Origin: Alphaproteobacteria bacterium
Lineage (GTDB): Bacteria > Pseudomonadota > Alphaproteobacteria > UBA7887
DNA: 64,000 nt
Assembly: GCA_965216755.1 (NCBI GenBank)
Contig: CBDCGL010000011.1
Location: 1,248,001 to 1,312,000, forward strand
Direction of reading: 5' to 3'
The stretch's first letter is position 1; each line of letters opens with the position of its first letter. A model generated the notes under the pieces. The model was not told the origin of the DNA. It saw only the letters and a list, made by a program, of their open reading frames with translations, and made no database searches. A program made the translations under genes and the position numbers. Below are positions 1-64,000 of this stretch, piece after piece.

Positions 1-214
1 CATCTTGTCGATCGTTGCCAGGTGCCAAGACAAGACATGTGGGTTTGAATTTCTGCAGCACGGCAACAGCTTCTCGACCCTTGTCCGACCGCAGGTCAAC
101 ACCGCACGCCAACAGGTAGGTGTGCCCGCACGCGCGCATGGCATTGCGTACAACCGGCTCAGCGTCGCGTTGTGCCAGGACACAAAAAGCTCTTTCGGGC
201 GTGATTTCGCGCAT
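1..214 (-). CDS. Hypothetical protein, N-terminal part, runs off the window edge
   Basis: Minus-strand frame is open from ATG at 214 (MREITPERAFCVLAQ...) to position 1; no family recognised. Confidence 0.3.
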   Translation of the reverse strand, partial: MREITPERAFCVLAQRDAEPVVRNAMRACGHTYLLACGVDLRSDKGREAVAVLQKFKPTCLVLAPGNDRQD

Positions 215-404
215 TGAACGATCCAACACATGTGTCGACCGTCGCAATTTTCCGCAAATACCCGAGAACACACATGATGCGAAGGCACTATCCGGTGGTT
301 GGATGCGCACGCCATCACGCAAACAACTGATTCATCTTGCTTTTTTCGGGTAACGCGTCAAAATCACCAACGAATTCGGTATCTTTTCGCATTGGAGTTT
401 TCCG

Positions 405-830
405 ATGATCCGGGAGACCTTTGGGAGTTCGCAACCTCGGCGTCCCATGCACGCACCTAGCTGCATTAAATTTCTCCGACAGGGCCTGGCGCCGTTTGCG
501 CTGTTGGCGGCCGCACAAGCGACCCCCGCGCTAGCGGACAATGTCAGCATCGACGTGGCCATCGTGCAGAGGGCGGTGAGTGGCGACGGCAATGTCGTAC
601 GTGTGACCGAGGGGGATAGTGTGACCCTCCAATGGTCCACGGATGAGGCAACTGAGATTCACCTCCACGGCTACAACGTATCGGTCGCCTTGATACCTGG
701 CGAGGTTGGGATCATGACCGTCGACGCGACCGCCACCGGGCGTTTTCCGGTCACATCCCACGGCTTTGAGGGCGCGCATGTCCACGGGGAAGAAGCGACC
801 CTGCTCTATCTTGAGGTCTATCCGGACTGA
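405..830 (+). CDS. Exported cupredoxin-like small protein
   Basis: Signal-peptide-like ALLAAAQATPALA; VRVTEGDSVTLQW..EIHLHGY..GRFPVTSH pattern of small cupredoxin folds; GGAG RBS. Confidence 0.6.
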   Translation: MIRETFGSSQPRRPMHAPSCIKFLRQGLAPFALLAAAQATPALADNVSIDVAIVQRAVSGDGNVVRVTEGDSVTLQWSTDEATEIHLHGYNVSVALIPGEVGIMTVDATATGRFPVTSHGFEGAHVHGEEATLLYLEVYPD

Positions 831-876
831 TCACCGCACGGCAGCCCGATTCACATGGCGCTGCCGAACGGGGCAA

Positions 877-2355
877 GTGATCATTGCTGCCGGCGGGCTG
901 CTTATCGTCACCGCGGCGCCTCTTGAAGCACATGGGTTCGGCCAACGTTACGACCTGCCGCTGCCCTTGCCGCTCTATCTTTGGAGCGCCGGGTTAGCTG
1001 TCGCGCTTTCGTTCGCCATCGCTGCGGTTTTTTTGCGGCGTACTTCTGCGAACACCGCGCGGCCGTCGGCCATTTTGTTGTCGCAGAAGGCTGTCGAAAC
1101 CGGTGCCTGGCGAATTGTTCAAGAGCTTGTCGCAATCATCGGCGTGGCGATTTTTGTCTTGATCATCGCAGCCGGACTGACCGGCAATCAAAGCCCGCTG
1201 CGCAACATTGCACCGGCCACTGTTTGGATCGTTTGGTGGGTCGGGATGGCGTTTATCTGCGCCTTGCTTGGTAATATTTGGCCATTGCTCAACCCATTTG
1301 ACACATTGGCGCGTTGGTTTGGCCCGGCCCGGCAATCGCTTGAAAACGACAGATTCCCGGACTCCGCTAAAGCAGATGCGCTGGGTGCCTGGCCCGCAGT
1401 ATTTCTATTCGCGGTCTTTGCCTGGTTTGAACTTGTTGCGTCGAATAGCGAATCACCATTCGACTTGGCGTTGGCCGCACTCGCATATGGCGTCGTCACG
1501 TGGGCTGGAATGGCTATTGTGGGCCGACGCGCGTGGCTCGCCAGTGGCGAAGCATTCTCGGTGGTGTTCGCGATCTTTGGACGTTTTGCGCCCTTGTCCG
1601 GGCCCGGTTTGCAAATTCGGCCGTACGCCGCTGGGCTTGTGGTCGCCCGCCCGCTGCATCCGTCGCGCATGGTGTTCGTCCTATTGATGCTCGCGACGGT
1701 CAGCTACGACGGGATCATGGAGACGCCACTTTGGAACAACATTGAAGACAGTGTTTTTCGGATGCAAGGGCTGGCACCAGTCTTGTTCACGCTTAGGGAT
1801 TGGACCGGGGATGTGCCGGCCGTTATCCGCACGTTGGGACTGGTTGTCCTGCCGGCGCTATTCGTTCTTGTTTATTTGACGTTCATTTGGGCCATGCGCG
1901 CGCTCACACATGGCGTGGCACCGGTCAACGATGCGCGCGCGCCCGTGGCGGCCTGGCGTGCCTATACGGTCCGCGAACTCGGCGGCCTGTTCGTCTTGTC
2001 TTTGGTTCCCATCGCGATCGCCTACCACTTGGCCCACTACCTTTCTTATCTCTTGATCGCGGGCCAGATGATCATCCCACTTGCGTCGGATCCGTTTGGG
2101 GCAGGTTGGAACCTTTTCGGAACGGCGCGGTATCGCATCGATATCTCAGTCATCAACGCACGCGACGTTTGGTATACGGCGGTCGTCGCGATAGTCATTG
2201 GGCACATCATCGCCGTGTATCTGGCGCACGTTATCGCACTTAAGCTTTATCGCGACCGCTGGCTATCTCTGATTAGTCAGATACCCATCGTCATCTTGAT
2301 GATTGGCTATACAATGGTTAGCTTATGGATATTAGCGCAGCCGATTGTCGAATAA
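877..2355 (+). CDS. Polytopic membrane protein (family often labelled fenitrothion hydrolase FedB-like)
   Basis: AHGFGQRYDLPLPL N-terminal motif, many TM helices, SLVPIAIAYHLAHY motif; start uncertain (ORF open from 766). Confidence 0.6.
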   Translation: MIIAAGGLLIVTAAPLEAHGFGQRYDLPLPLPLYLWSAGLAVALSFAIAAVFLRRTSANTARPSAILLSQKAVETGAWRIVQELVAIIGVAIFVLIIAAGLTGNQSPLRNIAPATVWIVWWVGMAFICALLGNIWPLLNPFDTLARWFGPARQSLENDRFPDSAKADALGAWPAVFLFAVFAWFELVASNSESPFDLALAALAYGVVTWAGMAIVGRRAWLASGEAFSVVFAIFGRFAPLSGPGLQIRPYAAGLVVARPLHPSRMVFVLLMLATVSYDGIMETPLWNNIEDSVFRMQGLAPVLFTLRDWTGDVPAVIRTLGLVVLPALFVLVYLTFIWAMRALTHGVAPVNDARAPVAAWRAYTVRELGGLFVLSLVPIAIAYHLAHYLSYLLIAGQMIIPLASDPFGAGWNLFGTARYRIDISVINARDVWYTAVVAIVIGHIIAVYLAHVIALKLYRDRWLSLISQIPIVILMIGYTMVSLWILAQPIVE

Positions 2356-2357
2356 TG

Positions 2358-3059
2358 TTAAATAAGGCCCATTGACTTGAAAGATGTGTGCCCCTCACGG
2401 CCCACAATCAAATGGTCGTGGAGGGTAATACCAAGTGCGTGGCCAGCTTCGACCAATTTCTTGGTCATGGCGATATCCGCCTCGGATGGCGTTGGATCCC
2501 CACTTGGATGATTGTGGACGACGATTACAGCACTGGCCCCAAGGTCCAGTGCGCGGCGGACGACCTCTCGTGGATAAACCGGCGTTTCATTCACGGTACC
2601 GGTCTGCTGTATTTCATCGGCGATCAGTTTGTTCTTTGTGTCCAGAAACAGAACGCGAAACTGCTCGGTTGTGCTGTACTGCATGGCGGCCTTACAGTAG
2701 CTCAGCAAGGCGTTCCATGAATTGACGATAGGCCGGTCGGAGATTTGATCGCGAAGCGCGCGCTGCATCGCCGCATCGACAACTTTGAGCGCTGTTATGA
2801 CTGTGTCACCGACTCCCGTGAATTCGCGGAGCAGAACCGGATCGGCGCCGATCACGCCGGCGAAATTGCCAAACCGTTCGATCAACTGCTTGGCCAAGGG
2901 TTTAACGTCGCGCCGCGGTACGGCGAGAAACAGCAAGAGTTCAAGGAGTTCGTAATCCGCCAAGGCGTCAGCGCCCGCATTCAAAAAACGCCTGCGCAGC
3001 CGTTCGCGGTGACCCACATGATGAGGGCCACCGGACGAACCTGACGCATCGCGTAGCAT
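2358..3059 (-). CDS. radC: RadC family JAB-domain protein
   Basis: [48 protein letters not shown]. Confidence 0.95.
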
Positions 3060-3872
3060 CTATGCGGTCACATAAGGTGGCTGGGTCAGCCCGGCTGGCG
3101 AAAGTGTGAAAATCTCGTGGCCAGTTTCTGTGACGCCAACGGTGTGTTCAAACTGCGCTGATAAGGACCTGTCTTTGGTGACCGCCGTCCATCCGTCATT
3201 GAGCACTTTGACCTCCCACCGACCCAAATTGATCATGGGCTCGACGGTAAACAACATGCCCGGACGGAGCGCCAAGCCCTGGCCCGGTCTGCCGAAATGC
3301 ATGACGCTGGGCGTGTCATGAAATACGCGCCCGATACCATGGCCACAAAAATCGCGAACGACGGCACACCTTTGATTTTCTGCATAACTCTGTATGGCAT
3401 GGCCGATATCGCCCAAGGTAGCGCCCGGCCGGACAGCTTCGATTCCCCGCATCATGGCCTCATAAGTCACTTCGACCAGGCGCGCGGCCCGACGCGGAAC
3501 CTTGCCCAACTGGAACATCCGGCTGGTATCACCGTGCCAGCCGTCCAAGATGACCGTAACGTCGATATTGACGATGTCGCCCTCAAGCAGCTTCTTGTCG
3601 CCAGGAATGCCGTGGCAGACAACATGATTCACCGAAGTGCAAATCGACTTGGGAAAACCACGATAATTCAGCGGCGCCGGGATCGCACCGTGATCAACAA
3701 TAAGATCGTGGCACAGACGATCTAACGTGCCCGTCGTCACGCCAGGCACGACATGCGGGGTAACAAAGTCCAGTACTTCGGCCGCCAGGCGGCCAGCCCG
3801 GCGCATCGCCTCGAACGCATCGGTACCGTGAATTTTGACTTCGGGCTGCCGCGCGCGTTTTCCCTCATACAA
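3060..3872 (-). CDS. map: Methionine aminopeptidase type I
   Basis: FPKSICTSVNHVVCHGIP, DVT..DGWHGDTSRM, GHGIG, FTVEPMIN, SAQFEHT. Confidence 0.97.
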   Translation of the reverse strand: MYEGKRARQPEVKIHGTDAFEAMRRAGRLAAEVLDFVTPHVVPGVTTGTLDRLCHDLIVDHGAIPAPLNYRGFPKSICTSVNHVVCHGIPGDKKLLEGDIVNIDVTVILDGWHGDTSRMFQLGKVPRRAARLVEVTYEAMMRGIEAVRPGATLGDIGHAIQSYAENQRCAVVRDFCGHGIGRVFHDTPSVMHFGRPGQGLALRPGMLFTVEPMINLGRWEVKVLNDGWTAVTKDRSLSAQFEHTVGVTETGHEIFTLSPAGLTQPPYVTA

Positions 3873-3913
3873 ATTTCACACTCCCAATACCTCAATTGCC
3901 AACGTGACGCAGC

Positions 3914-4606
3914 CTACCGAATTGGCAATTGTCGATCCAAGACAATGGCTTCCGTACTTATGGCACAAGAATAGCACACGCTTTCTACCCCGCGCGCCTG
4001 CGCCTCAACAAAGGCGGCGTTGTAAGCGGGGTCGATATCGGCCGCCACACGGAAATCTGTGCAATCCGTACGCTGCACCAAATAAAACAGGACCGCCCGA
4101 TGCCCGGCTGCGACCACATCCATAAGTTCAGCCAAATGCTTGGCCCCGCGCGCGGTTACAGAATCAGGAAATTCGGCACCCGCATCGCGTTTCAAATGCA
4201 CATTCTTGATTTCCACATAGCAACAACCTTTGTCGCCTTCAAGAAGCAGATCGATCCGGGAATTCCGGCCATATTTGACCTCCCGCCGAAGCTTCGGATA
4301 CGCCGCCAGCTGGGTAACCCGCCCCGCCTCGATCGCCTCTGCGACGATGGTATTAGGATGGGTTGTGTTGATACCCACCAAGCCGTCGTCTACGTAGGCG
4401 AGCTCCCACGACCAGCGCAGTTTTCGAGCTGGATTGCGCGCGGGTGAGAGCCATACGCGTATACCGGGTTCATTGAGCCCCAACATACTACCCGGATTGG
4501 CACAATGCGCCGTCACCTCGCGCCCATCATCCAAACGCACGTCGGCAAGGAATCGCTTGTAGCGACGCACAAGGTAGCCGGCGACCAAAGGATCCAAAAA
4601 CTTCAT
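3914..4606 (-). CDS. sfsA: SfsA family DNA/RNA nuclease
   Basis: RYKRFLADV, HCANPGSM, SRIDLLL..YVEIKNV, FPDSVTARGAKHL; start set at MKFLDP. Confidence 0.95.
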   Translation of the reverse strand: MKFLDPLVAGYLVRRYKRFLADVRLDDGREVTAHCANPGSMLGLNEPGIRVWLSPARNPARKLRWSWELAYVDDGLVGINTTHPNTIVAEAIEAGRVTQLAAYPKLRREVKYGRNSRIDLLLEGDKGCCYVEIKNVHLKRDAGAEFPDSVTARGAKHLAELMDVVAAGHRAVLFYLVQRTDCTDFRVAADIDPAYNAAFVEAQARGVESVCYSCAISTEAIVLDRQLPIR

Positions 4607-4754
4607 GGCGCGAACATAGTGAGGCGGCGGCCGGCGGTCCACCGCCTGAACTGCCGCCCCGGCGGGCGTCCGCAATCCGGTGCGGCTTGGGCGCCGCGAT
4701 CGACTCCGCTATGATCGGCGTCCCGTATGAATCGCCGAGAAAGAATTCTCCCTT

Positions 4755-5510
4755 ATGAAGAGTGGTGCGCGTCCGACCGCTTGCGTCTTGATCATTGGTA
4801 ACGAGATATTGTCCGGCCGAACCCAAGACGTGAACTTGAACTACCTCGCGACCCAACTCACGGACATGGGCGTGCGTCTGGCCGAAGCACGGGTCATTCC
4901 CGACGATCGGCACGTGATCATCGAGTCGGTCAATTCGTGTCGGGCGGCGTACGATTACGTGTTCACAACCGGCGGTATCGGACCGACTCACGATGATATT
5001 ACGTCCGAGTGCGTGGCCGCAGCGTTCCGCGTACCGCTGATCCAAAATCAAGACGCACGTGCCTTGTTGGAAACCCAATTCAAACGCATTGGGGCCGAAC
5101 TCAACGAGGCCCGGTTGCGCATGGCCAACACACCGAAAGGCGCGGTTTTGATCGACAATCCCGTCTCTGCGGCGCCCGGCTATCGTATGGGCAACGTGTT
5201 CGTGTTGGCGGGCGTGCCGAAGATCATGCAGGCGATGTTTGAAGGCTGCCGCCGCCATATCGCGGGCGGGCCGCCGATGCTATCGCGCACCGTCGTCGCC
5301 TACCTGCCGGAAGGCACGGTCGCGGCGCCGCTCGGCGCTTTGCAGGCCGAATATGACGATGTCGAGATGGGCAGCTATCCGTTTTATCGGGCCAAGCGAT
5401 TCGGCACCAGTTTGGTGCTGCGCAGCACCGATCGGACACGACTTGATCGCGCAGTCGATGCGCTTATCCGCCTTGTCGACGATCTTGGCGGGGATCCGGA
5501 AACGGAATAG
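4755..5510 (+). CDS. CinA-like molybdopterin-binding (competence/damage-inducible) protein
   Basis: IIGNEILSGRTQDVN, TTGGIGPTHDDIT, LAGVP. Confidence 0.9.
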   Translation: MKSGARPTACVLIIGNEILSGRTQDVNLNYLATQLTDMGVRLAEARVIPDDRHVIIESVNSCRAAYDYVFTTGGIGPTHDDITSECVAAAFRVPLIQNQDARALLETQFKRIGAELNEARLRMANTPKGAVLIDNPVSAAPGYRMGNVFVLAGVPKIMQAMFEGCRRHIAGGPPMLSRTVVAYLPEGTVAAPLGALQAEYDDVEMGSYPFYRAKRFGTSLVLRSTDRTRLDRAVDALIRLVDDLGGDPETE

Positions 5511-5630
5511 CACGGGTGTTCCGACACGGCGCGCGACCCGGTCGCGTGCACTGACAGCACCCCTTTTGCCTTCATATACGTTGCTATATTGTCGCCGCCG
5601 ATGGCTCAGTGGCAGTCCCATTTGAGCATC

Positions 5631-5717
5631 GGCCGCGTGGTGGAATTGGTAGACACAGCAGACTTAAAATCTGCTTCCGTTCGCGGAGTGCCGGTTCGAG
5701 TCCGGCCGCGGCCACCA
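5631..5717 (+). tRNA. tRNA-Leu(TAA)
   Basis: Acceptor stem GGCCGCG/CGCGGCC, D-loop GGAATTGGTAGAC, anticodon arm GCAGA-CTTAAAA-TCTGC, long variable arm, GGTTCGAGTCC T-loop, encoded CCA. Confidence 0.97.
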
Positions 5718-5775
5718 ATAAAATCAATGCGTTAAAGAACAGATTTCGTTGTGGCGATTTTGGGAGCGACAAGCC

Positions 5776-5795
5776 AGTAAGCACATAGTAAGCAC
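5776..5795 (+). repeat. Tandem direct repeat AGTAAGCAC x2 (possible integrase arm-type sites)
   Basis: AGTAAGCAC at 5776 and 5787, about 60 bp after the tRNA. Confidence 0.4.
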
Positions 5796-5863
5796 GGACG
5801 CCGATTTCGCGTGGATTTCGCTCTGACACATTCATGCACTTGTAGACCCTTCACGAGCATCTG

Positions 5864-6214
5864 TTGCATATGCCAGACACACTCGCACGTAGAGGCGTGG
5901 GCAGGGTCACCAACCTCCCCACCCTCGAGCAGGAACTCCACGAACGCCTGATCGAATATGAGGCCCTATCCGCGGCCTGGCCGCGTGGCCGGACTGCCAT
6001 GGAGCGCTATCGGATCGGGAAGCGCCACGAACAAACGTTGGCCCGGATCGCTGAGCTCGAGGCCGCTATCGCCAGCGCCAAGGCCGTGACACTCGAGGAT
6101 GCCGCCGTGCAGCTGCGACGGGTGCTCGCCAGGTTGCATGACGCGTCACTCAAGGCGTTGGTCCTATCGGCGTTGGGGGCTGTCGGTTCGTGTGAGTGTA
6201 GCGGCTGGGTCTAG
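5864..6214 (+). CDS. Hypothetical helical protein
   Basis: 116-aa ORF with helical composition (LARIAELEAAIASAKAVTLEDAAVQLRR); no family recognised. Confidence 0.45.
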   Translation: MHMPDTLARRGVGRVTNLPTLEQELHERLIEYEALSAAWPRGRTAMERYRIGKRHEQTLARIAELEAAIASAKAVTLEDAAVQLRRVLARLHDASLKALVLSALGAVGSCECSGWV

Positions 6215-6312
6215 CGGTCAGATCCCTGACGCTACGTAGGGCATTCCCGCAATTCGGTGCGTGGCCTCGATACTACTATTCGGTCTTCATGAAAATTGGC
6301 TATGTTACTCGT

Positions 6313-7104
6313 GTGACATCAATCGTCGGCATCCAATGTAAAGATGGCATCGTAATCGGTGCGGATAGCTCTGCTACGTTCGGTGGAAGCGGCGGACGGC
6401 TCCGCACGATTGAGCAGCTCACCGAGCGCAAGATCGAGATTATACAGGACCAAGTGATTGTGGCCGGGACCGGGGCGGTTGGGCACGGTCAACGGTTCAT
6501 CGGCGTCGTAAAAGAGCTTTTCACCAATAATCAGTTGGCGAACGCTTCGGCACTGAACATCGCAAAACTGCTTTCTGCGCAGGGAATTAGAGAGTTCGCC
6601 GAAACACATATTTTCGAGCTAGATTATGGTGCCCTAGTAGCATATGTGGCGAGCGGGAAGCCGATCCTATGCGAGCTACCAGGCGGGCCATTGTTGAACC
6701 AGTCGATGCCCACAGCATTTCAGCCGGAGCTTAAGGAGCCAAATGATCTTTGGTTTGTCTCAATGGGCAGCGGGCAATCGATCACCGACTCCTTTCTCGC
6801 CCTTTTCCGTCAGGTGTTTTGGCCCGATGAACCTCCAAATCTGCAAGGAGGAATATTCATGGCACTCTGGGCACTCAGCCACGCTTGCGAGGTTAACCCG
6901 GGCGGCATCAACCGACCGGAACGTATCGCTGTACTCGCGAAAGACGGTGATGAGTTTCGTGCAAAGCTGCTCGACGACGACGAACTTGCCGAACACCGCA
7001 ATCTCGTAAACGACGCCACGAAACACATGCGCGGATTTCGAGACGTCGTCGAAGGGCAGGCCGGAACGAGCGATGTGCCCATGCCCGGCAGGTTAAGCAC
7101 TTAG
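6313..7104 (+). CDS. Proteasome beta-subunit-like Ntn hydrolase
   Basis: GTG start gives (M)TSIVGIQCKDGIVIGADS with Thr1 and Asp17, then RKI (Lys33 equivalent), AGTG and MGSG. Confidence 0.8.
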   Translation: MTSIVGIQCKDGIVIGADSSATFGGSGGRLRTIEQLTERKIEIIQDQVIVAGTGAVGHGQRFIGVVKELFTNNQLANASALNIAKLLSAQGIREFAETHIFELDYGALVAYVASGKPILCELPGGPLLNQSMPTAFQPELKEPNDLWFVSMGSGQSITDSFLALFRQVFWPDEPPNLQGGIFMALWALSHACEVNPGGINRPERIAVLAKDGDEFRAKLLDDDELAEHRNLVNDATKHMRGFRDVVEGQAGTSDVPMPGRLST

Positions 7105-7550
7105 CTTTGGAATACGCTATTCACGCGCATCCGGGGATAGGCTTTGTAAATCGAACCTACGAGTTGCGAAAATGAAAGGCTTTTTATCCAGCCGATAACC
7201 GTTCTCATGTAGTCTTGAACACCAGAGGGTAGCAACCGGAGTTCGGCCTCACCAATCTGTTGTCCCTGCGGAGTAAGTGAGTACCGGCGGCGGCCAGCCA
7301 TTTGATCTGAGCGCTCAACGTTCACCAGCCCCTCGGTGTGTAGGCTTTCAAGTTCGCGGTAAATCGTCTTGTCAAATGGCCCATAGTGATAGGGGACAAA
7401 AGTGAATTTGCGCCCGCCGATCGCATCTGCCACGTTCTCGTCCAACAGGAAAAACAGTTTTTGAACCTGAACAGGCGCAAACGACAGACCCCGACCGGTG
7501 GCGAGCGCCGCAAGCATGAACCGCTTTCGCTCGGATAGCCCAGCCGACAT
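7101..7550 (-). CDS. SocA/Panacea (DUF4065)/YwgA-like winged-helix protein
   Basis: VQKLFFLL...F.FVPYHYGPFD..IY.EL..L...GLV...YSLT..G; GAGGGAGG RBS. Confidence 0.7.
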   Translation of the reverse strand: MSAGLSERKRFMLAALATGRGLSFAPVQVQKLFFLLDENVADAIGGRKFTFVPYHYGPFDKTIYRELESLHTEGLVNVERSDQMAGRRRYSLTPQGQQIGEAELRLLPSGVQDYMRTVIGWIKSLSFSQLVGSIYKAYPRMRVNSVFQS

Positions 7551-7733
7551 AGCCGCCTCCCTCAGATCATGGGCCAGTTTGATACGGCAATTACGAAGAC
7601 TCTGTAAAGGGACGAAACCGTAATAATATGGCCGCCTGGGTTATGGGTAATTGGCAGCCGAATGCGCCTACCAAATTGGCAGAAGTTAGATCGTAAGAGC
7701 GCTTGCCGGTACTCGTTTGGCGGGCTTCCAGAT

Positions 7734-8012
7734 TCACAGTCGGTCAATTCCACCGATTTGATGACAGCTTGCCCGCAGTCGCCGCAGCCACGACCAATTG
7801 TCGCTGGAAAGAATGAGCTTGCCAATGGCAACCCACCAGGCAATCCAAACCAACAGTGCCAATCCTCCTAACATGGGCTGAGGCAGCGGCAGAGTATCCA
7901 ATAGTAGTACCGGCCAAGGGACTATAAAAAGCACGAGAAATGGCAGCCACGTCAGTGCATAAAGGCCCGTACCGACAGCAAACCGTACGATGTTGAACTC
8001 GCAGCCCTGCAT
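7734..8012 (-). CDS. Small two-TM membrane protein
   Basis: GGGAGG RBS before ATG; two hydrophobic segments. Confidence 0.45.
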   Translation of the reverse strand: MQGCEFNIVRFAVGTGLYALTWLPFLVLFIVPWPVLLLDTLPLPQPMLGGLALLVWIAWWVAIGKLILSSDNWSWLRRLRASCHQIGGIDRL

Positions 8013-8067
8013 GGCGCCTCCCTACCATCCGCGTGAATCCGCCCACGAGTTTACACTTCTTCGGAGG

Positions 8068-8090
8068 AAAAGCCCCGCTGAAGCGGGGCC
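8068..8090 (-). terminator. Intrinsic terminator-like hairpin
   Basis: Minus strand reads GCCCCGC-TTCA-GCGGGGC-TTTT. Confidence 0.55.
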
Positions 8091-8258
8091 TTGGTGCTGT
8101 CAGCGTTGTGGGCGGTTGAGGGGAAGGCAGCGCCACGAAATCTGGCGGGGGAATCTTAGCAGGATATAATTGGAGGATCGAAGGCGAGCCATATCACATG
8201 CCTTTGCTCGTCCGTTCCTTCGACTGCATCGCGTAAGTGAGAAAGATCTTGAGATAGA

Positions 8259-11200
8259 GTGGTCACTACGTCCGTAGCCCCACCGGCCTCAACAGGTGCG
8301 GCCGGGGCACAATTCGAAGCCAAGGTAGGCGCTTACTATCTGCTTGCCATGTTGCGGGGCGCGGAACCGCGCGGTTTGCCAGATAGGATTTTTGATCGCG
8401 TTGAGCTGCAGCGCGCCGCAGAGGGCCATCCGCTCGACGATATCATCGTCCATGGACATGACCAGCGCGGCGCTGAAGCTGTACTTGAAGTCCAAGTGAA
8501 GCGCGCAATCAGCTTTGCGCCGAGGGATCAAGTATTCGAAGAGGTCGTCCGCCAAATTGCCGCTGTAGTGCAAAAATCGGAACTCCTGTCCAGTCACTAC
8601 GAACTCGCAATAGCTACCGCACAAACAACGCGCGTCATTACTGGCGCGTATCAGGAGGTGTTGAACTGGGCTCGGAAGATGGGCTCGGCAATTGACTTCT
8701 TGGCACGAATCAACCGGACGGGCTCCGCCAATGACCAAATGCGCACGTTTGTCGCGACGCTACAATCGCATCTTCGACAGGGTGGCGCAGCACATGACGA
8801 CGAGACGGTTTGGCAAGTGCTTCGCCGTCTACAAATCCACGTCTATGATTTCACTGCGGTCGGGTCGGCGAGCGAATCCCATGCCCGCGATCGTGCTGCT
8901 GATGTGCTGCATCCGGACGCAAAGGGCGAAGCCGGCGCTTTGTGGAGCGCGCTAATTGAGTATGCCCTTGACCTAGCCGCGAGCGGAGGCGACGCTACGC
9001 GCCAAGACCTATTCGATGCACTCCAGGGTCGTTTCCGCTTTGAAGGAGAGCGCCGCTACTCAATTGCTCGAGCAGCAATTGCGGAGGCCTCAAAACAGGC
9101 TCTCGACGATATCTTCGATAAGGTTGGAGGTGTCGCGCTCGGGCGCCACGCTAGAATTGCCAGCATCCGAACCGCCGCCGACACCGGGCGCTTCATCCTG
9201 ATTTGCGGCGCCGCAGGTGTTGGCAAATCAGCATTGCTAAAGCATTTGGCGGAAGAAGCCGCACGCGAAAGCCGTGTCCTCGTGCTCGCACCTGGACGTG
9301 TGCCGCAAGGGGGCTGGTCGGCTCTGCGCAACCAAATCGGCTTCGACGGTACCGCCAAAGAACTATTGAGCGATCTAGCGTGCGATGGCGGCGGTTGGGT
9401 CTTCATCGATAATCTTGACTTCATTGCTCCTGAGGAACGTCCCACGGTCAACGACTTGGTACGTGCGGCGGCAGGCATCCCGGGCGTCATCGTAACCGCG
9501 ACAGCGCGTGAACGTTTTGGGCTCGACGAGCCGAGCTGGTTGCCTGAAGACGCCATCTGCTGCCTTGGACGTGCTGATACAGTGCGGGTCAATGAGCTTA
9601 GCGAAGAAGAAGTCGCCGAACTGCGTGAGGCTGAGCCGAAGCTGCGTGCATTGCTTGCTGGTGGTCATCCGGCTAAGGCAGTAACGAGAAATCTTTTCCG
9701 GTTGTCACGTCTGATTCAAGCGCCCGAAGGCGCGCGGGAGCCGCGATCAGAAGTAGATATGGCTGAACTTTGGTGGCAAACCGCTGACGGCGCACCCGCC
9801 GAGACGCGACGGGAACGAGGGCGGTTATTACGCGAACTTGCTGCGCTCTCACTCAAAGGTGACCAAAGCTTCGATGTCACGTCGCACCCTCCGTCGGCCG
9901 TTGATGCGCTCATCAAGACAGAGAGTCTGCGTGACCTCGGAAACGATCGGGTTGCGTTCCGTCATGACGTTCTTCGCGAGTGGGCGATTGCCAACCTGAT
10001 CGTCTCAAAGCCGGTAACGCTGGACCAATTGCCTTTCGCGCAGGTAGCATCGCCGGCGCTGGCTAGAGGCGTTGAGCTGGCAGCACGAATCGTGCTCGAA
10101 ATGGCGCGCGACCTCGTCAATTGGCGAAGGCTTTTGGATACCGTGAGTGGGGTGCATGCTCACCCGTCATGGCGGCGTGCTGTTTTGCTGGCTATGGCCC
10201 ATTCCGAAATCGCCGACGAACTAGTGACCTTGATGGAGGAGACGCTGCTCGCCAACGACGCAGCGCTCTTGCGTGAGCTAATCCCGATTATGATTGCGGT
10301 GGACGTGCGGTCGATTCGCGATGTCTACGCAACGGCCAGCGTGGACGCATCAGTTATTCCGGACACGCTCAATATACCGAGCAGCCCGGGATGGTGGCCT
10401 TTAGTCGAATGGCTTTTGCAGCTCGGCGACAAACTGCCGGCTGCGGCGATCCCCGCGGTGATCGATCTGCTTCTGGGTTGGTGCAACATTGGAGTAATTA
10501 CCCCAGATCTGCTTCCACACGCGGTTTTGGAGCGCCTGAAAACCTGGCTGGTGGACATAGAGAAGTCGAACGATGCCGAAAGCTGGCGCGACAGTCCGAC
10601 AGTATTCGGTGGTGAGCTCTCTCATAAGGACCTCCAGCGAATCGAGGAGAACCTTCGAGCATATTTCACGTTATTTTCCGATCGCGTACCAGATATCGCT
10701 AAAGACTACCTACGCTTTGTGCAGACACTTCGCCGCAAGGAAGATGTTTACGCAAAGCTTCTGAAATCTCATGGAACGCTGGCGCAGGCCGCACCGGAAG
10801 AGTTAGCTGCCATAACCCTCGACGCACTTCTCCACCCTGAGGAGGAGTCCAAGAAGCGCGGCAACCGCTGGTACAACGACGCTCTCACTCACGTTGATCA
10901 CGGATTTCTCCCCGCGTCACCGGAGCAAGGCCCTTTCTTTGACCTGCTCACGCACGCGCCCGCCGTTGGATTGCAGCTTATCCGCAGCCTGATTGACCGC
11001 GTGATCGATTTCCATTCCAAGGGTGAAGCCGCCGATGATCACGACACTATCCTCATTGAGCTTTCCGGTGGCACTCGCCGATTCCCGTGGGTGAACACCT
11101 ATGGATGGTCGCGCTCGAGCGGGTACTTTTCCATCACATCCGCATTGATGGCTCTCGAAGCGTGGGCACACGCACGAGCCAAGAGGGGCGATGCCATCGA

Positions 11201-13361
11201 CGCTATTGTTGCGGACGTTATCGGACCACCCGATGCGCCTGCCGCGTATTTGCTTGTTGTTGTCGACATACTGTTATCGCATTGGCCTGAGTCGCGTGCT
11301 GCTGCGATACCGTACATCGCATGTCCAGAACTTTTGTCGCTCGATCTCGTACGTCCCGTACAAGAAAGTTTCAATATGGCCAACATCTCCGGGCCGGCAG
11401 GGCCAAAGCTTGAGGCACTAAGAAGTCGCGCATCACGACGCGTGAGCCTAGACCACCTCTTACCACGCTACGCCAACAACCGCGATTGGAACGACCTTCG
11501 CGAACGCGTCGCGGAGCTTATGACAAAAGCTGCGGACCGGCTTGGCCCCTACCAGCGAAGGGACGATCTGGGTTGTCCACGGCTGATGGCGTTTCATGCT
11601 CTGAATATGCTCGACCCTGGAAACTACGTCGATGTTGAGATCGAGCGCGACGACGGCGAGAAGGTCAGTGGCCGCCAGTTCGAACCGCCAGCGGCAGAGG
11701 CGAAACACTTCGAGTTGCTACAGAAGGTGGCATTTGCGCGCGACAATGATGTTCAAGCTATGCAATGGGTGGTTGCTGCCGTTGATAATCCTGAGCGGTC
11801 ATCACCCGAGCTAGCCGAAGCTCTTGTCGAATGGGCACAGAATGTGAGGACACCCGATCCTGACGATGACGTTATCGCCGATAACATCGTAGCCGTAGCC
11901 ATGATTGCGATTCGCGACGGCGGCCCAGAATTGCGCGCGCGGATTGACCAGTGGGCACAGGATGTATTTGCCAAGGCACTGGCTACCGAGCCTGACAGAG
12001 CGCGATTCTTCCGTACCGGTATGCTCCACAATCCCATCGCCATTGCATTCGCGGGTCGTGTGTTTGCTCTTCGCAAGAGTTCGCCGACGCGAGACGAACT
12101 CAAGCGCATACTCGGCATGGCAGGCGGCGACCCTGCCGCCGCGCATGGAGCCCCAGCGGCGGCCCTCGCATTGCGTACGATCGATGCCAGATTGCCGCGA
12201 GCCGTGTTGCGCGTTGCGTTCGCGGCCAGTGTGCGGCCGTGGCGTCGGTCGAACGCCAACAGCACGGCAAACGGACTAGCGGACGAGCGCCTACGCGACA
12301 AGGTGAATAGCCAAATCAGTTCTGAACTGACATGGCTCTGTGGTGACGGCGTGGAACCAGCTTGGCCCCTGTTTCCTCGCGAGGCCGTGCGGTCACGTAG
12401 CCGTCTAGGTATGCGCATCGGTGCAGTCGGCAGGGATACGAGAGGGAACAAGAGCAATCCACGCAAGACCTTCGTGGACCATCAAGCAGCAGCGCTCTGG
12501 CTACGCGGCCTCTGGGACCCCTCTGAGACCAATCGGGATTGGCTTCGCGATCTACTCCGTACCTATGCGGCTTGGACCTTTAGCGCGAATGGTGCGGGAC
12601 TGCCCGAAGAGGAGGAGACAGCCGAACAGCCGAGTGATTGGAACAGCATCTTTTTTACTGTTTTGGCCAATTGCTTGCCGGGCTGGCCGCAGCCGTTTGT
12701 CGAGGCCGCCATCGCGCCGATCTTCACCCTCCAGGACAAGAATTTCTACGATGTAGTCGCTGAATTATTACGAGATCTCGATGTCGTTTATTTCAATAAT
12801 GCGGGCATCGGATCTGACATTGTTGTTGCAGTCCGGGCTCGAATCGCCGAGCGCCTGGAACGTAGTCATGGCTGGCAACTATTACGCGGCACCAAGTCTG
12901 ACGGCATTGAGATGCACTTGGCGCGGGCGGCCGCCGTACAGTTTTTCAACGATCACGACTTTGGCCAAACACCCAGGTGTTATTTACCCATAAACGCGAT
13001 TGAAAAATCACTCGTTTTCATACCAACGTTGCAGGAGCTCGCAGTAAGCGCGCCCTCGCCGTTCGTAGCAATCGTTGTCTTGAATTTGCTCGAGGTCGCG
13101 CCACGGGTCGCGCAGATGCCTTTCCTTCTGGCTTTCTCTTCGGCCGCGCTCGATACTTATCCTGATGATCGTGACTTTTGGATTGACCTCGGCATAGGTC
13201 GGCGCATTTGCCAGTGGATGGCGTCTGTTCGTGATGAACACCCCGGAGCGTTTGGACTTGGCGCCGACAACAGACCTGAGATTGACCGACTTCTTGCAAG
13301 ACTCGTGGCCGTGGGTGTAGTGGAAGCGCACCGCCTCGAAGTCGTGCTCAACGTGCATTGA
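8259..13361 (+). CDS. Large STAND NTPase with N-terminal PD-(D/E)XK-like nuclease (Avs/AVAST-like antiviral candidate)
   Basis: STGAAGAQFE..V.AYYLLAML, PLDDII..EVQVK; Walker A GAAGVGKS; Walker B WVFIDNLD; WHD motif FRHDVLREW; about 1100-aa helical C-terminus. Confidence 0.8.
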   Translation: MVTTSVAPPASTGAAGAQFEAKVGAYYLLAMLRGAEPRGLPDRIFDRVELQRAAEGHPLDDIIVHGHDQRGAEAVLEVQVKRAISFAPRDQVFEEVVRQIAAVVQKSELLSSHYELAIATAQTTRVITGAYQEVLNWARKMGSAIDFLARINRTGSANDQMRTFVATLQSHLRQGGAAHDDETVWQVLRRLQIHVYDFTAVGSASESHARDRAADVLHPDAKGEAGALWSALIEYALDLAASGGDATRQDLFDALQGRFRFEGERRYSIARAAIAEASKQALDDIFDKVGGVALGRHARIASIRTAADTGRFILICGAAGVGKSALLKHLAEEAARESRVLVLAPGRVPQGGWSALRNQIGFDGTAKELLSDLACDGGGWVFIDNLDFIAPEERPTVNDLVRAAAGIPGVIVTATARERFGLDEPSWLPEDAICCLGRADTVRVNELSEEEVAELREAEPKLRALLAGGHPAKAVTRNLFRLSRLIQAPEGAREPRSEVDMAELWWQTADGAPAETRRERGRLLRELAALSLKGDQSFDVTSHPPSAVDALIKTESLRDLGNDRVAFRHDVLREWAIANLIVSKPVTLDQLPFAQVASPALARGVELAARIVLEMARDLVNWRRLLDTVSGVHAHPSWRRAVLLAMAHSEIADELVTLMEETLLANDAALLRELIPIMIAVDVRSIRDVYATASVDASVIPDTLNIPSSPGWWPLVEWLLQLGDKLPAAAIPAVIDLLLGWCNIGVITPDLLPHAVLERLKTWLVDIEKSNDAESWRDSPTVFGGELSHKDLQRIEENLRAYFTLFSDRVPDIAKDYLRFVQTLRRKEDVYAKLLKSHGTLAQAAPEELAAITLDALLHPEEESKKRGNRWYNDALTHVDHGFLPASPEQGPFFDLLTHAPAVGLQLIRSLIDRVIDFHSKGEAADDHDTILIELSGGTRRFPWVNTYGWSRSSGYFSITSALMALEAWAHARAKRGDAIDAIVADVIGPPDAPAAYLLVVVDILLSHWPESRAAAIPYIACPELLSLDLVRPVQESFNMANISGPAGPKLEALRSRASRRVSLDHLLPRYANNRDWNDLRERVAELMTKAADRLGPYQRRDDLGCPRLMAFHALNMLDPGNYVDVEIERDDGEKVSGRQFEPPAAEAKHFELLQKVAFARDNDVQAMQWVVAAVDNPERSSPELAEALVEWAQNVRTPDPDDDVIADNIVAVAMIAIRDGGPELRARIDQWAQDVFAKALATEPDRARFFRTGMLHNPIAIAFAGRVFALRKSSPTRDELKRILGMAGGDPAAAHGAPAAALALRTIDARLPRAVLRVAFAASVRPWRRSNANSTANGLADERLRDKVNSQISSELTWLCGDGVEPAWPLFPREAVRSRSRLGMRIGAVGRDTRGNKSNPRKTFVDHQAAALWLRGLWDPSETNRDWLRDLLRTYAAWTFSANGAGLPEEEETAEQPSDWNSIFFTVLANCLPGWPQPFVEAAIAPIFTLQDKNFYDVVAELLRDLDVVYFNNAGIGSDIVVAVRARIAERLERSHGWQLLRGTKSDGIEMHLARAAAVQFFNDHDFGQTPRCYLPINAIEKSLVFIPTLQELAVSAPSPFVAIVVLNLLEVAPRVAQMPFLLAFSSAALDTYPDDRDFWIDLGIGRRICQWMASVRDEHPGAFGLGADNRPEIDRLLARLVAVGVVEAHRLEVVLNVH

Positions 13362-13818
13362 GACAGCCTAAGGACGGGATTGTCGGAAGCCGCTCGACAA
13401 CCACTCGGAGTAGAGCACTACTTTGCAAGGCGTCGCTTTGAACAAGCATTCGCCGGCCAAATGCCAGTCCCCTCCGGAAAATACATACGTGGGACAAGAA
13501 CCCAGTTCTCGGTAAAGGTATGGTTTCGGAATGGCGTCTCCCTTCAGGCGTGCCACGTTCGGGCTATTAGCGCGCATTCGCGGCTGCTCCGGTTCACATC
13601 CGGAGTTAAGACCAAGGCCTGTAACGACAACACGACAACAGGGCGGAGAGTGTATCCCCGCCCCGTTGCCTTGACTGTCAACCGGCATTGAATTGGGCCC
13701 CCCAATCGGCGTGCAAAGAGGACCCCCGTGTTGGCGTGTTTGAGGACGCCCGGAGGCGATGCGCGAAGCCATCAGGTTTGCGCAGTGCATTGCCGGAGGG
13801 CGCTTCGAGGAGGTTTTT

Positions 13819-14547
13819 TCAGGCGCGGTTTTTGAAGCGCCAGCTCTCATTGCCTGTTTCGACGATGTCGCAGTGATGTGTCAGCCGGTCAAGCAGTGCC
13901 GTCGTCATCTTTGCATCTCCGAACACGCTCGGCCATTCGCCGAAGGTCAGGTTGGTGGATACGATGATCGTCGTGCGCTCGTAGAGACGGCTGATGAGAT
14001 GGAAGAGCAACTGACCGCCGGTCTGTGCAAAGGGCAGATAGCCGAGTTCATCGAGGATCAGAAAGTCCAGTCGGCACAGAAGGTCGGCCATGCGCCCTTG
14101 CCGGTCGGCGCGCGCTTCGGCGTCGAGCTTGTTGACGAGGTCGACGACATTGAAGAACCGTCCCCGCGCCCCGTCCCGAATGCAGGCGCGGGCGATGCCC
14201 ACAGCGAGATGGGTTTTTCCTGTGCCGGTACCGCCGATCAGGATCAAGTTGCGCTGGTGCTGCAGGAATGCGCCGCCAGCCAGATCGCGCACCAAAGTCT
14301 CGTTGACCGGCGTCTCGTTGAAGTCGAATTCTTCGATCTCCTTGGCCAGCGGTAGCTTGGCGATGGTCATCTGATACTTGATCGAACGTGCTTGCTTTTC
14401 GCTGATCTCGGCATGAAGGAGGTCACCGATGATCTTCTGCGGTTCATGCTGGCGCTTTACAGCGCTGACGAGAATCTCGTCATAGGCGGCCTTCATGCCG
14501 TAGAGCTTGAGCTGTCCCATCGCGTCGAGAACTTGCAGTCTTTCCAT
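13819..14547 (-). CDS. istB: IS21 helper ATPase IstB
   Basis: [32 protein letters not shown]. Confidence 0.96.
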
Positions 14548-16045
14548 GGTTGGATCTCCTGAGGCTGTCGTAACGGGCACAATCGGCGGCAGGTTCACAC
14601 TGAAGTCGCAGCGCTTCTGGCGTTGCGATGCTCACCGGTGGGCCGGGTTCTCTCTGCCGCGCCAGGATGTTGAGAATGACGTCGGCAGAAGACACGCCCT
14701 CGCGAAGCGCTTCGGCGCAAGCGGCCTCCACCGCCGGCAGACCGTCGGTCAGCACCGCGCCAAGGATGTCCACCATTTGCCGGTCACCGTTTGCAATGTT
14801 CCGCAGCTTCCGCCGCACCTGCTTCATGGCGGTTGGAAGCGACCAGTCCTTGAACGGTGCTCCATTGCGCAACGCACCGGGTTTGCGAGCAAGAACCGGG
14901 ATGTAATGCCAAGGATCGTAGACCGTTTTGTCACGGCAGAAGACACGGGCATGGCGGCCGACAATCTGACCGCCTTGCCAGAACTCCACCTGTTCGGCAT
15001 AGGCGCGTATCTCCACCGGCCGGCCAACGGCTGTGGCATTGACCGAGTAGCGGTTGCAATCAAACCGGACCAGGCAGGTCTTGGACACTGATGCCGGCAC
15101 GGCGTGGAAGCCGTCGAAGGGACCGGTATAGGGGACAAGACTTGCGCGTTCGGCCTCGAACATTTCCCAGACAGTCTTGTCGCGCCTGTCCGGGTGTGGA
15201 TGCGCCTTTGCCCAGGCGATGCAGCGATCGAGCAGCCATGCGTTGAGGTCCCGGTAGGTCTTGAACCGCAGCCGTGGCGTGAAGAACCGACGACGTATGA
15301 CACCGACTTGGTTCTCAACCTGTCCCTTCTCCCAACCCGAGGCCGGCGTGCAGGCCACCGGCTCGACAAGGTAATGCCCGCACATTTGCAGGAACCGGCG
15401 ATTGTAGGCGCGTTCCCGGCCGACGAAGATTGCGTCGACCGCCGTCTTCATGTTGTCGTAAATGCCGCGCGCACACGCGCCCTTGAAGAAAGCGAAAGCT
15501 CGATCGTGGGCATCGAACACCATCTCTTGCGTCTCGCGGGGGTAGGCGCGGACGAACGGCATCCGGCTATGGCAGAGCCGAACATGTGCCGCCTTCACCG
15601 TCGTGGTGACCCCGTTGATCAGGACAATCTCGTGGCTCCAGTCGAACTGATATGCTTCGCCCGGATCGAAGCTCAGCGGCACGAAGGCCGATGCAGACGC
15701 TGCGCATGTCTGCCGGATCCAGGATGCGGCATAGCGCCGAACCGCGTCGTATCCGCCTTCATAGCCAAGACCGCGGAGCTCTTCGAAAATACGAACCAGT
15801 GTTAAGCGCTCGCGCTTAGGACGGCGCGCATTCTCCGTGAGCATGTGATCGAGCTCGTTCCGCCAGGGGCCGATCTTCGGCCTGGGCTGAACCGACCGCT
15901 CGTAAATGAATTCCGTCTTCCCGGAGCGGATCACTTTGCGGACAACCTTCCGCGAGACCTTCAGCTCCCGGCAAATCTGCTTGATCGGCTTCTGTTGTTG
16001 AAAATACGCCCGCCGGATCTTCGCGATCGTCTCCACTACCAGCAT
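14480..16045 (-). CDS. istA: IS21 transposase IstA
   Basis: N-terminal [30 protein letters not shown]. Confidence 0.96.
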
Positions 16046-16443
16046 CCCAAACTCGGCCCCCGATTCGAATCGGGAGCACAATGGACCCTCGTATCAGGGA
16101 GGGGCCTTTTTGGACGCCGATCACCCCAATACTGGGGTCCTTATTCCACGCCGATCTACAATATTTGGCGCGCTTTGGGTTCCGCCATGAGCAGGTATTG
16201 CAAATCTCGCCCACACCCACGCGCAAGCGACGATACGGCCACCGCCCCTGCCCTCGAACACGGGCTGGACGAGGCTCCGGCCGGATACGAAGCCCTGGCC
16301 CGAATGGGGCGATGCGCCTCTTCAGGCTCTGGCGATTTCGGCACTTGGGACCGTTGAGACGAAAACGTGGACAGATCGCCCGGTCTCGGCCTTGCTGGAC
16401 CACGCACCCCTGACCATCCGTTTTGCCGAGGTCGGCGCCGCGC

Positions 16444-17937
16444 TCAAAGCGAGCCGATGAAAGCCATCAACGCCTCGCGGTCGGTTTTGGTCATGGCCAG
16501 GACCGCATCGCGCGCTGCCTCCGCCTCGCCGCCATGCCACAGCACAGCCTCCATGAAGCCCCGGGCACGCCCGTCATGAAGGAAGAACTGGTGCATGTTG
16601 ACACGATGTACCAGCCCAATGCCCCATAGCGGCGGCGTCCGCCATTCGCGGCCTGAGGCGGCGTGGTCGGGCCGTCCGTCGGCCAGCCCCTCGCCCATGT
16701 CGTGGAGAAGAAGATCGGTGTAGGGATAAATCGTTTGTCCGGCAATCTCCGGAAAAATGGCGTCCGCGCGGGTGGTCAGGCTCGGCGTGTGGCAAGCCGC
16801 GCAACCGGCGTCAGCGAACAACGTCTCGCCGCGACGAACCTGAGGGTCGTCAACGTCGCGTCGCGCCGGCACCGACAGCAACCGCATATAAAGCACCAGT
16901 TTCTTAAGACGCTCATCATCGAGTTCCGGCACACCACCATTGCGGGCTTCCAGACAATCGCTTTGCGCCGCCGTGCAATTGTCCATCGGGTAGACGCTGG
17001 TGGTGATGCCCATGTCGCCGAACGCCGCCGCCGCAACTTGGCTGTCGAGGCTCGCCGTATTTGCCTTCCAGCCGAACCGGCCGAGACGCTCTTCGCCAGT
17101 TAAAATGTCCCAGACCCGGTTTGCTCTGCCAGAGATGCCGTCACCATCGGCATCATCGGGATCGGCGGCGCTTTCAATCTCTTGCTCGTCGACCGCTTCG
17201 AGCAGGCCGAGACCAAAGACCGCCGGCGCAACCCGCGGCGAGAACAAGACGTCGTCTCCCAGTGGCCCGTATTTGAGATCGTTGAAGCTGTAGACCGGCG
17301 CCCGCAGACTGTAAGTCTCACCATCGGCGAACCGGCCCTCGATCTCGCGGTAGCGGACCGACGTACGGCCCTCTTTCGGCACGCCGGCAATGCTCTTGTC
17401 CTGAAGCTGGGAGCCATAGACAGGATGCGGCAACGGCCCGCCGTCGCCAGGCACGCTGAGGCGAATCAGCATCGATTCCATCGGCGCCTCGGGACTCGCC
17501 GGCGGCTGGCCACGGCCATCCTTCAAGTGACACCCGGAACACGAGACGCGGTTGTAGGTCGGGCCGAGCCCGTCGAGGCGCTCATAGGTGCCAGGCGCAA
17601 CTGCCCATCTGTGGCGAAAAAGGATACGCGCGAAGGCAAAATCGCGAAGCCGCGGCTGGTCGACTGTTATGGGAACCGAAAACGCCTCTCGCGTGCGTGT
17701 CGCCGTGGTCGCGTTACCGGCCGACATCGCGCCTTCGCTGATCACGACCGCCTGGTTGGGACCACTAAAATTGTGCCAAACCCAGCGGTTGAAATCGGCC
17801 GCGTAATTGCCTTCGCCGGGACGCCAAACGTCATCCGAGTTGAGCTCGACCACCGGCACACGGTTGTCTGCCACCGCCGTAGAAAAAAGACCGAGTCCGA
17901 CCAACAAGACCAAACTAAGCGTCCTGCAACTCAACAC
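16444..17937 (-). CDS. Di-heme oxidoreductase (DHOR/DUF1111) family exported protein
   Basis: Signal peptide; DGLGPTYNRVSCSGCH, GRFGWKA, CAACH, YTDLLLHDMG, WRTPPLWGIG, FLHDGRAR. Confidence 0.9.
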   Translation of the reverse strand: MLSCRTLSLVLLVGLGLFSTAVADNRVPVVELNSDDVWRPGEGNYAADFNRWVWHNFSGPNQAVVISEGAMSAGNATTATRTREAFSVPITVDQPRLRDFAFARILFRHRWAVAPGTYERLDGLGPTYNRVSCSGCHLKDGRGQPPASPEAPMESMLIRLSVPGDGGPLPHPVYGSQLQDKSIAGVPKEGRTSVRYREIEGRFADGETYSLRAPVYSFNDLKYGPLGDDVLFSPRVAPAVFGLGLLEAVDEQEIESAADPDDADGDGISGRANRVWDILTGEERLGRFGWKANTASLDSQVAAAAFGDMGITTSVYPMDNCTAAQSDCLEARNGGVPELDDERLKKLVLYMRLLSVPARRDVDDPQVRRGETLFADAGCAACHTPSLTTRADAIFPEIAGQTIYPYTDLLLHDMGEGLADGRPDHAASGREWRTPPLWGIGLVHRVNMHQFFLHDGRARGFMEAVLWHGGEAEAARDAVLAMTKTDREALMAFIGSL

Positions 17938-18302
17938 GCGAAAATCTCCTCACCTTCTGGTGCCCCGATTGGCGACGCGCACCGAGTCCACGTCATGAAT
18001 GATAAAGATTCCGTGCAGACCGCCCGCATTTGTCAAGATACGCTAACATGAGGCAGTCAAGCGCTCAAATATCCGCCCGAGGTCGTGGTCAACCGCAACC
18101 TCTTGAATCCTGGCCGCACCCCCGGAATTCCGACTGGCCGACGCCCGGATCTAACGGAGCGGCTCTCAAGGCCAGCCGTTTACAAGGGGCTGCGGCGGCG
18201 TGGAGCAGTTTCGGACCCGCATCGTGCCCACAGGGGTGAATGACCGAGTAGGATGGATTCCCGCTGTCAGAGCCATGGTCCATGCACGTTTGGTCGCAGG
18301 CC

Positions 18303-18389
18303 AACAGACGACATTTCATTGACTTACGTCGGCTTATGGGCGGAATCCGAACATGTGCGCCGGGTTCGAAGTGCGTCGGCCCATAGCCA
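18303..18389 (+). repeat. 87-bp diverged direct repeat, copy 1
   Basis: Ungapped manual alignment with 23076-23162 gives 65/87 identities. Confidence 0.75.
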
Positions 18390-18603
18390 CTTCCGGACTC
18401 TTCGCTGTGGCGGCTGCTGCCACCTAGATTGCGCATGCGACGCGCAGCTTGCCAGTTCCTCTCGAGGAGCCATAGGCTGGCGCATGGGGTTGGGGGCCTA
18501 GGGCGGAGCGCAGTCATCAAGGGGGGAAGCTCAGTTGACTGAGCCAGGGGTCGAGCAAAGGCTAGCCGCAATATTGGCGGCGGATGTCGCTGGCGAATCT
18601 AAT

Positions 18604-19560
18604 CTAATCCGCCTCGCCGACTAGGCGCTCGATCAGGCTGCGTTGGATTTGCGCCTGCGCACGTATCCAGTGCCACATCACTTCAACCCCCGGCCGGCGC
18701 AAGGTGTGTTTGGTGGCCATAAGGTGAAGTGAGTAGGGGCCGTTGAGCCAGGATCCCGTTGGCGCCACGAGGTGCCCGGCGAAAAGGTCGTCGGCGACGA
18801 AAATAATGTTGGCAAGTGCCACGCCATGACCGGCAATCGCAGCATCGATGGTGAGATGGCTATGAGAGAAATACAGATTTTGCTGAACTTCGGTTGCGGA
18901 CAGCTCCGCTATTGCCAACCAATCTTCCCACAGCAGCTGCCTGGGGGTGCCCGGCCATGGTTCGTCGTGCAGCAATGTGCAGGGTAGAAGATCATCCAAG
19001 GCATCGAACGACCGTGAGGCGAGATAGCTAGGGCTGCAGACGGGTGCCCAATATTCGGGCAAGATCTCTTCGGACACTATGTTGGCATTCGAATCGGGGG
19101 CTTCGCTAACGACCAGATCGACGCGATCTCGCGTGAAGTCGACCGCATCGAGGCTGGCGAGCACGCGCACCTCGAGTTCGGGCTCGCTATTGCGCAGGTG
19201 AGCGATGCGTGGCAGCAGCCAGCGTGCAGCAAAGGATGGCGGTGCGCTGATGGCAACGGCTGTCGAGCTTACTTCGCGACGGATCTCGTCGGTAGCCCGC
19301 GCGATATCCTCGAGCAGGGTGCCAATGACCTTGGCGTAACGTTCGCCGGCCGGGGTCAGCTCGACGCCCTTGGCGAGTCGCGTGAACAGGGTGACGCCTA
19401 GCCAGTCTTCCAGCTTCTTGATCTGGTGCGCGACGGCACCAGGTGTGAGGTTCAGGTCGTCCGCGGCCCGGCGAAACCCGCCGAGCTTTGCCGAGATGCA
19501 AAAAACGCGAAGCGCGCCGAGTGGCGGAACGGCATAGGGGCGCGCTGGCCAATGGTGCAA
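18604..19560 (-). CDS. LysR-family regulator (GcvA-like)
   Basis: PPLGALRVF..GGFRRAADDLNLTPGAVAHQIKKLE; PSFAARWLLPR. Confidence 0.92.
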   Translation of the reverse strand: MHHWPARPYAVPPLGALRVFCISAKLGGFRRAADDLNLTPGAVAHQIKKLEDWLGVTLFTRLAKGVELTPAGERYAKVIGTLLEDIARATDEIRREVSSTAVAISAPPSFAARWLLPRIAHLRNSEPELEVRVLASLDAVDFTRDRVDLVVSEAPDSNANIVSEEILPEYWAPVCSPSYLASRSFDALDDLLPCTLLHDEPWPGTPRQLLWEDWLAIAELSATEVQQNLYFSHSHLTIDAAIAGHGVALANIIFVADDLFAGHLVAPTGSWLNGPYSLHLMATKHTLRRPGVEVMWHWIRAQAQIQRSLIERLVGEAD

Positions 19561-19737
19561 ATTTATTCGCCCTAAGATCCAAAACTATTCACTTGCTGCC
19601 CAGTATATCTGGGATCAGCCTTGCTGCAAGGGTCGGCAAATCTGGGCCTTTGCTGAACTGTAGAGGGCATTGGGCATTGCCTAATTGCCACGTACAACAA
19701 GGCTCACCGCCGGCCGTTTCGAGCAAGGAGCAATCTC

Positions 19738-20661
19738 ATGCACAATCGCCCCAGAATCTTTGACGCGCGGAATAGAGCCTTTGTCGCCTTTTGCAGCATA
19801 GTGCTACTTGCCTCGGCCCTCTGGTCCAGGCCGGCGATGAGCGGTTATGCAAAGGTGTCGGACGATCTTACGATTTACTATGACGAGTCAGGCAAGCCGG
19901 ATGGCATCCCAATCGTGTTCACGCCGGGCTGGACCCTGACGGTTGCGACCTTCGAGCGCCAGTTGGCGCATTTCGCCGAGTCGGACACCTATCGGGCGAT
20001 CGCCTATGACCCGCGTGCCCATGGCCTTTCCACCAAGACGGCCGAGGGCCATACCTACGAGCAGCATGGCCGCGATCTGCATGCGTTCATCACGACCCTC
20101 GGACTGGAGAACGTGATAATTGCCGGGCACTCATACGGCGTGCTTAGCATGCTGACCTATGTCGAACAGTTCGGTATAGACAATCTCGCTGGCATGGTTG
20201 TCATCGACGGTACGCCGAAGAGCCTTGGCGAAGACAACTCCAAGGAGTGGATCTGGTTTCGCCAGAACGATTCGGATGGCTTCCGCCAATACTTCACCAT
20301 GGGTCCACTGCAAGACAGGGAATCCTTCAATGTCGAGTTCGCCAAATGGATGATCGAGGATCAATCGTCAGAGAACTTGGCGTGGATCGATGCGGTGTCG
20401 AACGGAACGCCCAATACGATAGCCGCCTTGCTCAACGAGACTGGCGCCTATGTGAACCAGACTGAGACGCTCAAGGGGTTGGCAGGCAAACTTCCGTTGC
20501 TTTACGTCTTCCGCGATGAGTGGAAGGATATTGCTCCGCCCTTGGCGCGCGAGTATACGCCAAGCGCGGATATCGTGGTCTTAGGCAAACACATGATGTT
20601 CTGGGAGCGCGCTGACCAGTTCAATGCTGCTCTCGACGCATATCTTGCGAAGCTCCCTTGA
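19738..20661 (+). CDS. Alpha/beta hydrolase (non-heme haloperoxidase-like), probably exported
   Basis: YDPRAHGLS, GHSYG nucleophile elbow, C-terminal His in GKHMMFWE; hydrophobic N-terminus. Confidence 0.85.
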   Translation: MHNRPRIFDARNRAFVAFCSIVLLASALWSRPAMSGYAKVSDDLTIYYDESGKPDGIPIVFTPGWTLTVATFERQLAHFAESDTYRAIAYDPRAHGLSTKTAEGHTYEQHGRDLHAFITTLGLENVIIAGHSYGVLSMLTYVEQFGIDNLAGMVVIDGTPKSLGEDNSKEWIWFRQNDSDGFRQYFTMGPLQDRESFNVEFAKWMIEDQSSENLAWIDAVSNGTPNTIAALLNETGAYVNQTETLKGLAGKLPLLYVFRDEWKDIAPPLAREYTPSADIVVLGKHMMFWERADQFNAALDAYLAKLP

Positions 20662-20753
20662 GACTGGCCTACCCGACCCTACAAGCTACGGCAGCGCAGT
20701 ATCTTCGCGTTGCCGTTTTCTCTCGAGGACACCCTAATGTGTATCGGCGTTAG

Positions 20754-22058
20754 ATGACTGTGATGCGGTTTACCGAGGCGCCGACTTCCGCGGATTTGCT
20801 GTCTCAGCAACAGTCTGCCTGGGAGCGCCAGCGCCAAGTCGTGGTCGATAAATCGGTATTCTATCGCAAGCTTTGGCAGGGTCTCGCTCCGCCAAAGGAT
20901 CTGCGTGACCTTCCCAATCTGCCGCTGTCGGACAAGAAACAGCTACGGGCATCGCAGGCAGCGTGTCCGCCCTTCGGCGACTACCTTGCCAGCCCTGCTG
21001 CTCACGTCGCACGTCTTCACCGCACCTCGGGCACCACCGGGCAGGCGATGACTCTCGCCCTGTCGAAGCAGGATTGCGAGGTCACCGAGATGGTCGGCGG
21101 CCGTTGCTTTCGGGCAGCGGGTCTTACTACTGGCCACAGAGTCGTGCATTGTTTGAACTATCAAATGTGGATTGGCGGGTTGACCGATCATCTGTGCCTC
21201 GAACGTACCGGGGCGACAGTGATTCCCTTCGGCGTAGGCAGCAGCAGGACCCTCATCCAAACGATTCTCGAGCTGGGCGTGACCGCAATCTCGTGCACGC
21301 CATCCTATCCCGCGGTGCTCGAACGCGTTCTCGAAGAGCAGTTTAGCGATGTCCGTCCCAGCGACCTCGGCTTGAAGCTGGGCCTATTCGGTGGCGAGCC
21401 CGGCCTCGACGATCCGGCGTTGCGGCAGCGCATTAGCGATACTTGGGGCATAGCGCCACGCAACGCAAATTACGGCGTTTCCGACGTGCTTTCGATCTTC
21501 GCTGCCCAATGCGAGCATGACACGCGGTTGCACTTCTTTGCGGACCACGTTCTATATCCGGAACTCATCGATCCGGATACTGCGGCGCCGCGTGCCATCG
21601 AGGCCGGCCAGCGGGGTGAGCTGGTGCTCACTCATCTCATGCGCGACTGTCAGCCTCTGGTGCGCTTCCGCACGGGTGACATCATAGCGGTTGACGAGAC
21701 CGAGCCATGCGCATGTGGGCAAGGTGGAATGCGATTTCGCGTCGTCGGACGCTCCGACGACATGGTCGTGGTGCGCGGCCTCAATCTGTATCCAACCATG
21801 GTGTCCGCCGTGGTTGCCACTTTCTCGGAGCTATCGGGTGACTTCCGCATCGTGCTCGATCATGCGCCGCCATACGACTTCTTGCCTTTGCAGGTAGAGC
21901 TTGCAAAAGGGCAAAACGTAACTCGAAAACTTGCCGGCAAGGTGGAGCAGGCTATCAAGACCAGGCTCGGCGCGTCCGCCAAAGTGAGCGTTCTGCCGGC
22001 GGCGAGTTTCGCGGGGACGCCTGGTAAGACACCCCGCGTCGTTAGGAGGTATGCATGA
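20754..22058 (+). CDS. Phenylacetate-CoA ligase (PaaK)-family protein
   Basis: RTSGTTG, SCTPSY, GGEPG, YGVSD, PLVRFRTGD, GRSDDMVVVRG. Confidence 0.88.
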   Translation: MTVMRFTEAPTSADLLSQQQSAWERQRQVVVDKSVFYRKLWQGLAPPKDLRDLPNLPLSDKKQLRASQAACPPFGDYLASPAAHVARLHRTSGTTGQAMTLALSKQDCEVTEMVGGRCFRAAGLTTGHRVVHCLNYQMWIGGLTDHLCLERTGATVIPFGVGSSRTLIQTILELGVTAISCTPSYPAVLERVLEEQFSDVRPSDLGLKLGLFGGEPGLDDPALRQRISDTWGIAPRNANYGVSDVLSIFAAQCEHDTRLHFFADHVLYPELIDPDTAAPRAIEAGQRGELVLTHLMRDCQPLVRFRTGDIIAVDETEPCACGQGGMRFRVVGRSDDMVVVRGLNLYPTMVSAVVATFSELSGDFRIVLDHAPPYDFLPLQVELAKGQNVTRKLAGKVEQAIKTRLGASAKVSVLPAASFAGTPGKTPRVVRRYA

Positions 22059-22816
22059 CCGTATTCGAATATGAAACTGTATTGAGCGGTCTCGACGAGA
22101 ATGGCGTGCGAACCATATCTCTGAACCGGCCCGATAGCCTGAATGCCATGAACCCTCAGTTGATCGAGGATGTGGCCAAAGCCTTCGAGGATGCGAACGG
22201 TGATCCTGCGACACGGGCCATCCTTTTTACGGGAGAAGGGCGTGCTTTCTGCGCCGGGGACGACAGAAAGGAGCACGTGCATCCGGAGAGCGAAACGCAG
22301 GCTCGTGCTCTGGTAACTCGGATTCAGCGGGTGACACGCGCGATAGTTTACGGAGGCAAGCCGGTCGTCGGCGCCATCAATGGCTGGGCAGTCGGCGGCG
22401 GCTTCGAATGGGCAATCAACTGCGATTTTCCGATATGGGCTGAGGGCGCGAAAGGCTTTTTCCCCGAGATCTCGCTCAATCTATTTGTAACCGGAGGGGT
22501 TACGTCGTTGCTACCCGCCTTGGTCGGGTTCAATACGGCGCGGGAAATGCTGTTTTTAGGTGAGCGCTATGATGCCAGGGCGCTATTCGATTTGGGTGTT
22601 GCCTGGCGGGTCGTCCCTGACGACCAGCTGCAGGATGAGGCTCGCAGTGTGGCGACCCGCTTGGCCGCTTTGCCGCCCCTCTCCGTCAGAGCCATGAAAC
22701 GGGTGCTTGCCCAAACAGCGGCGACTGACCTCAATCTGGCCCTAAATCTGGAGACAGAAGCAACGATTGCTGGCTTTCTTGATCCCGAGACGACGAGCCG
22801 GCTAAAGGCATTCTAA
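22055..22816 (+). CDS. Enoyl-CoA hydratase/isomerase family protein
   Basis: LNRPDSLNA, AFCAGDD, INGWAVGGGFE, FPE; ATGA overlap with the upstream ligase. Confidence 0.9.
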   Translation: MTVFEYETVLSGLDENGVRTISLNRPDSLNAMNPQLIEDVAKAFEDANGDPATRAILFTGEGRAFCAGDDRKEHVHPESETQARALVTRIQRVTRAIVYGGKPVVGAINGWAVGGGFEWAINCDFPIWAEGAKGFFPEISLNLFVTGGVTSLLPALVGFNTAREMLFLGERYDARALFDLGVAWRVVPDDQLQDEARSVATRLAALPPLSVRAMKRVLAQTAATDLNLALNLETEATIAGFLDPETTSRLKAF

Positions 22817-23075
22817 CGTGAGGCCGACAGGTCACTTTTACCCCCGAGCAGCTCTTCGACGAAGATTCCCAGCAACTGTGGTCGGCTGTTCGCCATCCTG
22901 TTTCGAGGCTGTCGACCATAAGCCGTCGAAATACTTACTGAGCACTTCGGCGATCCGAGCTCACTCTACGGGATCTTGCGCCCAGCTATCGATGCCGAGC
23001 AGCAAGGCATGAACGTCGCAAACGGGTCAATTCCCGTTGTCAGGAGCACTTCCGATGCACGTCTGATAACCGACG

Positions 23076-23162
23076 AACAGCAGACATTTCAGCAACTTAC
23101 GTCCGTTTCTGAGTGGAACCCGGACGTTTGAGCCAGGGCCCCAGTGGGTCGGCCCGTAGCCA
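23076..23162 (+). repeat. 87-bp diverged direct repeat, copy 2
   Basis: Homologous to 18303-18389; contains ACGTCCG..CGGACGT hairpin. Confidence 0.75.
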
Positions 23163-23425
23163 AAACCTGCCTTTCTAGACGGCCGCCACGAGCTCGATAG
23201 CCCTCACACTGCGATATCCAGTGGCGCAAATTATTTCGGTACAAGGCAGAGCAGGTGCTCGTGTCATTTCGCCTTGAGAAGACCTCAGTCCCCATTCACT
23301 GGCCAGAGCGTTAAGGGCTTCAATTAACTTGCTGGTCGGCGCCTGTCTGGGGTTTCCACTCTGGCGAAGAAAGGATTATTTTGGCTATTCGCTCGATACC
23401 ATCTGATCAAGACCTTGGAGCTCTC

Positions 23426-24022
23426 ATGAAGTCTATAGAATTCTGGTTTTCGGTTGGCAGTACCTATAGTTTCCTGAGCATCATGCGTCTGGCAGATGTC
23501 GAAACCGAGACGGGAATCTCCTTCGATTGGCGCCCCTTTAGCGTGCGTGCCATCATGACCGAGATGGACAATATTCCGTTTGCCAATAAGCCAATCAAAG
23601 CCCGGTATATGTGGCGAGATATTGGACGGCGAGCAGAGAAATATGGCATCGAAGCTGTCCTGCCGGCACCATATCCTCTGCAGCAATTCGATCTGGCCAA
23701 TCGAGTTGCCATCGTAGGCCGGCAAGAGGGTTGGTGTCGTGACTACGTCATCGCCACCTATCGTCGATGGTTTCAGCATGGCCAACCCGCGGGTAGCGAG
23801 CCGAACCTGACAGAGAGCTTAGCCGAGATCGATCAGCGCCCGGAGCGAGTGATCGAACTGGCCAATACTCCGGAAATTGAAGTTGCCTACTTGGAGTCGA
23901 CAGACGAAGCGCGTTCCCGCGGTATCTTCGGCTCCCCGACATATGTTGTCGGGCGGGAGTTATTCTGGGGTGATGACCGCTTGGAAGACGCAATCTTCTG
24001 GCATCGCACTGGCGAAATCTGA
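23426..24022 (+). CDS. 2-hydroxychromene-2-carboxylate isomerase / DsbA-family protein
   Basis: IEFWFSVGSTYSFL, YMWRD, GIFGSPTY..ELFWGDDRL. Confidence 0.9.
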   Translation: MKSIEFWFSVGSTYSFLSIMRLADVETETGISFDWRPFSVRAIMTEMDNIPFANKPIKARYMWRDIGRRAEKYGIEAVLPAPYPLQQFDLANRVAIVGRQEGWCRDYVIATYRRWFQHGQPAGSEPNLTESLAEIDQRPERVIELANTPEIEVAYLESTDEARSRGIFGSPTYVVGRELFWGDDRLEDAIFWHRTGEI

Positions 24023-24260
24023 TGGGCGGCCGAAGCGTCATTTGACTGATCGGTCCACCATTCCGTTCTTGCTGGGCAAGCTGAATGACGTCCGGACTCG
24101 GGCGTAGATTTTACGTAACAAACCGAAATAGCTGCATTTTTCTCCAGCCCTTTGTCATCGGAGCCGTCTGATTTTTCCTGGGTGCAGCCAACAAGAGATA
24201 TGCGACATATCGGCTGCGCGCTTTCTTCCTCACGTGTAACCTCGCGTTTGGAGGTTACGC

Positions 24261-27200
24261 ATGACTGCTATTGGCGAGTGGCTCGAAGGGTTGGGGCTCG
24301 GTCAGTTCACCGAGGCCTTTGAGGCCGAGCAGATCGACTTAGATGCCTTGCCCGATATAACCGAGCAGGACCTCAAGGACATGGGGTTGCCAATCGGCCC
24401 AAGGCGAAAGATTCTTCGGGCAATCGACGCGCTAGGATCGAGCATCAACGACCCAGCCCCGCCGTCTTTGACGTCGCCTTTGCCCGAACCAAGCATGAAA
24501 TTTGTTCCGGACGCGGAGCGCCGTCAGATCACAGTGATGTTCTGCGATCTCGTGGGCTCCACAGCACTTTCCGAACAGCTCGATCCCGAGGACCTCCGAG
24601 ATTTGATGCAGGCCTACCAGCAAGCTTGCGGCGCAGTGGTAGAACGCTATGAAGGCCATGTGGCGCAATACTTGGGCGATGGACTGATGGTCTACTTCGG
24701 TTGGCCGCGTGCCCATGAGGATGATGCCGAGCGTGCGGTACGAGCCGCTTTGGACATTGTTGGTTCCGTGAAAGCGGTCGATGCGCCGACGCCCTTACAG
24801 GTGAGATTGGGCGTTGCCACCGGACCGGTGGTGGTCGGTGAGACCGGCGGCGGTGATGCCTCAGTGCCTAAGCTCGCGGTCGGCGAAACACCCAATTTGG
24901 CGGCCCGCGTGCAAGGACTGGCGGCCCCAGACGAGATCATCGTCGCGCCGGTCACGCGCGATCTTATCGGCGCGCTGTTCGACACGGACGACCTTGGTTT
25001 GCACGGACTCAAAGGCATCATCGAGCCGGTACGCGCATGGCGGGTCAACGGTTTGGCACGAGTCCAAGGACGTTTCGCGGCCAGGCGCGCAGGTGTGCGC
25101 ACGGCAATTATGGGGCGCGACAGCGAAATCACCCTGATCATGGATCGTTGGCAACGTGCCAAAGACGGTGAGGGCCAAGTCGTTCTGCTGAGTGGAGAGG
25201 CGGGAATCGGCAAAAGCCGGCTTGCCCAAGAGGTACGGGAGCGGATCGCCAGCGAGGGCCACACACGCTTGCTCTATCAATGCACGCCTTTTCATGCGAA
25301 TGCAGCATTCCATCCGATCATCGAACAGCTGCGGCACGCCCTGGATGTCACGCCCGCCGACCCGTCGCAGGACCGTTTATATCGGCTGGAAACACTCCTC
25401 GCCCAGAGTACAGAGTCGCTAGAAGAAGTTATCCCACTACTAGCTTCGCTGTTGTCGTTGTCGACGGAAGGTCGGTATCCGGCACTCGATCTCTCGCCTC
25501 GGCAACACATGGAACAGACGATTGGTGCTCTGGTGGCGCAAGTTTTGGGATTGGCAAAAAGTCGACCTGTTCTGATTATTCTTGAAGACGCGCATTGGAT
25601 CGATCCGACTACTCTCGAAACGTTTGGCGAAATCATTGCGTCAATTCACAACGCCCGGGTTCTTATCATCATCACCCATCGACCGACATTCGTGGCACCG
25701 TGGACGGGGCAGGCACATGTTGCGGTTCAGAACTTAAGCCCATTGAGCCGACGCCAAGGCGCGGCCATGGTCGCGCAGCTCACGGATGACAAGACCCTGC
25801 CGCGGGAGATATTGGACCGAATCGTCGACAGGACTGATGGCGTGCCTTTGTTTGTCGAAGAACTCACTCGAACCGTGCTCGAGGAGGGTTCGCTGAGCGA
25901 CGCGGGTGACCACTACGAGCTGGCCGTTCCATTGCAGCAATTTGCCGTTCCTGCGACGCTTCAGGATAGCCTGACGGAGCGACTTGATCGTCTCGGTCCC
26001 GCTAAGGAAGTTGCGCAAGTTGCCGCCTGTATCGGGCGCCGCTTTTCACGCTCGCTGTTGGCCGCGGTGAGCTCCGTTCAAGGCACAGCGCTTGACGCAT
26101 CCTTGGATACCCTTGTTGGCAGCGGATTGGTGTACGTCACCGGATCGGGTGCCGATCCTGCCTTCGCATTCAAGCATGCCCTTGTCCAAGAGACGACATA
26201 CGCCGGGCTGTTGAGACGCACCAAGCAGCGTATTCGAGCCACCATCGCCGATCGCCTGATCGAGGACGACCAACAGGGCCGGGGCTGCGATCCGCTCGCA
26301 GTTGCTGACCATCTTATCGCGGCGGATAAGAGTCTCGGTGCTCTGCCGTGGCTTCGCCGCGCGGCCGCCCAAGCCGTCAGTGCGGGTGCTCTGCGCGAGG
26401 CGTCAGATATCCATTCGCGTGCCTTAATATTAATTAGTGAACTCAATAAGACCGCAGAGACACGGCAAGCCGAGTTGGAGATTCTGATCGATAGTGCCCC
26501 GGTGAAGGTCGCTCTGACCGGTTGGGGCACGGAAGATATCCGAACGATGCTTGCACGCGCCCTGCAGCTCGCTGTTCAACTCGGTGACACGTCTGCACAG
26601 TCGATGGTGCTATATCACATCGCGACCATGCACGAAGTCAGGGGCGAGTTTGCGCTGACTCAGGACACATTGGCGCGTCGAAAATGTCTGCTTGGCGAGA
26701 CGCCCCAACGCCGTAGTGAGGTCGAGTCAAATGAGCTCTTGGCATGTTCCACATTTCACCAAGGTCGTTTCGACAGCGCCATCAGCCATGCCGAAAATGC
26801 GCTTGATCGTTACCAGGCGGCGGCACACCGTTTGATCGGCATCAACCTGGCGGAAGACATTGCTGCGGCTTGCGAGTTTTGGATTGCCAAAGCGCTGTTG
26901 CTTCAGGGACAAATTGGTGCGGCAAGGGCCCGCTTCGAGACAGCGAATGCCGCCGCGCATGACTCGCCGCATTGGTTTGCCCGGTCCCATGCCGAGCTCG
27001 AAGCGGCTGTTTTCTATGCCTACCTAAGAGACAGCATGGCGACGCTCAAACACGCAGCCCGGGCGGCAGAAATGTCGGAGGCAAGTGGGCTCGCCTATCG
27101 CGAAACCGTTTCGGCGCTGATCGCCGAATGGGCGCAACTGATTGGCGGCGACCGGCCGGTCCGGCTCGACGAATTTCATCGCCGCCTCAATCTTTGTCGT

Positions 27201-27626
27201 TCTGTTGGTGCCATGATTGACTATCCGTTTTTTCTCGGGCTCTTGACTGAGGCCTTTGCGCGCGCGGGCGATGCGGACAAGGGCCTGTCAACTCTCAACG
27301 AAGCCTTGGCTTTGTGCCGGCACAGCCAAGGGTTTTTCTTCGAGAGCGAGTTGCACCGGTTGGGCGGGGAAGCCGTGCTTCTGAGTCGGGCGGATCAGAC
27401 CTCTGACGCCGAGACACGCTTTGCGCGGGCGTTGGATGTTGCGAAAGCACAAGGCGCGCGTTTACTCGAGCTCCGCGCCGCCAATTCACTTGCGCGTCTT
27501 TGGCAATCCCAAGGCGAACACCAGCAAGCCTACGACCTACTCGCACCCGTCTACGAGTGGTTCACAGAGGGCTTTGACGTAGCAGATCTAACGGACGCGA
27601 AAGCGCTATTGGACGTGTTGAAATAG
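24261..27626 (+). CDS. SAM-adenylate/guanylate cyclase-AAA ATPase-TPR protein
   Basis: SAM WLEGLGL..LKDMGL; ERRQITVMFCDLVGST, YLGDG; GEAGIGKSRL, EDAHWID; C-terminal LELRAA..YEWFTEGFD. Confidence 0.92.
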   Translation: MTAIGEWLEGLGLGQFTEAFEAEQIDLDALPDITEQDLKDMGLPIGPRRKILRAIDALGSSINDPAPPSLTSPLPEPSMKFVPDAERRQITVMFCDLVGSTALSEQLDPEDLRDLMQAYQQACGAVVERYEGHVAQYLGDGLMVYFGWPRAHEDDAERAVRAALDIVGSVKAVDAPTPLQVRLGVATGPVVVGETGGGDASVPKLAVGETPNLAARVQGLAAPDEIIVAPVTRDLIGALFDTDDLGLHGLKGIIEPVRAWRVNGLARVQGRFAARRAGVRTAIMGRDSEITLIMDRWQRAKDGEGQVVLLSGEAGIGKSRLAQEVRERIASEGHTRLLYQCTPFHANAAFHPIIEQLRHALDVTPADPSQDRLYRLETLLAQSTESLEEVIPLLASLLSLSTEGRYPALDLSPRQHMEQTIGALVAQVLGLAKSRPVLIILEDAHWIDPTTLETFGEIIASIHNARVLIIITHRPTFVAPWTGQAHVAVQNLSPLSRRQGAAMVAQLTDDKTLPREILDRIVDRTDGVPLFVEELTRTVLEEGSLSDAGDHYELAVPLQQFAVPATLQDSLTERLDRLGPAKEVAQVAACIGRRFSRSLLAAVSSVQGTALDASLDTLVGSGLVYVTGSGADPAFAFKHALVQETTYAGLLRRTKQRIRATIADRLIEDDQQGRGCDPLAVADHLIAADKSLGALPWLRRAAAQAVSAGALREASDIHSRALILISELNKTAETRQAELEILIDSAPVKVALTGWGTEDIRTMLARALQLAVQLGDTSAQSMVLYHIATMHEVRGEFALTQDTLARRKCLLGETPQRRSEVESNELLACSTFHQGRFDSAISHAENALDRYQAAAHRLIGINLAEDIAAACEFWIAKALLLQGQIGAARARFETANAAAHDSPHWFARSHAELEAAVFYAYLRDSMATLKHAARAAEMSEASGLAYRETVSALIAEWAQLIGGDRPVRLDEFHRRLNLCRSVGAMIDYPFFLGLLTEAFARAGDADKGLSTLNEALALCRHSQGFFFESELHRLGGEAVLLSRADQTSDAETRFARALDVAKAQGARLLELRAANSLARLWQSQGEHQQAYDLLAPVYEWFTEGFDVADLTDAKALLDVLK

Positions 27627-27798
27627 GCCTTTGCAACCGTTCCTAAGTGGACTGCTTCGGGTCAAAAGCACGTATGCTCGGCTGCTCCGGTTCGCAGCCG
27701 GAACTGAAGCCAAAACGGACCACAGCGTGCGCCGACACGAGTCCGGGGCGGAGAGAGTTTCCCCGCCCCAATCGCTTGACCGCGCTCTTAACGACAGG

Positions 27799-28262
27799 CT
27801 AGAGCGCTTTCCGACCATATTGAGTCAATTCTGTTTCCGGTCCGGCGCGGCGGTCCACACGAAGGGCGGCGCAGCGCGATGCTCGTGTCCCGAAACCGAA
27901 GTTCGTCACGTCTGACCCCAGGCACCTTACGAACTGCGGTTTCGTCAGGACACGAGTCGAATATTTGGATCTCGTGCGGTTCACGGATCGGACGTTCGCT
28001 CTGGTGCTCGCTGCGAGATCAAGCGAACGTCCAATCCACCGCACGAGCGCATCGGGCAAGTCGGCCGACCAACGTGGTCGTGCATATGGATTCCCATTGG
28101 GGGACGCCCGCCGGTCGCAAACCCGCAGGGCCGGGCGATTTTGTGACAATCTCGACGGCGATGTCCTTCGCCGTATGCCCGATACGGCCTGCGGACATCG
28201 ACTTGATCTTGTCACAAAATCGCTTCGGCAGGATGGTTCAATATGGTCGGAACGTGCTCTAG
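27799..28262. mobile_element. CTAG-ended MITE/palindromic element, long copy
   Basis: Terminal inverted repeat CTAGAGCGCTTTCCGACCATATTGA / TCAATATGGTCGGAACGTGCTCTAG (23/25 complementary); right part homologous to 48227-48408 in inverted orientation. Confidence 0.8.
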
Positions 28263-28331
28263 TCGCCACCAAAGGCGCATCGGAATCTCAGCCGCACCTG
28301 GGCGCAATAGCGCAACCGCTTTGGTGGCCGA

Positions 28332-29768
28332 CTACTCAAACATTTCTTTGAAATGGGTCGTCGCCCAACCGATCATTTCTTGGCCCATATCGGCGCTGCG
28401 TTGCATGTTGCGGTCTCGCCACGCAAACGCCGCGCCCGTGTCGGTCCAACTGGCAATCGTACGCTCCATGCTCATCGCCGTGATATCGGCTTGGGGCGGC
28501 AAATACTCCGATCCAAAGTAAATGGCCTCCATCGGATCGGCGCTGACCATCGAATAGCACGATGTATACGGACTCTCCCACGCGATCTCTTCACCCTTGA
28601 TGCGCGCGGCAATAACCTTTGCCACGAAACGCGCCTCGGCTTGCGCCGTGGAACCGCTTTTCGAGTAGCCGGTCGAACGCGAGTCACCGATCACGTAGAC
28701 CCGTTCGTCGTCGATAATATTATTTCTATATTGGTTGATCCGCGCTTCCATCTGCGGACTCGCGTCATTGACCAAACCCAACGTCTCAATCAGTCTCGCG
28801 CCGCGTATCCGCGGATAGATCGCGGCATCATCGAACGTATAGTCGTCGAATTCATCGATGACCGTTTTATTTTCGACGTCAACACCGACAACAGTAATTG
28901 ACGGGTAATATTCGATATAATCCTTATAGAGTTCGTCAAACGCGGCGTGAAACCCTTCCGCTTTTATCTTGATATCGTGATTGAAATCCAGAAGAACGAC
29001 TTTCGCACTCAGCTTTTTCCGCTTGAACACAGATGCGATCATGCAGGCGCGCTCATAAGGCGCCGGCATACAGCGATAGTTCCCGCTGGGCACGGTCAGC
29101 AAAAACAAGCCTTTTTCGAAATTGTCGACCTTGCGCTTAAGTGTTAAGTGCTCAGACCCGGGCTTGAAGGCGGCCGGAAAATTAGCCATCAGCGCATGTT
29201 TTTGGTCCGGATCATGCACGCCGATCGCATCGTAGTCATAGTCAATGCCGGGCGACAAAACCAAATAATCGTAGTCAATGTGCCCTTTCTCTGTGAAAAC
29301 GCGACGTATCTCGCGATCCACGTCCAAAACAGTCGCATTGAAGAACGTGTAGTTATTATTTCGCGCCGCGTCCAAAAAGCTATGCGTAATGAAGTCATAG
29401 TCGACCACATCGGCGAGCCAGAGATTACTGATTGGGCACGAGATGAACACGGCACGCCGCTCAACGAGAACAACGTCCAGTTCAGGACTGTGCATTTTCA
29501 AGTGCTTCGCGATGGTTAGACCGCCCCAACCACCGCCCACGACCACCGCCCGCAGTCCGCTCGGCGTCGGCAGCTCGGCTTGCTGATCGACAATGATGTT
29601 TGGTTTTATGACCGGGGACTTTGCCGCGTGGGCCGCGCCGAGTTGAGTCGTAGCCATCGCACCGACGACCCCCGCCGATGTCTGCAAAAAAGTCCGTCGT
29701 GAAATTCGTTTGGGCACGCGCTCGTTCCCTATGCTGGTCTTGAAGCCATCGTCCGGCCGAGTGTTCAC
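28332..29768 (-). CDS. Flavocytochrome c sulfide dehydrogenase flavoprotein (FccB/SoxF-like)
   Basis: Tat SRRTFLQ; VVVGGGWGG; FISCPISN (FAD-linked Cys); YRCMPAPYERA and TSCYS (redox Cys pair); SKSG. Confidence 0.85.
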   Translation of the reverse strand: MNTRPDDGFKTSIGNERVPKRISRRTFLQTSAGVVGAMATTQLGAAHAAKSPVIKPNIIVDQQAELPTPSGLRAVVVGGGWGGLTIAKHLKMHSPELDVVLVERRAVFISCPISNLWLADVVDYDFITHSFLDAARNNNYTFFNATVLDVDREIRRVFTEKGHIDYDYLVLSPGIDYDYDAIGVHDPDQKHALMANFPAAFKPGSEHLTLKRKVDNFEKGLFLLTVPSGNYRCMPAPYERACMIASVFKRKKLSAKVVLLDFNHDIKIKAEGFHAAFDELYKDYIEYYPSITVVGVDVENKTVIDEFDDYTFDDAAIYPRIRGARLIETLGLVNDASPQMEARINQYRNNIIDDERVYVIGDSRSTGYSKSGSTAQAEARFVAKVIAARIKGEEIAWESPYTSCYSMVSADPMEAIYFGSEYLPPQADITAMSMERTIASWTDTGAAFAWRDRNMQRSADMGQEMIGWATTHFKEMFE

Positions 29769-30157
29769 TTCCGCATCGCTTATGCATTGGCGTTACCGGC
29801 TTGCAATCCGATCGTAACAAACGCGCCAATAGGCGCAAAGTCAGTGTCTGGGCCCCCGCTTAACATATGGGAAACGGATAGCACAATTCCGTAGAGAGGT
29901 CGGTATTCGGACTGACCAATAAGCGATACCGCACAGGCACAAAATTGCTTCCTTCTCGCGTTCGCCCGTGGGCGGCGCCCTAGTCGACAGACGCCAGTGC
30001 CCAGAATTGATCAGCGTACCGTGAACACAGCGGACTAGCACTTATACGTGCCTATTGCGTCCTTGGATCTCCTCCTTCCATTGCAATTTTGGCGAGCTCT
30101 GGGCAACACTGGCCGCATAAGCGGACAAAACTGGGAAGCTAAAGAGTTTCGAAAATC

Positions 30158-31108
30158 GTGATGATGACAATACGACCACCGGCCGCAACAAGAGTCCTGG
30201 CCGCCCTCGCCGCCCTTCTCGCCCCACCATGTCTCGTGGCGCAAGGCGAAGATGGCGAACCCGCCAACGCACTCGCTCGAGTTGGCGAAACTTTCCGAGA
30301 TTGCCCGGCTTGTCCCGAAATGGTTGTTGTGCCAGCCGGACAATTCATGATGGGCGCGCCGGCGGATGAGCCCGGTCGGACGGATCCCGAGGGCCCTGTT
30401 CATCGCGTTTTCATCCGCCAGCCCTTCGCCGTCGGCGCCTTTGAGGTAACGGTGGCCGAGTGGCGCGCTTGCGTCGCGGATGACGGCTGTCCGGAGGTTG
30501 AAGCAATCGGATCGCAAACGGATTGCGAGACGTGCCCGGTCACCGGTGTCAATTGGCATGACGCGCAGTCTTACCTGGTGTGGTTGAGGCAGAAGACCAA
30601 GGCGCCATACCGACTGCTCACCGAAGCACAGTGGGAATATGCAGCACGCGCCTCGACTGATACGGCGCGGTATTGGGGCGCCAGCACGAATGGCGCTTGC
30701 CAACACGAAAACCTATTTAACATCTCGGGCGTGCAAACCGGTGGCGGTGCGAATAATCAGGACAGTTGTGATGATGGATTCGCCCAGGCCGCGCCCGTCG
30801 GCTCTTTCAGTACCAATGGTTTTGGCCTCCATGACATGCTCGGCAACGTCTCGGAATGGGTCGAGGACTGTTGGTTCGAGGGCTACGCCGGTGCGCCTGT
30901 TGATGGCAATGCGCGCACGAGGTCACTCAGAACCAGCCGCCCGGAACCCTATACGCCATGGCCAGAGGGGGATTGCAGCCTTCGTGTCAATCGAGGCGGC
31001 ACCTGGCTAACGCCGGCCGACCAAGCCCGTTCCGCGAGTCGGGTCGGAAAAGATGCACGGACACGCGCGCCAGCGCTGGGATTCCGAGTCGCGAGAATTC
31101 TGCGATAG
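30158..31108 (+). CDS. FGE-sulfatase (SUMF1/EgtB/PvdO) domain exported protein
   Basis: CPEMVVVPAG, FEVT, YRLLTEAQWEYAARA, NGFGLHDMLGNVSEW, RGGTW, GFRVAR; lacks the FGE catalytic Cys pair. Confidence 0.88.
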   Translation: MMMTIRPPAATRVLAALAALLAPPCLVAQGEDGEPANALARVGETFRDCPACPEMVVVPAGQFMMGAPADEPGRTDPEGPVHRVFIRQPFAVGAFEVTVAEWRACVADDGCPEVEAIGSQTDCETCPVTGVNWHDAQSYLVWLRQKTKAPYRLLTEAQWEYAARASTDTARYWGASTNGACQHENLFNISGVQTGGGANNQDSCDDGFAQAAPVGSFSTNGFGLHDMLGNVSEWVEDCWFEGYAGAPVDGNARTRSLRTSRPEPYTPWPEGDCSLRVNRGGTWLTPADQARSASRVGKDARTRAPALGFRVARILR

Positions 31109-31416
31109 TACAAACAGTGCAATACGCCCTGCGGCCCATGACTTAGTTTCGGCCGAAATCCGCTCCGATAGAACGGTTCCGCGTGGTCGCAGGGAACGTG
31201 TGCGGGTGCCCCATAGACACGGACCGCATTAGTTGAGAGGATATGTTTGCTTGGCATTGCCACAAAAATGCGCCGGGCGAACGCGAGGTACGAAATTTTC
31301 TTGGGGGTGGAGGTTCGATTACCCTCAAGAGTGAGACTTGGGGCTGCAAGAATAGCGGCCCCCTTTTTGAGGCTTGCCAATCGAGTACAATGATTGGTGG
31401 CAGATATTTGGCGGTG

Positions 31417-31971
31417 ATGAACAAAACGAGCACATTGAGACCGGCGGCGAACGCGATTAAAACTCTCTATGGTGAGACCAATCGCCGATCGCTGTTGGTC
31501 GGTGTAGCAGCAGCCGGTATCGCCTACGCCGCCACTGGCAGGGCCCTTGCCCAACACGCGGCATCCGACGGCCCTCGGGCAGGCTTGGACAAAGATGAAC
31601 TTGAGCGTAGCCGGCTCGAAGCTGAATCAATAATACAGCGGATCGTCGGTGATCGGCCACTTCGTGAAGGCCTCGTCCACGCCACGGTGCCAGATATCGC
31701 CGAAGATGGTAGCGCCGTCCCGGTGTCATTTGCGATCGAAAGCGCGATGACCGAGGGCGATTATCCAAAGACCGTCCATATTGTTGGTACGCTCAATCCA
31801 TTTCCCGAACTCGCGAGATTCCATTTCACACCGGCATGCGGCGCTGCCGAGGTCACTTTTCGCTGCCGTATGCGGACATCGTCAAACCTTGTCATCATCG
31901 CCGATATGGCTGACGGCAGCGTCGGCCAATGGTCGCAGTGGGTGACTGTTACAGTCGGCGCTTGTGCCTAA
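31417..31971 (+). CDS. soxY: SoxY-like sulfur carrier (variant C-terminus)
   Basis: Tat NRRSLL; PDIAEDGSAVPV, NPFPE, R.RM, ends VTVTVGACA. Confidence 0.8.
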   Translation: MNKTSTLRPAANAIKTLYGETNRRSLLVGVAAAGIAYAATGRALAQHAASDGPRAGLDKDELERSRLEAESIIQRIVGDRPLREGLVHATVPDIAEDGSAVPVSFAIESAMTEGDYPKTVHIVGTLNPFPELARFHFTPACGAAEVTFRCRMRTSSNLVIIADMADGSVGQWSQWVTVTVGACA

Positions 31972-31982
31972 CGGAAAAAGCG

Positions 31983-32330
31983 ATGCCAGATCAGCAACAA
32001 AGGCGACGCCTGAAAGTACCGGAGCAAGCACGACGCGGCGAGCTTTTTACAGTCAAGTGTTTGGCTGAACATGATATGGAGACCGGCATACGCGTCGATC
32101 AAAGCACCGGTGCCATCGTGCCTCGTATGATCATCCGTCGCGTGGAATGTCGATACAATGATGAGCTTGTTTTCTTTGCGGACTGGTTCCAAGGCGTGTC
32201 GGCCAATCCATATTTGACGTTCAAATTGCGGGCTACCGATTCGGGGCCGATCGAAGTGCGATGGATCGACGACGCAGATCACACGACGACCGCGATCGCA
32301 ACGATCGAAGTCGTTGACGACACAGGATAA
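31983..32330 (+). CDS. soxZ: SoxZ-like protein
   Basis: HDMETGIR.D..G.IVP, GVSANPYLTF, WIDD. Confidence 0.85.
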   Translation: MPDQQQRRRLKVPEQARRGELFTVKCLAEHDMETGIRVDQSTGAIVPRMIIRRVECRYNDELVFFADWFQGVSANPYLTFKLRATDSGPIEVRWIDDADHTTTAIATIEVVDDTG

Positions 32331-32399
32331 ATCGCCAGTTGGCCTGTGCTTGTGAGATGTGCACACGGTGAATTGATCGCGCACTCTTGGACCGACTTG

Positions 32400-32414
32400 T
32401 GGCACAATGCATGC
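32400..32414 (+). promoter_or_regulatory. Possible sigma-54 -24/-12 promoter
   Basis: TGGCACAATGCATGC fits TGGCAC-N7-GC spacing (GG-N10-GC). Confidence 0.35.
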
Positions 32415-32457
32415 GTATTGCGCATCGTATCGGGCGACATAGCGTTGGGGCGATGAC

Positions 32458-32943
32458 TTGGTTTCGGCCGGCCTGTCGCGACTCCCGCCCGAGATCGTTG
32501 GAGGTTTGGACTTGCTTTGCGGCAAGAGTGTAGTGGCATTCTTCGCTTTGTTGGGCGCCAGTGTATCCGCGGCGCCGACAATAGCTGACACGATTGACAC
32601 GTTCACGGTTTCGGGCCGTGGCTTCACCAGGCCGATCGCCATTCAAGACGCAGCTGAGGCGGCAATAGAGAAAGTGCTCCGCCGTTACGTGCCACCGGCG
32701 GAGTTCGACGCAAATCTTGATGTCATCGAAGATCAAATCTTGGTGAAGCACGACAGGTACCTGACGTCTTTTCGCATCCTTGACGAAGCAAAAGCAGACG
32801 ATGGCGCTACCGAAATCACGGCTGAAGCTTCTGTGAATATTGGAAAATTCGTGACGTCATTGCGAAATCTCAACATCGCTACCCGTTTAATTAGTCCCGG
32901 CCCGAACCAAGCGGTCGAGGGTCGTCGCCGCGTCGATCGGTAG
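32458..32943 (+). CDS. Hypothetical exported protein (resembles FlgT N-terminal/LPP20-like fold)
   Basis: Signal-like VVAFFALLGASVSA; AIQDAAEAAIE..V, IEDQIL...YLTSFRIL; start uncertain. Confidence 0.4.
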   Translation: MVSAGLSRLPPEIVGGLDLLCGKSVVAFFALLGASVSAAPTIADTIDTFTVSGRGFTRPIAIQDAAEAAIEKVLRRYVPPAEFDANLDVIEDQILVKHDRYLTSFRILDEAKADDGATEITAEASVNIGKFVTSLRNLNIATRLISPGPNQAVEGRRRVDR

Positions 32944-33133
32944 GGACGAAACGGCCCGCGGCCAAAGCTATGCCAGGGACGCGCGAGACCGCCGAAAAAC
33001 GTTCATCTTCGAGGTTGTCGCCAGTATTGCGGGTCGTGTGCCGCATTCAGGGGCCATGGCCAATCAATTGCGCACCACCTGGCCCGCCCGATCTTTGCCT
33101 CGGTTAGATCGGTGATCAAACCGTGCATAAAGT

Positions 33134-33152
33134 GCAAATGAGAAACATTATC
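33134..33152 (+). promoter_or_regulatory. Fur-box-like site
   Basis: GCAAATGAGAAACATTATC matches GATAATGATAATCATTATC at 15/19. Confidence 0.4.
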
Positions 33153-33535
33153 AACTCATCGGATTTGGTGCGTACTGCAAATTGCTTTGCCGTCCACAGT
33201 TAGTGTATGGTTTTGACTGGATTGGAGTTCGACATTGTGGGTCGTTCGCATCGAGCGGCAGCATAGAGCGTCCTTAGAAGGCGTGCTGACCAAACGTTGC
33301 GAGTAATGGCGCGCTGATATCAGTGGCGACAAAGGGGTAAATGTGGGCCGAGTGCCTCGAAGCGAAGAAGATTGTTTCAGCAAAATGCTTGGAGACGGCA
33401 GTGGCATCCATATGTCTGTGGATCGGCTCTACTTTGCGTTGACGGTTAAGACTTCCAGGGCTACTCCCCGCGGCCACGACATATGCAGCGAGTGACGTGT
33501 GATAGCATTTTTGAATAACCTGGGAGGTTAACGTC

Positions 33536-33988
33536 ATGACAACACTAACCGTAAACGGCCAAAGCCATACGGTGGAGGTCGCTCCCGATACCCCACTCTT
33601 GTGGGTGCTCAGGGAGCAGATGGGCCTAACCGGCACCAAGTATGGCTGCGGCATCGGCGAATGCGGAGCCTGCAACGTTCACATGAACGGTGAATTGATC
33701 AAGTCTTGCCAAACGTCGATCGGCAAGGCATCGGGCGCCGACATTACGACCATCGAAGGCTTGGGAGCGGACGGACTTCACCCGGTCCAACAAGCATTCA
33801 TCGATGAAAATGTCACCCAGTGCGGCTATTGCATTCCTGGGCAAATCATGACCATCGCGATGATGCTGGATAGCAATCCGGAGCCGACCGATCACGAAAT
33901 CGATGTCGCACTAAAAGAAAACTATTGCCGGTGCGGGGCATACACACGCATCCGGAAAGCGGTTCACCGAGCCGCATCCTCCGCTTGA
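33536..33988 (+). CDS. (2Fe-2S) subunit of isoquinoline 1-oxidoreductase-like molybdoenzyme (IorA-like)
   Basis: LTGTKYGCGIGECGAC, QCGYCIPG, NYCRCGAY. Confidence 0.92.
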   Translation: MTTLTVNGQSHTVEVAPDTPLLWVLREQMGLTGTKYGCGIGECGACNVHMNGELIKSCQTSIGKASGADITTIEGLGADGLHPVQQAFIDENVTQCGYCIPGQIMTIAMMLDSNPEPTDHEIDVALKENYCRCGAYTRIRKAVHRAASSA

Positions 33989-34004
33989 CCGATAGGAGGC
34001 AGAG

Positions 34005-36254
34005 ATGAGTGAAAAAATGGAAGTTACACGCAGAGATTTTATTGCAACAAGCGTCGCCGCGACTGGCGGCTTGATGATCGGCCTGCACCTGCCTTCGCTT
34101 GGCGGCCGATTAGCCAGGGCCGCGACCAACGGCAATGAGCTGAATGCATGGGTCCATATCGGGACCGACAATACGATCACCATCCGTGCCAGCCAAACTG
34201 AGCTGGGACAGGGCCCGACCATGGGCAACCTGATGATGCTCGCCGAAGAAATGGAGTGTAACTGGGACGACGTCACGTACGAGTTCGCGACCGGTCGTGA
34301 GGAGTACGTGAATCCGTTGGTCGGTCTTCAGTTGACCGGCGGCAGCACCGCGACTCCAGGCTTCTGGGATGTCATGCGCAAGGCGGGCGCCCAAACGCGT
34401 CACATGCTGGTCCAAGCGGCGGCAAAAATGTGGGATGTCGACCCCGCAGATTGCACGGCGAAAAACAGCAAGGTGACCTATAAGGGTCCCGGACCCGAGG
34501 GTAGTGGTATCGAAAAAGAGGCCACATTCGGCGAACTGGCCGAACTGGCTGCCCAAGAAACGCCACCGGAGGATCCGGCCCTCAAGTCCCCCGACGAGTT
34601 CCACTTGATCGGTACCGCCGTGAATCGACTGGACAACAAGGTCAAGGTCACCGGCGAGGCCATGTTCGGTATCGACCACGAAGTCGAAGGGATGGTCATC
34701 GGGGCAATTCGACATGCGCCGCTTGGCGGCAAGATTGCGAGCTACGACGAAGCCGCGGCCAAAGCGATGCCGGGTGTTCACGATGTTGTCGTGGTCGGCG
34801 CGGAAGAGCCCGCGATCTTCCTCGAAAACAATGTGCCAGCCTTGATCGTGACGGCCGATACCTACTGGCAAGCCGAGCAAGGCATGAAAGCCGCAAACCC
34901 GCAATGGGATTATGGTGAGTTTGCCGACCTCGACAGCGAACAGATGTCCAAAGCGTTCCATGACGGCTTGGAAGAAGAGGGCAAGCTGGGGCGTGCGGAT
35001 GGTGACGTCGACGCCGCGCTGGCATCGGCTGACACTGTCATAGAGGAAGTCTACGAAGTACCGTATATCAGCCATTCACCGCTGGAACCGCAAAACTGTT
35101 TGGCGGATTTCCGGGGTGATTCCTTGGAGATCTGGGCCTCGACCCAGGATCCGGGGGCTGGTTATGCGGTTGCCGAGATGATCACCGGACTGCCGCAAGA
35201 CAAGATCAAGATCCACATGACCTTTACCGGCGGTGGATTCGGACGTCGTGTCGAAGTCGATGCCTTAGAGCAGGCCGTCGAAGCGTCATTCCGCTTGAAG
35301 AAACCGGTCAAGTTGATCTGGTCTCGCGAAGAAGACATGCAGAACAATTTGAACCGACCGGGTTACGCCGCCAAGATGACGGCGGGCCTGGACGCGGACG
35401 GCAACCCAGTCGCATGGCGGCACAAGATTTCCGGTCCGGGAATCTGGTTGTCGCCGTACCGCTCATCGCGGTTGAAGAATCTGTTCGCCGGTTCCGACTT
35501 CATGAACGGCATGCAGGAAAGCGGAGTCGATTTCCATACGGCGCAAGGTGCGAAAGACATCGGCTACGACTTCGCCAACCTCGAAGTCGAGGTCGTGGAG
35601 AAGGACTTCCCGGTTCCGATCGTCTTCTTCCGCGCCGTCGGCAATACCCAAAACGCGTTCTTTATCGAGAGCTTTATTGACGAGATCGCGCATGCAGCGG
35701 GGCAAGATCCGTTCGAGCTTCGTCGCAAGCTGCTCGCCAAGGAACCGCGCATGCTTGCTGTGCTTGAGCTGGTCGCTGAGAAGGCCGGCTGGGGTGAGCC
35801 ACTTGAGAAAGGGCGTTTCCGCGGCATCGCCTTCCACAACAGCTTCGATTCACCATTTGCTGACGTCGTCGAGATTTCAGTCAGAGGTGGGCGGCGTGTT
35901 ACGATCCATCGTGTCGTCCGGGCAATCGACAACGGTCTTATCGTGAACCCGGATCAATGGGACGCTCAAATGCAGGCCGGTGTCGTTTGGGGCATTGGGC
36001 ATGCTGCGTTGAGCGAGCACACCTTCAAGGGCGCGAAGATGGTGCAAAGCAACTTCAACACGTACAAGTTGCCGCGCATTTCGCAGATGCCGGAATACGA
36101 AGCTCATGCGGTTCAGAATCAGAACGATCCGACAGGTATCGGCGAACCGGTGTTCATCAGCTTCACGCCGGCGCTGTGCAATGCGATCTTCGCCGCGACA
36201 GGCAAGCGGATTCGTTCACTGCCGCTGAAGAATCATGGCATTAGCCTGACGTAA
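34005..36254 (+). CDS. Molybdopterin-binding subunit, xanthine dehydrogenase family (IorB-like), Tat-exported
   Basis: TRRDFIA Tat; ELGQG, TGGST, GGGFGRR, WSREED, FRAVG, GIGEP. Confidence 0.92.
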   Translation: MSEKMEVTRRDFIATSVAATGGLMIGLHLPSLGGRLARAATNGNELNAWVHIGTDNTITIRASQTELGQGPTMGNLMMLAEEMECNWDDVTYEFATGREEYVNPLVGLQLTGGSTATPGFWDVMRKAGAQTRHMLVQAAAKMWDVDPADCTAKNSKVTYKGPGPEGSGIEKEATFGELAELAAQETPPEDPALKSPDEFHLIGTAVNRLDNKVKVTGEAMFGIDHEVEGMVIGAIRHAPLGGKIASYDEAAAKAMPGVHDVVVVGAEEPAIFLENNVPALIVTADTYWQAEQGMKAANPQWDYGEFADLDSEQMSKAFHDGLEEEGKLGRADGDVDAALASADTVIEEVYEVPYISHSPLEPQNCLADFRGDSLEIWASTQDPGAGYAVAEMITGLPQDKIKIHMTFTGGGFGRRVEVDALEQAVEASFRLKKPVKLIWSREEDMQNNLNRPGYAAKMTAGLDADGNPVAWRHKISGPGIWLSPYRSSRLKNLFAGSDFMNGMQESGVDFHTAQGAKDIGYDFANLEVEVVEKDFPVPIVFFRAVGNTQNAFFIESFIDEIAHAAGQDPFELRRKLLAKEPRMLAVLELVAEKAGWGEPLEKGRFRGIAFHNSFDSPFADVVEISVRGGRRVTIHRVVRAIDNGLIVNPDQWDAQMQAGVVWGIGHAALSEHTFKGAKMVQSNFNTYKLPRISQMPEYEAHAVQNQNDPTGIGEPVFISFTPALCNAIFAATGKRIRSLPLKNHGISLT

Positions 36255-36263
36255 AAGAATGAG

Positions 36264-36295
36264 GCACCGGGTTGGGACATTTTCCCGGCCCGGTG
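36264..36295 (+). terminator. Hairpin after the iorB-like gene
   Basis: CACCGGGTTGGGA..TCCCGGCCCGGTG stem. Confidence 0.4.
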
Positions 36296-36400
36296 ACCTT
36301 CGCGTTTGAAGAGCGCTCCGGCGGTCTAATGGGCCGCCGGATTTTTTCGGCCTTCGGCCAGCTCATATTGATCGACGTGGCAAGAGGAACCATAAGAACG

Positions 36401-36856
36401 ATGACGTTGAATTCCGGCTTTCGCACCCGACCAAAATGCCGCTCGGCGTCGGCCTATTCGCGGCCTGAAAAGTCTGGCGTCATTGTTGCTCTCATCGGAT
36501 GTGGTGTGGTCTTCGCGGTCATGGCGCAGACAGTTGTCAAAGCTGAATCGCCCAACATATTGGCCGGACAGCGGACATTCATGATTCATTGCGAAGCGTG
36601 CCACGGCCCCGGCGGCGTTGGTGGCGCCGGCCCCAACCTGACCGACAACGACACGCTTCACGGTGGCACATACGAAGACATATTGGAAGTTGTCACGAAC
36701 GGCGTTCGTGGAAAACCGATGAATGCTTGGGAAAACAAGCTTGGCTTGGACCGAGTCAAGAATGTGGCCGCCTACGTGTTCAGCCTCAAAGGGACGCGCC
36801 CGAAGAGCGAGAAGACCTATGACGGCACGGCCGGCACAAATTTGAACCTGATGTAG
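36401..36856 (+). CDS. Monoheme class I cytochrome c (CcoP-domain-like)
   Basis: Signal/TM segment; CEACHG..G.GG.GPNLTD; GKPMNAW (axial Met). Confidence 0.88.
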   Translation: MTLNSGFRTRPKCRSASAYSRPEKSGVIVALIGCGVVFAVMAQTVVKAESPNILAGQRTFMIHCEACHGPGGVGGAGPNLTDNDTLHGGTYEDILEVVTNGVRGKPMNAWENKLGLDRVKNVAAYVFSLKGTRPKSEKTYDGTAGTNLNLM

Positions 36857-36931
36857 CCAACCGCAAGTTATATTTGTTATCTCACTGTTCTTTAGTGTTC
36901 GACAAAATTATGAAAGACCACGTTGTATGCG

Positions 36932-37984
36932 TTAGTCATCAGGCGGCGACTGGTCAGCGTGCGGAATCTCGTAGACCCAGTAGCCGCCATAGTTGGCGAC
37001 CAATCGTAAAAAACTGAGGTCCTTTGGATTTGAGCTGCTGAACGGCAACATTTGGGCCAAGAGAGTTTCTTCGGTCATGCCATCTGTCAAAAAGTAGATT
37101 CGATTGGAGCGTCCACTCCGCCTGTCGATCGCATAGCTCTGATAGCCTTGTTCGCCAAGCCATGCATTTACTTGGCTGATCTCTGCATGCACATCGCCAC
37201 TGCGGACGAAATCGCGGTAGCCAATGCCGAACTTATCGGCCCGCAAAGCACCCAATTTGTATGCGTCGGCCAGACCAACAACGATATATGCGGGACGATT
37301 ACCGGCAAGCGCGCGCAGTGCCAGGGCACCCGTTTGCGGCGTTGCAAGCAGCGCATCGACGTAACTCGAAAACACCGGGTCAGCTTGCGACGGCACTTGC
37401 CAAAATTCTCTTTCCAAAGCCATGATCGCGTCGCTTTGGTCGCGCCATATCGGTGGCACGAGCACCGGCTGTGCCAGATTTCGATCGATGAGAACTTCGC
37501 TCTTCGTCAGAAATCTAAGCTGGCGCATCGTATCCCACCAGCCCAGAACAACCGCGGGGCTCGGAACATGTTCCCGAACGGCTTGGGCCAAGCGGCTGAG
37601 GTCGGACAGTGACTGAATCTCTGTCAGCAACGGCCGACCGGTAAGATTTTCCCAATTCAGCAGGATCGGTGGGCTATCGGGATCCGGTATTGCCGCGTGC
37701 GCGACGCCGATAATTGTGGCGTCTGCCTCAGCACGCACTTCGTACTTGCGGATCGACACCGCGTCGGGCACTGCCACGTCCAAGTCAAGGTGCGCAAATT
37801 CGGTGAGTGGCCCCTCGGCGACGAGTTCGTACCGGTATGGCGCATGGGCGGGTAAAAGTAAGGCGCACCCCGCCCAGTCGAACAACAGAAACCCGACCGC
37901 GATCAAACCGCCATAGACAAACGGAACAATCCGACTTTTGCCAACGCGTCGACGCCAAAGACTATGACGCCAAACGATCGCCAC
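36932..37984 (-). CDS. haoB: Hydroxylamine oxidation protein HaoB-like
   Basis: Directly downstream of haoA; N-terminal TM, VLGWWDTMRQL, LPFSSSNP, GGYWVYE; start uncertain. Confidence 0.75.
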   Translation of the reverse strand: MAIVWRHSLWRRRVGKSRIVPFVYGGLIAVGFLLFDWAGCALLLPAHAPYRYELVAEGPLTEFAHLDLDVAVPDAVSIRKYEVRAEADATIIGVAHAAIPDPDSPPILLNWENLTGRPLLTEIQSLSDLSRLAQAVREHVPSPAVVLGWWDTMRQLRFLTKSEVLIDRNLAQPVLVPPIWRDQSDAIMALEREFWQVPSQADPVFSSYVDALLATPQTGALALRALAGNRPAYIVVGLADAYKLGALRADKFGIGYRDFVRSGDVHAEISQVNAWLGEQGYQSYAIDRRSGRSNRIYFLTDGMTEETLLAQMLPFSSSNPKDLSFLRLVANYGGYWVYEIPHADQSPPDD

Positions 37985-39761
37985 CTCCAGGTTCAGTTGG
38001 CGAGCGGCGGCGACGGACCAAGCCAATGCCACCAATCACCATCATCGCGCCGCCGAGGCCAGCGATCGAAATTTTCTCAACATCACTCTCAAGCTCAAGA
38101 AATCCAAAACGCGTACGGCCTTCGATACTGGCAAGTTTCACACGCAAGCTCTCCATCTCACGCAATCGCGTGTCGGCATCGGCAATTCGCGCGTAGCATT
38201 CGACAAGCGGGCTCCACCCTTCGCTATACGCCCAACCACCGGGATTGGCGTGCGACAGCCCCTTGTACAATTTGTTGAGTTGATTCCCGCAGTTCCGAGC
38301 ATACTCGATCTCCGCGGCCGATGGGTTGTTACCGCTTGCGATAAATCCCTGAAAGAACTTGCCGGCGCCATCCTGTTCCGGGTCTGGCGGCGGCGGTCGA
38401 TTCGTTTGTTGCCCAACAAGCAGATTGTCCTCATATAATGCGTCAAGCACATGTTTGGCGTTCTGCTGCACTTTGAGACCGGAAATCGTTCCTTTATCGA
38501 CCATGTCCTGGTAGGCGCGGGCAAATGTTTCGGAGTGGCATTTGGTGCAGGTGGCAATCCATGCCTCCTTGCGAGTCTCGAACCAACTATCCCCTAGGTT
38601 ATCAGCGATCTCAGCGGTGGGACTAAAGGCCCAGCGCACCTTCCGCACGACATTATGGCCAAACTGACCCTTGAATTCGAAATGGCAACTGGCGCAGGTT
38701 GGCGCGGTCTGGCCACTCTTGGCAAACGCCTCATTCAGCGGCACTTCCCAATTCCATGAATCGCCAGATGTCTGGTAGATGATGCCGTGTTTCGACATCA
38801 TGTAGTTCTCAAACTCATTGTGCGCCGCGCCATTGTGACATGTCGCACACGCCTCAGGTTTGCGCGCTTCCGCCGCAGAGAAAAGATGGCGGGTATGGCA
38901 CGAATCGCATTTGTTCTGATTTGAGTGACAAGTCAAGCAACCTTCCGCGATCTCCCGCTCTGACATGGCGGCCCACATCGCCATTTCAACAATGGCATGA
39001 TAGTCAAGTGCGTGCGATGGTCGCCCGTTTGGCCACTGCCCCTGCGGCCAATTAAGAGTGTCACGTTCGGACTCACGCTCGGCGAACTCCTGCAAATGGC
39101 AGGTTCCACACACGGCGGCGTCGGGCAAACGCAAGTCTCGTTTATGATCGGCCTGTCCAAAACGCATGATTTCGACGTGGCAGTCCATGCAGGTGACGTC
39201 TGGAAGCCGTTGCTCTTCCTCCAGGTACCCCAGCATCACCAAGTTATTCTCGATTCGTTTGAGTTTCTCCTTCTTGTAATAGCGAGCGTCACTGGGCGGC
39301 AGATTCCGGATCTCGTTTAAATTGGCATGCGCGCTTTGCTTCCAGGCGATCACGTGTCCCGCCGTATCTTTTTCGTGGCATTCCACGCAGCCGGCGCGGT
39401 CGGACCCCTTCCCTTTTACGGGCGGTTCGTAAAACGAGTTGGGATTCAGATATCTGCTAAAAGGAATGGGATCCCAATAGTCGGCCTGGCTGCCCTCGCC
39501 GGCACCTTCCTCTTCATCGTGATAGCGCCATTCAAGAGCATCGAAGAGTTCTGCGGGGTCGCCCCCTTCTTCCAGCCCCAACGCGTCATACGTCTCGATC
39601 GGTATGTCCGCCCAAGTGCGCGACGCGATCGTCAGCGCCATGGCGATGCCGACGACATACGCGAACCAAAAGCGCTTTGGCCCCGTGTCAATCGTCAACA
39701 AGGGCGACGCTCGGTCGCACCACAGCGCGCGAAAACCTCTGGCAATCTCTTGCGACATCAT
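37962..39761 (-). CDS. haoA: Octaheme hydroxylamine oxidoreductase HaoA-like
   Basis: Eight CxxCH (CVECH, CMDCH, CGTCH, CLTCH, CDSCH, CATCH, CASCH, CTKCH); EFAERESERDT..WP.GRPSHALDY; NPGGWAYSEGW; signal peptide and C-terminal TM. Confidence 0.93.
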   Translation of the reverse strand: MMSQEIARGFRALWCDRASPLLTIDTGPKRFWFAYVVGIAMALTIASRTWADIPIETYDALGLEEGGDPAELFDALEWRYHDEEEGAGEGSQADYWDPIPFSRYLNPNSFYEPPVKGKGSDRAGCVECHEKDTAGHVIAWKQSAHANLNEIRNLPPSDARYYKKEKLKRIENNLVMLGYLEEEQRLPDVTCMDCHVEIMRFGQADHKRDLRLPDAAVCGTCHLQEFAERESERDTLNWPQGQWPNGRPSHALDYHAIVEMAMWAAMSEREIAEGCLTCHSNQNKCDSCHTRHLFSAAEARKPEACATCHNGAAHNEFENYMMSKHGIIYQTSGDSWNWEVPLNEAFAKSGQTAPTCASCHFEFKGQFGHNVVRKVRWAFSPTAEIADNLGDSWFETRKEAWIATCTKCHSETFARAYQDMVDKGTISGLKVQQNAKHVLDALYEDNLLVGQQTNRPPPPDPEQDGAGKFFQGFIASGNNPSAAEIEYARNCGNQLNKLYKGLSHANPGGWAYSEGWSPLVECYARIADADTRLREMESLRVKLASIEGRTRFGFLELESDVEKISIAGLGGAMMVIGGIGLVRRRRSPTEPGGGDRLAS

Positions 39762-39776
39762 GGGACGACTCCGCAC

Positions 39777-40457
39777 TTACCAATATTCGGTTGGTTCGTA
39801 AAAATGCCTGAGCTGCCAGTTCGCATCCTTGTAGGATTCGCTCGGCTTGCCGGTCTCGCCGGGACGGTGGCGGCCCATCTCAATATCAATTTGTCGCGTT
39901 TCGCGGAAGTACTTCGCCATATCCAAAGGCGGCAGCGCCTGAGTCTGGTCGACCATTGGCGTATGGCACGAAATGCAACTTGTCGTCTTGTTTTGATAGC
40001 CGCTCCCGACCACTCCGGCGGTAAACCCTATCCAAACCAGGGATACACCCGACGCCAAAGCCAACCTTGGCCCCATCGCCAGTTTGTGGCCGGACGCCCT
40101 TTTGCGGCCGAAGAAAAACGGGATCACAACGAGGAACAGCAGGATCGCCAACGGAACCCAGAAGGTTCCAATCTGCAACCAAACCGCGTTGTCACCAACC
40201 AAATACCAAAACGGTTCGAACAAAAAAAGCAGGTACCACTCGGGCGCCGGCACATACGCGCCGTGATCGGGAAGCGGCGGTTGCATGTGATCGGTGGGAA
40301 CCCGGAAAAAGTAGGACAACAAGACAATGATCACGAACGTTATGAGAACCGCGATCCCCGCCTTAAGCGCATGTTTCGGCCAAAACCTGTGAAACCCCTG
40401 CGGATAAGGGGGCGCGTATTTTGCGTCGATGATGATGTCTTTGTCGGAACCCGTCAT
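39777..40457 (-). CDS. Cytochrome b6f subunit IV-like protein fused to a monoheme c domain
   Basis: FWP.H helix, PAPEWYLLF (PEWY motif), three to four TMs, then CISCH. Confidence 0.8.
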   Translation of the reverse strand: MTGSDKDIIIDAKYAPPYPQGFHRFWPKHALKAGIAVLITFVIIVLLSYFFRVPTDHMQPPLPDHGAYVPAPEWYLLFLFEPFWYLVGDNAVWLQIGTFWVPLAILLFLVVIPFFFGRKRASGHKLAMGPRLALASGVSLVWIGFTAGVVGSGYQNKTTSCISCHTPMVDQTQALPPLDMAKYFRETRQIDIEMGRHRPGETGKPSESYKDANWQLRHFYEPTEYW

Positions 40458-40478
40458 CAGTCGTTCTCCGTCGGCGCC

Positions 40479-41111
40479 CTACAAGGGTTCGGAAATGCCG
40501 TGCTTCTTCACCATGGCGAAGTGAAAAAACAGCGACACGAACAAGATGATCGGCAGGATCAGCACGTGAATGATGAACGTGCGATAGATGGTGAACGCAT
40601 CCAACAGGAATGCTCTCACTGCTCCCCCGAAAAATGGCCACGTATCGACATAGTCTACCCAAATCGCGTAAGACCAATACGCGCGCCAGTCCCACGGCAG
40701 AATAATACCTGTAATAACGAACAAAAACACGATCACGAACTGGAAAACACCCGATACCCAATTGAGTTCGCGCGGGTTGCGGTACGCCTTTCGGTAGAAC
40801 ACAGTCAGCATATGGGTAAAGACCGTTGCCAATAGCAGCGTCGAACCCCAACGGTGGCCATTCCGAAACAACCAGCCAAACCTGACTTCGTTGCTCATAT
40901 ATTCGATGCTCTGCAAAGCCTCTTGCGGCGTGGCCGTGTAAAAGAAGACCATAAAAATGCCGGTCAGAACCTGTAGAATAATGATGAAAAAAGAAATTCC
41001 ACCAAAACAGTAATAATACGCGCCATTCGGAACGGCCTGGGCCCGTTTCTTACGTATGGCCTCACCGAAGCCGGTCCGGGACTCAATCCACCCTGAAATC
41101 TGAGAGATCAT
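40479..41111 (-). CDS. Cytochrome b6-like (split cytochrome b, N-terminal part)
   Basis: YYYCFGGI, GWLFRNGHRWG..HM, RELNWVSG, LPWD..AYW, H-x14-H in helix D, ends GISEPL; GGGGGAG RBS. Confidence 0.9.
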   Translation of the reverse strand: MISQISGWIESRTGFGEAIRKKRAQAVPNGAYYYCFGGISFFIIILQVLTGIFMVFFYTATPQEALQSIEYMSNEVRFGWLFRNGHRWGSTLLLATVFTHMLTVFYRKAYRNPRELNWVSGVFQFVIVFLFVITGIILPWDWRAYWSYAIWVDYVDTWPFFGGAVRAFLLDAFTIYRTFIIHVLILPIILFVSLFFHFAMVKKHGISEPL

Positions 41112-41730
41112 GTCGTCTCCCCCTGTGCAACGACGCAGAGACCGGATTTGACCGCGGCGCGCAGTGTGTCTTGTGTCCACGCGACGGGAACATCCACAAT
41201 GCGTTGTTGCAGCGCGAAGAGGCGCAAATATGCACGCCTTAGTCTTGCACCTGGCCGGATCGATGGCAGCGCCACTCGGCCAGGATTCGGCGTCAAAACG
41301 TTCTGCGCATCATGCAACTTCGCGCGCGCCGCAAAGCGACACGATCCTGAAAGGAAATGCGCCACCCTTTCGTCCCTCCCCTTGACTCACGTGGCTCGGA
41401 TCAGCTGGTCCGCCCAACCGAATGCACCCGCAATCGATGACGAGGCCACATCAAAGCAATGCCGACTGTTCTCGGTTGCCGATCGGCCGCATCGGATGCG
41501 ACCGCGTCGCACGATCGTCCCCTTGGCGGAAGAGTCTTCGACCGCCAACACGTTGTCAAGAACGCCACACGTTCTTTTTGAGGATGCGAGGCATTTTCCC
41601 TGGCCACAAAAACCAAGAAAAATCATCTTGTATTTCCGGTACGATTTTGTGCGCCGGCGTCGAAGTAGGTTGCATAATGGAGTTCGATTATGGACCTTTT
41701 TTGATTGTGAACCTGCGATGAGGTGTCGCT

Positions 41731-42975
41731 ATGTCGAACGGTGCGAATTGTCGCGTGCGGCAGAAGAAGGAAGTCTGCTGGTCGGCGACCACAGCACTGC
41801 TTATCGGTTGGCTGTGCACGGTACCCGGTGTGGACGTGGCCGCGTTCGATGAAACGCATTTGAAGAAGTTTCAGGCCTTGAACCAGTGCATAGATTGCGA
41901 TTTGAGCGACGCGGCACTCGCAGGCACGGATCTTCGTCGCGCCCGATTAACCGGCGCCGACTTGCGAAACGCCGACCTGACGGCAAGCGACTTGCGCGCG
42001 GCAAATCTGAACGAGGCGAACCTTTTCAAAGCGATTTTGTCAAAAGCAGACTTGAACAATAGCATTTTGACTAATGCCGATTTGCGGCAAACTGATCTTA
42101 ACAACAGTTCCTTGGCTTTCGCGAAAATGGATGGGGCGGATCTGAGCAGGGCCGAGGCTGCCGAAAGCGATATGTCCCGTGCCAATCTTCGAGATGCGAA
42201 TTTGGCCGACGCGACGTTGAACGGTGCGAATTTCGGCAAGGCCGACCTGCGCGTGGCGAATCTGGGGGGCGCAAGCCTAATTGGTTCAAACTTTGCGAAA
42301 GCCGTCCTCAGAATGGCGATCCTCAGCGACGCGGACCTGACCGGGGCCAATTTGAACGAGGCTGATTTGGCCTTGGCCGATCTATACGGCGCCAATTTGT
42401 CCGCGGTCAGTTTGGCCTGGGCGAGCGCCGTCCGGGCCAGCCTTGGGGATACGAACTTCACCCACGCGACGCTGACAAGGACCGACTTTGGTGACAGCGA
42501 TTTGGCTGGCGCCGATATGAGCAACGCCGATTTGCGGCGTACGAAACTGCATGGCGCGTTGCTCGGCGAAGTGCGTTTCGTCGGCGCCGATTTGGAAGGC
42601 GCCGATCTCAGTCAAGCAGACGCCGGCGGCGCCGATCTAAGCAATGCGATTTTGCGCGAGACCGATCTTGCCGGTGCTGATTTCAGTGAGGCGATCTTTC
42701 AAGGCGCGGATCTGAAACAGGCAAACCTACGGCGCGCGAGCTTGGCTGGCGCCGATCTGACGGGCGCCGACCTTACTGGCGCGAATTTGCGTAAAGCGAT
42801 CCTACGCGACGCAACGTTTGCTGACGCCCAACTGCGAAATGCGGATCTGAGTGGGGCGGATCTGACGGGTGCCACTCTCGTATCGGCCAATTTAGACGAC
42901 ACCAAAATGACAGGCGCAACGCTTTGCCGAACGCAATTGCCGACGGGCGAGATCAACGCGGGGTGCGAAGAATGA
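41731..42975 (+). CDS. Exported pentapeptide-repeat protein
   Basis: Long A(D/N)Lxx repeats; N-terminal signal-like segment, QCIDCDL, C-terminal LCRT..G....GC. Confidence 0.9.
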   Translation: MSNGANCRVRQKKEVCWSATTALLIGWLCTVPGVDVAAFDETHLKKFQALNQCIDCDLSDAALAGTDLRRARLTGADLRNADLTASDLRAANLNEANLFKAILSKADLNNSILTNADLRQTDLNNSSLAFAKMDGADLSRAEAAESDMSRANLRDANLADATLNGANFGKADLRVANLGGASLIGSNFAKAVLRMAILSDADLTGANLNEADLALADLYGANLSAVSLAWASAVRASLGDTNFTHATLTRTDFGDSDLAGADMSNADLRRTKLHGALLGEVRFVGADLEGADLSQADAGGADLSNAILRETDLAGADFSEAIFQGADLKQANLRRASLAGADLTGADLTGANLRKAILRDATFADAQLRNADLSGADLTGATLVSANLDDTKMTGATLCRTQLPTGEINAGCEE

Positions 42976-43619
42976 GCACCGGTATCCTGATCTGGCGCTG
43001 TTCGCTTGTCATAGGGGTCGCAGTGTGCCTCGGTTGGCATGTCCAAGCCAGTCGTGCATTTGATGAAACGGCCGTCGAAACGCTGAGGGAGAGCAATGCC
43101 TGCCCGAAGTGCGATTTGCGGGACGCCGATCTGCGTCATGCCGATCTCGCCGATGCCGACCTTAGTGGTGCAAATTTGATCGGCGCAAAACTCGGAGCCG
43201 CGAATCTCACCGGCGCCAACTTGGAACATGCGAGGCTGCGAGACGCCGATTTGACGGCCGCAATTCTTGCCAATGCGGTTTTGTCGGACTCGAGACTTGA
43301 GCGCGCACGATTAAATGGTGCGAACCTGACGGAGGCGGATGTACAGCGTTCTGACCTGCGCCAAGCGGACCTAAGCGGCGCTGACCTTCGAGGGGCCAAC
43401 TTTACCGCGGCTTTCCTGGTTGGTACGAACCTCAACGATGCCAAATTGTCCGGTGCCATTTTGAGCCAAGCTTTGTTACGGGAAAGTCGGCTGGACCGGG
43501 TCGATCTAACTGATCTGGACATCAGCACCAGCGATTTAAGAAATGCGCGCGTTGACGAAGCGATTTTTTGCCGCACGATCACGCCTTGGGGCCTTGATGA
43601 CAGTGGTTGTCCGAACTGA
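42972..43619 (+). CDS. Exported pentapeptide-repeat protein (shorter paralog)
   Basis: ATGA overlap; signal peptide, AFDET, ACPKCDL, ADL repeats, FCRT.TPWG...SGC. Confidence 0.88.
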   Translation: MSTGILIWRCSLVIGVAVCLGWHVQASRAFDETAVETLRESNACPKCDLRDADLRHADLADADLSGANLIGAKLGAANLTGANLEHARLRDADLTAAILANAVLSDSRLERARLNGANLTEADVQRSDLRQADLSGADLRGANFTAAFLVGTNLNDAKLSGAILSQALLRESRLDRVDLTDLDISTSDLRNARVDEAIFCRTITPWGLDDSGCPN

Positions 43620-43700
43620 TCTCGACCCGACGCGGCACATTACGGATGATCTGCCATCACGCGTGGTCTGGTTTCAACGTCACGTGACAAAGAACCAACC

Positions 43701-44471
43701 GTGACCGACGGAGTCGTCGCCACGTCCCTATCGCCGGACGGTACATGCGCGACAATCACGATCGATCGGCAGGCAAAGATCAATGTCGTGACTCGTGCAA
43801 TGTGTCACGCATTGGCGAACTCTGTCGCCCAAGCTGCAGCGCAACCGAAAGTTCGGGTCGTCGTGGTGACCGGCGCCGGCAACCGCGCCTTCATCGGCGG
43901 CGCGGACATCAACGAAATGGCGGGCTTGGATCAGACAACCGCAAAGGATTTCATTTCAAATCTCCATCAAGCTTGCCGAGCGATTCGAAACGCGCCGGTG
44001 CCGGTGATCGCGCGCATTCAAGGTTATTGTCTCGGCGCGGGGTTGGAAATTGCGGCAAGCTGCGACGTCCGCGTTGCGGCGCAAGATGCCGTGTTTGGAA
44101 TGCCGGAAGTGCGCGTTGGCATTCCCTCGGTGATTGAAGCCGCGTTGTTGCCCTACCTGATCGGCTGGGGACGGACCCGGTACCTGCTCCTCACAGGCGA
44201 CAACATATCTGCCGACGTGGCGTTCGCGTGGGGTCTGATCGAACAGCTGGTCGCGGTCGACGCGCTGGACCAGGCGGTCGACGCCTGCGTGGCCTCAATC
44301 ATGGCTTCCGGACGGAACGCCATACTGCTGCAGAAGGCGCTGATCAATCGATGGCAAGAATTGCCTTTGGATGCAGCTATTGCCGCCGGGATCGATGCGT
44401 TTGCGGACGCCTTTCGCGCCGACGAACCCCATGAATTGATGGCGCAGTTCCTGAACCGCCCACGCGCGTAA
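43701..44471 (+). CDS. Enoyl-CoA hydratase family protein
   Basis: AFIGGADI, IQGYCLGAGLE, FGMPEVRVGIPS. Confidence 0.9.
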   Translation: MTDGVVATSLSPDGTCATITIDRQAKINVVTRAMCHALANSVAQAAAQPKVRVVVVTGAGNRAFIGGADINEMAGLDQTTAKDFISNLHQACRAIRNAPVPVIARIQGYCLGAGLEIAASCDVRVAAQDAVFGMPEVRVGIPSVIEAALLPYLIGWGRTRYLLLTGDNISADVAFAWGLIEQLVAVDALDQAVDACVASIMASGRNAILLQKALINRWQELPLDAAIAAGIDAFADAFRADEPHELMAQFLNRPRA

Positions 44472-44510
44472 TCGCCGGAGTCTTGCCGGAATCGTCATGA
44501 TTGCGCGTCA

Positions 44511-45719
44511 TTAGGCCGTCGTCGGCATGCCCCAACACCAGAAATCAGTCCCCTCCGCGCGCAGAAATCGGTTGATGACCATTTTGTGCACTTCAGAGGC
44601 GCCATCGACAATGCGCGCCTGGCGCGCATATCGGTACATCCACTCCAACACGGTATCCTTGGAATAGCCGCGGGCCCCGTTCAGCTGTAGCGCCGTATCA
44701 ACAGACTTGTGTAGGGCCTCGGCAACGACATTTTTCGCGATCGACACTTCCTTGCGGGCAAACGCGCCCTGATCCAACGTCCACGCTGCCTTCATGGTCA
44801 CAAGTCGGCCGATTTCAATGTCCATCGCCGCCTCGCCCATCATGATCTGGATCGACTCCCGGTCGGATAGAGTTTGGCCAAAGCTTTGACGCCGTTCTAT
44901 ATATTCCGATGCAATCTCCAGAGCGCGCTTTGCCATTCCCAACCACCGCATACAATGCGTTAGGCGCGCCGTTCCCAAGCGAATTTGGGTGACCTTTAGC
45001 CCGTCGCCCACGCCCATTAGGCGATTCTCGTCGGCAATCTCCAGACCGTCAAACAGCACTTCGCAGTGACCGCCGTGCTCCTCGGGCCCAAGAATTGGAA
45101 TGCGGCGCACGATTTCCCAACCCGGCTGATCGGCATGAAACAAGAATGCCGTCAGGCCGCGACGATCATCGTCGGACGTCCGGGCAACAACGATAAAGTG
45201 CTTGGCGCCGTCAGCACCGGTGATAAACCATTTGCGGCCGTTGATGCGCCATGAATCGCCGTGCCGACTGGCCGTGGTCCGGGTCAGGGTCGGATCCGAC
45301 CCGCAGCCATCCGGTTCGGTCATAACAAACGATGATCGCACGGAACCATCGATAATCGGCTGCAACCATTTGTCTTTTTGATCTTCGCGCGCGACTTTGT
45401 TGAGCAAAATCATATTGCCGTCGTCGGGGGCCGCGCTGTTGAAGCAAACCGGTCCGAAAATTGATCGATTCATCTCCTCGTAGCAAGCCGCCATTCCGAC
45501 AGTTGACAGTCCCTGACCGCCCCGTGCTCGTGGCATTTGCAGCGCCCACAAACCCCTGGCGCGCGCCCTATCACGAAGTTCCGTCAACGCGGGAATGGCA
45601 ATGTTCTCATACGGATCCCATGCCTCCGGATCCGATTCAATTGGGATGATTTCTTCGTCAACGAATGTCCGAATCTTTGCGCGCAGGCCTTCGATTTCAG
45701 GCGACAGGACAAAATCCAT
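44511..45719 (-). CDS. Acyl-CoA dehydrogenase
   Basis: NSAAPDDGNM, FVMTEP..GSDP, INGRKWFITG, QIRLGTARLTHCMR, IVDGASEVH. Confidence 0.93.
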   Translation of the reverse strand: MDFVLSPEIEGLRAKIRTFVDEEIIPIESDPEAWDPYENIAIPALTELRDRARARGLWALQMPRARGGQGLSTVGMAACYEEMNRSIFGPVCFNSAAPDDGNMILLNKVAREDQKDKWLQPIIDGSVRSSFVMTEPDGCGSDPTLTRTTASRHGDSWRINGRKWFITGADGAKHFIVVARTSDDDRRGLTAFLFHADQPGWEIVRRIPILGPEEHGGHCEVLFDGLEIADENRLMGVGDGLKVTQIRLGTARLTHCMRWLGMAKRALEIASEYIERRQSFGQTLSDRESIQIMMGEAAMDIEIGRLVTMKAAWTLDQGAFARKEVSIAKNVVAEALHKSVDTALQLNGARGYSKDTVLEWMYRYARQARIVDGASEVHKMVINRFLRAEGTDFWCWGMPTTA

Positions 45720-46217
45720 AACGTGCGACCCTATTTTCTACGATTGATCGTTGGTCCATCCCATAACTGTTTACGCCAGTTTTCGCCACCATGCGTGCGC
45801 CAGATGTCGAATAGAACGCTCGCCGTGAGCTATAGCGCCTGTGACAGAGTTGGAGCGGCGATCGCTGATTGCGGAACACGCGCAGGTCGCCTACGATTTC
45901 ATGTTCGCATATGCTGGCCGCGACCCACGATAGAAGCGCAACGCACGGCTAATGAGTCAATTCCGGCAGCGGCAAATGAAACATTTGACGGGCCTAGGTG
46001 GTTGCGCACCTGAATGCGTGTAGCCCAGATGCGTGGGACATTGGCATGGTACCCCCTGGCCAAGACGCGCCAATGTTGAAAACCTGGCATGTGCGGGTTC
46101 GGGGCGCGACGAGGCGATGGCGCCAAATAGCGACTCTTGGACTGAATCACCAGAGTGGCGGTTGCGGAGTCGCGCAACTAGACACGCGGCGAATTAGCCG
46201 CGTTTGGGGAGAGAACC

Positions 46218-47339
46218 ATGAGGGGATCAACAATTGTTGTAGGCATTATTGCCTTAGTGATAGGACTGGCGGTCGGTCGCTTTGTCATGGCACCGACGCC
46301 GCAAACGGCGACGACGGCCTCGGCGGAAGGTGACAGCGCTGGTAGCGCCACACCATCAGCCGATTCGGGTGAGAAGATTCGGTGGAAAATGGCCAGCAGT
46401 TTCGCCGGCGAGTTGGTACAGCTCGGCGACCAAGGCCAACTGCTTGAGAAACGCATTGGCGAGTTGACCGGCGGTGCATTGGAGATCAAGTTTTTTGAGC
46501 CTGGCGCCCTGGTACCGGCGCTGGAGATATTCGACGCGGTCTCCTCTGGCTCGATCAACGCCGGTTGGACAGCGTCCGGCTATTGGGCGGGCAAAGTGCC
46601 AGCCATGCAGTTTTTCACGGCGATACCGTTCGGGCCCAACGCCGGTGAACTTCTTGCGTGGCTGTATTACGGCGGTGGTGTCGATCTCTGGAATGAACTT
46701 TATGAGAAACACAACATTCGGTCGATGCCGTGCAACCTGATATCGCCGGAAGGGTCTGGCTGGTTCGCCAAACAGATCAACTCCGTCGAAGATTTGAACG
46801 GCCTAAAAATGCGCTTTTTCGGACTGGGCGCCAAAGTGATGGAAAAACTTGGTGTGTCAACACAGCTATTGGCGGGCGGCGACATTTTCCCGGCACTGGA
46901 ACTGGGCACGATCGATGCGACCGAGTTTTCGATGCCCGCCATCGACCTTGATCTTGGGTTTCACCAAGTCGCCAAGCACTATTATTTTCCGGGCTGGCAC
47001 CAGCAAATGAGCGTTGGCGAGTTGATGATCAACCTGGATGACTGGAACAGTTTGAGTGGAACGCACCGGGAAATCATCAATGCCGCCTGCAAGGAGAGCA
47101 TGCTTCGCGGGTTCGCGCAGGGCGAGGCAATCCAATTCCCGGCGTTGGAAGAACTTGAGACCAAAGGCGTGCAATTCCACCGATGGTCGCCCGAAATTCT
47201 CGCGGCGCTTGAGGCCGCTTGGCTGGAGGTGGTGACTGAAGAGGCCGCCGCCGATGAAGACTTTGGGCGGGTATGGGCGTCGCTGACTGAGTTCCGCAAG
47301 GGCTATGAACTGTGGGCGGAGCTCGGCTATCTGGAATAG
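46218..47339 (+). CDS. TRAP transporter substrate-binding protein (DctP/TakP type)
   Basis: WKMASSF, FDAVSSG, GWF.K.I.S.EDL.GLKMR, YYFPGWHQ; dctQM not adjacent. Confidence 0.92.
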   Translation: MRGSTIVVGIIALVIGLAVGRFVMAPTPQTATTASAEGDSAGSATPSADSGEKIRWKMASSFAGELVQLGDQGQLLEKRIGELTGGALEIKFFEPGALVPALEIFDAVSSGSINAGWTASGYWAGKVPAMQFFTAIPFGPNAGELLAWLYYGGGVDLWNELYEKHNIRSMPCNLISPEGSGWFAKQINSVEDLNGLKMRFFGLGAKVMEKLGVSTQLLAGGDIFPALELGTIDATEFSMPAIDLDLGFHQVAKHYYFPGWHQQMSVGELMINLDDWNSLSGTHREIINAACKESMLRGFAQGEAIQFPALEELETKGVQFHRWSPEILAALEAAWLEVVTEEAAADEDFGRVWASLTEFRKGYELWAELGYLE

Positions 47340-47351
47340 CAACGATCGCCA

Positions 47352-47378
47352 GCGGAGCGACCACTAGGGTCGCTCCGC
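47352..47378 (+). terminator. Hairpin after the dctP-like gene
   Basis: GCGGAGCGACC-ACTAG-GGTCGCTCCGC perfect 11-bp stem. Confidence 0.5.
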
Positions 47379-47465
47379 CGTGTTCGGTATCGACCGGCAA
47401 TTGCGATAGCTCAACGCGACATATAGGAATTCATCGTCGTTCAACCGCGTGCCAACGGAGCCACT

Positions 47466-48230
47466 ATGCGACTTGCCGATAAGATTGCGCTGATCACCGG
47501 CGCTGCAGGCGGAATTGGAGCCGCCGCCGCAGCCTTGTTCACCGCGGAAGGTGCAAAGGTCTTTCTGGTCGACGTGAATTACCAAGGTTTGGAAGAGCTC
47601 GCGCAATCCTTGGGTGAAGATCGGGCCGCGTTCTTCACCGCCGACATGGCCCAAGAAAGTGACGTCGCCAATATGGTCCAAGCGGCCTGTGATCGATTTG
47701 GTGGTCTTGACGTTGCTCTGCTAAATGCTGGAATCGAGGGAACCGTCAGTCCCATAACGGACTACCCGACAGACATGTTTGACAAAGTGATTGCCATCAA
47801 TATGCGGGGCGTCTGGCTCGGTCTGAAATACATCATTCCCGCTATGGATCAACGGGGCGGCGGTAGTATCGTTCTGACATCCTCGATTGCCGGTGTACGG
47901 GGCCGCCCAAAAATGTCGGCATATGTCGCCAGTAAACATGCCGTCGTCGGCCTGGCACGAACGGCGGCACTTGAATGTGCCAACAAAGGCATTCGCGTCA
48001 ATAGCATTAACCCCTCGCCTGTCGATACGCGTATGATGCGTTCGCTCGAACAGCAATTCCAACCCGATGATCCAGGCCAGTTTCGCACAGATTACGCCAA
48101 GGCATCTCCCCTGGGTCGCTACGCGACACCCGAGGAAATTGCCAAGACGATGCTGTATCTCGCCAGCGACGACAGCGCCCACTGCACCGGCGGGGTGTAT
48201 ATGATTGACGGTGGCCGCAGCGCCCACTAG
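47466..48230 (+). CDS. Short-chain dehydrogenase/reductase
   Basis: TGAAGGIG, LNAG, YVASKH, IRVNSINP. Confidence 0.93.
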   Translation: MRLADKIALITGAAGGIGAAAAALFTAEGAKVFLVDVNYQGLEELAQSLGEDRAAFFTADMAQESDVANMVQAACDRFGGLDVALLNAGIEGTVSPITDYPTDMFDKVIAINMRGVWLGLKYIIPAMDQRGGGSIVLTSSIAGVRGRPKMSAYVASKHAVVGLARTAALECANKGIRVNSINPSPVDTRMMRSLEQQFQPDDPGQFRTDYAKASPLGRYATPEEIAKTMLYLASDDSAHCTGGVYMIDGGRSAH

Positions 48231-48408
48231 AGAGTGTCCGACAATATTGAACCATTCTGCCGGAGCGCATTTTCGCCAAGATCAAGTCGCTGTCCGCAGG
48301 ACGTATCGGGAATACGGCCAAGGACAGAGACGCCGAAATTGGCAGAAAGGTGCCCGGCCCTGCGGTTTCGCGACCGGCGGTTGTCCATATTGTCGGACAC
48401 TGCTCTAG
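48227..48408. mobile_element. CTAG-ended MITE/palindromic element, short copy (182 bp)
   Basis: CTAGAGAGTGTCCGACAATATTGA ... TCCATATTGTCGGACACTGCTCTAG; the left CTAG contains the SDR stop codon; homologous to about 28110-28262. Confidence 0.8.
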
Positions 48409-48424
48409 CACGGCGATACATCTG

Positions 48425-49060
48425 ATGCCCGCGCACGAAATTACGGCGATCTTGTGGGACTATGGTGGTGTGGTCACGACCAGCCCGTTTGATGCTTTTA
48501 ATCGGTTCGAAGCCGCCAACGGCCTACCCATGAACTTCATTCGCAACGTAAATACGCGCAATATCCACGGCAACGCGTGGGCGAAGATGGAACGCAACGA
48601 GGTCGACTTGGACGGGTTTTGTGCTCTATTCGAAGAGGAATCGCGGGCAGCGGGTCACATGGTCAAGGGCCGCGATGTGCTGACCTTGATATATGGCGAC
48701 ATCCGCCACGAAATCGTCGCAGCCATAGAACGGCTAAGTCGCCACTACAGACAAGCTTGCTTGACCAATAACATGACATTCGCCCCAATCAATGCCGAAA
48801 AACGCAAACAATCGAACGAAATCATGGCCTTGTTTGACTACGTGTTTGAGTCCAGCAAAGTCGGCATTCGCAAGCCGCAAACAGAATTCTATCAACTGGC
48901 GTGCCGAACGATGGGCATCACGCCGAATGAAGCTGTTTTCCTAGATGATTTGGGCGTCAATCTGAGGCCGGCGCGTGACATGGGCATGCAAACGATCAAG
49001 GTTACGTCTGGGCACCAGGCCCTCGACGCGCTCGCGTCCGTCCTCGGCCATGCGCCATGA
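48425..49060 (+). CDS. HAD-IA family hydrolase
   Basis: ILWDYGGV, CLTNN, ESSKVGIRKP, VFLDDLGVNL. Confidence 0.9.
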   Translation: MPAHEITAILWDYGGVVTTSPFDAFNRFEAANGLPMNFIRNVNTRNIHGNAWAKMERNEVDLDGFCALFEEESRAAGHMVKGRDVLTLIYGDIRHEIVAAIERLSRHYRQACLTNNMTFAPINAEKRKQSNEIMALFDYVFESSKVGIRKPQTEFYQLACRTMGITPNEAVFLDDLGVNLRPARDMGMQTIKVTSGHQALDALASVLGHAP

Positions 49061-49150
49061 TGGGCCGTCGCCTTTGCGCCGGCGACAGCTTTTTGAATTT
49101 TCGACATCCGCACAAATTGAAATTCTATAGGAGTACTACTGATTGCCGCG

Positions 49151-50644
49151 TTATGCTTCAATATAAGTCTTGGAGAAAGCGACGGTCGATGGTGTGGAGA
49201 CCCTTCGCAAGGGCACGCTAAATGTAACGGTCGTCCCCTTGCCGAGTGTACTTTCAATGTGAAACGTCCCGCCCATGGTATCAACCAGTTCTCGGCAAAT
49301 GGCCACGCCCAGCCCATTGCCGCTAAATGCACGGCGCACGTTCGGCTGCCCGTCGCCATAGGGGCCCAATAATTTCTCCTGCAAATCAGGAGCAATTCCT
49401 ATACCCGTGTCAGAGACCGACAAACACACGCGATCGCCAGCGGTTGGGTCATTGACAAGGCTGATGGCAATGCGTCCGGAAGATGTAAACTTCACGGCAT
49501 TGCTAACGACGTTCACCAAGATCTGTTTCAGTCGTTTCGGGTCTCCTTGGACCAGGTCGGGAATATCCGAGTCGACGGACACGACCAGATCGACCCCCTT
49601 TTGGTCTGTGAGTGACTTAAACATGTTGATCGTGCCGGCGATAATTTCTCCAAGGTCAAATGGCGTCTCTTGTAGTTCAATTTTGCCGGCGCTTAGTTTG
49701 GTGAAATCGAGCACGTTATCGATAACGCGCATCATATCGCTTGCGTGTGTTGCAATGGCACGGCTGTTTTCACTCTGCGCCGCGTCAAGTTCAGACCCTA
49801 ACAATAGGCGATTATGGCCAATGATGCCGTTCATCGGTGAGCGCAATTCATGGCTGGTCTGAGACAAGAAGCGCGATTTGGCGCGCAATTCGGCTTCGGC
49901 TGTTTGAGCGATCTCCAAGGCGTCGGTTAATTCGGTCGCGAGCGCCTGGTTTTGATACTTAAGCTCGATTGAAGTGCGCAACGTCTTGTTGAATTCCAAT
50001 CCGGCATAACCGAGAAAGCCAAGATAAACCCAAACGAGTGCCGCGAGCAGTCCACTGAACTCATGGCCTGATACGTAGAAACCAAAGGACAGCGCCACCA
50101 GCATCGGGACCAAGAATCCCAATGCCGAACTGAGAAATGCGACGAAAAGAACCAATCCGCCGGCTGATGTGCCAGCCAGCAAGATGGCCAGAAAGAGCCG
50201 CGCCTCTGCACTGATCTGCGGGTAGAAATAGGCCGCCGCCACAACCAGCGGCATTACCTCAAAAACTGATAAGCCAAAGTGAAGTTTTTCCCAGCCGCGC
50301 CAGTCTGATGCCGGACCTGGACCCAGAAAAAACGCACCGACCAAAGCCAGGATTGCCACAAAGACGGCCGCGTACAACCCGGCCCACGCCAATAGTGCCC
50401 CGTGACTTACCTCCTGCCAGAGGACATACCCAATTGCGCAGCACAGTATTGGGGCAGATAACGCGCCAACGGCTTGCTGCCGAAAGACAACTGTTGCGCG
50501 TTCAGAATAGGCGCGTGCTCCGGGGTCGTTGCGACGTTCGCCACTGTCCATGGGTACGGCCTGATCGGCGATACCCAATTCATCAAAGAGCGCGGGCGGC
50601 GGCGCATCCGCTGACTTAGCGTGGCTGGCTTGGTCGAGGTCCAT
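49151..50644 (-). CDS. Membrane sensor histidine kinase
   Basis: Five to six TMs; SHELRSPMNG, QILVNVVSNAVKFT, DTGIG, GLG; no adjacent response regulator. Confidence 0.9.
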   Translation of the reverse strand: MDLDQASHAKSADAPPPALFDELGIADQAVPMDSGERRNDPGARAYSERATVVFRQQAVGALSAPILCCAIGYVLWQEVSHGALLAWAGLYAAVFVAILALVGAFFLGPGPASDWRGWEKLHFGLSVFEVMPLVVAAAYFYPQISAEARLFLAILLAGTSAGGLVLFVAFLSSALGFLVPMLVALSFGFYVSGHEFSGLLAALVWVYLGFLGYAGLEFNKTLRTSIELKYQNQALATELTDALEIAQTAEAELRAKSRFLSQTSHELRSPMNGIIGHNRLLLGSELDAAQSENSRAIATHASDMMRVIDNVLDFTKLSAGKIELQETPFDLGEIIAGTINMFKSLTDQKGVDLVVSVDSDIPDLVQGDPKRLKQILVNVVSNAVKFTSSGRIAISLVNDPTAGDRVCLSVSDTGIGIAPDLQEKLLGPYGDGQPNVRRAFSGNGLGVAICRELVDTMGGTFHIESTLGKGTTVTFSVPLRRVSTPSTVAFSKTYIEA

Positions 50645-50905
50645 TCTGGCTTATTAACGCCTCGTTGACGGCCGCTGCTTATCAGATCGGCACAAGGAAT
50701 GCGCTGCTCCGAATCCCCATGCGGGTCTGAGAGATACGCGATACAAACCGCATCAAATCGGACAATGCGGCATAATTCATAGGGTAATCGTCTTAACAGG
50801 GAGTTTCGCCCAAAGAGAAAACGGCCGGGCCAGCGCGCAAAACGCAACAATCCAATCAACTGGGCTCTTCTTCGCACATGCCGTGCCGTGGACCGGAATA
50901 GGTAA

Positions 50906-51340
50906 TCACCACAACAAACTTTGTTTTGGTGGCCGGATAGGCTTCGAGAGCCAACTGGTGCCCCAATATGCCGTGCCAACGGTCGGATCGCCGGCATCGG
51001 GCTCGCCATTCTCCGATGCCATGGTTCCCAACAAGGTCCGAAAGCGGTTCATTACCGCGCGTTTGTTGTATCGCCCGGTGACCAGTTGCACTTTTTGGAG
51101 CCCCGCTTCTCCGCAAAAGAAACCGACCACCTCTTGCGTGTCGTGGGGCGTGCCCGGCGGATGCAGGGTAGCGCCCGTGACGTTTCCAACAGTCTCGGGG
51201 TACGTCGCGCCTTTCGCCTCGGCCACGGGCATGCCCCAATCAAGAAAAAACGGAGCATGACCCGCGTCGGCGCCGTCGGACGCGCCGATCCCCCACAGAC
51301 ACAAGCCACACGCAGTCCCAAACGCAGGTAGAACTCTCAT
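50906..51340 (-). CDS. Hypothetical exported protein (possibly frameshifted near the 3' end)
   Basis: GAGG RBS; signal-like N-terminus, APFFLDWGM; downstream of the aldolase gene. Confidence 0.45.
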   Translation of the reverse strand: MRVLPAFGTACGLCLWGIGASDGADAGHAPFFLDWGMPVAEAKGATYPETVGNVTGATLHPPGTPHDTQEVVGFFCGEAGLQKVQLVTGRYNKRAVMNRFRTLLGTMASENGEPDAGDPTVGTAYWGTSWLSKPIRPPKQSLLW

Positions 51341-51353
51341 GTCGAACCTCGAC

Positions 51354-53408
51354 TCACCTGGGCGCCGCGGCCATATTGCCACCGTCGACGGTCACGATCG
51401 ATCCGGTGGTTTTGTCCGCCATCGCCAAATCCACAAAAGCCCGAGCCACATCATCGGCCAGGACCTCACGGCCTAGTAGATTACCCGTCATGTAGTCGTC
51501 GATTGAAATTCCACGCGCATGTGCACGTGTCGCGATCATATCGTCGGTTACCAGACCCGATCGAACGCGATCCGCGTTTACTGCATTGGACCGTATACCG
51601 GCAGCGCCGTAATCAACTGCATACTGCTTGGCGAGGAACAAAGTGGCTGCTTTCGGAAGTCCGTAGGGTCCAAATTCGCGCCCCGGATTGAGAGCCTGCT
51701 TTGACGCGTTGAACAGCAGGACGCCACCAATGCCTTGGGCCACCATGATTTTTACGGCGGCCTGCGCAACAGTTTGGTGTGCGAAGAAATTGAGTTCGAA
51801 ACTCTCTCTGAGTTGTGCGTCCGAGACCTCACCCATACGCCCTTGCCATGCGGCCCCAGCGTTTGAAACAACGATGTCTAGGCCGCCAAAATGCGCGGCG
51901 ATGTCATCAAACGCCTTTTGCACATGGCCGCTGTCGGTCACATCGCAAGTTAGCCCCAAACCATTGATTTTCACGGCCGCTTTGCCAACAGCGGCCGCGT
52001 CGATATCTAGTATGGCGACTTCCGCGCCGGCGCGCGCAAAAGCGGTCGCAGTCGCCACGCCGATGGCGCCGGCACCGCCGGTCACGGCCACGATGCGTCC
52101 CGCCAACGGTTTTTCTTTGGCCTTGCCGAGTTTGGCTTGCTCCAACGACCAATACTCAATGTCGAACAAGTCTGAATCCGAAATGCTTTGGTATGTGCCG
52201 AGGCGCTCGGCATCGGCAATTACCTTGATATTGGCTTCGATCAAATCCGCCGCAATCTTGGATGCCTTGGCCGAATTGCCCAATCCGAACGCGCCGACGC
52301 CGGGGACCAGAATACTCCGTGGCATTGAATCAAGCTGCGTTCGGGCTGTGATTTGGCGCGCATTGTTGCGCGCAAAATAAGCCGCGTATTCGTCGCCGTA
52401 ACTATCCAGAGCGCGCCGAACCCCGGATGCCCAACGCGCCAGGTCATCGACACCTGGTGCAGGCACGACCAAGGGCCATGGCTTTATGCGAATTGCATGA
52501 TCCGGGGTAATCGGGCCGGCCCGTCCATAGCGGGCGACTTCCGCCCCGTTAACAAAAGCAAGGATACTTGGATCCGATCGCAGCGTCATGACCATCGGGC
52601 GATAACGCCCGTGGCCCCGGTCGCGCGGTTGCGCGATCATGCCACGTAGCAGAGGTGCGACGCGCGCCGCCGACGCGATTGTTGCCGGCAGCTCAACCGA
52701 CGGGAAATGCGACTTCGGCGCCTGCGAAATTCGATCCTCGGCCAAGCTGACCAAATCGACCATACGCTCGTACGACAGCTTAGCGCTGTCGCCAAAAGAG
52801 AAGATACCGTGCTTAAGGAGAACCAAGCCTTCACAATCGGGATTTTCGTCCAGCACCCGCGCCGCCGCTTTGGCAAGCGTAAATCCCGGCATGATGTAGG
52901 GGACGAGAGCGGCGCGCCGGCCAAATACCTCAGCGCATAGGTCAGCGCCGTTGGGTTGATCGGTGAGCGCCAATACGGCGTTGGCGTGCGTATGATCAAC
53001 GTACTTATGGGGTAGGAACGCGTGTAGCAATGTCTCAACGGATGGATTGGGAGCCGTACTGTCCAACAGATTGCCACGCTGGACGTTGACCATATCCTCG
53101 TCGCTGAGCGCATCCCGCTTTCGCAGGCGCCTGAGCGGCGCAAGACGGACTGCGGGAAGCCCCGCCGGCTCAATGTCCGCCATGCCCCAGCCCGACCCTT
53201 TGACGCACAGAACCTCGACCTCATCGCCGATAATGTCCGCCATGACCGTCTTGACCGAGGTGTTGCCGCCGCCGTGTAGCACCAAGCGCGGGTCCCGACC
53301 GAGCAAGCGGCTGGAGTAGACTCGCAATGCGAGCTCCCGCCCCACATTCTGACGGCCATAGTGGGCGACGGTCTCGTCGGCGTCGCCATCTGACCAAAGA
53401 CTTTCCAT
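51354..53408 (-). CDS. Bifunctional class II aldolase / short-chain dehydrogenase (RhaEW/YuxG-like)
   Basis: HGGGNTSVK, PSVETLLH..VDHTH, LKHG; EYWSLEQAKL; TGGAGAIG, SNAG, YGLPKA. Confidence 0.92.
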   Translation of the reverse strand: MESLWSDGDADETVAHYGRQNVGRELALRVYSSRLLGRDPRLVLHGGGNTSVKTVMADIIGDEVEVLCVKGSGWGMADIEPAGLPAVRLAPLRRLRKRDALSDEDMVNVQRGNLLDSTAPNPSVETLLHAFLPHKYVDHTHANAVLALTDQPNGADLCAEVFGRRAALVPYIMPGFTLAKAAARVLDENPDCEGLVLLKHGIFSFGDSAKLSYERMVDLVSLAEDRISQAPKSHFPSVELPATIASAARVAPLLRGMIAQPRDRGHGRYRPMVMTLRSDPSILAFVNGAEVARYGRAGPITPDHAIRIKPWPLVVPAPGVDDLARWASGVRRALDSYGDEYAAYFARNNARQITARTQLDSMPRSILVPGVGAFGLGNSAKASKIAADLIEANIKVIADAERLGTYQSISDSDLFDIEYWSLEQAKLGKAKEKPLAGRIVAVTGGAGAIGVATATAFARAGAEVAILDIDAAAVGKAAVKINGLGLTCDVTDSGHVQKAFDDIAAHFGGLDIVVSNAGAAWQGRMGEVSDAQLRESFELNFFAHQTVAQAAVKIMVAQGIGGVLLFNASKQALNPGREFGPYGLPKAATLFLAKQYAVDYGAAGIRSNAVNADRVRSGLVTDDMIATRAHARGISIDDYMTGNLLGREVLADDVARAFVDLAMADKTTGSIVTVDGGNMAAAPR

Positions 53409-53441
53409 AGAAACCCCTAGTTCAGGCCCCGAGTCGTGCCG

Positions 53442-54545
53442 CTAGGCCGCGTCGGCGGCATGCTCCGGATAAAGGCCCAGAAGCCCTTCGCGCGAGGCCG
53501 GACACACGCCACGCTCGGTTATTAATGCGGTCACCAGCCGCGACGGCGTGACATCGAATGCGTAATTGGCCGCCTGGCTATTCGGCGGAGTTAACGCCAC
53601 TGTGGTCACCGCGCCGCGATCGTCGCGTCCTGAAATCTCGGTGACTTCGCGTGGGTCCCGTTGCTCTATCGGCACTGACCCGATCCCGTCGCCGATTTTC
53701 CAATCAATTGTTGACGACGGCAGCGCCACATAAAACGGCACACGTGTATCCCGCGCCGCCAGAGCCTTCAAATACGTGCCGATCTTGTTGCAGACATCGC
53801 CATGTGCCGTGGTCCGGTCGGTGCCAACCAAACACATATCGACCATGCCATGTTGCATCAGATGGCCGCCCGCATTGTCGACAATCACCGTGTGCGGCAC
53901 TCCATGGCCACCAAGTTCCCACGCGGTCAATGAAGCGCCTTGATTGCGCGGTCGCGTTTCATCGACGAAAACATGTAGGGAAATGCCCTGTTCGTGTGCC
54001 GCATAAATCGGGGCCAACGCGGTACCCCAATCAACGGCGGCCAGCCATCCGGCGTTGCAATGGGTCAGCACGTTGACAGGTCGATCAGGTGCCGCGGCAT
54101 GGGCTTCCCGAATAAGCTCCGCACCGTGTGTCCCGATGCTCCGACACGTCGCGACGTCTTCATCGCAAATGGCCGCAGCCCGGGCATAGGCCAGAGCAAC
54201 GCGGCCTTCGCCGGTTGTGTCAGTCAAGCTTGCCCGCATCTGATTTAGCGCCCAGCGTAGATTGACCGCCGTCGGCCGTGTTTCGAGCAATTGCCGACAC
54301 GCCTCGTCCAACGCCTCGTCGCGGCCATCCGCGCGCAAGGCCAAGCACACACCGTATGCTGTGGTTGCGCCGATCAGCGGCGCGCCGCGTACCTGCATCG
54401 ACCGAATAGCCTGCGCCGCGTCGGCCACGGTTTCGAGTCGCGCCACCGCAAATTCATGCGGAAGCGCCGTTTGGTCGATGATATTCACCGCCCAACCGTC
54501 GTCCGCCAGCCAGATCGTCCGATAGGACTTATCACCAACTCTCAT
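53442..54545 (-). CDS. mtnA: S-methyl-5-thioribose-1-phosphate isomerase
   Basis: IIDQT.LP, MQVRGAPLIG, RPTAVNL, LTHCNAGWLA, DETRP, NKIGTY. Confidence 0.95.
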   Translation of the reverse strand: MRVGDKSYRTIWLADDGWAVNIIDQTALPHEFAVARLETVADAAQAIRSMQVRGAPLIGATTAYGVCLALRADGRDEALDEACRQLLETRPTAVNLRWALNQMRASLTDTTGEGRVALAYARAAAICDEDVATCRSIGTHGAELIREAHAAAPDRPVNVLTHCNAGWLAAVDWGTALAPIYAAHEQGISLHVFVDETRPRNQGASLTAWELGGHGVPHTVIVDNAGGHLMQHGMVDMCLVGTDRTTAHGDVCNKIGTYLKALAARDTRVPFYVALPSSTIDWKIGDGIGSVPIEQRDPREVTEISGRDDRGAVTTVALTPPNSQAANYAFDVTPSRLVTALITERGVCPASREGLLGLYPEHAADAA

Positions 54546-54667
54546 GGCATCCACGCCGCATTCCGACGGCGCGTAAGTTAAACGCTGTGCGAGACCACTT
54601 CAATTGTGGCTCAGACTGGTGCCGACACCTATACTCGCCGCCGCTTGAACGATAGTGGCGACCGCAC

Positions 54668-55963
54668 ATGATTCCACGCTACAGCCGACCAGAAATGGCG
54701 CAGATTTGGGCGCCGGAAACGCGTTTTCAAATCTGGCTTGATATTGAGCGCTATGCCTGCGAAGCGCAGGAGAAACTGGGCGTGATTCCATCCGGCGTTG
54801 CCACCGCACTTGAGCAACGGGGCCAATTTGACGTCGATCGAATCGCCGCGATCGAACGCGACGTAAAACATGACGTGATCGCGTTTCTCACCAACGTCGC
54901 CGAACATGTCGGCGAGGAAGCTCGATTTGTCCACCAGGGTCTGACTTCGTCGGACATTTTGGATACGTGTTTGGCGGTCCAGTTGTGCCGTGCGACGGAC
55001 TTGCTGATCGATGACGTGAACTCTGTATTGGCGGCGCTCAAGACCCGGGCCTATGAGTTCAAGGACGTGGTTTGCGTCGGCCGCAGCCACGCAATTCACG
55101 CGGAGCCGACGACATTCGGGCTGAAGTTGGCGTATGCACATGCCGAGTTTGCCCGCAACCTGACGCGGTTGAAGACAGCCCGAGACGAAATCGCGACCTG
55201 CGCCATTTCCGGGGCGGTTGGGACATTTGCCAATGTCGATCCGGAGGTGGAACGTCATGTCGCCAATCGGCTTGGTCTCTGTGTCGAAACCATATCGACG
55301 CAGGTCATTCCGCGCGACCGGCACGCCATGTTTTTTGCGGTTTTGGGTGTCGTCGCGTCATCGATCGAACGGCTCGCAACAGAAATTCGTCATTTGCAAC
55401 GCACTGAGGTGCGCGAAGCCGAGGAATATTTCGCCGTCGGTCAAAAAGGGTCCTCGGCCATGCCGCACAAACGCAATCCGGTTCTGACCGAGAATCTGAC
55501 CGGCTTGGCCCGGGTAATCCGCATGGCTGTCGTGCCCTCCTTGGAGAATGTCGCCTTGTGGCATGAGCGCGATATTTCTCACTCCTCGGTCGAGCGCGTG
55601 ATTGCCCCGGATTCCACGGTCACGCTTGATTTCGCCCTGACGCGGCTCGCCAGAGTCATCGAAACTCTGGTCGTTTACCCGGACGCAATGCGGCGGAATC
55701 TTGAGAAATTGGGCGGCCTCATTCATTCGCAACAGGTGCTGCTTGCCCTGACGCAAGCCGGAATGAGCCGCGAAAACGCATATGAAACGGTACAGCGCAA
55801 CGCCATGACGACTTGGACTGAGGGCGGCCGGTTTCTCGATCGCTTAGCCGCCGATCCCCAAGTATCCGCGCATCTGGACAAATCCGCGCTGAGCCTCCTT
55901 TTTGATATTTCCCACCACACGAAACACGTCGATACGATATTCGCGCGGGTCTTCGGGACATAG
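54668..55963 (+). CDS. purB: Adenylosuccinate lyase
   Basis: MIPRYSR, KHDVIAF, HQGLTSSD, GRSH, GSSAMPHKRNP, WHERDISHS. Confidence 0.97.
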   Translation: MIPRYSRPEMAQIWAPETRFQIWLDIERYACEAQEKLGVIPSGVATALEQRGQFDVDRIAAIERDVKHDVIAFLTNVAEHVGEEARFVHQGLTSSDILDTCLAVQLCRATDLLIDDVNSVLAALKTRAYEFKDVVCVGRSHAIHAEPTTFGLKLAYAHAEFARNLTRLKTARDEIATCAISGAVGTFANVDPEVERHVANRLGLCVETISTQVIPRDRHAMFFAVLGVVASSIERLATEIRHLQRTEVREAEEYFAVGQKGSSAMPHKRNPVLTENLTGLARVIRMAVVPSLENVALWHERDISHSSVERVIAPDSTVTLDFALTRLARVIETLVVYPDAMRRNLEKLGGLIHSQQVLLALTQAGMSRENAYETVQRNAMTTWTEGGRFLDRLAADPQVSAHLDKSALSLLFDISHHTKHVDTIFARVFGT

Positions 55964-55980
55964 CCAACAACCGGGCGTTA

Positions 55981-56664
55981 ATGGTCGACGGCGATACTCG
56001 GCTCATGGCGTACCCCGCAATACCCGCCGCCGTATTGTTGATCGTTTTCAACTGTGTGATTGCAGCAAGCGCCGTCGCGGCCGCGCGGGTTGAGACGCGT
56101 GTTGGCGATACGACGGTGTCCTTAATTGCGGACCCAGAATCCGGGTTGGTCGCATTGTCGAGCGACATCGGGATCAAGCTCGTCGACACTGTCAACGGGT
56201 TGATTTACTTGCTTGATCAGGGGCAACCGGCACGGGTTGTCGATCTAAAGAAGCTACCCGAGCCACGCATCGGAGGGCATGTTGTGGTTCAGAAAATCGG
56301 ACCTGGACCACGGATCGCGGGTTTTCCAACGTCGCGATTTCGGATTTGGTTCGACGGCCAGCTGTGCACGACCGTCGACGCCAATCTTTGGTTAAATCGG
56401 TCGCTCGATCCGGCGCCGCGTGCCTTCGAACTGTTGGATCGACTCAATATGGCTCTGTCGCCTGGTGCCGGCGCACCGTGCGAGCGCATCCCTTACCGTC
56501 ACTATAAGTGGATCGGATGGGGCATGCGCGTCGCGGATGTCAACGGCCAAGTCGTTGAAGCGACACTCGTCGAAGCTCACGCCGCAATTCCCGTAGGAGC
56601 ATTGCGTTTGCCGCTCGAGCCAACGGACGTGACCGACGCAATACTTGCGGCCGGTACGCGCTAG
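55981..56664 (+). CDS. Hypothetical exported protein (DUF4412-like)
   Basis: Signal peptide; KIGPGPRIAGFPT motif; two Cys. Confidence 0.55.
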   Translation: MVDGDTRLMAYPAIPAAVLLIVFNCVIAASAVAAARVETRVGDTTVSLIADPESGLVALSSDIGIKLVDTVNGLIYLLDQGQPARVVDLKKLPEPRIGGHVVVQKIGPGPRIAGFPTSRFRIWFDGQLCTTVDANLWLNRSLDPAPRAFELLDRLNMALSPGAGAPCERIPYRHYKWIGWGMRVADVNGQVVEATLVEAHAAIPVGALRLPLEPTDVTDAILAAGTR

Positions 56665-56733
56665 TGCCCTGGTTCCGGATCTTCGATGATTCTTGGTTGT
56701 TGGTTGGCGAAATCGCGATCCGTTCGGACATAA

Positions 56734-56823
56734 TTACGGTGACAGTTTACTAAATACACCATATTTTGACCTCTTGTGTCCCAAGCCACTACATTTTGTG
56801 TATTTAGTAAACTGTCACCGTAA
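56734..56823. repeat. 26-bp perfect inverted repeat (REP-like)
   Basis: TTACGGTGACAGTTTACTAAATACAC (56734-56759) / GTGTATTTAGTAAACTGTCACCGTAA (56798-56823), followed by partial echoes CACCGTAATT and CGTAATT. Confidence 0.85.
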
Positions 56824-56841
56824 CACCGTAATTCGTAATTG

Positions 56842-57162
56842 TTACTCACTCATGATTTGCTGTTTTGCGGTCTCGTAGAGCCGATCCATCTCCAGGCGTA
56901 TCTTGTGCTCGTCGATATCCAGGCCCTTGTCCGCAAAATCCTTTAGAACCTTTTCCACGACATCATCGGGCCCAGGTTTCTCAAAATCAGCCAGGACGAC
57001 GGTCTTGGCGTATGATTCTGCATCGGCGCCAGACAGGCCAAGCTTTGCCGCGGCCCAGGTACCAAGCAATTTGTTGCGCCGCGCCGTCGCCTTAAAGCGG
57101 AGTTCTTCGTCGTGCTCGAACTTCTTCTCCGCGCCGCGTTCACGTTCATCGAAAGTGGTCAT
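56842..57162 (-). CDS. DUF1476 protein (F1Fo-ATPase inhibitor zeta subunit)
   Basis: MTTFDERE..E.KF.HDEEL.FKA.ARRNKLLG.WAA. Confidence 0.92.
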   Translation of the reverse strand: MTTFDERERGAEKKFEHDEELRFKATARRNKLLGTWAAAKLGLSGADAESYAKTVVLADFEKPGPDDVVEKVLKDFADKGLDIDEHKIRLEMDRLYETAKQQIMSE

Positions 57163-57297
57163 GCCTTTCCCTACTATGCCTCTTTGTGCTCAGTATACCC
57201 CGCAATCGGACGGTGACGGGTGACATATTGTGCACGTCTGTGTCCGTTACTACCATCGCCGCCGCGTGCAAATAGGCCCTGAGAGCCCCACTCCAAG

Positions 57298-58056
57298 ATG
57301 TGTACCGTTGTCATACTGCGCCGCCCAGACCAAGACTGGCCGACAATCGTGGGGGCGAACCGCGATGAAATGCATCACCGGCCTTGGCAACCTCCGGCCC
57401 GACATTGGCGAGACCGCCGCGACGTACTCGCCGGCCGAGACGAATTGGCCGGTGGCAGTTGGTTGGGTCTCAATGACGACGGTGTGTTGGCCGCCGTGCT
57501 CAATCGCACGGGCGAACTAGGGCCTTCATCCGAAAAACGCTCGCGCGGCGAACTGGTGCTCGAGGCGCTGGATCACGCGGACGCAAGAACGGCCGCGGAA
57601 GCGCTCTCGACGCTCGACGCCCGTGCATACCGAGGGTTCAACTTGGTCATTGCTGATAATCGCGACGCCTTTTGGCTTCACGGTCGTGGTGGGACTGATC
57701 GCCATGTCCGTGCTCACGCGATTCCCGGCGGCCTATCGATGGTAACGGCGCATGACCTGAATGACACGGATTCGCCGCGTATTGCCCACTACCGAGCAAA
57801 GTTCGCGAATGCCACCGCACCAGACCCAGCCGCCAATTCATGGAAGTCTTGGGAAGCCTTGTTGGCGGATCGCGTTGGCAACCAGACATATGGTCCGACC
57901 GGCGCGATGTGTATAGAAACGGATCAGGGGTTTGGCACCATATCAAGCTCGCTGATTGCCCTGCCCGGTATAAATCTTTGGCCACAAAAACCCGTCTGGC
58001 GATTCTCCGCGGGGCCGCCGCAGGAAGACGGCTATAAACCAGTGGCGATGGACTGA
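57298..58056 (+). CDS. NRDE/TANGO2 family protein
   Basis: MCT, ANRDE...RP, GRD..AGGSWLG, SRG.LV. Confidence 0.92.
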   Translation: MCTVVILRRPDQDWPTIVGANRDEMHHRPWQPPARHWRDRRDVLAGRDELAGGSWLGLNDDGVLAAVLNRTGELGPSSEKRSRGELVLEALDHADARTAAEALSTLDARAYRGFNLVIADNRDAFWLHGRGGTDRHVRAHAIPGGLSMVTAHDLNDTDSPRIAHYRAKFANATAPDPAANSWKSWEALLADRVGNQTYGPTGAMCIETDQGFGTISSSLIALPGINLWPQKPVWRFSAGPPQEDGYKPVAMD

Positions 58057-58202
58057 CTCACCCGGTGACTCCAGGCGGCATCCGCTGATTGTTTCTTGGA
58101 TTAATCGATGGGTCCCATAGATTGTGCTGGCGAACGCGGCTTGCTAACGGCACCTTTAAACACAAAAGAATGCGCAAAACAGTACGAGGAGAGGAGATCA
58201 CA

Positions 58203-58724
58203 ATGAAGGCTAGAATTTTGGCGATCGGCACCGTCACCGCGATCATCGCCGCTTCCAGCGCTTGGGCCGGATCGGAGCGTGTCACGTTTCCAGAGGGTTT
58301 TAAGGATTCGTTCACGTACTTTATGACCAGCGAGCGCGCCGACAACAATCAAGTGCGCTTCCTCTATGCGAATGACTTGGCCATTCAGGGCGCCCGCGAA
58401 GGCGGCGCGCTACCGAACGGGGCACAGTTCGCTATGGAGGTTTTTGCAGCCCAAGTCGACGAGAACGGCGAACCAGTGCTGGACAGCGACGGTAAATTCA
58501 TACCGGAGATCTTGAAGGTCATCGCAGTCATGGAAAAGGGCGAAGGCTGGGGCAACGACTACCCCGAGGATGTTCGCAATGGGGACTGGGAATACGCCTT
58601 TTTTGCCCCGGACGGAGCATTGAAGGCCGATGTCGAGACCGGGCCATGCATGGAATGCCATTTACCGTACGCGGAGGACGACTACATCATCTATCGCGAT
58701 CAACTTGATGCGGCCGCTCAGTAA
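58203..58724 (+). CDS. Cytochrome P460 / c'-beta family periplasmic protein
   Basis: Signal peptide; FPEGF, LYAN, LPNG..FAME, VMEK, GDWEYA.F, C-terminal CMECH..DY; GGAG RBS. Confidence 0.85.
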   Translation: MKARILAIGTVTAIIAASSAWAGSERVTFPEGFKDSFTYFMTSERADNNQVRFLYANDLAIQGAREGGALPNGAQFAMEVFAAQVDENGEPVLDSDGKFIPEILKVIAVMEKGEGWGNDYPEDVRNGDWEYAFFAPDGALKADVETGPCMECHLPYAEDDYIIYRDQLDAAAQ

Positions 58725-58948
58725 TGAAACGCAAGGCGTTGATATAACAAAATGAATCTCTCCAATAAGGGTTGGAAATAGGCAATTCCAATCTAAGGGA
58801 GGCCGTCCTCGACGGCGTTGGCGATTAGTCCGCGCGCACGTTGTCGGTGGTCTCCTTTTGCGCTATTTAGGACCCATAAAGGCGGCCAGACGACTCGCGA
58901 TCAGGCCGTCTTTCGTTCTTTTCCAAGGCCGCCGAAGGGATCGCTTGC

Positions 58949-59713
58949 ATGTCTCGCCGAAGACAAATTTACGAGGGCAAAGCAAAGGTCCTGTTCGAAG
59001 GGCCAGAACCGGGCACATTGGTCCAATATTTCAAGGACGATGCCACGGCCCATAACAACAAGAAGCGCGGCACGATCACAGGCAAAGGCGTGCTCAACAA
59101 TAGAATCTCCGAGTATCTGATGACACGTCTTGGAGAAATTGGAATTCCGACACACTTCGTGCGTCGACTCAACATGCGGGAGCAGTTGATCAAGGAAGTG
59201 GAGATCATTCCAATCGAGGTCGTGGTCCGAAACGTGGCCGCCGGATCGTTTACGAACCGCTTTGGGTTGCCGGAGGGATCGGCACTACCACGCTCCATCG
59301 TCGAATATTACTACAAATCCGACGAGCTCGATGACCCGATGGTTGCCGAAGAGCATATCACCGCATTTGGTTGGGCAACACCGCAGGAGCTCGACGAAAT
59401 GTTGTCGATGTCCTTGCGGATCAATGACTTCATCTCGGGTTTGTTGTTTGGATTGGGGATCCGCTTGGTCGACTTCAAGCTCGAATTTGGTCGGCTCTAC
59501 GAGAGCGATGATATGCGTGTTGTTTTGGCCGACGAGATTAGCCCGGACAATTGTCGACTTTGGGACACAAAAACGAATGAAAAGCTGGACAAAGACCGAT
59601 TTCGGCGCGATTTAGACCGGGTCGAGGAAGCGTATCAAGAAGTCGCGCGCCGTCTCGGAATCTTGCCGGAAGGCGGACCACGCGACCTCAAAGGGCCGGA
59701 GACGATGCAGTAG
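58949..59713 (+). CDS. purC: SAICAR synthetase
   Basis: [42 protein letters not shown]. Confidence 0.97.
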
Positions 59714-59734
59714 GCTTTTGAGGAGCGAGATTCT

Positions 59735-59974
59735 GTGAAAGCCGTCGTCCACATCACTCTCAAGAACGGTGTCTTGGATCCCGAGGGAAAAGCGATTCAA
59801 AACGCCTTGCATGCGCTTGGTTTCGACGACGTCAACAATGTTCGTCAAGGCAAAGTTATCGAACTGACGATAAACGAGGCCAGTCCGGCGCAGGCGCGTG
59901 CCACCGTTGAAGCTATGTGCACCAAGCTGCTCGCGAACACGGTCATCGAGGACTATCGAATCGATCTTGAATAA
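59735..59974 (+). CDS. purS: FGAM synthase subunit PurS
   Basis: LK.GVLDPEG, VRQGK, LLANTVIEDY. Confidence 0.96.
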   Translation: MKAVVHITLKNGVLDPEGKAIQNALHALGFDDVNNVRQGKVIELTINEASPAQARATVEAMCTKLLANTVIEDYRIDLE

Positions 59975-59995
59975 ACCAAAGTCCGGATCGGACGA

Positions 59996-60685
59996 TTGAA
60001 ATCCGCGGTTATTGTTTTTCCAGGCTCGAATTGCGATCGAGACGTCGCGGTTGCCTTGGCCGAAAGTCTTGGGCGCGCACCTGAAATGGTGTGGCATGGC
60101 TGGACCGAACTCCCCCCGGTCGATCTCATTGTTTTGCCTGGCGGCTTTTCGTATGGCGACTATTTGCGCGCGGGCGCGATGTCTGCGCATTCACCTATAA
60201 TGCGGGCCGTGATCGCACGCGCCGATGATGGTGTCCCAGTCCTCGGCATCTGCAACGGCTTTCAAATCTTGACCGAGTGCGGACTGCTTCCCGGCGTATT
60301 GATGCGGAACCAGAATCTTCGTTTTCTTTGCCACGATGTGTCCTTGCGAGTCGAAATCAACGACACACGATTTACCCATCGCTATCGCGAAGGCGAAGTT
60401 ATTCGCGTACCAATCGCCCACAATGATGGCAATTACCAAGCCGATTCGGACACGTTGGAGCGGCTGGAAGGCGACGGACGCGTTGCGTTTCGGTATTGCT
60501 TCCCGGACGGAACTGTGGGCGCAAAGTCGGCGCCAAATGGCGCTCGAAACGCCATCGCAGGAATCGTCGATGAAAACCGCACAATATTGGGCATGATGCC
60601 GCATCCGGAACGCGCGGTTGAACCAGCGCTCGGCGGAACAGATGGTCGCCGACTATTCGAATCGCTCGTGGATACCCTGTCTTGA
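59996..60685 (+). CDS. purQ: FGAM synthase subunit PurQ
   Basis: [33 protein letters not shown]. Confidence 0.97.
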
Positions 60686-62853
60686 CAAAGGTAAATGCCG
60701 AGCTGGCCGCTGGAATGGGCTTGAGCGCAGATGAGTTCAAACGCGTCTGCGAGATCCTCGGGCGGATCCCAAACGTCACTGAACTTGGCCTTTTCTCGGC
60801 CATGTGGAGCGAGCATTGTTCATACAAGTCGTCACGGATCTGGTTGAGGACACTGCCGACTGAGGCGCCGTGGGTGATTTGTGGCCCCGGGGAAAACGCG
60901 GGTGTCATCGATATTGGCGATGGTCGGGCCGCCATCTTCAAGATGGAGAGCCACAACCATCCCTCCTACATCGAGCCGTATCAGGGCGCGGCAACGGGCG
61001 TCGGTGGCATCCTGCGCGATGTTTTCACCATGGGCGCGCGCCCCGTCGCCAATCTGAACTGCTTGCGTTTTGGTCGGCCAGATCATCCGCGCAGCCGCCA
61101 TCTGGTTGCGGGCGTCGTGGCCGGTATCGGCGGCTATGGCAATTGCATTGGCGTGCCCACGGTCGGCGGCGAGGTGAGTTTCGATAGCCGCTATGACGGC
61201 AATATTCTGGTCAATGCCATGACCGTGGGCATTGCCGATTCCGACCGAATTTTCTACGCCAAGGCCACGGGGGTCGGCAGCCCGGTGGTTTATGTCGGAT
61301 CGAAGACCGGGCGCGACGGCATTCACGGCGCCACCATGGCTTCGGCGGCTTTTGCGGAGGATTCAGAGGAGAAGCGGCCGACCGTGCAGGTAGGTGACCC
61401 CTTTACCGAAAAGCTGTTGCTGGAAGCTTGCTTGGAGCTGATGGCGACCGACGCGATTATCGGTATTCAGGACATGGGCGCGGCCGGCCTGACGTCATCG
61501 TCCATCGAAATGGCCGCCAAGGGCGAAGGCGGCATTGTTTTGAACTTGGATCGTGTGCCGGTGCGTGAAGACGGCATGAGTCCCTATGAGATAATGCTGT
61601 CTGAAAGCCAAGAGCGCATGCTGATGGTGTTGCGTCCGGGCCAAGAGGAGACGGCGCGGCGGATCTTCGAAAAGTGGGGCTTGGATGTCTCTGTGATCGG
61701 GTCCGTGACCGACACGGGCCGCATGGTCTTGCGCGTTGGCGATGAGGTTGTCGCCGATGCGCCCATCGAGCCCCTGGCAGAGGGCGTACGCTATGAACGC
61801 CCGTGGCAACGCCCGCAGACGCCACGTCCCCTGCCCGATCTACTGGCCGCCGAGCCGTTGGTCGCCCTAGAGGGCATGCTGGCGGGCCCTGATCTCTGCG
61901 GGCGGCGCTGGGTATGGGAACAATATGACCATATGGTCATGGCCGACACAGTCCAGCGCCCTGGTGGCGACGCCGCGGTCGTGCGCGTGCACGGCACGAA
62001 GAAAGGCCTGGCGATAGCCACGGATTGTACGCCACGCTATTGCGAAGCCGATCCCGAATTGGGTGGTGCACAGGCAGTTGCCGAGTGCTGGCGAAACCTC
62101 ACCGCGGTCGGCGCGCGGCCGCTGGCTATCACCGACTGCCTCAATTTCGGCAACCCGGAACGGCCGCACGTGATGGGTCAATTTGTGCTTGCGTTGAGAG
62201 GTATGAAAGAGGCTTGCAAAGCCCTTGATTTCCCCGTCATTTCCGGAAATGTGTCGTTCTATAACGAGACCGAGGGCCGCAATATTCCACCAACACCACA
62301 GATCGGTGGTGTTGGATTGTTGGACGACGTGTCAGGAATGGTCGACTTGGCCGTCCGACAAACTGGCGACAGCCTGATTATGATCGGGCGCGACGGGGCT
62401 CATCTCGGACAATCGCTTTATGCGCGCCACTTGATTTGTGAAGACCTTGGCACCCCGCCTAACCTCAACCTGGACGACGAAAGGCGTTATGGCGATTTTG
62501 TACGAGCGTTGATCGGTGCCGGTCGCGTTTCGGCGTGTCACGATATTTCGGACGGCGGCTTGCTTGTCGCGGCGGCCGAAATGGCCATGGCTGGTGATAT
62601 CGGCCTCGCATTCGACACGGAATTCGATATCGGTCAATTGTTTGGTGAGGATCAGGCCCGGTATCTTGTCGCAGCGGCACCGGACTCCGCGGATGCTATA
62701 ATTCGCGATGCGCTTTGTGCAGGGTTGACGGTGAAGCGGATTGCGACGGCCGGTGGCGACGCGTTGACACTACCTGGCGCCGGTGCCATATCGGTAGCCG
62801 ATTTGCGTGCAGCGCATGAACGCTGGTTCCCGGCTTACATGGCACGTGCCTAA
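60682..62853 (+). CDS. purL: FGAM synthase subunit PurL
   Basis: [39 protein letters not shown]. Confidence 0.97.
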
Positions 62854-62872
62854 TTGGCAAGGAGACGACCCC

Positions 62873-63112
62873 ATGGCGATGGACGCGACCGAGATAGAGC
62901 GACTGATCCGTGAGGCTTTGCCAGATGCCGAGGTGCACATAGAGGACCTTCGCGGCGACGGGGACCATTACGCGGCCTATGTCGTGGCGGCCGCGTTTAA
63001 AGGGAAGACACGCGTCCAACAGCACCAGATGGTTTATCAAGCCCTGCAAGGCGCCATGGGCGGCGCGCTTCACGCGCTAGCCTTGCAAACAGCGGTACCC
63101 GAGGACGCCTGA
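62873..63112 (+). CDS. bolA: BolA family protein
   Basis: GDGDHY, F.GK.RVQQHQMVY, LHAL.L.T; AAGGAG RBS. Confidence 0.92.
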   Translation: MAMDATEIERLIREALPDAEVHIEDLRGDGDHYAAYVVAAAFKGKTRVQQHQMVYQALQGAMGGALHALALQTAVPEDA

Positions 63113-63182
63113 ATCTGGTGTATATTGGACCACAATACAACGCAGCCCAAGAAGGCGGCATGAGGATATCGAGGAGTGATCG

Positions 63183-63530
63183 ATGACGACCACGGAAACC
63201 AATCCGGCTTTTGAACGGATTGACAAAGAAGTAAAAGACAATCAAGTGCTGCTGTTCATGAAGGGCACGCCGGTGTTTCCGCAGTGCGGCTTTTCCGCGC
63301 TGGCGGTTCAGGTGCTCAGCCATATGGGCGTCAAATTCAAGAGCATCGACGTGTTGAATGAACCCACGATCCGTCAGGGCATCAAGGACTACAGCAATTG
63401 GCCGACCATCCCCCAGCTCTATGTTGCGGGCGAGTTTGTTGGCGGGTCGGATATCATTCGGGAGATGTTCGAGAACGGCGAACTCAAACAGATGCTCGAC
63501 GACAAGGGTGTCGAAACCACGGTCGAGTAG
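63183..63530 (+). CDS. grxD: Monothiol glutaredoxin Grx4
   Basis: LFMKGTP.FPQCGFS, WPTIPQLY, GGSDI. Confidence 0.95.
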   Translation: MTTTETNPAFERIDKEVKDNQVLLFMKGTPVFPQCGFSALAVQVLSHMGVKFKSIDVLNEPTIRQGIKDYSNWPTIPQLYVAGEFVGGSDIIREMFENGELKQMLDDKGVETTVE

Positions 63531-63557
63531 GCCCGACAATCGCGCATTGAAAGTTAA

Positions 63558-63590
63558 CAGAATGGCTCGGTCTTGACCGAGCCGTTTCTG
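63558..63590. terminator. Hairpin between convergent genes (likely bidirectional terminator)
   Basis: CAGAATGGCTCGGTC..GACCGAGCCGTTTCTG. Confidence 0.6.
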
Positions 63591-63603
63591 TCTCAGCCTA
63601 ACC

Positions 63604-64000
63604 TTATCTCGGGATCAACTGAGCCCGGAAGAATGCGACATTGATGATCAGGCCAGGCAACAGCCACTGAAAGAGTCGGACCATGTTCAAGATCTCAGCC
63701 AGCGACGCATCGCGCGTGGCGGCACTTTGCAATGTCGCGCTACGTAAAGCGCCCGGATTCGGCAGCATCCGCGTTTCCGCAACGAACGCATCATGAAGGT
63801 TCGTGACTAATTCCTCATAACCGGCCGTGCCGATGTGGCAGCGTAGATCCTGCCATGCAAGAGCAAAATAACTCGGCCATCGCGCAAGTGCGCGGTAGTC
63901 GGTGTTCACAAATGGCAAGCCCAAGTGCGATTTGATGTCGTCATAGACCGCCCGGGTCGGCGCATCGACATGATGCGATTCCATAAGCAGAAATGGCACG
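63604..64000 (-). CDS. DehI-family (D,L-2-haloacid dehalogenase-like) protein, 3' part
   Basis: VYDDIK..LGLPFVNTDYRALARWPSY; 5' end lies beyond the window. Confidence 0.75.
   Translation of the reverse strand, partial: VPFLLMESHHVDAPTRAVYDDIKSHLGLPFVNTDYRALARWPSYFALAWQDLRCHIGTAGYEELVTNLHDAFVAETRMLPNPGALRSATLQSAATRDASLAEILNMVRLFQWLLPGLIINVAFFRAQLIPR

What the first reader, a model, noticed from the sequence alone, without database searches (positions are those of the whole stretch)
36932..41111. Rieske-less b6-type cytochrome b module co-encoded with HaoAB: candidate new quinone-coupled HAO system
Seen: a tightly packed minus-strand run of cytochrome b6-like, subunit IV-heme c fusion, haoA and haoB, with gaps of about 20 bp or overlaps. 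No Rieske gene, cycA (c554), cycB (cM552) or amo/pmo lies in the window. Known: ammonia oxidisers link HAO to quinone via c554/cM552, many methanotrophs have haoAB alone, and anammox bacteria encode an HAO-like octaheme within a Rieske/cytochrome b cluster. Inference: here a Rieske-free b6/IV-c module replaces c554/cM552 as the HAO-quinone link in an apparently heterotrophic alphaproteobacterium. I do not recognise this architecture as described, but cannot verify novelty.
Basis: partly seen in the sequence, partly recalled or inferred. Interest (0 to 1): 0.9.

Follow-up and report, generated by a model that had tools for sequence, protein, structure and literature searches.

The report
Rieske-less b6 module fused to haoAB operon
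A marine alphaproteobacterium encodes hydroxylamine oxidoreductase in one operon with a cytochrome b6-like membrane module that has no Rieske protein, which probably links hydroxylamine oxidation to the quinone pool in a way not yet described.

Summary
Four close-packed minus-strand genes encode a cytochrome b6-like protein, a subunit-IV-like protein with a C-terminal heme c site, an N. europaea-type HaoA with the cross-link tyrosine, and HaoB.

- **Conservation:** the same gene order occurs in all 11 genomes of the family that carry the module (11 of 23 genomes, 4 of 8 genera).
- **No Rieske:** none lies in the window or in any of 80 related loci.
- **No cycA/cycB:** the genome has no orthologue. 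Another alphaproteobacterium has the canonical haoAB-cycAB and no b6 module.

- **The module is not hao-specific.** It belongs to a widespread, Pfam-unannotated family. In 69 of 73 other loci it sits in lactonase-type (clade III) nosZ-like clusters. The hao-linked copies form one derived clade.
- **The genome has a CuMMO operon.** xmoCAB lies 92 kb away, but I found no RuBisCO or Fae.

My best reading is a variant hydroxylamine:quinone redox module. The direction of electron flow is not settled. Everything rests on sequence analysis; no RNA or biochemical data were available.

The parts
40479..41111 (-). Cytochrome b6-like subunit. It is 210 aa from the ATG at 41111; the longest ORF reaches 41180.
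   Evidence: It matches PF00033 at E 2.3e-35. The closest NCBIfam models are ExtP-type cyt b at 182 bits and cytochrome b6 at 175 bits, both below their cut-offs. Its best PDB matches are b6f cytochrome b6 chains. The alignment places four His (H-x13-H and H-x14-H) and the heme-cn Cys (YCFGG) on those of b6. In the family alignment the four His are invariant in 48 of 48 rows and the Cys is kept in 43 of 48. A GGGGGAG lies before the ATG.
39777..40457 (-). Subunit-IV-like membrane protein with a C-terminal periplasmic mono-heme c domain (CISCH at residues 161-165).
   Evidence: No Pfam family matched in 0 of 19 members scanned. PEW, CxxCH and H218 are conserved. hhalign places it on residues 227-339 of the genome's own bc1 cytochrome b, PEWY on PEWY, at E 7e-4 and probability 26%. 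The nearest named Atlas clusters carry PF00032, at scores of 0.84 and 0.78. The complex model with the b subunit scored 0.83 against a best control of 0.00. Foldseek was weak: the top three rows are b6f subunit IV at E about 1.
37962..39776 (-). haoA, an octaheme hydroxylamine oxidoreductase of the oxidising N. europaea type. The likely start is the ATG at 39761.
   Evidence: It matches PF13447 at E 6e-144. It matches 6m0p/4fas HAO at E 1e-205 over residues 53-591. It has eight CxxCH motifs. The cross-link Tyr aligns: GGWAYSEGW against GGWTYTEGW. It is a single copy in the genome.
36932..38035 (-). haoB, the HAO-associated membrane-anchored protein. The likely start is the GTG at 37984.
   Evidence: It scores 285.6 bits on TIGR04392 against a cut-off of 200. 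It overlaps the end of haoA. It follows haoA in every relative where the contig reaches that far.
41112..41730 (.). A 619-nt intergenic region between the operon and the divergent pentapeptide-repeat genes. It is the presumed promoter region.
   Evidence: The position follows. No sigma-70-like site was called on the minus strand, and the scan found fewer sites than in shuffles. The promoter is therefore not located.

Best explanation
The four genes form one operon. It encodes a membrane-bound hydroxylamine:quinone redox module of a new composition.

Proposed path: HaoA, with HaoB, oxidises hydroxylamine in the periplasm. The electrons pass to the single heme c on the periplasmic tail of the subunit-IV-like protein. 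That heme sits on the p-side face of a cytochrome b6-like subunit, next to a conserved PEWY quinone site. From there the electrons reach the quinone pool.

The b6/IV-c pair thus takes the place that cytochromes c554 and cM552 hold in ammonia oxidisers, and it works without a Rieske protein.

Shown: gene content, gene order, conservation, absence of Rieske and of cycAB, and the cofactor-binding residues.

Inferred: that HAO and the module exchange electrons, the direction of flow, and where on the module the quinone reacts.
For: - **Operon structure:** the genes are tightly packed and each has a Shine-Dalgarno-like site.
- **Conservation:** the order cytb-IVc-haoA-haoB occurs in all 11 family genomes that hold the module (11 of 23 genomes, 4 of 8 genera).
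- **HaoA type:** it is the oxidising type, matching N. europaea HAO at E 1e-205, with the cross-link Tyr and eight hemes, and HaoB is present.
- **b subunit:** it keeps all four heme His and the heme-cn Cys.
- **IV-c protein:** it keeps PEWY and CxxCH.
- **Complex model:** the two chains are modelled as a complex with ipSAE 0.83, against 0.00 for the best of 3 controls. That mark was reached by 58 of 80 solved complexes and 2 of 110 mismatched pairs. The runs agree in at least 75% of contacts and the partner's pLDDT is at least 65. My own alignments were used, and the pass may reflect likeness to solved b6f. In the model the CxxCH region (residues 159-187) touches the p-side loops of the b subunit.
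- **No usual partner:** the genome has no cycA/cycB orthologue. The best hits are 31-32% identity to NapC of a napABC operon and to an unrelated tetraheme.
- **Contrast case:** genome G244 has haoA-haoB-cycA-cycB and no b6 module.
- **Literature:** AOB, but not nitritating methanotrophs, use c554/cM552 to harvest the electrons from hydroxylamine (PMC3772326, passages).
Against: - In 69 of 73 non-hao loci the same module family sits in nosZ-like clusters. There it should oxidise quinol, so its native direction may be quinol to periplasm.
- By recalled standard potentials, the drop from hydroxylamine to ubiquinone is small. An electrogenic path through the b hemes is therefore doubtful.
- There are no RNA, protein or activity data, and no RNA holder was listed.
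- Structure models of the IV-c protein alone were poor, with mean pLDDT of 53 and 60.
- The HAO-module contact itself was not modelled.
- CuMMO was found in only 4 of the 8 distinct operon-carrying genomes tested. The source of hydroxylamine is therefore unclear in the others.
Confidence: 0.55

Rival explanations
1. The flow runs the other way. As in the nosZ-like clusters, the module oxidises quinol and feeds electrons to HAO. HAO would then reduce NO, nitrite or hydroxylamine, for detoxification or respiration at low oxygen.
For: - The module family is otherwise tied to a putative reductase cluster: 69 of 73 non-hao loci carry its signature genes.
- The PEWY quinol-oxidation motif is conserved.
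- The genome also holds nap genes and a distant nosZ-like hit.
- Several operon-carrying genomes lack any CuMMO that could make hydroxylamine.
Against: - HaoA keeps the cross-link Tyr and is about 60% identical to the oxidising N. europaea enzyme.
- HaoB, defined by a nitrifier equivalog model, is present.
- By recall, reductive epsilonproteobacterial Hao lacks both of these features.
- The hao-linked module clade has diverged from the nosZ-linked ones on a supported branch and has 10 clade-specific substitutions.
Confidence: 0.2
2. The genes are co-encoded but do not form one chain. The b6/IV-c pair would be a small alternative quinol:cytochrome c oxidoreductase. HAO would pass its electrons to soluble cytochromes c and oxidases, so the two only share the periplasmic cytochrome pool.
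For: - Class I cytochrome c genes lie nearby, here (36272-36856) and in 25 of 80 loci.
- By recall, methanotroph HAOs work without a dedicated quinone reductase (see also PMC3772326).
- No direct HAO-module contact was tested.
Against: - The gene order is strictly conserved, with gaps of 0-21 nt, in 11 of 11 genomes.
- The genome already has a canonical bc1 complex.
- The nearby cytochrome c belongs to the convergent Mo-dehydrogenase cluster.
Confidence: 0.15
3. The module is not truly Rieske-less. A Rieske protein encoded elsewhere would join it in trans, making it an ordinary Rieske/cytochrome b complex. The candidate is the orphan bc1-type paralogue at G000:C11 about 20,990-21,670.
For: The genome has a second bc1-type Rieske gene with a TAT-signal domain, next to a cytochrome c gene and far from any cytochrome b gene.
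Against: - Five MAGs that carry the operon each show only one strong bc1-type Rieske match. These MAGs are incomplete.
- None of 80 loci of the module family has a Rieske gene within the stretch fetched.
- In the complex model, the heme c region occupies the p-side face of the b subunit.
Confidence: 0.07

Closest known systems
Hydroxylamine-ubiquinone redox module of ammonia oxidisers (HaoA3-HaoB, cytochrome c554 CycA, cytochrome cM552 CycB)
   Same: It has the same HaoA type (E 1e-205 to N. europaea HAO, cross-link Tyr, eight hemes) and the same HaoB. In both systems a membrane quinone-reactive partner is co-encoded with hao.
   Different: cycA and cycB are absent from the locus, and the genome has no orthologue. 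The partner genes lie upstream instead, and they are a b6/subunit-IV-c pair rather than tetraheme c cytochromes. The canonical form does exist in another alphaproteobacterium, G244.
Anammox Rieske/cytochrome b complex Kuste4569-4574 (b6-like cytochrome b, SUIV-like protein, multiheme c, HAO-like octaheme, NAD(P) oxidoreductase)
   Same: A b6-like four-helix cytochrome b and a SUIV-like protein are co-encoded with an HAO-family octaheme (PMC12954380, passages).
   Different: The anammox complex has a Rieske protein, hexa- or octaheme c subunits, a five-helix SUIV and an NAD(P) oxidoreductase, and its HAO-like subunit is proposed to reduce nitrite. Here there is no Rieske, a single heme c on a three-helix SUIV, no NAD(P) oxidoreductase gene beside the operon, and an oxidising-type HAO.
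Firmicute menaquinol:cytochrome c reductase QcrABC, in which QcrC is a subunit IV-cytochrome c fusion (recalled from memory)
   Same: Both have a split b6-type cytochrome b with the heme-cn Cys, plus a subunit IV carrying a C-terminal c-heme domain. The Atlas's nearest named clusters are of this kind, at scores of 0.84 and 0.78.
   Different: There is no QcrA Rieske gene. The IV-c protein does not reach PF00032 in any of 19 members. Its c domain is only about 75 residues and matches no cytochrome c Pfam family.
The b6/IV-c module of lactonase-type (clade III) nosZ-like clusters
   Same: It is the same protein family, at 50-57% identity, with the same adjacency of the two genes and the same lack of a Rieske gene.
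   Different: Those loci carry a NosZ-like propeller-cupredoxin protein, a small lipoprotein and two Vgb-lyase-like propellers, and have no hao. The literature I saw mentions only 'cytochrome' genes near clade III nosZ (PMC13477213, passages). The primary clade III paper is not held.
ExtP-type cytochrome b of the Geobacter selenite/tellurite reduction operon (NCBIfam NF040969)
   Same: It is the best NCBIfam model for the b subunit, at E 1.2e-53 and 182 bits. By recall, it is a cytochrome b working with periplasmic c cytochromes rather than in a classical bc1.
   Different: The score is below the 290-bit cut-off, so the b subunit is not a member. I did not compare the operon contexts.

Membership tests
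Oxidising hydroxylamine oxidoreductase (N. europaea-type HaoA) | Octaheme core, eight CxxCH motifs, PF13447 | tested here: met
   PF13447 matched at E 6e-144. Eight CxxCH motifs were counted.
Oxidising hydroxylamine oxidoreductase (N. europaea-type HaoA) | Tyrosine that cross-links to the P460 heme of the neighbouring subunit | tested here: met
   The Tyr in GGWAYSEGW aligns with the Tyr in GGWTYTEGW of 4fas, residue 467 by my count along the chain. The identity of that residue as the cross-link Tyr is recalled from memory.
Oxidising hydroxylamine oxidoreductase (N. europaea-type HaoA) | HaoB encoded directly downstream | tested here: met
   TIGR04392 scored 285.6 bits against a cut-off of 200.
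Hydroxylamine-ubiquinone redox module (HAO + c554 + cM552) | cycA (c554) and cycB (cM552) next to haoAB | tested here: not met
   Neither lies in the window or in any hao-linked locus. In the genome, the best hits to G244 CycA and CycB are 31% and 32% identical and lie in unrelated clusters.
Cytochrome b6 (b6f/bc-type split cytochrome b) | Four heme-ligand His, with 14 residues between the helix-D pair, and a Cys for heme cn | tested here: met
   These residues align with 1q90_B and 2zt9_A. The His are invariant in 48 of 48 rows and the Cys is kept in 43 of 48.
Rieske/cytochrome b complexes (bc1, b6f, Firmicute bc) | A Rieske 2Fe-2S subunit encoded with the b subunit | tested here: not met
   phmmer with 5 Rieske domains against six frames of the window, 80 loci and 4 further loci gave no hit at E 0.01 or below. 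No CxH...CxxH motif was found except one chance match among 1077 ORFs.
Subunit IV / cytochrome b C-terminal domain (PF00032) | Match to the family profile | tested here: not met
   0 of 19 members matched at E 1 or below. Remote support only: hhalign at E 7e-4 and probability 26% with PEWY aligned, Atlas at 0.84, and Foldseek's top three rows being subunit IV at E about 1.
Subunit IV / cytochrome b C-terminal domain (PF00032) | PEWY motif in the loop after the first helix, three transmembrane helices, and binding to the b6 subunit | tested here: met
   P72 and W74 are kept in 73 of 73 rows, E73 in 67 of 73 (the rest are D) and Y75 in 66 of 73. Helices span residues 27-50, 91-116 and 128-151. 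The complex score was 0.83 against a control of 0.00.
Anammox Kuste4569-4574-type complex | Rieske protein, multiheme c subunit and NAD(P) oxidoreductase in the cluster | tested here: not met
   The flanking genes are pentapeptide-repeat proteins and a Mo-dehydrogenase with cytochrome c. No Rieske was found.
ExtP-type cytochrome b (NF040969) | Score above the curated cut-off | tested here: not met
   The score was 182 bits against a cut-off of 290.
b6/IV-c module family of clade III nosZ-like clusters | Sequence membership and adjacency of the two genes | tested here: met
   The window's pair falls inside the family tree. The cytb gene lies upstream of the IV-c gene in 75 of 80 loci.
b6/IV-c module family of clade III nosZ-like clusters | Neighbouring NosZ-like protein, lipoprotein and propeller pair | tested here: not met
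   0 of 7 hao-linked loci and the window carry any of them, against 69 of 73 other loci. The own genome has no such cluster.

The most novel reading that the evidence does not exclude
The operon encodes a stable HAO-HaoB-b6/IV-c supercomplex that lets marine alphaproteobacteria conserve energy from hydroxylamine, with or without a copper monooxygenase. In this complex the bis-His heme c on subunit IV takes the place of the Rieske cluster as the redox partner of the Qo-type site. That would define a new class of Rieske-less b6 complexes, shared with clade III nosZ-like systems and able to work with either an oxidising or a reducing periplasmic enzyme.
Probability: 0.3. Interest if true: 0.85.

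Novelty: new variant of a known kind. Interest (0 to 1): 0.7.

Why it matters
Current thinking holds that harvesting the electrons of hydroxylamine requires c554 and cM552, and that organisms with haoAB alone cannot use them for growth (PMC3772326, passages). A second, unrelated quinone-reactive partner hard-wired to haoAB would change this in two ways.

- Some marine alphaproteobacteria without RuBisCO could gain energy from hydroxylamine. The hydroxylamine could be their own, made by a copper monooxygenase, or it could come from nitrifiers. This would widen the set of organisms counted in marine nitrification and N2O budgets.
- A b6-type complex that keeps the PEWY site but never has a Rieske protein raises a mechanistic question. 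How a Qo-type site is served by a heme could be tested in what looks like a cultivable organism, since the genome is 99.8% complete with one contig of 4.85 Mb.

The same module family is also the unexplained 'cytochrome' component next to clade III nosZ-like genes.

Tried and rejected
**Structure of the IV-c protein alone.** Two AlphaFold2 runs gave mean pLDDT of 53.2 with 19 rows and 59.9 with 62 rows. The heme domain is not trustworthy. Foldseek against the PDB gave no match at E 0.001 or below.

**Sequence search of the IV-c protein against the PDB.** It returned only a chance hit at E 1.2.

**Promoter and terminator scan.** It found fewer sites than in shuffles and nothing usable.

**Expression.** No RNA holder was listed, and I did not use read laying.

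**'Decayed copy' idea.** I rejected it, because no related locus has a Rieske gene.

**The small gene upstream of cytb in the nosZ-like clusters as a Rieske.** I rejected it. It is a lipoprotein-like sequence without the Cys/His motifs.

**NapC as cM552.** I rejected it, because it lies in a napA-napB-napC cluster.

**Classical autotrophic ammonia oxidiser or classical methanotroph.** This is not supported. I found no RuBisCO and no Fae in a 99.8% complete genome, but did find 8 PQQ alcohol dehydrogenases above the cut-off.

**A conserved Met as the sixth ligand of the heme c.** I rejected it. Positions 168, 169 and 224 all vary, while H218 is kept in 72 of 73 rows.

**Papers.**
- Bergmann et al. 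2005 (PMC1214698) is not held. I recall that it mentions hao and orf2 in non-nitrifiers, but I could not check whether it notes any cytochrome b neighbour.
- The primary clade III nosZ paper is not held.
- Supplements were not seen. Those of PMC13477213 and PMC11033732 may list the neighbouring genes.

Full report
**What is there.** The minus strand between 41180 and 36932 holds four ORFs in a row.

The first is a b6-type cytochrome b.
- It is 233 aa as the longest ORF. The ATG at 41111 has a GGGGGAG seven bases upstream and gives the 210 aa seen in orthologues.
- It matches PF00033 at E 2.3e-35.
- Its best solved relatives are cytochrome b6 chains of b6f complexes, 1q90_B at E 6e-40, aligned end to end.
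- That alignment places its two His pairs (13 and 14 residues apart) and the Cys of YCFGG on the heme ligands and the heme-cn Cys of b6.
- In an alignment of 48 family members the four His are invariant and the Cys is kept in 43 of 48.

The second ORF, 226 aa, has no Pfam or NCBIfam family. None of 19 members scanned reached PF00032.
- It has three confident helices in the models, a PEWY motif after the first helix, and one CxxCH 60 residues from the C terminus.
- Across 73 rows P72 and W74 never vary. E73 is E in 67 rows and D in 6. C161, C164 and H165 never vary, and H218 is kept in 72.
- No Met is conserved, so I take H218 as the likely sixth ligand. This is an inference.
- Remote comparisons agree on a subunit-IV-like protein but none is strong alone. 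hhalign puts the family on residues 227-339 of the genome's own bc1 cytochrome b with PEWY on PEWY, at E 7e-4 and probability 26%. The Atlas's nearest named clusters carry PF00032, some with a cytochrome c domain, at 0.84 and 0.78. Foldseek's three best rows are b6f subunit IV at E about 1.

A complex model of the two proteins passed.
- The ipSAE was 0.83, the median of three runs, against 0.00 for the best of three controls.
- That mark was reached by 58 of 80 solved complexes and 2 of 110 mismatched pairs.
- The runs agree in at least 75% of contacts and the partner's pLDDT is at least 65.
- My own alignments were used, so the calibration counts hold only roughly.
- b6f is solved, so the pass shows likeness to it rather than binding.
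- In that model residues 159-187 of the IV-c protein, which include the CxxCH, touch residues 62-74 and 140-159 of the b subunit. By the b6 alignment these are p-side loops.

The third ORF is HaoA.
- It matches PF13447 at E 6e-144 and has eight CxxCH motifs.
- It matches N. europaea HAO at E 1e-205 over nearly its whole length.
- The Tyr that I recall as the P460 cross-link is aligned.

The fourth ORF is HaoB, scoring 285.6 bits on TIGR04392 against a cut-off of 200.

The gaps are 21 nt, then 0-15 nt, then an overlap of 23-74 nt, and each start has a GGAG-like site. The flanks are divergent pentapeptide-repeat genes and a convergent Mo-dehydrogenase with its cytochrome c.

**Is it conserved, and is Rieske missing only here?** The IV-c protein has 229 relatives at E 0.001 or below among 809 candidates. 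None of the 120 listed has a Pfam domain on record.

A scan of one genome per species found 101 encoding stretches and kept 80 loci.
- A b6-like gene lies just upstream of the IV-c gene in 75 of 80 loci. Two of the other five are cut at the contig end.
- haoA follows in 7 of 80 loci, all from marine alphaproteobacterial MAGs. haoB follows in the 5 of those whose contig goes on.
- In the window's own GTDB family the IV-c gene is in 11 of 23 genomes and 4 of 8 genera.
- Three of those genomes that I fetched separately have the same four-gene order.

No Rieske gene is near the module anywhere.
- A CxH...CxxH pattern hit 1 of 1077 called ORFs, an unclustered antisense ORF.
- phmmer with the genome's five Rieske domains found nothing at E 0.01 or below. 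The targets were six-frame translations of the whole window, the 80 loci and four further loci.
- These loci reach at most 8 kb to each side, and some are shorter.

The genome does hold an orphan bc1-type Rieske gene beside a cytochrome c gene, about 1.27 Mb away. Five operon-carrying MAGs show only one strong bc1-type Rieske each, though they are incomplete.

**Where the module comes from.** In the other 73 loci the pair sits in a different conserved cluster:
- a protein of about 590 aa with lactonase or nos-propeller and cupredoxin domains;
- a 170-aa lipoprotein-like protein without Cys/His motifs;
- the b subunit and the IV-c protein;
- two Vgb-lyase-like beta-propellers;
- often a cytochrome c and ABC-transporter genes.

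At least one of the three signature genes is present in 69 of 73 non-hao loci and in 0 of 7 hao-linked loci.

One of these loci is from the MAG nzgw271. Its lactonase-type NosZ-like gene is described in PMC11033732 (passages). This protein family is now called clade III nosZ, and its neighbourhood is said to hold 'cytochromes and transporter-related' genes (PMC13477213, passages).

I built a quick maximum-likelihood tree of the joined b and IV-c proteins.
- It has 73 rows. Eight of the 80 loci were left out because they lacked a full adjacent pair.
- The 8 hao-linked rows fall on one side of a branch with SH-aLRT 99. In 0 of 500 label shuffles was the count of changes as low.
- They sit beside alphaproteobacterial nosZ-type modules.
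- With the midpoint root the hao clade is nested, which suggests a single recruitment. The root is not inferred, so this is not shown.
- Ten positions separate the hao clade from at least 85% of the other rows.

**What it replaces.** The genome's only NapC-family protein lies in a napA-napB-napC cluster. Its two c554-domain proteins lie in an unrelated multiheme/Fe-S cluster 3.25 Mb away.

HaoB is rare in the class, found in 4 of 401 sampled genomes. The one outside this family, G244, has haoA-haoB followed by a c554-family tetraheme and a NapC-family tetraheme, with a cytochrome P460 gene beside them and no b6 or IV-c gene.

G244's CycA and CycB find only 31-32% matches in the window's genome, to the proteins named above. 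The two kinds of partner therefore appear as alternatives. This rests on few genomes.

**The organism.** A complete xmoC-xmoA-xmoB operon lies 92 kb from haoB and 55 kb outside the window. It is followed by multicopper-oxidase and CusF/cupredoxin genes. XmoA is nearest to M. capsulatus PmoA at 300 bits, then AMO at about 270, then alpha-type PmoA at about 240.

The 99.8% complete genome gave no RuBisCO and no Fae match. It has 8 PQQ alcohol dehydrogenases above the cut-off. I therefore read it as neither a classical ammonia oxidiser nor a classical methanotroph.

Among other operon-carrying genomes CuMMO was found in G002/G166, G003 and G005. It was not found in G001, G004, G309, G409 and G414, of which the last three are 98-99% complete. 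Some handles are the same genome reached twice. A cytochrome P460 gene lies in the window at 58089-58724.

**How it most likely works.** HaoA has every mark of the oxidising enzyme, so I take hydroxylamine oxidation as the catalysed reaction. The electrons then need an acceptor. The only redox proteins encoded with haoAB, in every genome, are the b6/IV-c pair, and its heme c faces the periplasm.

I therefore propose the chain HAO, then IV-c heme, then the quinone site of the b subunit. I put this at 0.55.

The weak point is direction. In its usual genomic setting the module should oxidise quinol. By recalled potentials, hydroxylamine-to-ubiquinone transfer leaves little energy for an electrogenic route through the b hemes. 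Quinone reduction at the p-side PEWY site is the more modest guess.

The rivals are reverse flow (0.2), a shared cytochrome pool without a direct link (0.15), and a Rieske supplied in trans (0.07).

**Compared with what is known.**
- It works like the HAO-c554-cM552 module but fails that module's defining partner test.
- It resembles the anammox Kuste4569-4574 complex in pairing a b6/SUIV core with an HAO-family octaheme. It lacks that complex's Rieske, multiheme c and NAD(P) oxidoreductase subunits (PMC12954380, passages).
- It resembles Firmicute QcrBC in architecture (recalled), but without QcrA.
- The b subunit's best NCBIfam model is ExtP, below the cut-off.

**Novelty.** Eight full-text searches combined hao, haoB, cytochrome b or b6, Rieske, c554/cM552, Alphaproteobacteria and related terms. 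None found a paper describing this arrangement.

The papers I read passages of do not mention it. The library lacks most subscription journals and the 2005 hao-cluster paper, and supplements were closed. I therefore rate it as a new variant of a known kind, with no description found in print.

**Verdict.** The interest score is 0.7.

Noticed in passing
G000:C11:1189776-1192747 (outside the window; L094 9776-12747) and on to about L094 16182: A complete copper membrane monooxygenase operon, xmoC-xmoA-xmoB. It is followed by a 203-aa protein with no Pfam family, a multicopper oxidase and a CusF/cupredoxin protein. XmoA is closest to gammaproteobacterial PmoA, then to AMO. The substrate is unknown.
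   Followed up: partly
window 58089-58724 (+): A cytochrome P460-family gene (PF16694 at E 1e-21), 17 kb from the hao operon. A second weaker copy lies at G000:C11:3663067-3663354.
   Followed up: partly
L011-L086 (for example L011 2653-8789): The Rieske-less b6/IV-c pair is a conserved part of lactonase-type (clade III) nosZ-like clusters. Those clusters also hold a small lipoprotein and two Vgb-lyase-like beta-propellers. They occur in Nitrospinota, Nitrospirota, Deltaproteobacteria-labelled MAGs, Magnetococcales and Alpha-, Beta-, Gamma- and Zetaproteobacteria. In Gallionellaceae and Zetaproteobacteria the NosZ-like gene is missing, and an FGE-sulfatase-like gene plus a 390-aa IV-c paralogue stand upstream instead.
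   Followed up: partly
L113 (G244:C5:54001-71686), 6943-12222: An alphaproteobacterium of another family, with a genome of about 2.0 Mb that is 96% complete. It has the Nitrosococcus-like set of cytochrome P460, haoA, haoB, c554-family and NapC-family tetrahemes, with a GntR-type gene beside them. No CuMMO match was found.
   Followed up: partly
G000:C11 about 20,490-21,670 (L108 6492-7670, minus strand): An orphan bc1-type Rieske gene with a TAT-signal domain, followed by a class I cytochrome c gene. It lies next to a copper P-type ATPase and a two-component system, and far from any cytochrome b gene.
   Followed up: partly
window 33536-36856 (+): A three-gene Mo-dehydrogenase cluster (2Fe-2S subunit, molybdopterin subunit, cytochrome c) convergent on haoB. 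The first two genes are also downstream of haoB in L007 and L014, where a 469-497-aa protein with four CxxCH motifs replaces the small cytochrome c. I did not examine whether this is a functional link or only shared synteny.
   Followed up: no
window 28332-31971: Sulfur-related genes a few kb from the operon: an FCSD-like flavoprotein (28332-29768, minus strand), an FGE-sulfatase-domain protein (30158-31108) and a SoxY-domain protein (31243-31971).
   Followed up: no
G000:C11, 8 places (for example 4130636-4132168); also 1627517-1629459: An unusually large set of PQQ alcohol dehydrogenases, with 8 above the TIGR03075 cut-off and 4 more below it. One lies directly after a Rieske-domain gene.
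   Followed up: no
window 8259-13361 (+) and 24261-27626 (+): Two very long ORFs, of 1700 aa and 1121 aa, that I did not examine.
   Followed up: no
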